Source: Dipteris shenzhenensis (taxonomy: Eukaryota). Taken from it: a stretch of 64,000 bases of DNA. Of the stretch, positions 1-64,000 are shown in pieces. The stretch's first letter is position 1. Each line of letters starts with the position of its first letter. A model generated the notes under the pieces. The model saw only the letters and a list, made by a program, of their open reading frames with translations, was not told the origin of the DNA and did not search any database. The stretch is taken from assembly GCA_047967505.1 (NCBI GenBank), contig CM106538.1; one strand, written 5' to 3'. The position numbers and the translations under genes were made by a program.

Positions 1-3000
1 CTATTCTTCCCATAACTAGTGCTTGTAGATTGTTGTTCAAGGCAAACTCCCTTCTTATCACTAACCAAGTTTTCCATATTAGATTATCTTTGTCCCAAAA
101 TTGAGACCCCAAGTCTAAAGGCCTTTCTTAAAGAGAAGTCTGGCTACATTCCAATTTTGCATCTGTTAAGGAGTTGTTCTTATGTATTACAGAGATCTAG
201 ATGGAGTCCATTGTCATAAAAGCCCCCTTCCCTCAAAGCAAAATCTAGCTTGTTATATCCTCTACATCATGCCATAGGGACCTCTAGAATGGTGGGCTTC
301 CTTTGGTAGAACATGGCTCTGATCCACGGATAGGAGAGAGTAGTGAAAATGTTTTCCATTTGGGGACCCTTACTAGTCTAATGTGTTTAGTGTTTCTCAT
401 TTAGTAGCTGTGATGAGTCTTTGTCTAGAATTTAAACTACTTTAATAACTGATGTTGTTGCTTGCTTCTTGGTTGCTTGGTCTATGTTCACCACCCCTAA
501 ACCACCATTAGTTTTTGGGGTTATACATAATGACCACCTGACTTTTGAGATTCTATTGTTACCTCTCCAGAAAAAGGATCTGCATAGTCTAATGAATTTC
601 TCAAGTAGAAAGAAAGGTAGATGCCTATGGGATAAATATAGTGGTTAAGGACTAGCTTCCTTTTTGCTCCCCTCCACCTATCCAACTTTTTCTTGAATCT
701 TTCTAGGAACCATTCCCATCTCTATTTCATGGTAATATGAAACCCCAAGGGTATCCCCAATAATCTAAATACTATACCTTTGGTAGCATGGTTGATAATT
801 GAGCCAGAAGTAGATCAAAATGTGTCTAAATAGTCCATTACACCTTGAATATCCTGAGCTATGTTCTGTGGAGTGAGGTTTGTGTCATCTACAAACTGTG
901 CCCATTTAGGAGTTCTATGCCTTTGGTTGTGCACTCTTCAATTTTCTTATAAAGTAGCCAGCCAAGAGCACCATCAGCAATTGCATATAGTAGGGGGGCT
1001 AAAGGAAGAACTTGCCTAATTGACCTTTCCAATTGAAAACGCTGTGTCATTTCTTCATTGACAAAGACCTTACCTTAAGCACTATTAAGAAAAGTTGCAT
1101 CTGAGACCCAAGAATAAGTCCTAGGCCCACGTCTTGAAGAGACTGTATAAGAAAATTGCACTCAAGCCTATCATCGGCTTTTCAAAATCCACTTTAAGAA
1201 AAAATATGTCATGTTTGGATTCTCTCGCATACTCACATCCTTCCCATATATCTATTATAGCTTCAAGAAGGTGCCTCCCTTTGATAAAGCCTTTCTGCTC
1301 TTTAAGTATCCATCTATCCATTCTCTTCTTAATTTTGAGGGCTAGAGCCTTTGCCAAAATTTTATACATGTAGTTTAGCATGGTTAATTTCTTCCTTGTT
1401 TCCCTCCTTGGGTATCAGCTTGATAATGCCTCATTAATGTGAGCTGGCAGCTATTGATTTGCCACACTCTTATTCCAAAGCATTAGTAGATGAGGCCCTA
1501 TGAGCTCCCAAAAAAACTTGTAGAACTCAATGGGGAGTGCCATCCTCACAAGGGGTCTTACTCTCATCCATTACATCCACATCCCTTTTAAGGTCATCAA
1601 ATGTGAGAGGAGTCTCTAGGCAAAAGTTGTCAAAGTTTTGTGTAGTATTTTGCCTAGCTTCTTGGCATATCTTCCTTTCCGTCTACACAAACTCATCAAG
1701 TACAGTGGGTGTAGAGAGCAACTCTCAATGGTCATATAGAGTATGTTTATTGTCCTCAAATTCTATGGATATTGTTCCATCCTTTTTCTTAAGAATAGGT
1801 ATTTCCTCATTTGTTCCCTTTCTTCTAATAAGTTTAAAGGTGTCTTTTGTAGGTCTGTCCATTTTTGCTGCCCACCATTTTTTGAAGTAAACCTTACTCT
1901 CATTTAGTCTTACTTTCTCTTGAGTTCTTAAAACTCTTTTGGCATTTAGTAGCTATTCTTAGCCCTAATTTTGGCTCTTCTTTTCCTTGCCATTTTTAGT
2001 ACTCTCTGAGAATGTGTCACAACCCTGTCCCAAGCTTCTGAGGCTAAGCTATTTTTTGCTTCTAGATGGATGAAATCTAAATCTGAACAATCTTGAGTTG
2101 AAATAGACTATTCTCTACTTTAAAAACCCTTGTCCCATTACCAAAATCACAAAAAGCTAGCATATACTTGTAATCAGATAAGCAAATAGAAGAAAAACTT
2201 TTGCCTCCAATTTTAACTATTTGGTTAATAAGGTCTTGTGATAGGTGTACTCTATCTAATCTAGCTTCCCTTCTATTTTCCCCTATCTACTTGTGTACCA
2301 AGTGTAATCCCCTCACCTATCAATTGAAGATTGTCTTTTAATTCCAACCAGATCTGCAATTCTAACCCCCTTACAATTGTCCCCTTCTTTTTCCTTTTGT
2401 CTTGTATATTTTCCACCATCTTAAGGTCTCCTAAAACCACACTATTCCCTCCTACAATAATCTAGCTGCTACTATAGCAAGATCCCTTAAAGTGTGTTTA
2501 CCACTTCCTTTATAAAAGGAAAGGATTCCCATAGCTGACCCTCCTCTTCCTTCTGTACCATTCTCATCTCCTATCTATCTATCTGAGTTTGTACTCTAGA
2601 ATGTGACTAGTTACCTTAAATTCTTGCAATGCAATGAGGGTAAACCCCAAGTCTATTTCTTGATAGACAGGCTGAAAATTTGCCCAACACCCTTGTGATA
2701 GTGAATAGGAATGAATGTATCTTTAGAGATCAAGAATTAGTGTACAAGAATCTACCCAATTCTTGCTTTTTGCATCATCTACAAAGCCATAGTGTCAATA
2801 ACTAACCTCAAAGAAATCCAAACCAAAACGCCCAACTCTAAACCCACAAGCCCCAGCTATCCCTACATAGGTCCTAGTTCCTACTAAGGAGAAATGGGTT
2901 CCCAAGAAAAAACAATAGGCTCCACCTCCTATATCTCTTAGTGGATCAAAGGATCCTGTAGGTAACTCACAGGCCATTATCATCAAAGGCAAGGACAAAG

Positions 3001-4200
3001 ACACCTCCATTTCTACAAAAAGTATTTTTGATGCCTTAATAGAATTGGAAACTAAGAACTAGATTAAAGAGAATGAGAACAAATGGAACTAGAAGAGGAA
3101 TGGTCAAGAGAGTTTAAAGATGAGGTTAACAGAGGCGACAATATGGTCACATAGCTATTACAGGACGAAGAATATGAAGATAACATCCCCCACCCACTCT
3201 GGAGAGAAGGACTTTACTCTCTAAGAAAAAGTATTTAACACTGTTCAAAACAAGAGGAGACAGTCACATATTAAGAGAGTAGTTCCTCAGGTGGATAGGC
3301 CCAATCCTGGGGCTAAGAAGGGTCAAAATAAGAATGGTAAGTAAACCTATCCCTTTTATGACAATGTCAGAGGTCTTATTGACCTTAGTAGAGAAGATGA
3401 TTTCTCTCATTGGTTGAGAGATAACTCCCTATCCCTCAGCGCATCATTAAGGAAGAATGTCATGGAGGTACCTGAATCAGATTTTGACAATGTTCTTAGA
3501 TGTTCCTCGCTGTCATTAGTAGTTTGTTGTGTAGCTTCCTTCTCTCTGGGGTCATTTGTGGCTCCGTCGATGGGATTATCAGGGGGGACGATGTGCCATC
3601 CTTTTGGGTCTTGCTAAGATATCTTGTCTTCTCAATCGATGGATAGGATTCATCACTTTCTTTTGAGGTTATAACAAGACTACCTCCCCTGGAGCTTGGA
3701 GTTCCTACATGGTTGGCCTCCCTTCTTCTTCATTCACTTGGAGAGCTTCTTGCTCCTTTGTTTTGTGTCACTCGGTACCCTCCTCTAGTGGTTGCACATG
3801 TCCTTTCTATGGGCAGGAGAGTTTCTTCTCCACCATAGACATCACTAAAAGAAGATATAACCCTCAACATAGGGGGAAGCACAAAGAACCCTCCTAAAGC
3901 CACCGTTGCATGCGCATAAGAGAGTCTCCCTCCTTGTCATGCATGGTCACCCTGGTAGGAGAACAAGTTTCATTCTTCCCTTCCATTTCCACCTTGTGAG
4001 ACACTGCTCTTTGTCGTGCTCTATGCCAACAAGTCCTGCTCCTTAGTCACTTTCAATGGTGAAAAGTTGATCTCATCAGCTATATCTTTTTCCCATGAGA
4101 AATATTTGGAGAAATTTGAGATATAACCATACTCTAGCCTGAGGGGAAGCATAGGTGATCTACGCTGGTGGAAACCCCATCACTATCATAGCCATCACCA
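1..4200 (-). mobile_element. Degraded L1-type LINE (ORF1 remnant, APE endonuclease, RT) with an internal inversion at ~2654-3421; runs off the left edge
   Basis: Minus-strand RT motifs LNYMYKILAKALALKIK, EQKGFIKGR, FLKVDFEK (1121-1381), QFVDD (~885-900), LLGIPLGF (~740-770). EN motif IALQEFK at ~2615-2640. The EN start NVRGL is on + at ~3363. Many stops and frameshifts; right boundary approximate. Confidence 0.88.
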
Positions 4201-5461
4201 TCACCATCCTCCACCTTGCCCTCAGTGTTTCAGGGCTTGCCAATTTGGATCGCTCATTATGTGAGGATATTTTGAGTACAAAAATTTGCAATGTGCTTAT
4301 TTTTTGGTACTAGTGCAACTAATATGTCAAAGACCACATTATTTGGGGTTTTGTTGTTTCTTCTATAGACTTAAGAACTATACTGAGAAGCCATTATCTA
4401 CTAGAGCATGCAAAGGAAAGTATATGATGTTATCTCAAATGGCATTCACTACACTAGACTGGCAATTCAAATTGACCATCATTCCCACATAGAGAGTACA
4501 TAATTTTGACTCGAGCAGTCAACCATCTTGTAGGTGAGTATGTGCAAAAGTTTACTAGTGTTGGAAAAAACAAAATAAAACATGCTGAATGATATGTATC
4601 ATTCAATAGGCCTGCCCTAGAGGAGGAAGAAAGAGAGATAAAGGAAGAGAGGGACTCAGAGGGAGAGGAGTAGGGAGAGAGAGAGAGAGAGAGAGGCTAA
4701 ATTGTGGAGGATTTCTAGATGAAAAAATAGCAAGCAGATTTTAAATTTAATCTAGATTTTTGAAAATCAAAAAAGGCCATTTTCGCTTTGTAGCGCCCTC
4801 GCCTCTACTAAGGCCTACTGATAGCAACAGGCTAAAAAGATGTGGCCAAGGACATCCAAATGCAAAAATATTTTCTCCTTGTAGATTTAAATACAAAGAT
4901 GATGGGTGTAGAAGAACTAAATAACGTACTTCTAGAATTCGAACATTTATTTTAGTAATCTCAAAAAAAGCTGCTCTCAAATTGCAATAGTTGTTATTTT
5001 ATGTTCCTTGGCAACCCATATGATAGAAGTGAATATGCAAGCCTTGAAATTGGATTGATTAGGCAGGTAGCATTGTGGGATGAAATGAAAATTTGGCTTC
5101 TCGTTGAGCCACGTGTCATCATTTTTCATTCAAATCTCAATATTAAGTGAAATTCTTTTCTTGAATGAGTATCTCCTTCAAAATGTCTGATTTGTCTCCA
5201 TGCAAAACCATCTCTTCAAAGTCTCCTCCTCCCCACTCAAGAACACTCGCCTCCCTGTCATGCTCTACTTCCTGCTTCCTCTTCTCTTCCCCCTAGATCA
5301 ACTTCCATTCCTTTGCGTAGACATGTGCCACCATTCCAACTCCATCTGGTTGTCCTCCTGGATTAGCACCCCCTCCCCACCGCCTTCGATGATAACTTCC
5401 TCACCCCCCTCTAGTTGCACTCCCAAGCCCACGCTTTACACTACCTCGAGCCCTGGCTCTC

Positions 5462-5735
5462 GCCGCTGTCAAAGCCAGAGTCATTGGCCTTCTTGCTCGC
5501 ATGTCCCTCCTTCAAGAAATCAACTAGATGATGCAAATATCTGGCTCCACTGCAACCGCAAACTCGTCACTCATCATGGATTATTTCATCCTTATCCATC
5601 ACTGTCGAAGCCAGAGTCACTGGCCTTCTTGCCCGCATGTACCTCCTTCAGGAAATCAGTCGGATGATGCAGATGTTGGGCTCCACTGCAAATGCAAATT
5701 CGTCACTCATCGTGGATTATTTCATTCTTATCCTT
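5462..5735 (+). repeat. Tandem duplication, 2 x ~135 bp
   Basis: ctgtcaaagccagagtcattggccttcttg...ggattatttcat recurs at ~5466 and ~5602. Confidence 0.85.
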
Positions 5736-5869
5736 GCAATGTATAGCCCATGGATGCTTCGGATTGTGTTTCAATGCTTGGGAGAGTTACTAAAGTTGTG
5801 CATGACCTTTGTAATTGACTCCAGGAAGTGTTTTGAGCGATGGAGGAAGCCTTTTGCATCCCCTCGTCA

Positions 5870-7650
5870 ATGGGAAGAATATCTATGGTCGATGGTTTCC
5901 AGCATCATGCCTTGATAACACGGCTTGGCATTTCGATCCTATATGGAATTGATGTTGTCCATGAGCACAACAATGTCTACAAGCAACTATTTTCCCTCAA
6001 CATGTCGATATGTGGTGCCTGAGGTAACTACTGCTAGATTGTTTTCAGGTTGTAGCCACAATTGATCTACCTACACAGGTGTATGAAACCTTTACAAACA
6101 AACAATTGTGTTGAGGATTTGTCAAAATTCAACAACAAAAGCCTGTGTGTAGATGGAACTAGCTCAAAGAGCATCTCCAAGATCACAGCACCAGCCACTT
6201 CAACATCGTCCAAAGTAAGTAACTGCTCATTTCTTCAAAATCTTCCTCATCTTTTGCTCCTTTGCTTCTGGTGCATTCGTCGTTCCATGAATGCCAAGGC
6301 TTGTTGATGGAATGTATATACATGTATATACATTCCAGGCTATGGCTCTCATGCTCTTGTAATGCTATGGAGGAAGCCCCCTACCTTGCCTCCCACAAAG
6401 TATGACCTTCTTGAGTATGGTGACATGAGGTTGACGATGAGGACAATGAGGATGTGGACAACAACAAGGAGGATCTAATCAATGAGAACCAACAACATTA
6501 TTGATCTCACACCTGCCGATCCGCTTCAAACTGATAGGAATTCTCAACCCTTTGCCTGTAGGAGCCCTCTGAAGGCAACTGGGAGTCTTTTCGAAGGCTA
6601 CCTTCATTCCATCTACAAGGAACATTCTAAATAGTAGAAAGACCACCAAGACACCAGATTTTTGCATGATTTCCCTGACCTTCCATCGAGTTTTGGGAAG
6701 ATTTATTCACACAAGACATTGCTTCCAATGCAAAAGGCGATCCTGCAATATTTACTGCTCGTCAAAAATATTCGTTGAGTTTTGAGGAGATTTATTCACA
6801 CAAGACCTTGCTTCCAATGCAAAGGGTGATCCTGCAAGATTTACTACTCATCAAAAATCAATCCTGCTCTTTGTTGTCAAAGAAATAATTAGGAGGGACA
6901 ATAGATGCAGGTCAAATGATGAAGCCGCCAAGAGATTAGAAGGTTATGTGGGGACAACGGCACATAGAATTCTTCCATTTATGAGATCTAAGAAAAACGT
7001 CACAGCGGCTTGAAGCAGTTGGGTGAAAATGGCAAGAATCTCCTCGACTATTTCTACTGCATTGTCACACATCCCAACAAAGACATCCCTGATCCTAAGG
7101 GTAGTATAGATCCATATCCAAAGGAAGCTCCCCGGTGCATGCTGCTAGTATCAAACCCATACTTGTAGCACATGAGAGAATCTTGATGGCAATCACCTTT
7201 GAGAATGCCAAGCTGGTCATTCCCAAAATTCAAGTCAAGGACGACACAGAGAGAACATTAAGAAACCTAGCTGCCTACCAAAAAAACATGGGAAACAAAG
7301 TGGATGTGTTTTTGCATCTTCATTTCATGGATTATTTGATCTGCTAGTGGAAAAGAAGATCATAACAGAGATGATAGGGAGCAACAAGCACGTTGTGGAG
7401 ATGTGGAAAAAGTTGTATAGGAACACAATGTGCATGTTCTCATAGAAGTATATCGAAGTGGCTCAAAAAGCAAAGCGGTACAACGATTGCACATTTCTAG
7501 GGATGCGGGTAGAATTCAAACGTCGATATGTTGCAAAACCTAGTTGGCGCTCTCTCTGATTTTCGCCTTACTCTTGCTAGTCATGATGTTTGTGATAATG
7601 TTGTATACCATTCTAATCTATGTCAAGGAATTGCATCGACGGCACCGATC
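5870..7650 (+). pseudogene. DUF247 (UPF0481)-family plant protein pseudogene
   Basis: 7135-7347 reads LVIPKIQVKDDTERTLRNLAAYQ...HFMDYLI, matching the DUF247 pattern L.IP.l.idd.Te..lrNL.A.E...fmd.LI. Downstream are VVEMWKKL and a C-terminal RRYVAKP..SLIFALLLLVM hydrophobic tail (~7520-7590). Multiple stops and frameshifts; 5' limit uncertain. Confidence 0.72.
6686..6860 (+). repeat. Tandem duplication, 2 x ~87 bp
   Basis: gagttttg(g/a)g(a/g)agatttattcacacaagac...caaaaat occurs twice. Confidence 0.8.
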
Positions 7651-8292
7651 AAATCAACACGTATTGGTCACTTAATATCCGATTCCATCTTCTCGCTGAT
7701 AATAACTTTTAGCAAATTCTTCTCAAATCTAGCAAAATCTAACAGTGCTTTGCTAAATCGGGAACTTCGTGCTGATGTTGTAGACCATTTTGATCTACTA
7801 TATGGAGATCCATGAAGTAGACTAAGATGCTTTACATGTTAATACTGGGATGAAATACTTATGTCCTCACTAATGGAAAAAGTATGGAAAGATATGTAAT
7901 AAAATGGAAAGATGCGCATCCAACGAAGAAGACGAAAGATGGAGATTTCTAGCTTGCATGCATTAAACTAGGGTGTACAATCACTCTTTCATGATTAGAA
8001 GCTGTGAGGTCAAATCATCCCTAGTTGGGCTTGCAAAGGAAGATCTAAAGAAGCTACAAGAGTTCTAACTAATTGATTTTTGATATGCAGACGATTGAAT
8101 AACAATCCTCATCTTGAGACCTTGACATTCTCGATTGCTTAAAGGTAAAGTCTATGCAGATGATTGAATTGCAATCCTCGTCTTAAGACTTGAAATTCTC
8201 GATTGCTCAAAGCTAAAATTCCATTGGTCTTTCTCTTAATTTAGTAGATTAGTAGAGTGCATATACTATAAATGCAAGCTGTGATTTGCTAA

Positions 8293-8297
<5 letters not shown>

Positions 8298-8366
<69 letters not shown>
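8298..8366. repeat. (CT)n microsatellite
   Basis: Direct inspection. Confidence 0.98.
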
Positions 8367-8369
<3 letters not shown>

Positions 8370-9134
8370 ACACTCTCCTCTCTCTCTGCAGATTTCAAAT
8401 TATGTGCCAAGTCTCCCTCCACACAAATGTGTGGTTATGTGCTAAATACAAAGCGCTATTTGCCAAATTCAAATTGAGATGTGCTAAATCCAAAGTACCA
8501 TAAGCCAAATGCAAAGAGCTATATGCTAGATTCAAAATGCTATGTGCAAAATTAACAATGCTTTATGGCAAATGCAATTTGAAATGAATAAGAAGACGAA
8601 TTCAACAGAAGTATCTGACAAGTGCAAAATGCTATGTACCAATGCAAACTTCTATGTGCTAAACTCGAATTGCTATGTACTATATGCAAATTGTGCTAGA
8701 TACAAATTGATATCAACCCAAGGAAGGGCACGTTCCTTGGTCTTATAATTTTTGGAGAGGAAGTGTGCCAACTCTCCCCCCACACAAATGTGTGGTTATG
8801 TGCTAAATGCAAAGTACTATAAGCCAAATGCAAAGTGCTATATGCCAAGTTCAAAATGATATGTGCAAAATTGAAAGTTCTTTGTGCCAAATGCAAATTG
8901 AAATGAATAAGAAGACAAATTTTGCAGAAGTATCCGACAAGTGCAAAGTGCTACATACCAAATCCAAAGTGCTATGTGTGAAACTCAAATTGCTATGTGA
9001 TATATGCCAATTACTATGTGCTAGATACAAATTGATATCAACCCAAGGAAGGGCACGTTTCTTGGTCTTATAATTTTTGGAGAGGAAGTGTGCCAACTCT
9101 CTGCCCACACAAATGTGTGGTTATGTGCTCAATG

Positions 9135-10555
<1,421 letters not shown>

Positions 10556-12137
10556 CCAAGTATGTACGTCTGCTTCACTTTTTGAAAAGATGCAAAAAAC
10601 ACCTCTGAAATGGAAACAATATTAAAATACGGTATTATTGAGAAACAAATCATTAGTATTGTAAGGATAGATTACAAGCAAGTGAGAGTGACCACAAGGG
10701 CAAGTTTGATGTGTTGCATTTACCGTTTCCTTCAGAGAGAGCTTGCAAGTAGTGGTCCTGTTGGAAAAGCACGATACGAGTTTTTAAATGTGTATTACGT
10801 TCCTCGGACCCAATGCAGTTTTGATGAGAATGGAAAAGGATTGGGCATCACAGAAGTCCCTACTGCAGACCATTGGATACGTTTACCTTGAGAAACCTGG
10901 AGAGATGCAAGCTGCTTACTTTTGTTGTTATGAGCTCCAAATCACAGAAGAAGTCGGTTACTCCTACAGTGGTGCCCTCCATCTCATCTGCAATGCTGAT
11001 ACATTTGAAGCCATCCTCTGTCTCCTCACTGCAAAGACATGATCATATTCCTACCCCGGTTTCTTCTCGGCTTGGCACCAACGTTGTCTTCATAAGAAAG
11101 ATTAAAGTGGAGGTTATGCTATTCTTTCGTACGATGCCGACGTGTTGCAGGTTTCTAAAAGCCTCGATCGTTTTGGTGAGCTAGTGGTCTCCATTAGTTC
11201 AAACAGTAAAAACATCCCCATAGGCTACCTATCATAAAGATCATCTCCATCTCCTCGAGCGTTTTATCCTTGCTGTCGAAAAGATTTAATTGGACATCAT
11301 GCAATTGGTTGTATTCGCATGAGACGGGATCATAGTTACATAATGTCAAGTGGTTGCAACCTCAACGTCACAGTTCTCGGGTGGCCTTCAACACCCGGCT
11401 TCTTATCTCCTTCAAAGACCATTTTGCCCTTGCTCTCCTACTGGGGTTCTAAGCTGAGGTACTTTTAGCCGAAAAAGTTATCGAGATCAGAGGCTAGAGA
11501 CTAAGTATGGCTACACTCAAAGGCCATAGAGAAAAGGAGATCACGAGGGCGAAGGGATGTCATAGGGGTGAACAAGGAATTAGAAGTGGAGGGAAGGAAA
11601 AGGGAGACTATGACACAAGGGGAAAGGGAGAGGGGGAAGAGAAGCATGTACATGATAGGAAGAGGAATGTTGAGATGTAGACATCAAGGGAAGTGAACCA
11701 TACTTTATTGGAAAGAAGGGATGAGAGGGAAATATCAAAATACTAGCTAGGTGGCTTTACAAGAATGAGCGTGTCTCATCAAGGAATAGCCCCTTTCTTT
11801 TATAGCCAAAAGAAAGGGTCTCTCCACATTAATGTATCCTCCCACATGCATGGTGTGTGTGGAAAAGTCTCCCATGTGGGCTAGGTGGTTACGCACTCTC
11901 AATTGTGTGCGACAACACTTTGCCTCAATTTTCCACATAAATCAAGCCCCATATCTCAAGTCTATGATACTCCCTTGGTCTCTTTCCAATTTTATAATAT
12001 GTTCAAACCTCTAGGAGGACAAGTGGAGGATTGGCACAAGGAATCTTGCCACCTCATGCTACTTTCCCTATTATTTAACTAGCTCTCTTTGTCCTTCTAT
12101 ACCTCCCCCACATGGGCCTATCTCATATGGAGGGTAT

Positions 12138-15100
12138 TAAGAGTGCTCTCAACGGAAGCAAGAACGGAAGAAGGAGAGAGAGAGACAGAGAGCCACACAA
12201 GTTTGGTGGGTGCAGAACCACCCTAATCTTCTTTTTCATTCATTTATATATGTGTTTGAGTATTGTACATAACCAAGGTTAAGGCACAGTGACCTTTAAC
12301 CCCCACAACCTCCCACTTAAAGGACAATGTGCCTTTAAGGGAGAATAACTAGTGAGCATACTATCCAATGCCCATCAATACACGACAATACTCAAACCGC
12401 TGACTAGGTAGACTCTTCGTCAGCATATCTGCAGGGTTATCATCTGTATGAACCTTGACAAGCTCTATGTGCTTGTCCTCAAGTACCTCCCTGATGAAAT
12501 GGTACCTGACCTCAATGTGTTTGGTCTTTGCATGAAAGACCGGATTCCGTGCTAGTTGAATAGCACTCATGGAATCACTATGCAATGTCGGTACACCTGT
12601 ATGAATCCCCAAATCTCCCACTAGCCGATCAAGCCATATAGCCTCCTTGCAACCCTCTGTGGTTGCAACATACTCAGCCTCTGTGGTAGACAAAGCAATG
12701 CACTTCTGTGCACGAGACATCCACAACACTGCACCACCTGCAAAGGTGAACACATAACCAGAAGTGGATCTCCTACTATCCACATGCCCTGCATAGTCTG
12801 AATCTGTGTACCCAAGTACACGCATGTCTCCTTTACCAAAACAAATGCACATCTCCTTGGTACCCTTCATGTACCTCATGATGCACTTAACTGCCTCCCA
12901 ATGCCTCTTTCCTGGATTAGCCATATACCGGCTAACAACTCCCACTGCAAATGCAATGTCTGGTCTAGTAGCTATCATAGCATACATAAGACTCCCAACT
13001 GCTGATGCATAAGGAACCTTGGCCATCATGGCCCTCTCCTCATCTGATTTGGGACTATCTGTATGACTCAATTTCACATATGGAGGCAATGGAGTACTCA
13101 CTGCCTTCCCCCCCTCCATATTGAAACGTTGCAATACTTTTGTAACATACTCTTTTTGTGAAAGCCAAAGGAGTTTCCTACTCTGATCACGCGTGATGCG
13201 CATACCAAGAATATGACCTGCAAGTCCCAAATCCTTCATATCAAAGGCCTCATGCAACTTGGCCTTTGATGCATCTAGCTCATAAGTATTCTTGCTAGCC
13301 AATAGCATATCATCCACATATAGTGCCAAGATTATCAGGCTATTATCCTTAGCCCTTTTAGTGTAGAGGCAGTGATCAATTTCACTCCTTCTAAAACCCT
13401 GGGACCGAATGAAAGCATCAAACTTCTGATACCATTCTCTAGGTGCTTGCTTAAGACCATAGAGACTCTTCTTCAGCTTGCAAATAACTAAATGCTCTTT
13501 GCCCTTTTCTTCAAAGCCTTCCGGCTGAACCATGTAAATTTCCTCATGCAAATCCCCATGCAAGAAAGCTGTCTTGACATCCATCTGCATAAGCTCCATA
13601 TCCTCTATTGCCACTAGTCCAAGCATGCATCTAAGTGTGGTCATCTTCACAACCGGAGAGAATATCTCATCAAAGTCCACACCCTTCTCTTGCTTAAACC
13701 CTTTAGCAACCAAACGGGCCTTGTACCTAGGCACATCATCACCTGTGACCTTCATTTTGTAGACCCATTTACATGGCAATGCTTTCTTTCCATGTGGCAA
13801 AGAAACCAAGTCTCAAGTCTTATTCTTTATAAGTGAACTCATCTCTGATTGCATAGCATACTCCCACTTGCGTTTATCCTCACGCATCATAGCCTCTCTG
13901 AAGCAAGAAGGCTCCCCGCAATCAGTAAGCATCACATAGTCTACCCCTGGAACAAACCTATCAGGCGGTCTAGACACTCTGGATGATCTTCTCAAGGGCA
14001 TTTCAGCTTGCTGTCCCACTTGCATATCAGCCACATTTGGCTCATCATTTCCACCAATAGATGATCCATCATCTACCCTTAAATGTATACCTGTGGGAGT
14101 ACTTGGTGGGACCATTTCTTGCACATTTGGTGCATGGACAGCTTGCTGTCTATCAACATATGCAGGTGGATTCACATCCTGGAAAGTGATTCTCCTCATT
14201 TCCACATCCCTCATGGGTGCCTTATGCATCTTCTTCTCATTGAAGACCACATCATGGCTGCATATGATCTTCTTTGCTTCTGGATCCCAGAGACGATAGC
14301 CCATCTCTCCACTTTCACCATAACCCAGAAAGATGCATTTCCTAGACCTAGGATCTAGCTTCTTTCGAAGCTCTTTTGGCACATGTGCATATGCCTCACA
14401 CCCAAATATATGCAAATGAGAGTAAGAGGGCTTCTTGCCGCTCCATGCCTCATCAGGAATACCACCATCCAAACTCTTACTAGGTGATCTATTGATCACA
14501 TGCACTGCAGTCTTCATTGCCTCAGCCTAAAAACCACCAGAAAGACTTGCATTGGAAAGCATGCATTGTAACCTTTCTTGAATGGTACAATTCATCTTTT
14601 CTGCAACTGGATTTTGCTCTGGAGTACGAGGGGATGTGAGCTCCCTCTTAATCCCACGTGTATCATAGAAATGATGAAAGTCATGAGAGAGATACTCTCC
14701 ACCATTGTCAGTCCGTAGGCATTTAAGCGTTCTACCTGACTGATTCTCAACCAAGGCCAGCCATTTCTGAAATACCTGGAACACATCACTCTTCCGAGCT
14801 ATAGCATAAGCCCACACTTTCCTAGTTGCATCATCAATGAATGTCACATAGTATTCAGCCTCGCCTAATGACCGTGTAGGCATGGGACGACATACGTCTG
14901 AATGCACCAAATCAAGCATTTCAAACTCTTTCTTTCCCCTTATTTTATGGGCTGATTTAGTCTGCTTCCCATAGAGATAATGCTCACAAAATTCAAAATC
15001 AAAGAAACTCAAATGCGGTACATAACCCAAACGGCATAAGAGTTTCATTCCATTCTGGCTCATGTGCCCCAACCTGCAATGCCACAAAGAAGTGCTTGGC

Positions 15101-18037
15101 TGCTCAGTTATTGCAACAACATGATCAAATACCCCTGATACATGTAAGGGATACAAAGTCCCACACTTTGCACCCCTGGCCAAAAGCATAGAGCCCTTCT
15201 GAATTTTCCAACTCTGAAAGCCAAAAGTGGTGTGAAAACCAGCATCATCTAGCTGACCCACTGAAATAAGACTCTTGGTCAGCTTAGGCATATGTCTCAC
15301 ATGTTTCAAAACAAATGCAGACCCATTTGCAAAAGAAAACTTTATGTCACCTGCTCCCACTATGTCACATGCATAGTCATTTCCAAGATGCACACAATCT
15401 GTCTTTCCACTATCATAAGTGGAGAACCATTCCCTATGGGGAGTAACATGGAATGAAGCACCAGAATCCAAAATCCAATCTTGGGAATATGCATCATCTG
15501 AAGTGGTAATCAACTCTGCAGATAAAGTAGACATGAAGAGAACATCATTGTCACTATCATGTGTGACTGCATTGATCTCCTCGATCTTCACTTTTCCTTT
15601 GTCCTCCCTTGGACTCTCTTCCTTTTGAATTGCACCCCAATTTGCATTCTTTTTCTTATCCTTTTGCTCTCTTTTCAGCTTGTAGCAATCCTTTTTCATA
15701 TGGCCCTTCTTGCCACAGTGGTAACACTCAATGTTCCGTGCCCTGGATTTGCTACGAGACTTCCCTCTTTCTTGGGACTTCCCCCTGAACTGTGATCTAC
15801 CCCTTTGCACATTTAAGGCTGCATCCTGCTTATTGCCATCCATAGACTTCCGTCTAATCTCCTCGGCCAACAAGCTACCCACAACATCATCAAATTTTAG
15901 CACTCCACCAGGTGCAGAGTTACTGACAGCTGTATGGAAGGTATCCCATGAGGATGGCAATGAACATAAGAGAAATATTGCCTTAGTCTCCGCATCAAAA
16001 TTCATTTTTTGAGCCTGAAGTTGGCTGAAAATAATATTGAATTCATTCAAGTGAGAAGCAATAGAGACCCCTTCCTTCATCTGCAGCTCAAACAACCTCT
16101 TCATGAGGTAAACTTTATTAGAGGCAGTTTCCTTCTCATAAGTGGCACACAGTTTCTTCCACAAATCTTCCGTAGTCTGCTCATTTACTACTGTGAAATA
16201 AACTGACTCTGCAAGATGAAGTCTAATAGTAGACTTTGCTAATGCATCCAACTCATTCCAATCATCCTCAGACATATTTGCAGGCTTAGCTTCAATCCCT
16301 GCCAAGGGTTTAATCTGCTTCTTTTGAATAAGCACATCCCTTATTTGTTCTTTCCACAAAGAAAAGTTTGTCCCATCAAACTTTTTAATGCTGAAAAACT
16401 CCTTTTCAGGCATGGAAGAGGATGCCATGATGCAAATGAAACAAAATCCCAAATGCTAGTCCCTGCAAGAGAGAATCACACCAAATACCAGGTGCACCCA
16501 AATGTGTATGCCACAATAGTGTGAAATATCACCAAAACTCAAAGCTCAAAGCATCACAAGATGCATCTGACTCATGTGCATATACTATGCATCCATATGA
16601 GCAAATCTGGCCCAAAAGAAAATGCCAATAAGTGCCAAATGACTCAAGCATAAACACCGTCCACTGGCATATGCATCAATTATATCTCATCCAAGAGAGC
16701 ATAGCACTATCAGTGCATCACCAACAATGTGTCAAAGCTGTCCCTCAGCATAAAATAGCTTCCATGTGCAAAGCGTCCATAAAAAATAGCATCCCACAAG
16801 GCAATTTGGGCCTATCAGTGCATCCAACAAGGACTGCAATGCATCCAAATGGCCTATAAATCATCCATTGCAACCCAATGCATACCACGAATGAGCGCAC
16901 ACTGCTCAAACTGCAACCAGAGTGATCTGCATAAGGTATGCTCAAGAAATCATAGTCCCACGGTAATGAGCGCTACTGAAAATAGAACCTGAGATGCCTC
17001 AAAACATGGGCGCCATTGCATAATCGGACTCAGCAAGAAAATCTGCAAATATCTCTCTTCTGCCAGAACTCCAGAATCCCAACCGATGATTGAGAAATGG
17101 GAGTCAACACTTATCCACTGCCATGTGGCATAAATCTAAGGTTTCAAAACCTTAGTATGAAAAATGCATAACAGAGAGACGAAATCGAATACACAGAGGT
17201 TTATAACTCTGAAAATCCTCCACCGAATCACGCAAGAACTGATAGGTAGGGGTTTTTGGGCGTCCGAAACGCAATGGGACAGACGGTTTTGGAAACCGTG
17301 GTCTCAATCACTGGGTCCAACACACGGACTGAAAAACGTTTTTGGAAACAGAGCTATCTGTAAACTCCACCGGAGTTCGAATGATGAGCAACATAGAAGT
17401 TTTAGGACCTCCTGAGTCCACCGGAACTGACAGATCTGCAAATGGTTGCTCTAAACTTGAGTTCCAACACCCAGGCAAAAAACGCAAGAACTGACACAGT
17501 GAGTCAGAAATCCAATGAAATGATCCCAGATTCAAGAATGAAGGTGTTTCCAAGCTCCTGAAGTAATGTGGACACCAAAAGCAAGCAATAGTTGCCTCTA
17601 CAAGTCAATACAGAGTCTCTGTCATCGAACGGAACAGGGAAAAGCTCAAAAAACGACTTTTTCTTTCAAACCACTTAATAGGCTCTCAAAACCACTTCGC
17701 AAAGCCAAAGTAACTTTTCCAAAGGTTCCTCCAAGGCTCTGCACACTCGAATGCAAGTAAAGTCACCCACAAAGCTTCCCACAGAGCTTCTCCTTCCTCC
17801 CACAGAGCTGCTGGGCTTCCAAGCATTCACGCACGCTCAGCTAGATCACCCGGGCTCTGATACCAGTTAAGAGTGCTCTCAACGGAAGCAAGAACGGAAG
17901 AAGGAGAGAGAGAGACAGAGAGCCACACAAGTTTGGTGGGTGCAGAACCACCCTAATCTTCTTTTTCATTCATTTATATATGTGTTTGAGTATTGTATAT
18001 AACTGGGGTTAAGGCACAGTGACCTTTAACCCCCACA
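12138..18037 (-). mobile_element. Copia-1: full-length Ty1/Copia LTR retrotransposon, 170-bp LTRs (TG...TA), TSD GGTAT
   Basis: LTRs at 12138-12307 and 17868-18037 (4 mismatches). TSD at 12133-12137 and 18038-18042. tRNA-iMet PBS TGGTATCAGAGCCC (~17852-17865). PPT AAGTGGGAGGT (~12308-12318). Confidence 0.97.
12361..16452 (-). pseudogene. Copia-1 gag-pol polyprotein (gag, CCHC, PR, INT, RT, RNase H), broken by two in-frame stops
   Basis: ORFs 14527-16452, 13813-14517 and 12361-13809 share one frame. Motifs: KFDGTNF, CYHCGKKGHMKKDC, WILDSGASFH, LWHCRLGH, LRTDNGGEY, QMDVKTAFLHG, LYVDDML, YTDSDYAG, STTEAEY, ADMLTK. Both stops fall at Trp positions (TGG to TAG/TGA). Confidence 0.96.
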
Positions 18038-18046
18038 GGTATAACT

Positions 18047-18251
18047 ATCCAAAAAGGCTATAACAAAAGTAGTAAGACCATCGAAACCAGGGCATTTGCC
18101 CTTATGAAGGGCAGAGAGAGCAGTCTTGAATTCTATGTTGGTAAAGTGTGCATCAAGTGAGCATAACATCTCTGGGGTGACCAACACGGGTAAACTCTGC
18201 CAAACTTCATCTCTAGCCACCTCTTTGGCCTTAAGTTCGGATCTACAGAAG
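18047..18251 (-). mobile_element. Short LINE ORF2 fragment inserted in the Gypsy 3' LTR
   Basis: Absent from the 5' LTR (…ataac|tcaat…). Translates as LDAHFTNIEFKTALSALHKGKCPGFDGL, the L1 pre-RT K.PG.DG motif. Confidence 0.85.
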
Positions 18252-18599
18252 TCAATATAATATCCATCTCCACCTATTTTATATTGCTTCTCTCATGGAC
18301 TTTGAGCCATATCTCCTTAAATGTAGCCTAGGTGGAGGGGTGGCACATGGAGGAGCCATGCCACCTTGCATTTTATAATATCACTATCATGGATTATGTA
18401 CAACACACCTTATGGGTCCTCTTACATGGAAGGGTGGCACATGGTCATGCCCTTCCACCTCAACCTTGGGCCCTATGCACACCATAGTTTATTATACCAT
18501 TGCCACATATACAAATACACACACATATTAATGCCTTTTTCCTTAGACAATTTTATCCATAACAGTTCCCCCCCCCAGGCAGGGAATGCACAGCATTTC

Positions 18600-21500
18600 C
18601 ATGCCTGGGACCATCACGCACAAAGAAAGGCTTGAGGTAACGCTTGTTGATCACCTTCTTGCCATATGGTTCATGCAGCTCCTAAACTTGTACAGACCCA
18701 TTGCTACGTTCTTTGATGACTTTGTATGGACCAGCCCACAGTGGCAGAAACTTCTTATCCATTTGGTGGTCCAATCTATTATCAAAGCATAGCACAACAT
18801 CCCCCTCAGCAAAGTGTCTTTCCCATCCCTTGCGAATCTTAGCATCCAATCGGGCCTTTTGTCGATTCTTTTGGATCTCTGTTTGATGTAGTGCAAGGCG
18901 TCGGGTCTCATCTAACTTCTCAAGTTGTACCAATCTGGCCTCTACATGTTCATCTTCTGTCATCCTCTGTTCCTGCGCCAATCTCAAGGCCGGAATCTCT
19001 ATCTCTAGTGGTAAAACTGCCTCAGTACCATACACCAACTCAAAAGGGGTGTGACCTGTAGATGTTTTATGAGTGATGTTGTAAGCCCACACGGCTTCAG
19101 TGACCTTCTGATCCCATTGGCTCCTATTCCCTGCGGCCATTTTTCCCATGGTTTTATAAAGGAGGCCATTGGTCCACTCTGTTTGACCCATGGATGCTGG
19201 ATAATAGATGCTAGAAGTGTGATGATCAATGCCCATGCAATCCATGAGTAACTCCACTGCTTCATTTAAGAATGGACTCCCATGGTCAGAGACTATCTCC
19301 ATGGGTGTCCCAAACCTTGTGCAGATACGTTCAAAGATGAAATTTGAAACTGCCTTGCCATTTGCAGCAGAGAGGGCGATAGCTTCAGCCCACTTAGTGA
19401 CATACTGAGTGGCTACCAAAAGATACTTCTTTTTGCGGGCAGTCATGGGCAAGGGTCCGACAAAATCTATTCCCCACTTCTGAAACGGATGGATGGACAT
19501 CACTGGGTGATGTTGCCCAGGACGCAAATCCTTCCTACCGAAGAATTGACATGGTTCACAGGTTTTGCAATACAAAGTGACATCCTTGAACAAGGTCGTC
19601 CAATAGTATCCAGCATGTAAAATCTTCTTAGCTGTATAGTCACTGGCATAGTGGCCTCCACAAAATCCATCATGATAATGCTTCAATACCTTAGGCACTT
19701 CATCTGCTTCAATGGCCCATCTGAGTACCCCATCCATGCCTTGACGGTACAACACCCCATCAAGGAGGGTATAGCACCTACTATCTCTGCAGATCTTCTT
19801 TCTCTCATAGCTAGTACTTTCTGAAGGAAAGGAGAAAGCGGTCAAAAACTTGTAGATAGCACCATACCAAGGATCCCCAACTTCTATGGCTGCTACAAGG
19901 GTTACATCAAGGCACTCCTCTAAATCAATCAAAGCATTCTTCAAGCTGGAACAACCCCCTTTTACAATTTTGAAAGAAAAATCATATTCTTGTAGAACTG
20001 CCAACCATTTGGCCAACCGGCCCATGGGATTTGATGATTGAAGAACCTGCTTTGCAAGACCAGTGCTAGTGAGTATAAAGAAGGACTTTCCAGCCACATA
20101 ATGCTTAAATTTCTCAATGCAAAACACCAAAGACAAGGCATGCTTGTCGGCCTCTGAATAGCGTCGCTCAGTGTCGAGTAATTGTCGAGAAGCAAGGATT
20201 GATATAGAAGGTCTTTGACCAGTCTGGATTGCGTAGAATGGGTTCTGAAGCCAGAGCATTCTTGATTTGTGCAAAACCATGATCACAATCCTCATCCCAA
20301 GAAAAATCAACCCCATCTTTTAATAGCATAGTCATGGGCCGTGTCAAAGCAGCATACTGATCAATGAAGCGGCGATAGTATCCTGCTAGATTGACAAATG
20401 AGCGTACCTGACGTTTGGTTGTAGGTGGGGAGAGTTTGAGGATGGCTTCTACTTCCTCAGGGTCAGGCTTGATGCCCTCGGATGAGACAACATGTCCCAA
20501 TAACCTCCCTTGAGTGGCTCCAATGGTGCATTTCTCAGGGTTGAGACTGCCATTTGCTTCATTGACCCTTTGGAAGGCCAATCTAACCTTCATGATGTGC
20601 TCCTTACATGATGAGAATATACAGAAATCATCTAAAAACACCTCCAAGAAATCCCCCAAATAAGGAGCAAACACCATCTGCATAAATCTTTGAAAGGTGG
20701 CAGGAGCATTGGTGAGGCCAAATGGCATTACTTTGAATGCAAATGTCCCCCAGGGTGTGGCAAATGTGGTTTTAAGCACATCTTCCTCAGCAATTCTGAT
20801 TTGATAAAACCCAGAGTAACCATCACAGAAAGTATACATCTCATGACCACTTACCTTCTCAAGAATGAGGTCTTGAAAGGGTAGAGGATGATGATCCCTC
20901 TTGGTGGCAGCATTGAGCTTCTTATAGTCGATGCAGACCCGCCACTTGTTGTTTTTCTTTGGGATGACTACCACTGGTGAAACCCATTCAGTATTGTGAA
21001 CCGGAACAATAAACCCAGCCTCTACAAGCTTCTGCAACTCTGAGCGCAAAACGTCGGTCTGCAGGGGCCCTAATCTCCAATACTTCTGAGCCACAGGCTT
21101 TGCATCAGGCTTCAGCTCTATCTTGTGCTCTATGGCAGTCATATGGCGGTGGTGGTGGTAGCTAGTTGCAAAGAGGTCAGGGAAATCTTTGAACATTTCA
21201 AGAAACTCATCTTTCTCACCTGGAGTGAGGTCTGGAGAAAGCATTGATTCGAGCTGTTGAGGACTAGCTGTTATCTTTTCTGCAGGTGGCAGGGTCGGAG
21301 ACACCCCCATCATGTAAACTTCCTCCTCTAAGAATTCGTCCCCCCTGTCTGATTCTTCCATGGACTCAGACACTGAAGATGAGATAGTATCACTATCATG
21401 CTCCTCTTCTTCTTCCGGTTCCATGGCGCCAGGTTGCGCAGGGATTTTCTCCTTGGAAGCACCAAAAGACATGTGTCTTGTCTTCCAATAGCTGACTGCA

Positions 21501-21904
21501 TTACTTTTTCTCAACCATGGTCTCCCGAGTATGGCTGGGTAACTTCTGCCTGTATCTTCAATGTCCACTACATAGAAATTGACAGTGGTGGTCAACCCGT
21601 TGACAGTGATGGGCAAATCCTCAATGACTCCCATGGTGGCGAGTCATCGACCATCTGCTACCTTGATTCGAGTGGAGGAACGCCTTGTACATTTCAAATT
21701 CAATTTCTTCATGATGCGGGGCACCATGATATTACATGCAGCTCCCCTATCAACACACACATTTTTGACACAGCAATTATCTATGATGACATCTACTGTG
21801 TGTGGGTGCCGATCAATTTCTTCAAAGATAGAAGATACCTCTCGTACCTTTCCCTTTTTCTTGCTCTTCCTTGTTGAGAGACCTTGCTGCAGCTCACGTC
21901 TCAC
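18600..21904 (-). pseudogene. Gypsy pol: protease, RT, degenerate RNase H, integrase with GPY/F motif; frameshifted
   Basis: VCVDRGAACNIM (PR), ILGRPWL, WVSPVVVIPKK, WRVCIDYKKLN, DGYSGFYQI, MPFGLTNAPATFQ, FLDDF (RT), H..GGH...C..C, WGIDFVGP, SDHG, WAGPYKV. Confidence 0.95.
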
Positions 21905-23353
21905 CTTAGGGCTTAATGCTATTAGTTGAGGGAGTGTGATAATTAAAGACCGATGAGCAAGGTCCTGAATGACCGAATAGTCCTCTTGCCCTGAGCCGAT
22001 GGGAAAATCCGAGGGTGACCACTTACTCCTGCGAGATCTTTTAGTCTTCTCTGTTGGTGGGTCGCCATCTCAGCATCTGAGGGCTCTGAGAAGGACACCT
22101 TCTTCCTGGGGCGGCCTAGTCCACGGTTTGGAGAGGGGTCCGAGGTAGCACAAGTTCTTTTCCCGAGATCAAGGATATCCACATCAGAATCCTCAGTGCC
22201 CGACTCACTTAGAAGATTCACCCTTGGAATATTGGGGCATTCTGTGCGATAATGACCCTTCTGGTGGCACTCGTAGCATACAACATTAGCACGATCTCTT
22301 GGAGGGCGGTTGGCTTGATTTCTGATGCCCACCATCTCAAGCCGAAGATCATTCAGGGCCTTGGCTAGGTCATTGACTCCAGGTTCTGTTGCAGGGGGGG
22401 CCTCTTTAGTTGGAGGGGCCACGGGAGTAGAGAGGAGGGGAGCTCGTGGGCGAGGCTGGGGAAATCTTCGAGGCGGAGGATGAGGATATCCACCTTGTTG
22501 AGGGTAAGCATCTAAGGGAGGACCATACATTTGAGGTGGAGGCAGTGGATACATCCCTGATGAGGGGTGGGGGTATGCCCCTGAGTTAGACCCCCCAGGT
22601 TGTTGTTGCAGGAATGGAGGGGGATGCGGAGGGACAATCGTCTTCTTTGAGGCGGGGTCAGACTGAACTTTGTCAAACTTTTGAGCAATCTCATGTGCTA
22701 GCACCATAGTTTCTGGATTCTCCCATTTAAGCTTGAGGCGGAATTCATCTCTCGCTCCTGCTACAAGGTAGCCCAGCACATGCTGAGTCATTCCAGCTCG
22801 AAACCCGGCATTGTCCTCCTGTGTGGCAATCAAACGGTCCAGGAGCACGGCCGCTCGATCCACATATCGACGCGCCGTCTCACCTTCTGACTGCTTCAAA
22901 TTTGCCACCTGCAGGTACACATTCTCCGGCTCCTCTTCTTTGCCGAAATACTCAATCATTGCTGCTGTCAACCTTGGCCAGCTTTGGCGAACATCTTCGG
23001 CTTGCTTCTGACAAAATATGAAGAGGGGAGAGGAGAAGAGTGGAGATGAGGAGAGAGGGCACAGCTAGAGAGCACACCACAAATGACTAACTGTACACTA
23101 GAATTAGTTGAAAAAATAGAATATATACAAACCCTTTTAGGGTTAGGGTTAGGGGATCTAACCCTTTCCTTTATAGCACTCTATAAGGTTAGTGCTATGC
23201 ACATATGATCACGTGATGGTGCTATGCACACATGATCACATGATGTTGAGCGTGAACTCTCAACACCTTCCCTCAAGATCAACATCATGAAGTAGGCCTT
23301 CCCTCAAGATGATGATTCTGGGGAATAGAAGAAGGACTGAGCATTACATTCCA

Positions 23354-25378
23354 TCACACCCCTTTAATGGGAATGTCCTTCCTCTGCATCAAACCAAGAG
23401 CTAGTCGGTGTTTCTCGAATAGCTCTTTACCGAGTGGTTTGGTAAAGATATCTGCAACATTTTCTTTGCTATCACAATGCTGCAGTGTGATGTCACCAAG
23501 TAACACTCTTTCTCTGATGAAGTGCTCTCTGACATCAATGTGCTTTGTTCTGGAGTGATATACTGGATTTTTGGCCAATGCTTGAGCCGATTGATTATCA
23601 CAGTATATTGTTGTTGGCTTTGACTCATCAAAGTAATCTGTTTCTGACAATAGTCTTCTGAGCCATATAGCCTCACATGCACCTGTAGTGAGTGCCCTAT
23701 ATTCTGCTTCAGTCGAAGACAAAGAAACAGTTGGCTGTTTGTTTGACAACCATGATATAGCACCTTGACCAAGGAAAAATGCATATCCCTGTGTCGATCT
23801 CCTGGTCTCATGATCTCCAGCATAGTCACTGTCACAGTATCCATGCAACCGTGGATGACTTCCTCTGTATTCTATCCCAAATTGTCTTGTACCTCTGATG
23901 TATCTCAAGACTCTTTTGGCTGCATTCCAGTGAGACTGTTTTGGATTTGCCATAAACTGTGCTAGTGAGCTTACTGCATAACAAATATCTGGCCGTGTGA
24001 TTGTCAGATATATAAGAGATCCAATGAGTTGCCTGTAGTATCTGTCATTGACTGTAGGCTTTTCTGAATCTTTAAAGTTTCAAACTCTGTTCCATGGGAG
24101 TGGCTGCAATCTTGCAATCTGCCATATGAAACTTCTTCAGGAGACTGTCAACATATTTGAGCTGACTCATGAATGTGCTATCTGAATCTCTCCAGAACTC
24201 AATTCCAAGACAATAGTGCATAAGTCCAAGATCTTTCATGTCGAACTCTGCAGATAAGTCTTGTTTTAGCTTTCTGATGAAGCTATCCTTGCTTCCTGTC
24301 ACAATCAGATCATCTACGTACAAAAGTGCAATAGTAATATCTTCCCCTTGAACTTTGTAGTAGAGAGTATGATCTGCATTGGACTTCATGTATCCCAGAT
24401 CAGCAAAATACTTGTCAATTCTGCTGTACCAACTTCTGGGTGCTTGCTTTAAGCCATAGAGACTTTTCTTGAGATGGCAAACCTTGTTCTCTTTTCCTGG
24501 TTCAACATAACCGGCTGGTTGTTGCATGTAGACATCCTCGTCTAGATAACCATTGAGAAATGCATTCTTGACATCGAGCTGATACACATTCCATTTACTG
24601 AGTGTCGCTAGTGATATCAAGAACCGTATGGAATCCATCTTGGCTACTGGAGCATAAGTCTCATCATAATCTTGGCCATATTGTTGTGCAAATCCTTTTG
24701 CAACTAATCTGGCTTTGTATCTCTGAATACTGCCATCCGGATTGTACTTCACTTTGTATACCCATTTGTTGGCTATGGCCTTCTTTCCTGGTGGAAGGTC
24801 GCATAATTCCCAAGTGTTATTTTTATACAAAGCATCCATTTCTTCATTCATAGCAGTTTGCCATTCTGGCTTATCTACTGCATCTTCGAAGTACACTGGC
24901 TCTTCTGTAGCCATGATGGTAGTCATAAGAGCATAGTTGGTGGTTTCCACCTGAATTGCTTTGCCTTTCTGAGCATATGTCAATCTGGCTGGTGGTCTGC
25001 TTTCCCTAGTAGACCGTCTGAGCTGCTGTGACGCTGATTGGGGTGTTGCTGGCAATTCTTGCTCTTCTTCATCAACCTGTTCTATAGATGACTGTGAAGT
25101 CGATGCTTCTATCTCCTGTGTAGGTGAGGTTTTCCATTCTGATTCCTCATCGAAGATTACATCTCTGGAGATAATGACTTTGCGGTTGATGGGATCATAC
25201 AATTTGTATGCTTTACTTTCTTCACTGTAGCCAACCATGATGCATTTGCGTGACTTCGCATCCAATTTTCTGCGATGATCATCATGTATGTGGGCATATG
25301 CTATGCAACCAAATATGCGGAGATGCCCAATGCGTGGCTTGTGTCCAGTGAATGCTTCATAAGGAGTCATACCTTGTA
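23354..25378 (-). pseudogene. Copia-2 pol 3' part (INT C-terminus, RT, RNase H), one frameshift near 24072
   Basis: TPYEAF, KLDAKSRKCIMVGY, QLDVKNAFLNG, LYVDDL, YCDSDYAG, SSTEAEY, ADIFTK. Confidence 0.95.
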
Positions 25379-25507
25379 TCGGTTCGGTAATTTATTGCAG
25401 TTCTATCTTCACCGACGGTACAGAGATTTCACTTGGCATCTTCAGTGTATTTGCAGTTGATTCATACAGAGTTTTTTCAGGACACTCTTGAGTACATTGT
25501 TTGCACC

Positions 25508-26075
25508 ATGTCGACTAGCAACCTCAATCTGGAGGCATCTGCTAAGTTAGACAACTCCAATTACGGTACATGGAAATACCGAATGGAGACCATTCTTGTG
25601 CTTCAGGACAAATGGGAGTATGTTGATGGATCCATACCTAGACCATTGGCCGATCCAGCCACCAGTAGCTCTACTCCATCTGTTGTCACAGCACCAGCAA
25701 CGGGATCTACATCGGGATCTACATCTACACAAACAGTTTCCGCATCAGTAGCAGATCCTGCCATTGCCCGAGCTCAAGCAGAATGGGATAAGAAAGACAA
25801 GTATGCCTATCACCTGATCAAGCAGAATGTGCAAGATGTCATGCTAGGACAGCTCAACACAGTCAAGACATCAAAAGAAGCATGGGATATGTTCGCAGCT
25901 CTCTACGAGTCCAAGAACACATCCAGGATTCTCACCTTGAGAAACCAGATCAACCAGAGTTTCCGCAATAGCAATGAAACCGGTCATGCTTATGTACTCC
26001 GCATCAAAGACTACAACAATCAACTTGCAGCAGCAGGAGAGACTATGAATCCCGCAGAAATGGTGGCAATGATGC
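25508..26075 (+). pseudogene. Copia-2 gag N-terminal half, inverted relative to the element
   Basis: KLDNSNYGTWKYRMETIL...WEYVDG...WDKKDKYAYHLI...TSKEAWDMF is a Copia gag (DUF4219/UBN2-type) signature. It is on + while PBS, PPT and pol are on -. Confidence 0.92.
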
Positions 26076-26699
26076 CGGGAATAGCCAAGAGGCTTTACAA
26101 GGCTGAAAAATGATGTGCACGATGCCGTGAGATAGCCAAATAGGCTTTACAATGGTGGCATGTGTGTGTGAAATCAAGTGCTATCTGCCCACTGAATCAA
26201 TCTGCAATGCCTCTGAACTCTGAAGTCTGCTCACTGAACTGATGAACGTAAGGTTTCAGGTAATGTAATGATGTGAAATCGGATGTGAGCGTATGGACTG
26301 ACTCCGAGTAGGTACTAGTCGGGAATTTCGGGCATGGCTTAGATTGGCAACTTGGGGAATTCAAAGCGTCCCCTCTATGGCAATCTAGTCTACTCTAATC
26401 TAGATCTAAACCAACCGTCGATCGATGAAAGAGCAGCAAATAATTCCTTTTCTTTTGTTCTTTTTAAGTGCTGGGTCAGATGCATCGATGTAGAGGCAAA
26501 TGTGCGTGAAGGAAGTGGTTTTGTCGGCGAGGCTCAAATGTGAGTGTAACTTGCGCCGAAATGTGCGCGTGATGTAACGAGCGCGTAGAGCACAAAAAAT
26601 CGAGCGACTTTCCTTTTTGGAGCACCCTCAAATTCTTCCTGGATCAAGAGATATGACTTGATCTAGGTGGAGGGGCAAAAGGAGTGCAAATGGTGCTCA

Positions 26700-27110
26700 A
26701 TGATGATGTGTCACTGTGAGTCACATGCAGTGATGATGTGGCACTGTGCTTAGCAAGAGGTGTGCCAGTGAAGCTCTGTGCTGAGGTGGCAGTGCTGAGG
26801 TGTCACTGATGACGTGGCACTGATGACGTGGCAATGATGACGTGGCACAGATGACGTGGCAGTGATGACATGGCAGCTGACGTGGCAGTGATGATGTGGC
26901 AGCTGACGTGGTAGTGATGACGTGGCAGTTGACGTGGCAGTGATGATGTGGCAGTTGACGTGGCAGAGGTGACGTGGCAGCTGACATGGCAGAGGTGACG
27001 TGGCAGCTGACGTGGCAAAGGTGACGTGTCAGCTGACGTGGACTGCTTACGTGGCGCTGATGACGTGGCTCCGATGGTGACGTGGCAGATAAGGTCTGCC
27101 ACGTGTCAAC
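26700..27110. repeat. Minisatellite of alternating 12/14-bp units with core TGACGTGGCA (ABRE/G-box-like)
   Basis: About 16 exact ACGTGG cores plus CpG-decayed variants (TGACATGG, TGATGTGG) between ~26808 and 27090. GCCACGTGTC at ~27098 and ~27172. Confidence 0.93.
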
Positions 27111-27639
27111 CTGCAGACCACTTCTGGGGTGAGTGGTGACCCTGAGGATAAGGTTGGGTTGAGTGTGGGATGCCACGTGTCGCCTCGTGGGCCGCCGGAA
27201 TCTTGGAGATGCCGACGGAATCTCGAAGATTTCGTCGTCGTTTTCGTTAGAGAGTCTGAATCTCGCTGTAGAAGGAGTCCTCGAGCTATGGCGGAGGAGC
27301 TGAATCTGTAGCTCTGGCTATGGCGAGAGAGCACAACCTCTACAAAATTTCTCTAGCAACCTGATGTTGGAAGCTGAATCTCTGTCTATGGCTGTCGAAG
27401 CTTCGAGCTCTGGCGATGGTGGAGGAGCTCACGTTTAGAGCTGAAGCTTCAAGCTTTGGCTATGGCGGAAGCGCTTGTCACCCAATTACGCATTTTTTCG
27501 CTTTCCTTTCACGCTTTACACTTTTCCTGTTTCACCTTGTCAAATCGGCAGGCCAGCGACGCGCTCCATCTCCAACGAATCAGAGGCTGCAAGCATGAGA
27601 CAACAATTGGACGCAGAGGTTCAGAAGAAACTTGCGCTG

Positions 27640-27856
27640 GAGCCTCCGGAGTGTCTGACTACTCCAAGTCGGGGAAGCCATCAGCCAGCGGCCTCATCGA
27701 GGTGGCTCCGGAGACGATCACCGCGTACTTGCAGAAAATGCAGCGCGGGGGCCTGACGCAGGCCTTCGGGTGCGTGTTGGATGTGGAGGGGCACAGCATC
27801 CTTGCGTTGAGCGAGAATGCGTCGGAGATGCTGGAGACGTTGTAGTAGTCGGGCTG
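27640..27856 (+). pseudogene. Captured phytochrome N-terminal (NTE/PAS_2) fragment, neochrome (PHY3/NEO)-like
   Basis: SDYSKSGKPSASGLIEVAPETITAYLQKMQRGGLTQAFGCVLDVEGHSILALSENASEMLE matches the phytochrome consensus DYSKS...TAYLQRMQRGGLIQPFGC...AYSENAPEML. GC-rich; lies inside the Copia-2 leader. Confidence 0.9.
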
Positions 27857-28938
27857 CTTGAGTCGTTGCTGCTTGTTGTTAGCTTGGCCGTTGCAGTCCC
27901 GGAATAGAACAGAGTCGCAAGGTTGGAGCTTGCTACCATGAAGCCATTGATGTAGCTAGCCGTGGAGAGCTCTCGTGAGCTTTGAGCTGTTGGAGGCTAT
28001 GGCGGCCGAGTCCAGGAGATCGTTGTAGAGAATAGATCTCTCTATCTCTCTCAATGCCTAGCCTCTCTCTCACAATATAAGAATGACGAAAATTTCTTTC
28101 ATCAAGGGAAATAAAGAATGGAACCACTCAAGATGAAAAATATCTCACATATCTCTCTCTTTCAATGGACGGAAACCCTTTCAATGGACGGAAAGAAAGC
28201 GGAAGTTCTCTCAACGGAAGAGAACACTCAATCTCACGATCTCTCTCACACTCTCAAGAAACTCAATGTCTCAGCGGAAGACAAGGGAGCTCTGATACCA
28301 TGACAAAATATGAAGAGGGGAGAGGAGAAGAGTGGAGATGAGGAGAGAGGGCACAGCTAGAGAGCACACCACAAATGACTAACTGTACACTAGAATTAGT
28401 TGAAAAAATAGAATATATACAAACCCTTTTAGGGTTAGGGTTAGGGGATCTAACCCTTTCCTTTATAGCACTCTATAAGGTTAGTGCTATGCACATATGA
28501 TCACGTGATGGTGCTATGCACACATGATCACATGATGTTGAGCGTGAACTCTCAACAGCTTCTCATACCACACTTGAGCCAAACCTTCTAGAAATGTGGG
28601 AAGAACTAATAGCCATCTGTCTTCAGTAAGAAAGTTGAGAGAAACACAACGGCGCTTGAAAGCCACAAGATACTCATTGGGATTTTCTTCTACCCGTCCA
28701 CAAAACACGGGAATGTCAGCCATGCTTGGAAGATGGAAAAGAGGGGCTTATCTATGGACGAACAATAGTAAGAGGAAGCTTGAACTGAAAATCGGGTGAA
28801 GATACATCCAAAAAGCACACATAGGCAGGGTAGGGTGTGACTGGTGTAGTGTGAAATATTACACGAGAAGAATCTTCAGCATAGAATAGCACATAGACAA
28901 TCTTAAAAGGACCAACCCTCATGATATCACATTGATCA

Positions 28939-29103
28939 TTACACGCGAGGGTTAGAGGTGCGACGTTGCATGAGGTTGTTCATCAAGGCAAAGAAGAATG
29001 CCATGACAAATGTCAGCAGTTGGAGAGCTTGCACATCACCTTCAGCTTCTTCCAGTTCTTGTAGTCGCCATGCTATTTCTTTAAGGGGTGTGCGGTCTGG
29101 CAT
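28939..29103 (-). CDS. Putative 54-aa accessory ORF with a hydrophobic segment, in the Gypsy leader
   Basis: ATG at 29103, TAA at 28939: MPDRTPLKEIAWRLQELEEAEGDVQALQLLTFVMAFFFALMNNLMQRRTSNPRV. Overlaps the end of the upstream CCHC ORF. Confidence 0.3.
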   Translation of the reverse strand: MPDRTPLKEIAWRLQELEEAEGDVQALQLLTFVMAFFFALMNNLMQRRTSNPRV

Positions 29104-29281
29104 CCTTCTTTTGAGCAATGTCCTTGAGAACCCTCCTGATGATCTTCCGAAGTCGGTGAACTCGTATCAAGTATGCCCAACACTTAGTTTCATGATGACC
29201 ACAACCTTTGCATTCCTTACAAACGATCACCCTCCTTCATGGCTTGCGGCTTTGTTGGGGTGGCGCTTCCACTCGCGTCAT
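29081..29281 (-). pseudogene. Putative small CCHC zinc-knuckle accessory ORF (one internal TGA)
   Basis: MTRVEAPPQQSRKP*RRVIVCKECKGCGHHETKCWAYLIRVHRLRKIIRR... contains an exact CX2CX4HX4C at 29180-29221 followed by a basic tail. Confidence 0.55.
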
Positions 29282-29681
29282 GCGTGATTGAAATACAAGC
29301 TTCACGTGCCAAGAAATCAGCAACAAGATTTCGAGCTCGAGGGATATGCTAAATTTTTACCTCTTCAAATTGGTTGCAAAGTTCCAAGGCTTGTTGATGT
29401 CGTGGAACCAAGCCTTTGCTCCGCACCTTCCACCTTCCACTAACTTGTTTGCACACTAGTTGAGAATCTCCTTGCACCTCCAATTGCTTGGCATGATGTT
29501 CTTGTGCCTTTTGTAGCCCAAAAATGAGCGCCGAGTACTCAGCTTGATTGCAAGTACTTGCGGGTGAAGACTTGCTGTAACAATACTCCTCACCACCCGG
29601 TGAAGTGAGCTTCACACCCACGCCAGCCGCCTTGGTCGAAGGTTTGTAAGCTCCATCAAATTGAAGAATCCAAGATGTCAT
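29217..29681 (-). pseudogene. Stand-alone archaeal/plant-type RNase HI (aRH) ORF upstream of gag, one internal TAG at 29349
   Basis: MTSWILQFDGAYK..AAGVG...TCNQAEYSALIFGL...VQGDSQLVCKQV.G.WKV...*HIPRARNLVADFLAR. All D/E/D/D catalytic residues are present. Confidence 0.92.
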
Positions 29682-29904
29682 CACACCAGGACTAAAATTC
29701 GGACATCCCAAGTTTCTCGGTAGTCCAAGATAGGTAGAAGGAGAGGGTGGGGAGAATTCAACACTTGAGTCAAACGTTTAGCACCAAATAAACTTGCAAT
29801 TCTTTGTTGATAGTTTATCTTAAGCCCAAAAAGAATTACAATTTAAAGCTCGAAATGAGGCACAAAAGGCTGATTAGGTACAAATGGATTCCTTGGTCGA
29901 AACA

Positions 29905-30315
29905 TTACCAACCATAGCCAAGGCCTAGAAACCTTTGTAATGAGATTGTGAATAAACCATTCAGGACGAGCTTTTCCGCAGGAATCAACAAGCAGATGCG
30001 CCAAATCTCCCCCCAAGCTTGGGGAGCATCCCACCCTTCGAAGAAGGATACCGTTTTAATTACCTCTGAAGCAGCAAGTAGTCCGATCACCGCACAATGA
30101 GTAGAAGTAAAGTCAAAATCCTCCCAGCGTATCAGTAGTTCGTCACCATGAATCATCCACGGTGTATCATTCCACCCGTCATCACCATCAATAATGCACT
30201 GGACAATCAGCCGTTGAAGGTCGACATGAAGATCAAGGAAGACATCTCGTGCATTGGTAGCCGTAAGGTGCGGAGGAACAGGCACCAATTCTTTAAACGC
30301 GTGGAGAAGTGACAT
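29905..30315 (-). CDS. Extra 136-aa ORF of unknown function in the Gypsy 5' leader
   Basis: ATG-initiated, protein-like composition, same strand as the element. No family recognised. Confidence 0.45.
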   Translation of the reverse strand: MSLLHAFKELVPVPPHLTATNARDVFLDLHVDLQRLIVQCIIDGDDGWNDTPWMIHGDELLIRWEDFDFTSTHCAVIGLLAASEVIKTVSFFEGWDAPQAWGEIWRICLLIPAEKLVLNGLFTISLQRFLGLGYGW

Positions 30316-30526
30316 AAATGTCCACCCTTCTCGTGAGGCGTGCGTCCGTGAAGTGAGCTTGGAGAAGTTTTGAATTGGCGATCTAGCAAGAGAAGTGGAT
30401 AGAGCACATAAAATGAAATATTTTTGCTTTTTACAGCAAGAGCAAACTCCTTACGGTTAGAGAGTTACAGCTCCCGCGATTTCAATATATGAACAAAAAT
30501 CATTACATTTTTACCACTTCCAACTT

Positions 30527-30586
30527 GTTGGCCCAATGGTAAGACTTTCTTTTGTGAAGGGGGAGGTCTTGGGTTCCAATCCTACT
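30527..30586 (+). other. tRNA-like (His, GTG anticodon) Pol III A/B-box element in the Gypsy leader, antisense to the element
   Basis: TGGCCCAATGGTAAG (A box/D arm), TTGTGAA loop closed by TTCTT/GGGGG, and GGGTTCCAATCC (B box/T arm), with canonical spacing. No acceptor stem. Confidence 0.6.
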
Positions 30587-30705
30587 CTTTAATAAAAAGA
30601 GAGGAGAGGAGAGGAGAAGGAGAAGAGAAAGAGCAGGAGAAGAAGAAGAGAAGAGATAGGGGGGGGCACGGGATCTGCTGTTACTCTTTTGCAGGGGCTC
30701 AGTAA

Positions 30706-30892
30706 ACAGAACAGTCCGCGACCAGAGCAGTCCAGAGAACTGTCGCGCAGAAAACTGTCCGCGACCAGAGCAGTCCAGAGAACTGTCGCGCAGAAAATTG
30801 TCCGCAACCAGAAGTCGCAACAGTCTAGAGAACTGTCGCGCAGAAAACTGTCCACAACCAGAAGTCGCAGCAGTCCAGAGAACTGTCGCGCA
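30706..30892. repeat. Tandem repeat, 4 x 43-50 bp, in the Gypsy leader
   Basis: cagaaaactgtccgcgaccaga...cagtccagagaactgtcgcg repeated four times. Confidence 0.93.
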
Positions 30893-31000
30893 GGAGACGC
30901 ACGAATCGAATGCACGCGCAGTAGCTTAGAAAGAGCACAGATGGTATAGTTTTGTTGATGTAACCCGTACGAATAGAAGATTCGCCACCAGCCATGGAGA

Positions 31001-31023
31001 TTCGAATCCCAGCAGCCACACCA
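31001..31023 (-). promoter_or_regulatory. Primer-binding site complementary to the tRNA-His 3' end
   Basis: The + strand reads TTCGAATCCCAGCAGCCACACCA, matching the plant cytosolic tRNA-His(GUG) 3' end plus CCA as I recall it. It lies 4 nt from the LTR. Confidence 0.88.
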
Positions 31024-31027
31024 AAAC

Positions 31028-32018
31028 TTTTAGCCGGAAAAGTTATCGAGATCAGAGGCTAGAGACTAAGTATGGCTACGCTCAAAGGCCATAGAGAAAA
31101 GGAGATCACGAGGGCGAAGGGATGTCATAGGGGTGAACAAGAAATTAGAAGTGGAGGGAAGGAAAAGGAAGACTATGACACAAGGGGAAAGGGAGAGGGG
31201 GAAGAGAAGCATATACATGATAGGAAGAGGAATGTTGAGATGTAGACATCAAGGGAAGTGAACCATACTTTATTGGAAAGAAGGGATGAGAGGGAAATAT
31301 CAAAATACTAGCTAGGTGGCTTTACAAGAATGAGCGTGTCTCATCAAGGAATAGCCCCTTCCTTTTATAGCCAAAAGAGGGGATCTCTCCACATTAATGT
31401 ATCCTCCCACATGCATGGTGTGTGTGGAAAAGTTTCCCATGTGGGCTAGGTGGTTACGCACTCTCAATTGTGTGCGACAACCCTTTGCCTCAATTTTCCA
31501 CATAAATCAAGCCCCATATCTCAAGTCTATGATACTCCCTTGGTCTCTTTCCAATTTTATAATATGTTCAAACCTCTAGGAGGACAAGTGGAGGGTTGGC
31601 ACAAGGAATCTTGCCACCTCATCCTACTTTCCCCATTATTTAACTAGCTCTCTTTGTCCTTCTATACCTCCCCCACATGGGCCTATCTCATATGGAGGGT
31701 ATAACTCAATATAATATCCATCTCCACCTATTTTATATTGCTTCTCTCATGGACTTTGAGCCATATCTCCTTAAATGCAGCCTAGGTGGAGGGGTGGCAC
31801 ATGGAGGAGCCATGCCACCTTGCATTTTATAATATGACTATCATGGATTATGTACAACACACCTTATGGGTCCTCTTACATGGAAGGGTGGCACATGGTC
31901 ATGCCCTGCCACCTCAACCTTGGGCCCTATGCACACCATAGTTTATTATACCATTGCCACATATACAAATACACACACATATTAATGCCTTTTTCCTTAG
32001 ACAATTTTATCCATAGCA
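31028..32018 (-). repeat. Gypsy 5' LTR (991 bp)
   Basis: Uninterrupted copy of the LTR, adjacent to the PBS. Confidence 0.96.
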
Positions 32019-32469
32019 GTACCTAAATCAAGATCTGCTCATTCTTAATCTCTATTAAGTCTGTACGCTAATTACGCTAATGCTTCTTGATGGGTTTTTT
32101 GCAGCAATCCCAGGACAAAAATCCCAGGACGATGAAGTGGCACCGGAGGAGATCAAGAGAGTTCTATTGCTTACTATTTCCTCCTCCTCCCCCTCTTAGA
32201 ATGCAATCTAGTGGACTGTAGCCCAATTCTCTATCCTCACGTCTGTGTGCCTACAGTCAGACATACAGTGACAAAATTGAAGACGATGCATAAGAGAGTA
32301 GTAATGTCCGCCTTCCAACTGTGCAGGCTTTAGCGCAATTGGAATTGGAATTGCAATTGCAATTGCAATTACAATACAATTCCAATGCAACTTCTAACAG
32401 AATTCGATGTTCCCTTAACATTGCACAGGGCTCTTGTGTTAAGCAGCCACAATGTCGCTAACCACTCTA

Positions 32470-32890
32470 TTAACGAAGATGGAGCTCTAGAGCGATGCCT
32501 GTGGGGGAAGACCTTGGAAGTGATCACATAGGTGATAGGGCGACGTAGGTTCAGGCAACCACGGTGATGGCAACGCCCAATCCGGATGCATGTGATGCAA
32601 TTTGGCTCCGACAAATAGCATCGAATCGCCCTCTGCTGAGTTCAGTCCCAACTTGATAAAAGTCATCGCTACAGTTATCAGACATGCTGCTATTCCCGCA
32701 TCACTCACGAGCAATAGCTTTTTCTTGCTCGTGCGATCCAACAAGAACGTCGCCACAAAGACGAAGGCCAGCTTCACCACTCTCACCCCCCCTTTGAACT
32801 TCTAGAAGATCCACAAACTTTGTGGTAATGATCCCATTACCTTCCTCCTCAATGAAAGCCTGCTGAAAGAAGTTGATCCGCAGAGCCACT
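32470..32890 (-). pseudogene. MFS sugar/polyol transporter gene fragment
   Basis: VKLAFVFVATFLLDRTSKKKLLLVSDAGIAACL and PITYVITSKVFP match the sugar-porter motifs lDr.GRr.LLl.S and GPi.Wv..sEifP. INFFQQA matches ihfFQQa. Frameshifted. Confidence 0.8.
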
Positions 32891-32899
32891 AAGTATATC

Positions 32900-35800
32900 T
32901 AAAAGAGCACATTCTGAAGGTGGAAGGTCGTGAGCAACTCACTGCTGTTGACCCTACCCCCCCTTTTGTCCATGCTCTCCCGTTCAACCTTGCTCTCCCG
33001 TTTCTCTCCTCTCCAACCCTCGTGTTGCTGGTTCGTCTTCCCCTGCCTTTAGAGCCTCGCACATTGTCCTGTATGTCGAGTTCCATCGGTCACCTCTCCT
33101 TAACAATTCCGACCTTCAGCCATCTCCTACAATTCCTCCTCTTCAGTATTCTCTATCTCAGGGCCTCGAGCCCGTCCTTGCTTACCTACGTCCTCAAGAG
33201 CTTCCTCCGTAGTAGTCTCTCCCTGTCTCCCAGTGACGTTAAGAGGTTCCTATCTTCCGTTTCCAAGCTTCCTCTCTAGACTCCTGCAGAAAAAGGTCTA
33301 GTACCCCTATTGACTTGCCTATCCCAAATAAAGTCTTGAAATCGGATCGCTTTAGTTTCCCAACATCGCCTTTCCCAATTGATGCCCTTCGTGCTCTCTG
33401 CGATGACTCTAATATTCAATTTTCTTCTTCAAGCCTCTATAAAGATCTCAATTAGGCCACAATCCTCACCTCGTTATATGATATCTCAACAGCACTGATT
33501 GTGTATTTACTTCATGGGACGAGTGCTCTTAGAACCTCCTATACTCACAGCGAAATTGAAGGTCCAGCACATGGGAATGACTCAAATCTTCCCTTGCGTA
33601 GTTATAGGGAAAATTTACAAAAATTACAAAATTCAAATAAAGCATATTCTCTGTCAATACAGCTACCTGCCCGGATCTAGTTTCAGGTGTGTGGTATCTG
33701 CTCCTAGTGAATCTACGAATAGATTGTTGAATCTAAATGATTGCTTCCAAGGCTAGTTGGTGGATGTGGATGAGGCCAAGGGCTTCATTTTCAAGATATC
33801 AACCACTACTCTAGCCTCTAGGTGAAGCGCATGCAACTTGGAGAGTATTTGAGTAATGCTTGGGTATGGTCAAAGAGTAATGCTTGGGTATGCTTTGACC
33901 ATGTCAAACAAGTGCGTCGATGGACCATGCTAGGTGCCCATGTCAATGGCCCTAGATTCTATCTTTTGTATCCCTTTGACCTCAAAAAAGTGTGAATCTT
34001 ATGGGATCGAGTACAGGAGATTCTAGATTGTGTGGGGATTAAATTTACGAAAGGCGAGGTGGTTGCCTAAAGAGTGCAATGTGGATCGTTCCCTGAGGCG
34101 TGCTTCATTTGTTCAAAGATGGGTCACTTCTCTCGCACTTGGGGAAAAGACGGATAGCACACAGGAGGGTGCGAATGTTGCTTCAAAGCCAATGCGGGCA
34201 CCTGCAAACGACATGCAGTGCTCTGATCCCTCAAGCTTCTTCAGAAGATCATGTATGGGTTGATTCTATTGAGAAGACAGATCCCTCAAAAGAGAAGACA
34301 GATCATGAAGTTGTACTATTGTAAAGTTGGTACAGCTTCATGTTGGTGATATGAAAGGCTCTTCGAGTTGAAGGTCATGCCCGGATCCTTGTGACTCAAA
34401 AGACGACTGATACCTCAAAGGTGGGCTCGTGGATGATGTTGACAAAAAGGGAAAAGTGGTTGCAAAGAAGGATGGAAGTTGAAAACCTGTTCATGGGCCC
34501 CCTCCTTCTAGCAAGATTCCTAGGAAAGATAAGGAAGTTCATAGATAGTGAGCTTGGCTCTTGGGCTGACTATTGTGATGAAGAAGGTTCGCAAGATCTC
34601 CAAGTACGAGCGGGTCCTCAGGGGGAAGAATTGTCTAGTGCAAATCATCTTAATCACAGAGAAGGTATACTACTAATGTGCAAAAGAATAGGGGATTTTT
34701 CAAAAGGATTAAAGATGCGGCTATAAACTTAAGCATGGGGAAGGAGAATCGGTTTCACTTTCTTAGGCATGCCTACAAGGCTCCATCACAACAGTTATAT
34801 GAAGGGCAACAATTCCCTGAGATCTTTGCGTTATCTTGGAATATAAAAGGTTGCTATGACAAATCCACGTAGATGGCGTGTCTGATGGTCTTGAAGTCCA
34901 AGGCTCAAAACCCCAAGGTGGTGCTACTTCAAGAAATCAAATATAGAGAGTTCGATGTCTTGTGGTTCTTTGTCCAGCAGGCAGGGTTTGAAGCTTTACT
35001 CAACTACCCAGATTGTAGTTAAGGGAGGAGTTTTTGTTTTAGTCCTTAACTGTCAGAGAGTTATTTCGGAACAAGCTAGTTCCTTGCTGTGGTTGTCTCG
35101 TCAGTAGAGTGGGAGTTTAGTATTGCTAGTATATGTGCCCCTAATAATCCTCATGAAAGAGGGGACTGTTGGACCCAGCTAAGTGCCAAGATTTTCGGTA
35201 GTCGTTGGATGTTGGGGGAGATTGGAATTTCATCAAGTGTAGTCAAAACAGGTCTCATCCGATGAAATTTATGTCTGGAGGTGAGCGTGATGCTTGGGAG
35301 GAGTTCTGTTTTGAGAAGGGTTTGATTGACTGTGTTGAATTAGATCCCTGAGGAGCTTGAGGGGTTCTCATGGAACAATAAGAGGAAGGGTAGTGATTTT
35401 AGAGCTGGTAGAATTGATAGATTCTATGTCTTTGAAGAGGGTTGGTGGCTACATGGTCCTGTGAAAGGGGAATTGATTTGTAAAACTACTATTATATTCA
35501 TATCCTGGCTGTGTGGTCTTTTAGTCTACCTGTGGCAATCGGGAGGTCATTAAATATTCAAGTTTGATAAGAATCATTTGAGTTTGAGGAAATTTTGTAA
35601 TGAGATTAGATACCTTATGGAGGTCCTCGAGGGTGGGGTGTGATGGTCCCTGTGATAGATCGGATAAGTCTATTAGAAAAATAGTGGGCAAAGCCAGGGA
35701 ATGGGATAGAGAATGCAGGACTGCTAAATGGACAGTGGAAGGCCTTCTCTGCAGCACAAGGCATGCTCTTCAAACTGCTTTGAGCTTAGCCCCTGAGGAT

Positions 35801-36790
35801 CAGATTGTTTCAACCCTCCTAGAAGAGATGGAGCCAGCCATACAACATTGTGTGAAGAATTGAAAGCAGACAATCATGGCTAGTCTTTTAGGCTACCAAG
35901 AAGAAACACATGCGTGAATTGGTTGATAGGATGTGGATAAGGATGGGAAGTTGGTTTCTGATTTTTGCAAGTACTAGAGACGTTCAGGTTGAGTTGAGTG
36001 ATATAGTGGGTGAAGCAGCTGTGCAGTATGATGCCTAAGAACTTAAGGTTCAAGATGTTCTAAGAGATTTGAATTGCAGAGCGTCTGAAGTTTTTAAAAG
36101 CTTTTGGGATGTGTTGGGACATGATTTGGTTGAAATGTCGAATGTTATAGTCTCTCATGGATAGCTAAGTTGTTTCCTAAAAGGTAGATAGAATGACGGT
36201 TGGAGATTGGAGGCCAATCTCAATGTTTAACACATCCTACAAGGTTATTGCCAAGGCATTGGCCTTGAGGAATCTTTGCCATGGCCTTGACGATTCAGAC
36301 TCTATGCATGAGTGTGATTGGCCGGGAGCAAAATGGTTTTTGTGAATCTCGTGATATCTTTGAGAACGTTCTCAGTGTCTAGACTATGTTGGATTATGCC
36401 TACGATCATGCCTCCTTTGATTTAGACAAAGTCTATGTAGAGTGAGGTGGGAGTGTACACTTTCAGTACGGCAGAGATTGGGTTTTGGTTCTTTTACAGG
36501 ATGGTGTCCTACCTCTTTGGAATTGCTTCCGCAATCCTGTGTTTGAATGGAGGAATAGTTGGTAGTTTTGAATTGAAAAGACCGGTTCGATAGGGGTGCC
36601 CCTTGGCCCCTCTTCTTTTTGCAGTCTCCTCTACACCCCTTATCCACATGATTAAGCAAGGGGTAGATGCAGAAAAAATTAAGGGGGTGGTTGTGTCTTT
36701 AGGGAAATAGCTTAGAGCCCAACTATTGATATCTTTCAAAGGATTGTAGGGAAGTGATTTAGAAGATTCGTTTGGCATCAGGCTTCTTAA
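32900..36790 (+). mobile_element. Degraded L1-type LINE (ORF1 remnant, EN, RT)
   Basis: SWNIKG (~34835), LLQEIK, YKVIAKALAL (~36240), R.GCPLAPLLFA (~36590), ending at ASGF (~36785). Heavily mutated; 5' limit approximate. Confidence 0.82.
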
Positions 36791-36989
36791 GCACTTGTAT
36801 AGCTAGAACACAGAGCTGGAATATAGATTCTTTGCAAGTATATATATATATATATATATGGTCACAAGTCTTGTTTAGGTTAGAGGTGAAATCGTCTAGT
36901 AGTGGCAAGTACTTGATGTAAAGGGTGGGAGGTCAAACAAGTAACATGTTGAGGACTTGACATAGCCAGTTCCAATGGGTGCTGGACAA

Positions 36990-37905
36990 AAATTGGTAAG
37001 AGGAGGCCAAAGGATCATATGAAGTTAACATTGTAAAAAAAAGGAGGAAAACAGGCGGACTTCCATTAAGACCCAAAAAGACCTGATTACAAAAAGTGGC
37101 CTATGTTGCACATAGCAAAAAGTAGGCAACTATTGACCGAGGGGTCTTTTTGACTAACCCAACTTAAATCACCAAGCACTTGGTCCTAAGACCCACATAG
37201 ATTTTGCTGAAAAACTGACTAATTCCAAACTCCCCACATCGCTAGAAACACAGCCGCTCGTCGTCACAGATACGACTAGCAGGCTGCTAAGGTGGGAAAC
37301 CATCAGACTAGCTCTCCTGCAATGATATCAAGCTCCATCTAGATCCAATGTAGAAATGGGTCATCACCCCAACCTTTCTTTGGCATGCCCATAGTAAACC
37401 TTGATCGCCCTCCCACACGGAGCAGTCAGGGTTCATCGAAATCCGTTTGGCAATTCTACATGTAACTGGAATCCACAAATGCATGACCTTCCACACCAAT
37501 ATGCTAGCCTTGCTTGTAACACAATCCCGCACACCTCTTGCCATCTCACTCTCTCCACCATTTTGGGCCCCTTCCCAGAGCTCATTGTTAGTTCAGGTCA
37601 GTAATCAAATATGTGGAAGGACCACTAATTAACCCTCCATTGAGAAGAGCTGCTGCAATTTGAGGGCCAGGAAGTCAAAACACGCGGTAACAGCTGCACG
37701 CAAAGTTGCACCTTCCGACTATTTAGGTTGGTGTTACATCCAAAGTTGCACCCATGCCAACCCCATAGCTTCACCTTCAATCTCTCTTTGAACGAATCGA
37801 ACCTCTTGCCAAATGATAACCCCAAACCTAGAGGTGCACCAAGATACCCCCTATTTGAGTCAAACCCACATCTGTCCTCATGACAAAGGCCTTTTGCTAG
37901 CTACT
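36990..37905 (-). mobile_element. 3' part of an L1-type LINE (post-RT, zf-RVT), inverted relative to 32900-36790
   Basis: KAFVMRTD, GYLGAPLG, FKERLKVKLWGWHG, ILVWKVMHLWIPV..NPDC. Parallels the minus-strand LINE at 47500-49270. Confidence 0.78.
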
Positions 37906-38224
37906 TGCGACTATTAGAGAATTTCATCTCCCTCAAACTAAGAAAGTTAATAATTTAGTCACTCTGTCCCACCTGAATGACAAAGCCTAGTGCAAGATGT
38001 TTGGAGTACTTTTTTGAATATCTATTTGAAATATTCATGTGTGTAAAGAAAGATCTTGAAGAGATTTGATAGCTCAAACTTATTGCAGAAGCTCAATCAG
38101 CAATTGGCTCTTGGAACATAATGGTTCTTGGAAAATAAAATCCTATTAGTTAGTCTTCCCTCCCAAGCCAATTAACGTAAGTTAGTAATGCCCGCTCGTT
38201 AATACGCTCAATTAACCTAAGCTT

Positions 38225-38575
38225 TTCTCTCCCCCCTCCCCTGTGCCTCCCCCTTCCTGCTCTCCCTCTCCCTCTCCCTCCCTCCCCCTCTACCGCTACC
38301 TATCCTTCACCTCTCCCACCTCTCAGCCACTCGCTTGCTCCCTCTTAGCCTCTCCCTCCCTCGCTCCCTCTCAACCTCTCGCTCCCTCTCCACCTCTCCC
38401 TCCTTGCTCCCTCTTCCTCTACTCATCCCCCTCCCTAACCTCCTCTCGCTCCCTCTCTGCGTCTCCTTCCCTTGCTCCCTCTCAACCTTTGGCTCCCTCT
38501 CCGCCTCTCCCTCCTTGCTCCCGCTGCCTCTCAGCCTCACGCTCCCTCCTGCTGCCCCCTGCTCTTGTTGTCTCC
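38225..38575. repeat. CT-rich low-complexity / imperfect tandem repeat
   Basis: cttgctccctctc..cctctccctcc units. Confidence 0.8.
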
Positions 38576-39458
38576 CTTTGATATATTTCGAAAGATGAGA
38601 AGGGGAGAAGGAAGATTGAAAGGGAGTGGAGAAATGAATGCAAGCGATCAAGAAGAGCGCAGGGAGTGCACGGAAGAAGAGAGCACAAGGTGCCCAAGAA
38701 TTTTGGGGGTGGAGAAGAAGGGTATGGGCAAAACTTTTGAGTTGCTAGATTTTTTGGGGAGCTATTCGTGATCATGCGCCAGAAGGAGCTAGAACAATCG
38801 AAAATGACAGGGATTAAAATTTCACATCGAACTTAGGTTAATTGGATCTGCATGATTTGGGGATGGGATAACTTCCTTTAATCGCATTCATTTGAACTAG
38901 GGAGGGAACTAATAAATTGAAGTTTGATTAAAAGTTCTCTAAGGGACATATTTGACATATTTCACCTCATCCCACCATTATTTTCTATTGAATTCACAAC
39001 TAGAACAAGAGTCTACTGGCACATTTTTGAATATCTACTTGATATTTTTGAAAATTGCCCACGTCACTATTTCAACATTCTTTCAAAATATAATCATACC
39101 TTCATTTTGTAGAAGGATATAAATACACAAGGGCAAGTTACTTGATATTTTGAAAATTGCCCACATCACTCTTTCAACATTCTTTCGAAATGTAATCATA
39201 CCTTCATTTTGTTGTAGGATATAAATACTCCAAGGCAAGTACCCCTTGTCTTTCGTCTTTCCCCACACCATCTTGTTGATCTCATTCGTTCTTTTACTTC
39301 ATTTCCTAAAGTTTTTTTTGGCCTGCCCAAAGGTTAGGTCTTAGTAATGAAATCACGTCCAAGAAACTAAATTAAAGAGGTTTTTTCAAAAGATCAATGG
39401 GGTTTTTATGCAGCACAAGAGACGATATCTGCTTGAATTTCACCAATTTCTAAGAATT

Positions 39459-40000
39459 TCAAGAAGATGTGTCCTCTCTCTCTTTTTCATCCATATTCGT
39501 CTTCTCCTTTCTCTTTCTATGTCCAACTGTGTGTTCACGTTGCCTTCTTCCTCCTCCCTCTCACCATCCTTCTCACTCCCACGACTTTCTTTCATCTCCG
39601 TCCTCTTCACCTCCCCACCTTCAAAAGCCTGCCCAAGGCAGGCCCATTGAATGGAATCCACTCTTGTTACTAAAAAGTCTAAGATTGTTGAATTTTTTGT
39701 ACTACTATTTGCAATATTCATGTGGCTATTCAAGAAGATGTGTCCTCTCTCTCTTTTTCATCCATATTCGTCTTCTCCTTTCTCTTTCTATGTCCAACTG
39801 TGTGTTCACGTTGCCTTCTTCCTCCTCCCTCTCACCATCCTTCTCACTCCCACGACTTTCTTTCATCTCCGTCCTCTTCACCTCCCCACCTTCAAAAGCC
39901 TGCCCAAGGCAGGCCCATTGAATGGAATCCACTCTTGTTACTAAAAAGTCTAAGATTGTTGAAATTTTTGTGCTACTATTTGCAATATTCATGTGGCTAA
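39459..40000. repeat. Tandem duplication, 2 x 271 bp, nearly identical
   Basis: ttcaagaagatgtgtcctctc...gcaatattcatgtggcta occurs twice. Confidence 0.95.
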
Positions 40001-40529
40001 AGAAAGACCTTGAAGATATGCTAGCTGAATTTAATTGCCAAAGCTGAGTTAGCAATTTAGTCACCTCAACCAATAGTTATTCTATTGAAATGACTACTGA
40101 TACAAGAATGTACAGGCACACTTTTGAATATCTACTTCATATTTAGAAAATTGCCCACATCACTATCTCAACACTCTTTCGAAATGTAACCATACCTTAA
40201 TTTTGTATAACTATATAAATACACCTCGTCTGTACTCTTTCCTGACAACATTCTGCTTTACTCTTTCCCAACGACGTTCTGTCGATGATATCTCATTGAT
40301 TCTTTACTTCATTCCCTATCGGTTTTTTTACTAAGTCTTTAAGATTGTTGACTTTTGTAGTTACCTAAAGGCTAGTTTGCTCATCTTCAACAAATTGGCT
40401 TGAATAAAGCACTCAACCCTCAATCACAGCAGTCTAGCCAGCAGAAAATTCCATATGATAAAAATCAAAGAAACTTATAATAAACCCCTCCCTTTTTCCC
40501 ATATATCTCGTCTAATCTCAGCAGATGGA

Positions 40530-41025
40530 ACCACATTTTCTCAACAGCGCTATACAAAGCCTTTGAGTGTATATAACATTTGGCCTACAACAGCAGCTAG
40601 CATATTACTAATGATCACTGGCCAGGTGTCAAAGACATTGGCTAAATTGTCCCTATGGAGGATAGCAAAATGAATGCAACCACATTTTCTCAACAGTGCT
40701 ATACAAAGCCTTTGAGTGTAAATAACATTTGGCCTACAACAGCAGCTAGCATATTACTAATGATCACTGGCTAGGTGTCAAAGACATTGGCTAAATTGTC
40801 CCTTTGCAGGATAGCAAAATGAAAGAAGGCAGAGTATTGCCACAACTTCCCACAAACTGCCAATACAAAGCCTTTGAGTGTAAATAACATTTGGCCTACA
40901 ACAGCAGCTACCACATTACTAATGATCACTGGCTAGGTGTCATAGACATTGGCTGAATTGTCCCTTTGCAGGATAGCAAAATGAAAGAAGGCAGAGTATT
41001 GCCAGAACTTCACACAAACTGCCAA
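40530..41025. repeat. Three tandem copies of a ~150-180-bp unit
   Basis: tacaaagcctttgagtgta..taacatttggcctacaacagcagcta at ~40553, ~40701 and ~40864. Confidence 0.9.
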
Positions 41026-43509
41026 CCTTTTCAAGGGTAACGTGCATGGAATTTCCCCACATGCATGGACAGAACTGGAGTGAAACTGGGACGAAATCCA
41101 GCCACCATAGCATGTGAGCTGGTTAATTGTACAAGGATCTATCCACTTTAGCACAGTACTGCCACAATTTTAGTTAGAAGGGCTTTCTCGAGTGAACTGT
41201 ACGAACTGCAGATTAAAACATGCTCGAGTAGACACGAGAATGATAACCTAGGACACATGTATTGTTCCCTGAGACAACAAATTGCACACGAATCTAACAT
41301 CCACTGTAATCACAGCTTGCCCCATGTACACCTCCTGAGGACTAGTCCTGATCATCGTCTTTTCCACCATGTGGGAAAAATAGGATAATTGCCAATAATT
41401 GCCAGGAGTCCAGAATATACTAAAGTGCTTTCCAAGATAGTTGCTTTCCAGAATACACATCGACTGCCAGGGGTCCAGGACACACTATAGTGCTTTCCAA
41501 GATAAAGCAACTACAAATAGCAAGGGAAAAAATTAGCAAGCAGTCACTAAGCTTCTACACTCCATGTGGTATCTTCCAGACCTAAACACTCTCAAACAGA
41601 ATAGTTGCACCTACCCAGAAACTGCCTGAAATCCAGAGTGCAAAGTATGAACTGCATGCATAACACAATTGGGAGGACAGGTACATACTCTAGAGAGGAA
41701 GAGTGTATTGTTTCTTAGAGAGCACAAACAAAAGATGAATCAAACTAACTGTAATCATAATGTACATACCTCCTGAAAGCTCCTGGCAGAAATGGAATCA
41801 GCAAGCACTTACAAGGATATCCAGAACACACTTGGAGCAAAAGGGGGAAAAAACACTAGTCATCAAGCTAGTATTTTCTCACTCCTCATGTTAGGCTGTT
41901 TGAAGTAGGGCACAAGTATTCTGTCTCGCCTGTGAGATTGTACATGATGTATAGATCTGGAAGGTCATACATGAGGTGTATGTGCCTGGACTAAGAGCAC
42001 AAACCATTTCTTATACTAGTCTACTAGAGTACAAGATCCACTACCCGATAAAACCTGTCTGTGAAGTGCCCAGCTTTCAGCTGTTCTTCAGACTCTCAAA
42101 TTTCCTAGTTCACTAAACATACTGAATACTTAGTATGCACACTCACCTTCATGATGTAATGTTTCGAGTTTCTAGACGTCTCAAAGGAGGAACAAACAAA
42201 TTTTCACGAGCTGCTAATAAAGAGCATCTGTCTCACATCTAGCTCCCTAGCTTAGATGACAATGAGCCTTCTACAATAAATTTACAGATTCAATTTGAAC
42301 AATAGTTAGCACTAAGATCCTTCCAAATGCCAGAGAGAACAGAGTCCAATTAAAGTGGAGTCATGGCCAGCAAAACTTCTATTCATGTATTGACATTGCC
42401 ATAGCTCAATTTCGATATATGACCTTGCTGGGCATTGATTCTAAGCACTGTCACAATATTGATTGCCAGTACTTCCCCATGGCATATGACCTTTCTAAGC
42501 ACTCTGTCACAATTTTGATTACACGTACTCCCCTATGTGTGACTTAAAGTGAACCTGATATGTAGAGCTAAACGTGGTTGGATCTGGCACACTTATCTAT
42601 ACCTTCAAAAGACATAGAATAAATCCAATCTTACAGATTAATTTTTTAGAAAAGAATAAATCCAATCTTACAGATTAAAACATTCAAGGAAACAAGCAAA
42701 AGAACAAGGAAAAAAGGGAGTTTGAAAGCAACATTAAACTAAATTATGAGTGAATGAGATTTAAGATAAAGACAAAAGAACTACACTTATATTCTCGTCA
42801 GTACCCAAGCACAAGCTGCCAATTGGGATCCAAAACATTCAAAACTCTACCACATGTACATTAGTTATCAAGCTTTAATCACGCTTAGCATATTTACATT
42901 CTTTATCAACTGTTCAGCACATACATCATGAATTTCTACAAAGCATCTAGAACTTGCATGCAGATAAGAATACCTGACACAAGTCCACTAGGGAATAACG
43001 CATATAAAATATAAAATATCAGAAAAAAGTATATAACGAGAAGGACTCAATTTAAAAGCAACATTCATTTAATGCCCAATGGGCTAACTGCTGCTAATGT
43101 ACAGTCTTTCCAATCACATTTCACGCCTATAAATCCTGTATAATTAGCCGGTGAAAGACATTAAACATTACTTGGCAACACCGAGATAATTATGTACGGA
43201 ACAACAGCAGAGAAAATGTACAAGTGATCTCATGATCAAGTCCAACTATCGGACTCACTTGGAAGATTTTTCATCACTTGGCAACTTTCCGCTAGCTTCT
43301 TAAAAGTGCTTTGTTCTGTTTTCATCTGACAGAGAACGGGCTACAGCTGCAACTACCATAGACTGATTTACACAAGAATTTAAACTCCTGGAACGAGGAC
43401 GTCAAAAGCCTAACTCTGCCTCTGATGTTCCCTCCCCTCAAAATTTCTTTACAGACAAGGTATTTAACTAAAGTCCTGCCTGGAAAACGTAAAGCAATCC
43501 TGGGGAAAC

Positions 43510-44682
43510 TTAGAAAAAGTCCCGCCTGGAGGCAGCAGGTCTTTCTCCAGCAAGGTTCACTCGAATAGGTCGCCCTTCCACCTCCTGCATTGCAGAACGT
43601 AAAAAGAGTGAGTTTTGAGATTTTATGAAGTACGAAATACCAGATAAAAGGGGCAGACATGAATAGGTAGCCAATCTCACCGCTCCATCCATGTTATTGA
43701 TTGCCTCGTTCACTTCGGTCTCGGAAGACAAGGTGACAAACCCAAAACCCCGGGACCGTCCAGACTCCCGGTCATACACTATTTTTGCCTCCACCACTTT
43801 GCCGTGTTCACTGAACAGTTGTTCTAGAGACACGTCATCAAAGCCCCACGGCAAGTTCCCTACAAATAACTTGTTGGTATTCGATGAAGGGCCAAACTCG
43901 GTGCGAGGGCGAGGAGGAGCATCCCCCCTGGATCGATCGGGAAAGTTGACTCTCAGAGTTCTGCCTCCGTAATCCTGCACAAAAGATCTGCAGTTGAGAA
44001 TGGAGACCCAACAACACACAGAGAGCACCCTTGCACTGCAGCAAGTGAGTAGAGTAAGCAGATACATACAGCTCCGTCGAGCTGGTTCACCGCCGCGGTA
44101 GCATCCTCCATGGAAGTCATTGTCACAAAGCCAAAACCGCGGCTTCTTCCTGTTTCCCTATCATATATGACCTGCCAAATATTGAGAGCGTAAATAAACG
44201 AGCAGTAGGGAAAACATAGCAGCAAATAACATCCACTTCACAGCAGGAGACGGACGGCATATCGAAATACAACACCAAGGACGCAAGGCACCTACCTCGA
44301 CCATCTCAACACTGCCAACCTTCTGGAAAACATCAGCCAGCTCCTGGCTATTGCAGCTCCAGGGCAGGTTCCCGACGTAGAGCTTGGGGCCCTCGGGAGG
44401 CGAGCTGGGGGCACCGAACTCGGGCTCTTCGGTGCCAAACTCGGGGGTCTCGGACTCCATCTCTTCCTCTTCGGTGGTGAGGTCAGCGCGGGCAAAGGAG
44501 GGGAAGGAGCGGGGACGTTTGGAGAGGGCGAAGGAACGGGAGAGGGAGAGGGAGAGGCTATGGGAGGGGGAGCGGAGGCGGAAAAGGAGGCAATCAGGGC
44601 GGGGGGAGGAGTGGGAGGGGGAGAGGGAGCCATTGGAGAGGGAGATGGAGGAGGAGGAGGAGGTGAGGCAAGAGGAAGCCAT
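43510..44682 (-). CDS. Chloroplast RNA-binding ribonucleoprotein (cpRNP, CP29/CP31-like), 285 aa; exons 44682-44296, 44171-44070, 43974-43681, 43584-43510
   Basis: Ser-rich transit peptide, acidic linker, RRM1 (KLYVGNL, RGFGFV), RRM2 (KLFVGNL, RGFGFV). Three GT-AG introns, all phase 0; exons of 387, 102, 294 and 75 nt join into an open frame ending in TAA. Confidence 0.96.
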
Positions 44683-47489
44683 GGATATGGATATGGCGAG
44701 GAGACCTAAACCTAGCTATGGAGGAAGGAAGCTCAAAAGAAAAAGGCTCTCCAAAAGAGAGAGAGAAAGACTTTGAAGATTTACAGCCTTCCTTTTGATA
44801 AGTCCTCCCCGGATAGGGCTGCCTTCCCAATCCCCCCCCCCCAAAACCCATTTGTAGAAGATGACCTCCCCTCCGTCCGATCCCCCCCCTCCCCTACGCC
44901 CCCGATCCCCCCACGTGTCCCCCCTCCCACTTGCCCTTCTGGATAGCCCTCCTCCACCCCCCCCCCTCATTTCAACAAACCATTTTTTTCCCTCCATTTT
45001 CTTACCATTCCAACACATAATAAAAAGGACATAGGGCACCTATTCCACAGGACAGGATTCCATTTCTTTTAGCAAACGCTTGCCTTGCACACATACTACT
45101 CTCCTTTGCAATAGATCTTTCTCCCATAGTTGTGTTGCCTCACGGCCTTTACACACACAGAGTGTCTCTCAACCCACCAAGCCACTCCTACACGCACGAG
45201 CTGCAACATGCCTTACAACGATTCAATTCCTCATTCCCTGTGTGGTTGGACATGCATCGGCAGCCACAACCCCTTGTCCAAGCATATGGGCAAGGGCTCC
45301 GTTCACGATATTTGGTTAATGTCATGCAGCTCTTAGGGCTTCAACCTACTCTTTTCATCACAAGAGGGCACAAACCGGCTCGACAATGTGTATCGATCCC
45401 CTACCTGCCGACAAGGGGAAAATCATCGCTTTGGTTGGCAAGGGCTTGGTCTGTAAACACCCACACCTCCAATCCATACAAACTTGTCCCAACCGATAGG
45501 CATGGGCTTGGTCTATAAACACCCACACCTCCAATCCGTACAAACTTGTCCCAACCCTCACCACCTTCATCTTTCAGTTCATTTTTTTCCATTGTTAACA
45601 CATACAACACGACAAGAGGCATCCTTGTCATTGTAGCAACTAACTTACATGAAAGAGCACAGTCACTAACCCTATAATGCCTAATTCCAAGCCATAAACC
45701 CCCCTTCCCCCCTAAAATGCATCCTTTTTTCTCCAATCTCACACACACACACACACACATGCACGTATGTGCGTGCATGCCTGCACAACAAAGAAAGCGC
45801 ACCCATTTGGCTAACAACCTCCTAATGGAGGTTTGACGCCTAGTTCAAATAGGTCTAGGTTTATTAGTGGGTCCGTATTCATACTTTTCTTATTTTGCAA
45901 ATTCAAAATGTGAAGCCTTGTCCTCATGTTGGGGGAGAAGGATGACATGTGGTATGCTGATGAATAGTGCAATCATTACCAATAATGATAACTCCTCATA
46001 TATCGTGCTACAATGTGTGAGACGAGCAAACCAATTTTTTGGACATTTTGTTAAGCTCTTGTGTATTGGAAACTTTGCAAATCTCAAGATAGAGAATCTA
46101 TCTTTATGGCCCTACACCTTGCATGGTGTACTACAACACAAACTTTAGAGTGGGATTTGTGTGACTACTTGTGGTCTGTGACCATCGATGATGATAGCTC
46201 AGCAATACCATGGATGACTAGAGTCCCAAGCTTCTAAGTGTGCTATCCATTCCAACTAACATGAAAATTTAAGCCCCAAGCTTCTAAGTGTGCTATCCAT
46301 TCCAACTAACATGAAAAAGCTAAAAGATTAACCATTGTCTCACTGATAGTAAAGCATAGTGCCATTGCGGTTAGGTATGTCCCCTCTTCTTTATGTACTC
46401 AATAATCCAATCCATCTAATCAAGGAGTGTGCCACTACTCACAAAATATATATATAACTTTTCCAACTTCATGACCACAACCACAAAGTGTAATGATTAA
46501 AGCCTTCAAGTTCTTTAAAGATAAGGGAATAGTAACGGTTGCAAATCAAATTAAGAGATAGTGTTACAAAGTGTTCCTCATTGTCTTGACATAGTCCCAT
46601 TTTGAGTGATGCTTGATATTCTAGAGATCTATCAAGGAATCGCACCAAATAGTAGATGGCAAAAGAAGAGAGCACTTCTCAATGAAAGCTAGTTACATTC
46701 TTACTAAGAAAAGCACTTATGTTAAGAGTATTTCTAGTGAATGAATATGATAGGTGGTCGTTGAGCGTACATTGCTCATCTTAGGCATGTGGATATTTTA
46801 TATTGAAAAGTAGATCATTACAGGCTAGAACCCAAATTGATAGCCATGTAACATGTGGTAGGCCAAGATGTAAAGTATGAGAGTATCTTGAAAATAAGAA
46901 AGGTGATGGTAATGCATATATCAAAGGAATAATTATAGCAATCTAGATTAGATAAAACAAACCACCACACCTTCTTTCACCTCATTCTTCCTCATTGGCA
47001 AGAGCACTCAACAGAGACATAGTCAAAGGATGTTCATTAAGACCAATGCTGAATCAATGCACCAACCCTTATACACATGCATGTGAAGATGTGCAAGACT
47101 CTTTGCATGGAGGACACACACGCATGCAAACACACACAGAAGTATATGCTCCTTCTTCCGAATATTGTTACCTATAGTATAATGGTTGGAGGATTGCACA
47201 AAATCCAATATTGTTACCTATAGTATTACGGTTGGAGGATTGCACAAAATCCAAAAAGAAGTGCTATTTGCCCAGTAAGCAATTTGGAAGATATTGACTA
47301 TTTGCTTTTAATACAATCACAAATAAGCTTATTTGTTGAGTTTGGATTGTCCCTCTATCAGTGTAGAGCAGCCTATGAGGGTGACTCAACATTGGCATCT
47401 TGATCCTATTAATGCCCTACGAAGGTTTGGCAACCCTTTTTTTTTTTAAATTAACAAAAAGAGATATATATATTAACAAAAAAAGGGGG

Positions 47490-50400
47490 GGTCAGTCCTA
47501 GACCTCAAGACCTTGTACAAAAATTGGTCATGAAGGGGGACAAGCCCTTGACCTACGCTGCATGCAGCACTACTCTACCACTAGATTGTCTTTGACTGCT
47601 AGCAGGCCCGTGCTGATCACTAGGTCTTTGGAGGCGACTATAGTAGCAAAGTCTTTCAGCAGGGTCTTCACTTTTCTCACAATTACCGTCTCCCTATGGC
47701 CAATGCTAATAGCCTGGTGGAAGACTATGTTGTTACGGGTTTCCCAGATGGCCATGAGGCCGACCGCGTGGAAATACGGCCAAGACGGCAAGGGTGGACG
47801 GGAGTTTGGAGCTATCACCGAGCAAAGCTCTGCGCCAGTTGGATCCGATGAAGAACTTGGCCATGAGACCTGCCTTTCGCACTGCCGCTTCTAATTTGTA
47901 CGACATCTGTCTAGCGGCCATGCTGCTCCATAGTGTATGCGAGATGAGCTCCTTCACTTTGCCACACAGCGGGTAGGAGGGATTCACGTTCATTCATTTT
48001 TCTAGTTGACCCCTGAGAGGGAGCCATTGCCACACAATTTTCCACAGGAGGAATCGGGCTTTCCTGATCTTACAGCTCTTCTAGATCTCCTAGAATCTAG
48101 CCCGCCACCATTTATGTCCCCTCGTGAGCATCCAAATCCGATTCAGCTCCTTCAACGGGACTAAGCCGTTCTTTTGCGTGATATCTTGGATAGTTGAACC
48201 CCATCAAGGCTCCACTAGGACGCTTGATGGTTTGGGGTGACTATGTAGTTTGAGGGCCAGTCCTAAGGAATCCTTTCAAGCACTGCAGTCATATGATCTT
48301 TCTCCCCCTGGGTAAGGTATAATTTTTTGTTGAGGGTATTAACGGGGAGCCAGTCGGCTTTTTTGTCATCCTAGATGTCATGCCAAACATTTACTCCTTT
48401 TTTGAACAAATTCTTGGCGGTGCAGGTGATGTCGTGCCAACCGAATGCTTCCCCCTCACTTTTGAACGCCAAGCCCCACCAAATTGATGAGACTGGCATC
48501 ACCACGGAGGCCTTTCTTGCAACTCCACACAAGGTGCTTGACACAAATCTTTTAGGCATCAACAACGCCTCGGGCTAGGTCTAAGCTCGCAATTTTCAGG
48601 GGAAATAAGAGACCAGCTTATCATACTAATTCATCCCGGGCCATGTCCGGACACCTTTGCCTAAGCCTTGCTCTATGAAATATTTCATGATTTCAACCCA
48701 TGGGGGGGATTCGGTGAAAAGCCTAGGGAGCCATTTGCTTATGAGGGCAATCAATTTCATCCCTACATCAGGGAGGCCAAGTCCACCTTGTATCTTTGAG
48801 AGTTTCATCCCGTCCCATGCATTTGTTTCTTCTTGTCCTCAGCAGCCCAGAGGAATGCCCGTAGCATCCTTTCTATCTCCAGCCAATGGGTTTTCTTGAA
48901 GTTCCAGATTGTGGACACATACATAGTCATGGGAGCAAGGACGTGTTGAACTATGAGGAACCAGGCATTCCAACCCATGGGGAGCCCGTGCCAGGCCCTA
49001 AGCTTGGCTTTGACCTTCTCCTTAAACCAATGGAAGTGTTGGCGGAGGGTGCATCCCACCCCGAGGGGGGCTTCGAGGTATCTGGCAACTTCTCCTCTTA
49101 AGACTTGTTGTATCTGGAGAGTGCTAAGCCACTCGGGGGGTGGGCCGTTTGCAGTGCGTATGACAAAGGTTTTCACCCAGTTGCATTTAAAGCCCGAGGC
49201 AATGTAGAAGCATTCCATAGCTTGCATTAGGTGGCAAACACTTTGTTCATCTTCGATCATGATAGCCATGGTGTCATCTACAAGCAGGTGAGCGGCTAGG
49301 TTGTGACTCCTGAGGGGAGCATCAGGCCTTTGATTCGGCCAAAGGTTTCACCTTGCTTGAGGAGGTGGATCAGAGGGATTGTGGCAAGAGCAAACATAAG
49401 GGGAGCGAGTGGACAGCCTTGCTGGACAGATCTCTTAAGGTCATATCGTCCCACCGCCCCGCCATTTAGACAAAGGATTGTCGAGGCATTGCCGAAAAGC
49501 AGTTTGACCATACTTATGAATCCTTGGCCAAATCCCAGCTTCTCAAGAATTGCCAGGAGGTAGTCCCAGCGGATTCGATCATATGCTTTCTTGAGATTGA
49601 TGCCGAAGAAGAGGGAGGGTTGCCCCGATTTGCTTGCATAGTCCATGGCAAGAGCAACATTCAGGATATTCTCGAAGAGGTCCCTGTTTTTTATGAAGCC
49701 GCCTCATGTATGGATTGGCTGATGACCGCCAAAGCACCGCCGAGACGTGCTCTATCCTGCTTCAATTCCCTATCCAGCTCTCTGGATTTTAAGTGCACCC
49801 GCATGGCTACTGCGTCCCAGAGGGAGGTCGGGTCTATGTCCTTGCAGTCTTCACGCAAAGCCTTCTTGATTTCGTAGTTGGCTCTCTTTGAGTTCAGTAG
49901 ATGATTGCTGAACACAAATGGGACATCTTTAGATCTCATCGTCTTGCATGGGAAGCTGAACCACCATGCGATGGGTAGATGGTCGGAGGTGCTAGTGCCG
50001 GTTACCACTTTTTCGTGCCTCGGGTTGTGCAGCCACCAACCTTCGTGAATCAGTCGAGCCTTGCTGCTCTGAAGTCTTCCCCCTTCCGACGGTTGGTCCA
50101 TGTGTGGCCATCTAGGGTGCCATCCGCTAGCTCTCTACAATCCACCAGCCCATGGGTGAGGCAAAGGTATTCCCAAGCATCTTTTTCTTCACCTGACCTG
50201 ACTGAGTTCAAATGAGTTCTGTCATTCAGGTCTTCGGTGAAGTTCCAATCTTCGACCACTAGAAAATGGTCCTCAAAAAGCTGCTCTTTGAGGGTCTTCC
50301 AGCATGCAGCATGCAAGGAAGAGTCGTTCAGCACATACACGCTTGCGACTGGCGAAGGAGATCCCGACATCCTTCACTTTGATAGCCAAAACATGACCCT

Positions 50401-51500
50401 CATTGTCATAATTACACTAATGCATTACAATTATCGGTACACTAATTGAAGAGGTCTAGTAGCTAGCTAGGAACGGAATGGAAATGTGGAAAGCATAATG
50501 AAAAGAAAAAATGGAAAGGAAATTAGATCGCAGCAGCCGCGCACATTCCAGAATACCACTGAGATACCCTTCAGCTCATCCGTCGACTGGGCTTTCCCGT
50601 CTTTTTTATTGGGAAATAGTTTTGTATGCATCTTTAATAAAGTTGAATATGTTCTCTTGGTGGGCTCCTGCGGACCTTGCCACCTCCTTGATTCGTTTGG
50701 AAAGACTGCGATTAGTAGTGCGAGCCTTCTCGATACTTGTAAGGTTCCACTCAAACACAATGAGTTCTCACCCAAGCAATGAGCCCCTTGGAAACTTTTA
50801 ATAATGGCAATAAATCCTTCCAACTTCATTAATAGAATCCTCAAGAATTAGTCCAAAGTTTCTCACCATAGCAATGGAATCCTTTTATTAGAGGAACAAG
50901 GGGTGATATTGTATATTATGTATAATTGGTGGCATCCCTTATAACCTCGGGAATCTACGTAATCATAGGCCATTGATGTCTCTGATAACCTTGAGTGTAG
51001 CATCTTCCAGGGTCCTCTTCTTATGATATGCTTCGGGGAGGGTCTCCTCACTAGCTTCGTTAACTGTGGCATGCTCAGGATGCATGTCGTCTGAGCTGCT
51101 CTCTTTGGGCTCATTGAGGAGGGGCTTGCTAGACGAGTGCTCACTGATGTTGAGGGAGTAGTCGCTAGAGTCTGAGTCCAAAACCACCACATTAGTTTTA
51201 TCTTTCTTTCCCACCATGGTTCTTGTCGGGTTGATGGGCCTGCTTTGGGATTGGTCTGAAGGGGAAGAGAGAAAGGGTCTCCAATAGGGTTGTCTATCAC
51301 ATGAATTTGTAGGAATGCAAGTATTGGCATTACAAAAGCATGTAGAGCAGGGGAACGATGAAATCAGGTTGGTGGAGCATTCGCTCCTAGCCACAAAGTT
51401 GATGGGGGTTTCATCATTTTGTTGTTGCCCCAAGTCACATGGAGTATTTGGAGAATCTTGTATAGGCTCATGAGTGAATAAGTACACATGATTCAATTAT
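47490..51500 (-). mobile_element. Degraded L1-type LINE (EN, partly deleted RT, zf-RVT)
   Basis: VVFWNVRG (~50540), DWNF, HTWTN, ARLD, SDHLPI, LKKAYDRIRW, VQQGCPLAP, LVDD, GGLGLPD, AIWETRNNIVF. A large deletion lies near 49690 and a small insertion at ~50380-50520. Confidence 0.9.
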
Positions 51501-53403
51501 TATATTAATTATTTATATAAAAGGGATTCAATTATTTACATTAATTTTTTCCTTGGTTACTTTAAAATGACATTGATTATGGTAGTCGGAACAGCTTTCC
51601 TTTGCAAGCACCTTACAATAAGTAAGTCGTGTATGATGGATAAACAATTATGATTTATGCTAGGATCCATTATGGGAATGGGATTTTTACATAGAAGTAC
51701 GTGAATGAACTCACTTAGAATAAGATGAGGGAATGGAGAGTGTGAGATACAAGTTGACGCGGTTTGGAGGAATGGAGTGCCTAAATTTGAGTGATGACAT
51801 AGCAAAAGGCTGCAAGAGGGACAAGAGGTAGGAGGATAATTAAAGATTGCAAGTTCAAAATTTTAAGGCTTGAATCTCTTATCAAGGTTTCGATGAAAGT
51901 ACTCATTAGGAAAGAAAAATCGCAAGTGTTCATAGTCACACATTTCTTACAATTTATAGCAAGTCAATTATCTATACCTAGATGCATTTTCCTGGAAATT
52001 CAATTGCATGCCATTGCTATAAGCCCTTTAAGGGTGGTGCATTTAATGGTTACATATAACCATGTCTATAGATACTCATACTACATTACTAATTGAACTT
52101 ATAGGAGTAAAAGTATTAGCATTACAAAAGCACATAGAGTAGGGGAGGATGAAATCAGGTTGGTATGTGTGTGCACACGCACGCATGCATGCACACGTGC
52201 ACGCGTGTGCGTGCACATGTGTGTGTGTGTGTGTGTTGTGCCACTTTGGATGTGATTACCACTCTTTTATCTAATTGTATGTGTGTGCCTGTTGCCACTT
52301 TGGATGTGATTACCACTCTTTTATCTAATTGTATGTGCCTATTGTGTTTGACTATCTTGTCACAAACACTTATGTTGATTGCTTTTTTTAAATGTGAGCT
52401 TGCATAAGGTTGCATGGTTCTTTTCTAATCTTTGCTTGCTTATTGATGACATTTGTCACTTGATCATCATTGGATTGAGTTGATTTTCCACGTGTATCAC
52501 AATAAAGGATTTTTTAATGCATTTGGATGCTTTTAAACATAGGAATTGTTTTTTGCCAATGACTTCTAGTGAGTTGAGGTTTTGATCTAATGAATGCTCA
52601 AAGTCGTATTGGTAGAATAGATCAACATATGCTACATCACATGGAAGTCCACATAGTGATGAACAAGTGATCAACATATGCAACATCACTATTAAGTCAT
52701 TTTGTAATAACACGATAGTGTGTTGATGTCATAGTGATGTAGCATATGTTGATGTGTTTAATGATGTATGCCTCTATCTGATGATGTGTGCACGTGTTTC
52801 ATGATATTATAATTGACATGCTCTACTAGTGATATGGCCTACCATGTGGCAATGCTAACATGGCTAGGCATCTAAAATTGGTGGATGGAATGCAATACAA
52901 TGACAACGGCTTGATGGCATGGCATGGTGGACTCAGCATATGCGATAGACCTGATAGATTGGGAGGCAAGATTTGCTAATGTGGTGCACAATGGGTTGCT
53001 GCACGATAGTTGCTAGAACAACAGAGGGCATGTAAATGTCTTTGCAAGGTAGAGTAGAGCAATAAATCGGTGTCATAGATGCATGATGTGCATAGCAAGA
53101 AACAATAGTGAGTGTGCAATAGTTGCGACAACAAATGGTAGGGGAGTAAGAGACAGCAGCGGAGGTTGCATGGTGTGGTGTCTTTTAGCAAGGCGCAAGA
53201 ATAGTTAATTGACAAATTGGACTATTGATGCAAACAACTATAGATGTGTAGATTGATGTGGTATGCTATGTAGGGTGTAATGTAGAGTTGTCAGGCACAT
53301 GGCATAGAGGGGGACACATGGCTATTGGCCACAATTATGTGGCAATTTTTTGCCAACGATCCTATGGGAGGCCAACAATAGCCTGGAGCTCATTGTAGCC
53401 CTC

Positions 53404-53434
<31 letters not shown>

Positions 53435-53449
53435 CCCAACTTACGGCTA

Positions 53450-54310
53450 GCAAATAAAATTTGTCGATAGAATCCTGAGATTTCGAAGATCATCTAAGAT
53501 GGAAAACATGGCCAGTTTGATAAGAAGGGAGTTTGCCTTAAAGAACAATCTACAAGTGTTAGTTATGGGAAGAATAGAGCTATGGGATGGTGATCAAGAG
53601 TGGAGAGGGGGAACCCATCTTAACTACAGCAAATAATTTAGTTGGATAGGCAGTACACACTTCCTTTCTATACCTACACCCTCTTTGTCTATAGATGAGC
53701 TTTTTAGAGAGCTATATAGTAGGTGGAACCTACATGACAATAGGAAAAAGGAAATGTAGGTTTGAAAAAAATTGGTCTAGGAAAATCCTAGAGCAATTTT
53801 GCACCCTCTTGTGGCTCATTCTACACATGGTAGTCTAGACCCATGCAAGAAGCCTCCAAATAGGCAAAGGCGATGGACTTTGTGCAGAAGATGCAACAGC
53901 AAAGAAGACATCTTTCATCTTTCTATGGTATGAAGAGCAGTTTGGAAATGTATCCAATAAATTGGAAGTCAATCCTTTTGCTAGATGCATGCAAAATCAA
54001 ACAGGAATATTGGACAATAATTAGAGAAAATGCCTTGTGGTGTATATGGATAGCTAGAAATAATGTGTCGTTTAACCAAGTGCATACTAATCTAGAAATG
54101 GCTTTTGTATCTTGGTGAAGAGAAACTCAATAGTGTAGTAACCATCTTTAACAACTATGTGGACAAGTTGCAGGATGAGATGGATGAATTTTCTAGAGAT
54201 GGACCAAGAATCACTGTACCCCCTCCCTTTATTTCTCTAGAGAGAGAAACAGGCTCTGCTACTCCAGTGAATGGGAATAAGAAGGCATCCTCTCTCTACA
54301 GATGGACAAA
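53450..54310 (+). mobile_element. LINE 3' fragment (zf-RVT and C-terminus)
   Basis: LWLILH, CRRC...EDIFHLF, ALWCIWIARNNVSF. Confidence 0.72.
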
Positions 54311-55947
54311 ATACTGAAGTGAAGGAAGAACCTCTTTGAGTCCATTCTCTTATATGCTCTCAGCCTATGACCTCTCATGTTATCTAATACCCTTATCTCC
54401 GTTCTGCGTGATATCAAATGTTTGAACAATTTTTGTACTCTGTGTGGAAAAATGGAAACTACTTGTAATATCTTATGAATAATATACAACCACTTCTTTT
54501 GCTTTAAAAAAATCAAAATCCTCACACAAGGAGACTCAAATGTCATTTGAGAAAGTATCAATTGATGTTGTAATGTATCAATCCCAAGGATCAACATCCA
54601 CAATTTCTCGATTCCATGCATCGAATATTCTTTCTCATCAGTTGGCTGGTAGCTCAAACAATAAGAAGTTGAATAACTCGAGAAAGTTTATTTATTTCTC
54701 ACACATATTTGGAGTGTACTTGAGTTTAGTGATGAAGTAGGGAGAGACAATGCTGAAATTGGTTTCATAATAAAGGAAGAGCCACATGATTCTAATGTAG
54801 AATCATGAGAGTATTTCCTCCAAGTTCAAATCTCCACATCGCCACTTTCATTGCATGCAAAATCCTTTTCTTCTCCTTTGCACTCTTGCTTACAAGAGCA
54901 TTTATAGAGACAACTGCATTTTTGTTACCTATCAATTCCTTTCCATTTGTCAAAGACAACACCCTCACAACACCTCACAAGGAATCAAGATGGGTGTGCT
55001 TGACATTACAATGCTTACAAGATGGTGAAGCTTTAAGGAATGAATATCTGATCAAAGAAGGGCACTAAAAAGGTCTCTCACACATATGTTAAGGAGGATG
55101 CATCACTATCCTTAATACCAAGTTCTCTATACCAAAGATACTAATGCGATCCATTTCAAATTCAAGGCATACTTCAAAGATGAATGAGGGTTTGTTTAGC
55201 ACAAGTAATATTATAAAGGAAATAGTGTTGTCTATGTATGAGGAAATCCCATAGGTCTTGAAAAATATAAGGCATTTGAAATAGAGTAACCACTTGCAAG
55301 TAAGGTTGCAATAAAGGCACGGTTGTAGTGAGCCACCTGGATGACTACAATTCAACTCATTGCTTGAGCTGTAGATAATGTATTGATGGTGGGAAATGAC
55401 AAGCACTCCACATAACATTATTGCATTATGGGGACGTAATTCTACGGACCTAGCAAGTTTGAATCGTTGGTGCATTGATATCCAATCTTTTCCCTCCTCC
55501 CTCTAGCTCATGGCAGTCTCAGTCTCATGGTAGTTTCCTCTCCTACCTTTGGTTGTTTCTTTCAAATTCTCGAGTATATGTTCATATGCTCTTAGTCTTA
55601 CACTCATGGTGGTAAGTTCATCTCCTACATTGTGTTGTTTATTTCAATGACTATTGATAGTATTCCTTCTAACACTCTTAGTCTCCCCCTACATTGCTAG
55701 TCTTCATTGGGTAAAGAGTGCAACACCATAGTGGTTATGATTTCCTTGCTCACCTAGTGACAACGTTGGAGATTGTAGTGCGCTTGGATGATATTAACCT
55801 TTGGCTCTATCACCTGTCTCTTATTCTTTCCATATTCTACCACCTACACCAACATGTCATCATTACTTAACTCCATTGATTGGTTCTTGGTGGAGGTCAT
55901 CAAAATGGCACGTTGCTACTTTCGGGTCCTAGTATTTCTTGACCATT

Positions 55948-56107
<160 letters not shown>

Positions 56108-56159
56108 CTAACGTATATCTTGTGAATTCTTTTGAAATAGGAAAACCAAATGACTCCTT

Positions 56160-57800
56160 GTGACCAATTTGACCCTCATGTAAGCATAATGGTCAAGTAA
56201 GTTACTGAATGCCATTTCTTGCTATCGTGCTCTTGAGATGTGTTTCAATAGATTTGGAGAAAAAATTCATTGCCCCTAGCAACAAAGTACACCCTAACAC
56301 TAGCTCAAGTTGTATTTTGATGGATTTAATTCAAATTGGAGAAACAAGGCATTGCTTCTTGTAACCAAGCAGACCTTTGGATTGATATGAGAGTCAAATC
56401 GACTGCTCAATGCCCATGCTTACTATGGATGTTTGAAGGTGTATTAATTGATTCATTTGGGTGTGAGCACTGCATCCATTTTTCTCACCCTCAAGTCAAT
56501 GAACATATCAACTGAGTACCAGCCAAGCTTTGATACTCCACAGCTCATGTGCCCCCAATCCAACCGGGATGTCACCACCTCAAGTAGCTCCATTTTTTGA
56601 GTTAACACAAGTGATACCATGAAGGCGATTGTCTATCTACCAATTGATGGCCCCCTTGACTTTGTAGTGCTAGAAATCCTCTCCTTTTTTGAGGTAGGCA
56701 CATCCCATAGCTAGATACAATAGGTATGGATGGAATTCACCAGTGAAGCTTCAAAAGTCATCAGTGTCCTACAACATTGTGCCAACATTTGGATCCCCCC
56801 CAAATCATATGCTTCAATGACATCAGATCTAAGTAGAGCGACTATAATCTTGAGCTCAACCTCAAACCTATCTCACCAAGGAGATGGCCAGCCTTTTCTC
56901 AAAATATTAAATCCTCTAAGGACAACACTCTACTTTTGTGATGCCCATCAATAGTAACAACTCAAATATCAAAGGTTGCAAAATATTGTGGATGCTGCAA
57001 GGTAGACAACAAGCAAACCAAACAACTTAAAAGATGAGGCCACAACATGACCATCAGTGCTTGATACAACTACTTTAGCTCAAGACTAGGACTTTTTTGG
57101 AGCATAAGTCAACAGGATGCAAATGAAGTGGCTCAATATTGTAACTTGGTTAAGCAAACCCCTCCACATCCTTGATGAGCACCCTAGGAGGCTACTATTC
57201 TTCAATGATCTAGAAGATCAAGATGCTGTAATATTGCAAGGCCCAAGATCAAGTTAGGTAGGTTGTAAAAACTCTATCTCAGACATATTTTGCACCTCAC
57301 CCCAACTCAAGCTCCACTAGCATGACAAAGGGACCAATAGAACTTATGTAGTGCCAAAGGAGTCCACCCCCACATGAGCATCTCAAACACATATGATCTC
57401 AAGCTTGAGTAATAAAAATCCCCATGGCTCAAGCAATTCAATAGCCTAAGAAGCCCATGTAAACCAAGAAGGTCATGGAGGCTTAACACCTTTTGCGATG
57501 TGTATGGCTACTTGGAGGCTTAGTTCCATAACAAAAAATGCTTTGAAATCTTAAGGGTTATCCCTAAGAAGGAGAGCATCCATGTCAAGCATGTGCAATT
57601 AGTTGCTATGCCCACCATAAAGACTACCACCTTGATAGAGGTATAGATGATCCTTAATGAGGACATCCCTCTCATCTATATCCCTATTGAATCAGTATCT
57701 ATGAGAAATAGGTGCATGCTTTCACCATCACTAGAAATCCATTGTTCCAAACAAGAACATGCTTTCAACATTCACTAGAAATCCATTGCAACATCAATCT
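56160..57800 (+). mobile_element. Possible highly degraded Gypsy pol relic
   Basis: Only scattered motif remnants (KLYFDG at ~56308); no long ORF. Confidence 0.3.
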
Positions 57801-57831
57801 TTATGACAAACATGCACATGATTTCAAATAC

Positions 57832-59560
57832 TATAATGGAAAACTATGGATAGGGTCCTTAGGTTGAGTCTAATGGACACGTGTCATGTTGGATGGACTA
57901 GTCATGTAGGCATTTGCATTGAATTAAGTCTTGCATGAAGGGATTGAATAGTGCCTTTTGTTAAGGAGCTACTTAACTTGACTCTCCTTGGTTTTGTTGC
58001 AATCTTCTCAAGTGAGTGTCATTAATTTTCAGCATTATTGAACGTTGAGATCTTTGAATATTATCTTCTTCTATATCAGGATGGCACAATGATGTAGTCA
58101 TGTTGTTGTAAAAAACTCTTATAAGATGTAGTCAATTTACTTGCATCAATTTTGTTTTAAGATTATTGTAGCTTCTAGTTCTTGTTCTTTGAGTGCGGTT
58201 TCTTTATTTCATGATTATCTTACTGCGCATGATTAGTTTATGGCTACAAACCTTCAAGGGTATCAGAGTAGAGCCTAAAATGGAGTCTTTGTTAGAGTTG
58301 GCCACCAAGTTGGTGATGGAATCTTTGTTAGAGTCGGCCACCAAGTTGGTGATATTGTTAGTGGCTCTCAAGCGTCTAGCTATATGTTATGAAGAAGGGA
58401 CTATTTTTTGTTGTTTTTGGTTTAGAGAAGAAACATTCTAGGGATATTGTGCAAGACACACTTGATAAAATGGCACAATAGGAGAGTTGAAATGAGAAGG
58501 CTCTCAAAATCCTAGGAAGAGTTCTTAGAGGCAAGTTTGGCCATCATCTAAACTTAACTAGACGTGCATGCAAAAACTGGATCATAGTAGAAATGTTGTT
58601 TTGTTCCGCACCCAAGAATTCAAAGGTTCTCTTGGAGAAAGAATGCTTTAGTTTAAAGATGTTAAAGGATATGAATTTGGGAGAGCATCTCAACCATGTG
58701 CGGGCAATACTTTAACAACTTCTAGATTTGGGTGTATGACTTGAAGCTAATGACACTAAAGCTACTTTGTTGTCTAGCCTTACACTAGCTTATGATGATA
58801 TGGTAAAGATCTTATGCGTGAATGGCAACATGAGACTTGTAAGAATGATCTCCACTCTTCTTGACAATGAGAAACCCCATTTACACACCAGTTCCTATGA
58901 TTATCAGATGAGCTTACATTTCCAAGGTACCAACTAGCAATGGGAAGTCTCTAAAGAAAAATAACTAGAGCAAGTATACCTATGGGTAGTGCGGCAAGAA
59001 AGGCCACAAGGAAGGATTATGTTGCAAGAAAAGACATGATATTAAAAAGAAGAACAATATGTAGTTCATTTGGTCACTGCTGATAAGTGTAGTGGAAGGT
59101 GAAACTTTTGCATTTAAAAATGTGCATCAACTCAATACAGTACAATGAATAATTTTCCAATTGTCTTTTGTAAGACAAACATACCATGTAACCTAGAGTA
59201 TAATGAATAATCTAATAGTTGTATTTTGTGAGGCCAAAAATACCCTGTAAAGTTGGGCAGTTTATTTCCATCAGTCATAGTTTTTATGGTGTTGCATGTT
59301 TTGGTCACCTATTCGAATTTGGTTAGGTGTGATTGTTTTGGATAGAAAAAGTTTAATGTTCTTACATAGATATTTTTGTACTTGCTCGGCTCTTTTGTTA
59401 GCATTGACTTTTGTACAATTCTTTGGTCCGTGAGCTTTTGTAAATGCAAAATTTTTGAGACACTTGATCTTCCCTCCTATCCTCACTTTGAGGCAGACGC
59501 TGGAATGGGAAAACTATGGATATAATCCTTAGCTTGAGTCTAATTGACATATGTCAAGTT
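57832..59560 (+). mobile_element. Old gag-only Copia relic with LTR remnants
   Basis: ggaaaactatggata..ccttag.ttgagtctaat.gaca..tgtca occurs at ~57838 and ~59508. PBS-like GGTATCAGAG at ~58259. Gag remnants include CGKKGH (~58990). Confidence 0.62.
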
Positions 59561-62203
59561 GCTTGTCTATACTGATCATAGCAAATTTTGAACGTAGTGA
59601 TTGGCATGGAATTAAGTCATAATGAACATAATGAAAAAAGTCCTCCTTCAATTAGCAAAAGGAAAAAATATATCATAAAAGCAATTGACAACTATAGTCA
59701 AAGAGCATATAAAAGTTCACAAATATTACAAGATCCAAAGATGGATTATGAAAAACAATAGAGATAAAAGAGGGATGTTACTAGAATTGTGTACCACCAA
59801 CAACATGAACCAATAAATGGTGTTGATGGCATTTTCATGACTATGAACACATACAACAAAAAAGACATTGTGTGGATAGAATTCCCGAAAGAACATAGGA
59901 ATGCAAACAAGACACAACAACATGATGCATTTGAAGAAAATATACATAAAACTTGAACACCAATATTTTGTAGTAGTAAAAAAAAAGTTCAAGTAGGACA
60001 AACTTAAGCATTTTAACATGTCTATAATTCTTAATTCAACCTATTGTTGTAAAAACAATACATAGAGCATGAGGACAGACTATGGAAAATTTAGCATTTG
60101 TATACACACACATGAACTTGCATATACAACTTTATCACATGTAAGGAAAATAGAAAGATATACTTACTTGATCCATTCAAACATGAATAGTCCACAATTG
60201 AAAAAGAAGTACAAAAAGAAATTGAAAGGTTAACAAAAAGTCCCTAATGGATAACTTTAAGAGAAATAAAAAATTGCATGTTTACTAATAAAATACTATT
60301 ACAATATTTAAATATGATATCATTAAAAAACAATCAACAATGCACCACTAGTCTTATGCAGAATGTCATATATTGGTGAGATTAGTCGATGGATCATATA
60401 TACACATGATCATCTGCAGCATCATAACATTGCATCAAATTATATCCACACAAATTTCAATACACTAACCTATATTAAAAGGTAGGGCCTTAATGGATTA
60501 TCCACCTTGTTAGACTTGGAACATTATCCTGAGTTGACATGGCACTTCAAATTAAAAGCTAGACTAAAAAATTTATCAGGGCATGGAGAACTTTTTGGAT
60601 GTTTGACTAAAATTTGGCTTAAACATAATTGTACACTTTGCAAGACTACCACACCCCTTCAGATTTGAAACTTCATGAAAAGTATTCTCCACACATGGGC
60701 AAGTTTTGGAGGGTTCCACATGTGAAAATGATGAATTGAAGCTCTGTGCATTTTTTTTTGTGTGACTAACTGTGACTCACCTTATAAAAGTTGGACCTAT
60801 TTGAGAGTGACTAACTTATAGAATAGGACTTGACTCTAACACCACATGATTTTGAATGGTGTACATGCCATGATGCAAGAAATATAACATTGTAGGCTTG
60901 AGCCAAAGTGGCATCCTAGTTACCAATCCATGGAGAATATTATTGCATAGCTATTCACACCTTGGCTTGTTGTGCTGATCCATCATATCTTTTGATTTCC
61001 TTGATTGCAATTGATGGACTTTCATTGCATGAAACAATCATCTTGGTACACAATTATGTGGCTTTCAATAGGCTAAGAAGCAAGCCCTAGAGTTAGCAAC
61101 AAGAATGATGCCTCCCTTTTACATGTTGTGGTCCCTCGCCCTATAGGTTCTTGTGGCTCTATGCAATTTTTGTAGCTAGGTTCTTGTCCATCTCCTATGG
61201 GGGTTTAGGATTTGTAGTAAGGTGTTTTTGTGGTTTCAATTCACCATTAAGTCTTTGTTCATCATTCTTACTAGTATATTGTTGTGAAACTAGCCATTTT
61301 GTATGGTTGTTGCAATTCACCATTGAGTCTTTGTATATTATTCTTACTAGTAGATTCTTATGAAACTAGCCATTTTGTATGGCTAGGTTTTGTGCCTATA
61401 CTTTCAAGATGAAGTCATGCCGTTGATTTGGAAAGAGTAAGGTTTTAAGGCACCTCACTATCCTTTGATAATTCAGCATAAGAGATACATTCATAGCATA
61501 GTGGAGACTTGCCTTGCCCATATGTGTATGTTCTTGTGCTACTCCTCCTTGGAACCTTTGCAAGTCTTCTCTACCTTGTTGAGTTCTAGGTACTCTCTTT
61601 ACTTTAGCATGTTATGGTCGTGGTGTGTGTATTGCAAGTTAGAGATGAGGGATCCAAACATGACAATATCCTTGATAATAACCTTGGGCTTATGGCAAGT
61701 CCTTTGGAAACTGGCAAGGATGAACTTTCTTTGTGGTTGTGGTATGCTTGGTGATATTGTAGGTTGGAGATGAGAGATCCAAATATGACTATTTCCTTAA
61801 TAATACCCTTGGGATTGTAGCAAGTCCTTTGGAACCAAACAATGATGAACTTTCTTCATTGTGGGCATCTTCTATTATCTTATGTGATGATGTTTGTGAG
61901 TCTTGCATGATAGTGGCTTTTGTTACTAAGGTCTAGTCAAAATCCATCCTAGTGATTTTGGTTGATCTTTCCATACTTGTGTTGAAGTAGGTCCGTTCAA
62001 ATCCATTATATATTTTTGGAGTTAGTGGGTTTGATGCTTAGGGATAGGTGTTGATGGTTTGAGGCTTAAAGATAGGTGTTTGGTGGGTTTGAGGCTTAGA
62101 GATAGGTGTTGATGATGAGGCCTCACTCTTAATGGAAGGGGGTTCAATGCTCTATAGGTCCTTTTCCTTCTTCACCTCTCTATAGAAGAAGATTAATGCA
62201 TGT

Positions 62204-62630
62204 CTACATTGGAGAACCATTGACATTCTCCAGTTGATCCAACATATATAATAGTTGATAGTGTTTTCCAAGGATTACCAATTCTGTCACTATTCCTATA
62301 GGCATGACAAAGGACTTGCACACCATATTGGGCATATAGATACTAATATAACCCAATGCTTCTATGGATTGACCATTAACTACACACAATTTAGATGAGG
62401 TTTTGTTGAAGGGTACGTATGAAAGATTTGACCATATTTCTTGCAAGATGAGACTATGATTTGCACTTGTGTTAATCATTGACCTCGTTGACATATTATG
62501 GCTCTATACTTGCAAATTAATAAATATCCTAGCAGGTTCAACTATGAGTTCTTCATTATCCCCCAACTCAGTGGGAGTTCCCATGTTTATGGTAATGAGG
62601 TCTTTGCCACGTATGCATTGGCTTCTTCCA
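62204..62630 (-). pseudogene. Degraded retroelement aspartic-protease remnant
   Basis: SMINTSANHSLI resembles lIDtGAs.sli; also VVNGQSIEALG and VILGKH. Confidence 0.45.
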
Positions 62631-62635
62631 TGGCT

Positions 62636-63955
62636 TAGTGAGGGGATTACACTTGGTACACAATCATATAGGGAAAAATAGAAGGGAAGCTAAATTGGAT
62701 AGAGTATATCTATCACAAGACCTTATTAACCAAATAGTTAAAATTGGAGGCCAAAATTTTTATTCTCTTTGCTTATCTGATTACAAGTCTAGGGGTTTTA
62801 AAGTAGACACTAGTCTGATTCAATGCAAAATTGTTCAGACTCAGATTTCATCCATCTAGAAGCAAAAAAGAGCTTAGCCTCAAAAGCCTGGGATAGGGTT
62901 GTGACACAATCTTAGAGAGTACTAAAAACGACAAGGAAAAGCAAAGACAAAATTAGGGCTAAGAACAACTACTAAATGCCAAAAGAGTTTTAAGAACTCA
63001 AGAGAAAGTAAGACTAAATGAGAGTAAGGTTTACTTCAAAAAATAGTGGACAAGAAAAATGGATAGACCTACAAAAGACACCTTTAAACTTATCAAAAGA
63101 AAGAGAGCAAATGAGGAAATACCTATTCTTAAGAAAAAGGATGGAACAATAGCAATAGAATTTGAGGACAATAAACATACTCTATATGAGCATTGAGAGT
63201 TGCTCTCTACACCCATTGTACTTGATGAGTTTGTATAGAGGGCAAGGAAGATATGCCAAGAAGTTAGGCAAAATACTACACAAAACTTTGACTAGAGACC
63301 CCCTTAGAAGGATTGTGGATGTAATGGATGAGAGTAAGACCGCTAGTGAGGATGGACTCCCCATTGAGTTCTACAAATTTTTTTGGGAGCTCATAGGGCC
63401 TTATCTAATGCTTTAGAATAAGAATGTGGCAAATCAATAGTTGCCACCTCACATTAATGAGGCATTATCAAGCTGATACCCAAGGAGGGAAACAAGGAAG
63501 AAATAAAAAATGAGAGACCTTTAACCATGCTAAACTATAGTTATAAAATTTTGGCAAAGGCTCTAGCCCTTAGAATCAAGAAGGGAATGTATAGATGGAT
63601 ACTGAAAGAGCAGAAAGGCTTTATGAAAAAGAGGCACCTTCTTGAAGCTATAATAAATATATGGGAAGGATGTGAGTATGCAAGAGAATCCAAACATGAC
63701 ATATTTTACCTTAAAGTGGATTTTGACAAAGCCTATGATAGACGAGTGGAATTTTCTTATACAGTCTCTTTAGGACGTGGGCCTAGGACTTATTCTTGTT
63801 TCTCATATGCAACTTCTCTTAATAGTGCTTCAAGTAAGGTCTTTGTCCTTTAGCCCCCCTACTATATGCAATTGGTGATGATGGTCTTGGCTAGCTACTT
63901 TGTAAGAAAATTGAAGAGGGCACAACCAAAGGCATAGAACTCCCAAATGGGCATT
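62636..63955 (+). mobile_element. 5'-truncated copy of the same LINE family as 1-4200, in opposite orientation
   Basis: Reverse complement of ~900-2320 at high identity (REAKLDRVY, LNYSYKILAKALALRIK, KVDFDKAYD). Confidence 0.92.
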
Positions 63956-64000
63956 GTTGGGGTAAAGGGTAGTGTGCCCACCCACTTGTACAATGCCCAT

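Follow-up and report, generated by a model that had tools for sequence, protein, structure and literature searches.

How can a retrotransposon make use of an RNase H that it encodes as a free protein ahead of gag? A stand-alone archaeal-type RNase H in this position is the published Tat structure #4 (Biryukov & Ustyantsev, 2023; PMC10508981), a layout that is named 'pre-capsid' in passages of a later paper (Prokopeva et al., 2026; PMC13468544), and how the enzyme functions from a separate ORF was called unclear by the authors of the layout (PMC10508981). The locus considered here, part of a window of 64,000 nt (the whole stretch of DNA that was analysed), carries such an enzyme, referred to below as aRH, and a first-pass annotation had seen around it a cluster of small overlapping ORFs, one of them with a second CCHC zinc knuckle, which it took to be an accessory-gene module. 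The question is which of these frames are genes, and whether any of them might connect the free enzyme to the particle.

The leader ORFs lie on the minus strand, in the 5' leader of a Tat-like Ty3/gypsy LTR retrotransposon whose framework is as follows, in the direction of transcription:

31026..32020, minus strand: 5' LTR (limits good to 2 nt; ends inspected)
30999..31023, minus strand: PBS-like sequence, by direct reading, starting with TGG and resembling the complement of a tRNA 3' end
28558..28723, minus strand: gag, first 55 codons, an ORF with its ATG at 28723, truncated by a nested LTR element
23009..28557, no strand assigned: nested LTR-bounded element within gag (257-nt LTRs, TG..CA ends, target site duplication GCTTC)
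21943..23003, minus strand: remainder of gag, in which a separate CCHC knuckle lies at 22278-22237 (Pfam zf-CCHC, E 0.0072)
18682..21634, minus strand: pol, encoding RT, native RNase H and integrase; it occupies two overlapping frames in the window copy
18576-18565, minus strand: polypurine tract
18564-18249 and 12137-11463, minus strand: 3' LTR in two parts (whole feature, polypurine tract included, 11461..18576)
12138-18248: copia element of 6.1 kb that splits the 3' LTR

The 5' LTR aligns with the two parts of the 3' LTR at 97.9% over 677 nt and 98.1% over 321 nt (blastn), and besides this LTR pair, 98% alike, a polypurine tract, a PBS-like site and a matching 4-bp flank were seen; a scan of the whole window for tRNAs (ARAGORN) found none. 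The two parts of gag share a register by frame arithmetic, and Pfam assigns no family to the first 69 gag residues. The element between them has a direct repeat of 262 nt, with GCTTC duplicated at 23004-23008 and 28558-28562, and contains, by Pfam, a copia RVT_2, a copia gag on the opposite strand and a piece of PAS_2. The domains of pol follow in the order RVT_1 (2.6e-27), RT_RNaseH (2.2e-13) with RT_RNaseH_2, Integrase_H2C2 (4.1e-11) and rve (5.1e-12). When the native RNase H is aligned to that of Ty3 (4ol8; E 0.002, over part of the domain only), T-S-T stands opposite T-N-H, the column that we take to be the position of the catalytic Asp. A search of the window for further copies of the leader returned only the LTR repeats, and Rfam over 28400-32100 gave just two sub-threshold chance matches. 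The window copy is dead: there is a nonsense codon in aRH and a TGA in the knuckle frame, gag is split by the nested LTR element, and the 3' LTR by the copia element.

From the PBS-like sequence (31023->30999) to the ATG of gag (28723) the following frames were read, and the ORFs that had been placed between PBS and gag do all lie there:

29905..30315, minus strand: ORF136, 136 aa, open in the window, with homologues
29217..29681, minus strand: aRH, archaeal-type RNase HI of 154 codons (Pfam RVT_3 7.1e-19, RNase_H 1.1e-06)
29081..29281, minus strand: knuckle frame, +1 relative to aRH, with ATG at 29281, TGA at 29239-29237, knuckle at 29221-29180 followed by a basic tail, and stop at 29083-29081 (three-frame translation)
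28939..29103, minus strand: ORF54, 54 aa, open in the window, with homologues
28752..28922, minus strand: ORF56, between ORF54 and gag, open in the window

We regard the interval that holds the end of aRH, the knuckle and ORF54 as probably the downstream portion of a cluster of small ORFs that run in the sense direction through the leader of this Tat-like element, and the case for such a cluster begins with aRH itself. The first-pass annotation correctly placed the start of an RNase H ORF, confirmed by Pfam, at 29681 but overlooked an in-frame TAG (29351-29349) that breaks it in the window copy and leaves an open ORF of only 110 aa. The sibling proteins P0004 and P0005 are 154 aa long, are 81-82% identical over 100% of the query and have a residue where the window has its TAG; a third, P0011, has the same C-terminus. 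Thus aRH, upstream of the gag ATG, is a self-contained ORF in the siblings, and in the part of the gene that is aRH only, 8 of the 11 listed sibling substitutions are synonymous (here as below, substitution counts rest on 40 of 385 sites and indels on 12 of 32, so that the codon counts are small and selected). Among proteins of solved structure, the best matches to P0004 are Halobacterium RNase HI (4e19, at 2.8e-17), the N-domain of M. tuberculosis Rv2228c (3hst) and the S. tokodaii enzyme (2ehg), and across this archaeal-type group, with Halobacterium 4nyn and S. tokodaii 3aly included, sequence homology to aRH spans the entire domain (E 2.8e-17 to 2.5e-11), the motifs FDGA, AEY, GDSQ and AD.LA being kept. 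Unlike these enzymes, aRH belongs to a retrotransposon, where it has a separate ORF of 154 aa to itself, and it ends in a variable tail of 25 residues (130-154) that overlaps the knuckle frame. A JGI metagenome scan with the aRH alignment found no relatives, and one of IMG/VR yielded only L001 and L002, RNase H loci that are unrelated (47% over 32 residues).

ORF136, described earlier as an open frame from 30315 to 29905, is indeed open in the window and has three homologues, P0001 (136 aa, 57% identity), P0002 (135 aa, 54-55%) and P0003 (82 aa, 60%), in an alignment with 39 invariant columns in which two of the three share its start and its end. These proteins have diverged much further (54-60%) than the homologues known for aRH and ORF54 (81-83%). 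ORF54 is likewise open, and the hydrophobic stretch noticed in it at the outset is there (best 17-aa Kyte-Doolittle mean 2.02); its homologues are P0039 (54 aa, 83% identity) and P0040 (52 aa, 50%), which begin and end in the alignment columns where ORF54 does. Structure prediction, to which the first-pass annotation had pointed for both, was productive in part, giving a helix model for ORF54 and a PDB fold match for neither. The AF2 model of ORF54 (mean pLDDT 84.2; helices 6-21 and 23-50) predicts one long kinked helix whose N-terminal half is acidic, followed by the hydrophobic stretch and a basic C-terminus, and Foldseek against PDB returned nothing for it at E<=0.001. Pfam at E<=10 gave no family for ORF54 or P0039, and scans of JGI metagenomes and IMG/VR with the ORF54 alignment gave no relatives. 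For ORF136 the AF2 model has a mean pLDDT of 68.3; Pfam assigned no family to it or to P0001, Foldseek against PDB and BFVD found nothing at E<=0.001, and a wide VIA-align search gave a best Z of 5.7 to a helical hairpin, for residues 1-45 only, and a Z of 4.8 to STAS-like RsbS for residues 49-133. In the ESM Atlas, P0001 scored at best 0.89, with nematode clusters that include F-box clusters, which is a lead only, backed by neither Pfam nor the model.

Could these small frames be nothing more than chance openings in a long 5' UTR, with aRH as the sole gene? We consider this very improbable as a general account, yet the ORF count by itself is not beyond chance: four sense ORFs have at least 50 aa, where 500 dinucleotide shuffles give 2.03 on average (P=0.128), although the codons contained in ORFs, 356 against 143.5 in the shuffles, are in excess (P=0.016), and an antisense ORF of 105 aa arises by chance as well. 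ORF136, aRH and ORF54 are instead taken as real because homologues keep them. ORF136 and ORF54 retain start, end and length at 50-57% identity, a divergence that chance frames would not outlast. Judged from these alignments, the chance explanation is refuted for ORF136 and ORF54 and stands for ORF56, which is probably a chance frame: sibling contigs have rearrangements into it (joints 28853->28966 and 28915->28980), 2 of its 3 listed substitutions are replacements, and Pfam finds no family in it. Sibling insertions behind 28743 and 28744 fall just downstream of it, before the gag ATG. The antisense 105-aa ORF (28970-29287, plus strand) was considered as a gene in its own right and rejected, all 8 of its 8 listed sibling substitutions being replacements. 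Since diverged relatives keep ORF136, aRH (154 aa when intact) and ORF54, all three are genes of the family. The accessory-gene module is supported for these three, whose length, start and end persist unchanged in diverged homologues, but not for a 66-codon knuckle ORF, which is closed in the window copy.

The knuckle is the harder case. The exact CX2CX4HX4C motif that had been reported, CKECKGCGHHETKC, is present at 29221->29180 with a basic tail after it and a basic run before it, and it is genuine and beyond chance: a six-frame translation of the window contains three such motifs, the other two within gag genes, whereas 200 mononucleotide shuffles contain on average 0.05 and at most 1. The 66-codon ORF from 29281 to 29081 is another matter, as it is not open; a TGA is its 15th codon, no ATG lies between that TGA and the knuckle, and the frame is missing from the window's ORF list. 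The overlaps that had been described do exist: the aRH stop codon shares nucleotides with the codon for the knuckle's first Cys, and the ATG of ORF54 is placed 20 nt ahead of the stop of the knuckle frame. Like the zf-CCHC family (PF00098), the leader knuckle has CX2CX4HX4C spacing, a Gly before the His and flanking basic residues, and it aligns to both gag knuckles of the window; it differs in that it does not sit at the C-terminal end of a Gag, lies below Pfam detection and belongs to a frame closed in the window copy. An aromatic residue usually follows the first Cys of such knuckles, and here it is a Lys. Pfam gave no family, zf-CCHC included, for the knuckle stretch at E<=10; the element's own gag knuckle, at 16.8 bits, is likewise under the 20.8-bit Pfam cut-off. 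In form, then, the knuckle stretch is nucleocapsid-like; it lies in the +1 frame, begins within the poorly conserved tail of aRH and forms no part of the aRH protein. A specific paralogy with the element's own gag knuckle was considered and rejected: the two align by BLASTP at 26.6 bits (E 3e-5), in an alignment that crosses the TGA, read as X, and takes in the basic lead-in, but this is not above unrelated pairs of knuckles, the leader knuckle scoring 20.0 bits against the copia gag and the Tat gag 31.6 bits against the copia gag. No homologue of the knuckle ORF was found among predicted proteins of 36-116 aa, and the best ESM Atlas score for the stretch is only 0.77.

Three readings of the knuckle were weighed. 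Its translation as a small ORF, in copies that are intact, has in our estimate not quite an even chance. That it is instead an untranslated nucleocapsid relic, left by the recombination that put aRH before gag, with ORF136, aRH and ORF54 alone functional, is a serious contender that we also place somewhat below evens. Inter-element recombination has been proposed as the origin of the Tat layouts (PMC10508981), and a relic would agree with the TGA that closes the window frame with no later ATG, with the lack of a homologue among predicted proteins and with the atypical knuckle that escapes Pfam; a same-frame stop upstream of the knuckle can moreover be inferred for the P0011 copy from its aRH tail. 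It agrees less well with a copy that has decayed elsewhere and still keeps all four Cys and His positions and their spacing, or with a knuckle frame in which 4 of the 6 listed substitutions are silent (one of them from one stop to another) and one is R>K, and the aRH residues of P0004 and P0005 imply that these two cannot carry a stop at the position of the window's TGA. Sibling contigs cut both ways. Gap-free alignments over the region come from X2 (1027 nt, 46 differences), X1 (291 nt, 12) and X4 (343 nt, 52), and most sibling contigs cross the knuckle without indels, which counts against a relic; gap-free alignment is nevertheless not discriminating, because the stretch between ORFs at 29638-29902 is gap-free in one contig too. 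In one organism-B contig 167 unalignable letters replace 29134-29327, which comprises the aRH tail and the knuckle, and in another organism-B contig 29198-29326 is deleted; the knuckle is therefore not kept everywhere, as a relic would lead one to expect. Contigs of run X3, for which RNA is only a guess, extend over ORF54, the knuckle, aRH and ORF136 and were not counted as expression.

The third reading, that of the first-pass annotation, joins the knuckle and its basic tail to aRH through a programmed +1 frameshift near the aRH end, for RNA binding or packaging. Its appeal is plain, as the knuckle begins exactly at the end of aRH in the +1 frame, with its first Cys codon over the aRH stop, and a free aRH needs a route into the particle, a question raised in PMC10508981. 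We nonetheless consider such a fusion highly unlikely. All three siblings that reach the aRH C-terminus (P0004, P0005 and P0011) stop where the window does, none of 35 aRH homologues (84-270 aa) has a CCHC after its RNase H domain, and aRH and CCHC, which might have proved to be one ORF, are not joined in any of these proteins. The five candidate shift codons, from the window's TGA to the first Cys, vary among siblings, and a shift at the aRH stop codon itself would lose the first Cys; since the end of the aRH tail differs among siblings, no conserved slippery site can be inferred.

Where does this leave the leader relative to known systems? In its separate aRH ORF between 5' LTR and gag, and in a pol whose RT, native RNase H and integrase follow the Ty3/gypsy order, the element resembles Tat structure #4, and we assign it there, clade membership being by layout alone; its native RNase H, which may have lost an active-site residue, would be a further likeness; the supplement of PMC10508981 lists 'Cpur_2 B Bryophyta 4'. 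It differs in what accompanies the enzyme, as aRH is the sole leader ORF described in PMC10508981 and in the passages of PMC13468544 that bear on the layout, whereas the window element adds two conserved ORFs and a knuckle. According to an earlier paper of the group (Ustyantsev et al., 2015; PMC4408406), moss Tat-like elements seemed to be without extra ORFs. Neither 'zinc' nor 'ORF' appears in the PMC10508981 supplement, nor 'zinc' in PMC13468544, and in the texts covered by literature searches no description was found of a knuckle or additional ORFs in Tat elements of mosses; the conserved ORF136 and ORF54 appear not to have been in print before. The seed-plant Tat/Ogre eORFs, as portrayed in PMC4408406, are likewise additional sense ORFs of unknown function in the same lineage, and some of them lie upstream of gag. 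They carry PMD or Tr28 domains, and ORF136 and ORF54 are much smaller; as no Pfam domain occurs in either, neither PMD nor Tr28 is there.

If aRH were to stand in, as a trans-acting RNase H, for the native enzyme of Pol, which may lack an active-site Asp, the free protein would have to reach the particle, and the neighbouring small proteins would for that reason be natural candidates for an adaptor. The ORF54 helix, as modelled, may oligomerise or anchor in a membrane, and intact copies may encode a nucleocapsid-like peptide of 66 residues that binds RNA, with its ATG lying within the tail of aRH. An adaptor role for ORF136 or ORF54 would be pure conjecture, because neither has a recognisable fold or family. 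It is tempting to go further and suppose, by analogy, that moss-type Tat elements carry a leader accessory set as complex retroviruses do, made up of ORF136, a free RNase H, a 66-residue knuckle peptide and ORF54 in overlapping frames, in which the knuckle peptide, ORF54 or both would carry both the RNase H and the element's genomic RNA into the particle and ORF136 would be a fast-evolving factor against host defence, but we think this full picture unlikely. Such an accessory set, if true, would explain how a separately encoded aRH is able to function. ORF136, ORF54 and the knuckle are concrete candidates for the missing link between free enzyme and particle, and with such candidates beside aRH the question becomes testable by binding and packaging assays. 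The leader upstream of gag contains 38 ATGs. In other respects the window element is an ordinary dead retrotransposon copy with nested insertions.

The leader ORFs lie on the minus strand within an LTR retrotransposon, and their frames were taken from a three-frame translation of 30400-28450:

about 32020-31026, minus strand: 5' LTR, matching a 3' LTR that is present in two pieces
31023-30999, minus strand: PBS-like sequence after the 5' LTR, starting TGG and resembling the complement of a tRNA 3' end
30315-29905, minus strand, frame 1: ORF136 (136 aa)
29681 to a TAA at 29219-29217, minus strand, frame 2: the archaeal-type RNase H ORF (aRH)
ending at 29083-29081, minus strand, frame 0: CCHC stretch (the knuckle)
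29103-28939, minus strand, frame 1: ORF54
28922-28752, minus strand, frame 2: ORF56
from 28723, minus strand, frame 0: gag

The two LTR pairings are close (31026-31702 against 11461-12137, 97.9% over 677 nt; 31703-32023 against 18249-18569, 98.1% over 321 nt), a G run ending in A stands directly ahead of the 3' LTR, and the element is flanked on each side by the same four bases. Downstream, a gag with its own knuckle is followed by a pol in which Pfam recognizes RVT_1 (2.6e-27), RT_RNaseH (2.2e-13), Integrase_H2C2 (4.1e-11) and rve (5.1e-12). The native RNase H of this pol has T-S-T where the Ty3 chain 4ol8 has T-N-H, a column that is a putative catalytic position, and the change would fit the degradation reported for Tat elements.

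From each ORF of this series to the next, as far as gag, the reading frame shifts by +1. Four sense ORFs of at least 50 aa are not unusual (mean 2.03 in 500 dinucleotide shuffles, P=0.128), whereas the total of 356 codons is well above the shuffled 143.5 (P=0.016). The window holds no second copy of the leader, and conservation was tested on proteins of public assemblies and contigs of public sequencing runs. The four-ORF cluster described in the first-pass annotation is there as regards ORF136, ORF54, the knuckle and its basic tail, but the aRH frame and the 66-codon knuckle frame both contain stops. The proposal that the cluster is an accessory-gene module is supported in part, in that relatives keep ORF136, aRH and ORF54; the suggested fusion of the knuckle to aRH is not supported.

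ORF136 has three homologues, P0001 (136 aa, 57%), P0002 (135 aa, 54%) and P0003 (82 aa, 60%). P0001 and P0002 are full-length and share its first and last residues, and the alignment contains 39 invariant columns. When ORF54 was searched with HMMER against 1.84 billion representatives, two proteins came back, P0039 (54 aa, 83%, E 2.9e-22) and P0040 (52 aa, 50-52%, E 1.4e-08), whose alignments span it from first Met to last residue. Both ORFs preserve their two ends and their length at 50-57% identity, as frames under selection do, and are thus genes of the element family. The best homologues of ORF136 reach only 54-60% identity, as against 81-83% for aRH and ORF54; either ORF136 evolves much faster or the set of available proteins lacks its closer copies. 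ORF56 is probably a chance frame: rearrangements in sibling contigs extend into it, and insertions lie just downstream.

Structure prediction, which had been proposed for the 136-aa and 54-aa ORFs, yielded a model of each and a fold match for neither. The ORF54 model (three sequences, mean pLDDT 84.2) is one long kinked helix (residues 6-21 and 23-50) with no match in the PDB (Foldseek, E<=0.001); its first half is acidic, its end basic, and the hydrophobic stretch has a 17-aa Kyte-Doolittle mean of 1.76-2.29 across ORF54 and its two homologues. The ORF136 model (four sequences, mean pLDDT 68.3) mixes helices and strands and found no Foldseek match at E<=0.001 in the PDB or BFVD; VIA-align against 48,161 chains gave only Z<=5.7, to helical hairpins. 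Nematode F-box clusters, an ESM Atlas lead for this family (0.89), scored below the meaningful level.

In the window the aRH frame is broken by an in-frame TAG at 29351-29349, leaving only 110 codons open, and the protein query was therefore read with X at that codon. It retrieved 35 homologous proteins. P0004 and P0005, each 154 aa long, match 100% of the query at 81-82% identity. Like P0011, they end in the same alignment column as the window's aRH stop, and the TAG is absent from all three, the family proteins that cover its position. When intact, aRH is therefore a self-contained 154-aa protein. The closest solved proteins of P0004 are archaeal-type RNases HI (4e19, 2.8e-17; 3hst, 2ehg, 3aly), and the FDGA, AEY, GDSQ and AD.LA motifs are retained in aRH. 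Among the sibling substitutions listed (40 of 385 sites), eight of the 11 in the aRH-only part are synonymous and one is a nonsense change present in other copies. This change, at 29402 in codon 94, occurs in sibling contigs of runs X1 and X2 and in three contigs of X4; other family copies are therefore broken elsewhere than the window's copy. In the sibling protein P0012, the equivalent of the gap between ORF136 and aRH (29682-29904) forms an open frame of 73 codons that begins at an ATG overlapping the ORF136 stop and enters aRH via a frame change; the equivalent frame in the window stops after 20 codons, and the open stretch seems accidental, the product of a degenerate copy.

The knuckle, CKECKGCGHHETKC at 29221-29180 on the minus strand, and the basic tail behind it are present as first described, but the 66-codon ORF drawn around them from the ATG at 29281 is closed by a TGA at its 15th codon (29239-29237), and no ATG lies between this TGA and the knuckle. 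The idea that a +1 frameshift joins the knuckle to aRH appears very improbable. A shift keeping the first Cys would need to fall within the five codons that separate the window's TGA from the TGT, where aRH residues differ among siblings, and a shift at the aRH stop codon itself would lose that Cys. P0004, P0005 and P0011 stop at the window's aRH end, with the two frames separate rather than one ORF, and none of the 35 aRH homologues is a fused protein or has a CCHC after its RNase H domain. The knuckle is thus not part of aRH, as far as these comparisons go.

Nor is it a chance motif. Six-frame translation of the window gives three CCHC motifs, the other two in gag genes, against a shuffle mean of 0.05 (n=200), and the knuckle frame, with the TGA entered as X, aligns by BLASTP to the element's own gag (26.6 bits, E 3e-5). 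This alignment begins upstream of the X and includes the basic lead-in, so that the TGA interrupts what is apparently a single nucleocapsid-like frame, coding now or in the past. That intact copies translate it as a small ORF is a reading to which we give a little under even odds. Several sibling contigs span the stretch without gaps, four of the six listed substitutions in the frame are silent (one exchanging one stop for another) and one is R>K, although these counts are small and selected (40 of 385 sites listed); the aRH residues of P0004 and P0005 at the position of the TGA would be encoded by codons incapable of a +1-frame stop. We think it just about equally plausible, and likewise not quite an even bet, that the knuckle is a relic. 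Its similarity to gag is generic to judge from control scores (the copia gag gives 20.0 bits, and the Tat and copia gags, unrelated to one another, 31.6 bits), Pfam does not recognize it even at E<=10, and no predicted protein of 36-116 aa has words in common with it. The aRH tail of P0011 would imply another stop in the knuckle frame, and in two contigs of organism B the region is replaced (29134-29327, by 167 unalignable letters) or deleted (29198-29326). A 105-aa antisense ORF over the knuckle and ORF54 (28970-29287, plus strand) was rejected as a gene; all eight of its listed sibling substitutions are replacements, and it is probably a chance frame.

Tat elements carry an additional RNase H in five positions, and the stand-alone pre-gag layout occurs in four mosses and Selaginella tamariscina (Biryukov & Ustyantsev 2023, PMC10508981), the layout being named 'pre-capsid' by Prokopeva et al. 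2026 (PMC13468544). According to Ustyantsev et al. 2015 (PMC4408406), seed-plant Tat elements have additional ORFs that encode PMD or Tr28 domains, and moss Tat-like elements apparently lack them. The window's element has the pre-capsid arrangement, an assignment by layout rather than RT phylogeny. A stand-alone aRH is thus already known; ORF136, ORF54 and the adjacent knuckle find no mention in literature searches or in the running text consulted from these three papers. The element is the published layout plus additional conserved small ORFs.

Sequence comparison thus shows a leader with three conserved genes, a nucleocapsid-like stretch between two of them, and a changed native RNase H in Pol. 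We propose that aRH acts in trans on the RNA/DNA hybrid in reverse transcription, which would require a means of getting it into the particle. The small proteins encoded beside it are candidates for that task or for handling RNA: ORF54, possibly the knuckle peptide and possibly ORF136. With 38 ATGs in the leader ahead of it, gag would likely be expressed from a spliced or otherwise separate RNA. What the element offers to the open question of the free RNase H is named candidates: ORF136, ORF54 and the knuckle.

The Tat-like copy in the window is dead in several ways, two of them insertions:

12138-18248 (6.1 kb): complete Ty1/copia element, inserted in the Tat element's 3' LTR, which it splits
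23009-28557: nested LTR-bounded element in the Tat gag, with 257-nt LTRs that have TG..CA ends, flanked on either side by GCTTC as a 5-bp duplication
24075-25391, minus strand, within the nested element: copia integrase-end/RT
25391-26110, plus strand, within the nested element: copia gag
26822-27067, within the nested element: 26-nt tandem array
27378-27842, plus strand, within the nested element: ORF whose end matches phytochrome-type PAS_2 (E 4.2e-07)

The Ty1/copia element contains a gag with a knuckle, a Pol beta-barrel, an integrase and RVT_2. The nested element, chimeric in content, interrupts gag after 55 codons, and by coordinate arithmetic the two gag parts share a reading register across it; its LTRs are essentially identical, and the insertion is therefore young. 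The leader also holds imperfect direct repeats (30726-30893; 30728-30793 against 30821-30893 at 86%), followed by a long, repetitive pyrimidine-rich tract (about 30590-30660) that was left out of the read alignment. At about 30520-30600, in plus-strand sense, a stretch resembling a tRNA in antisense shows, on visual inspection, A-box-like and B-box-like motifs and has no ARAGORN or Rfam match; its source may be a SINE or a tRNA copy that has degenerated, and the organism-B run shows high depth immediately beside it. Elsewhere, two neighbouring minus-strand frames with RRM_1 domains (43513-44715; 6.3e-18 and 4.8e-06) probably come from a host gene for an RNA-binding protein, interrupted by an intron or by a break in the frame.
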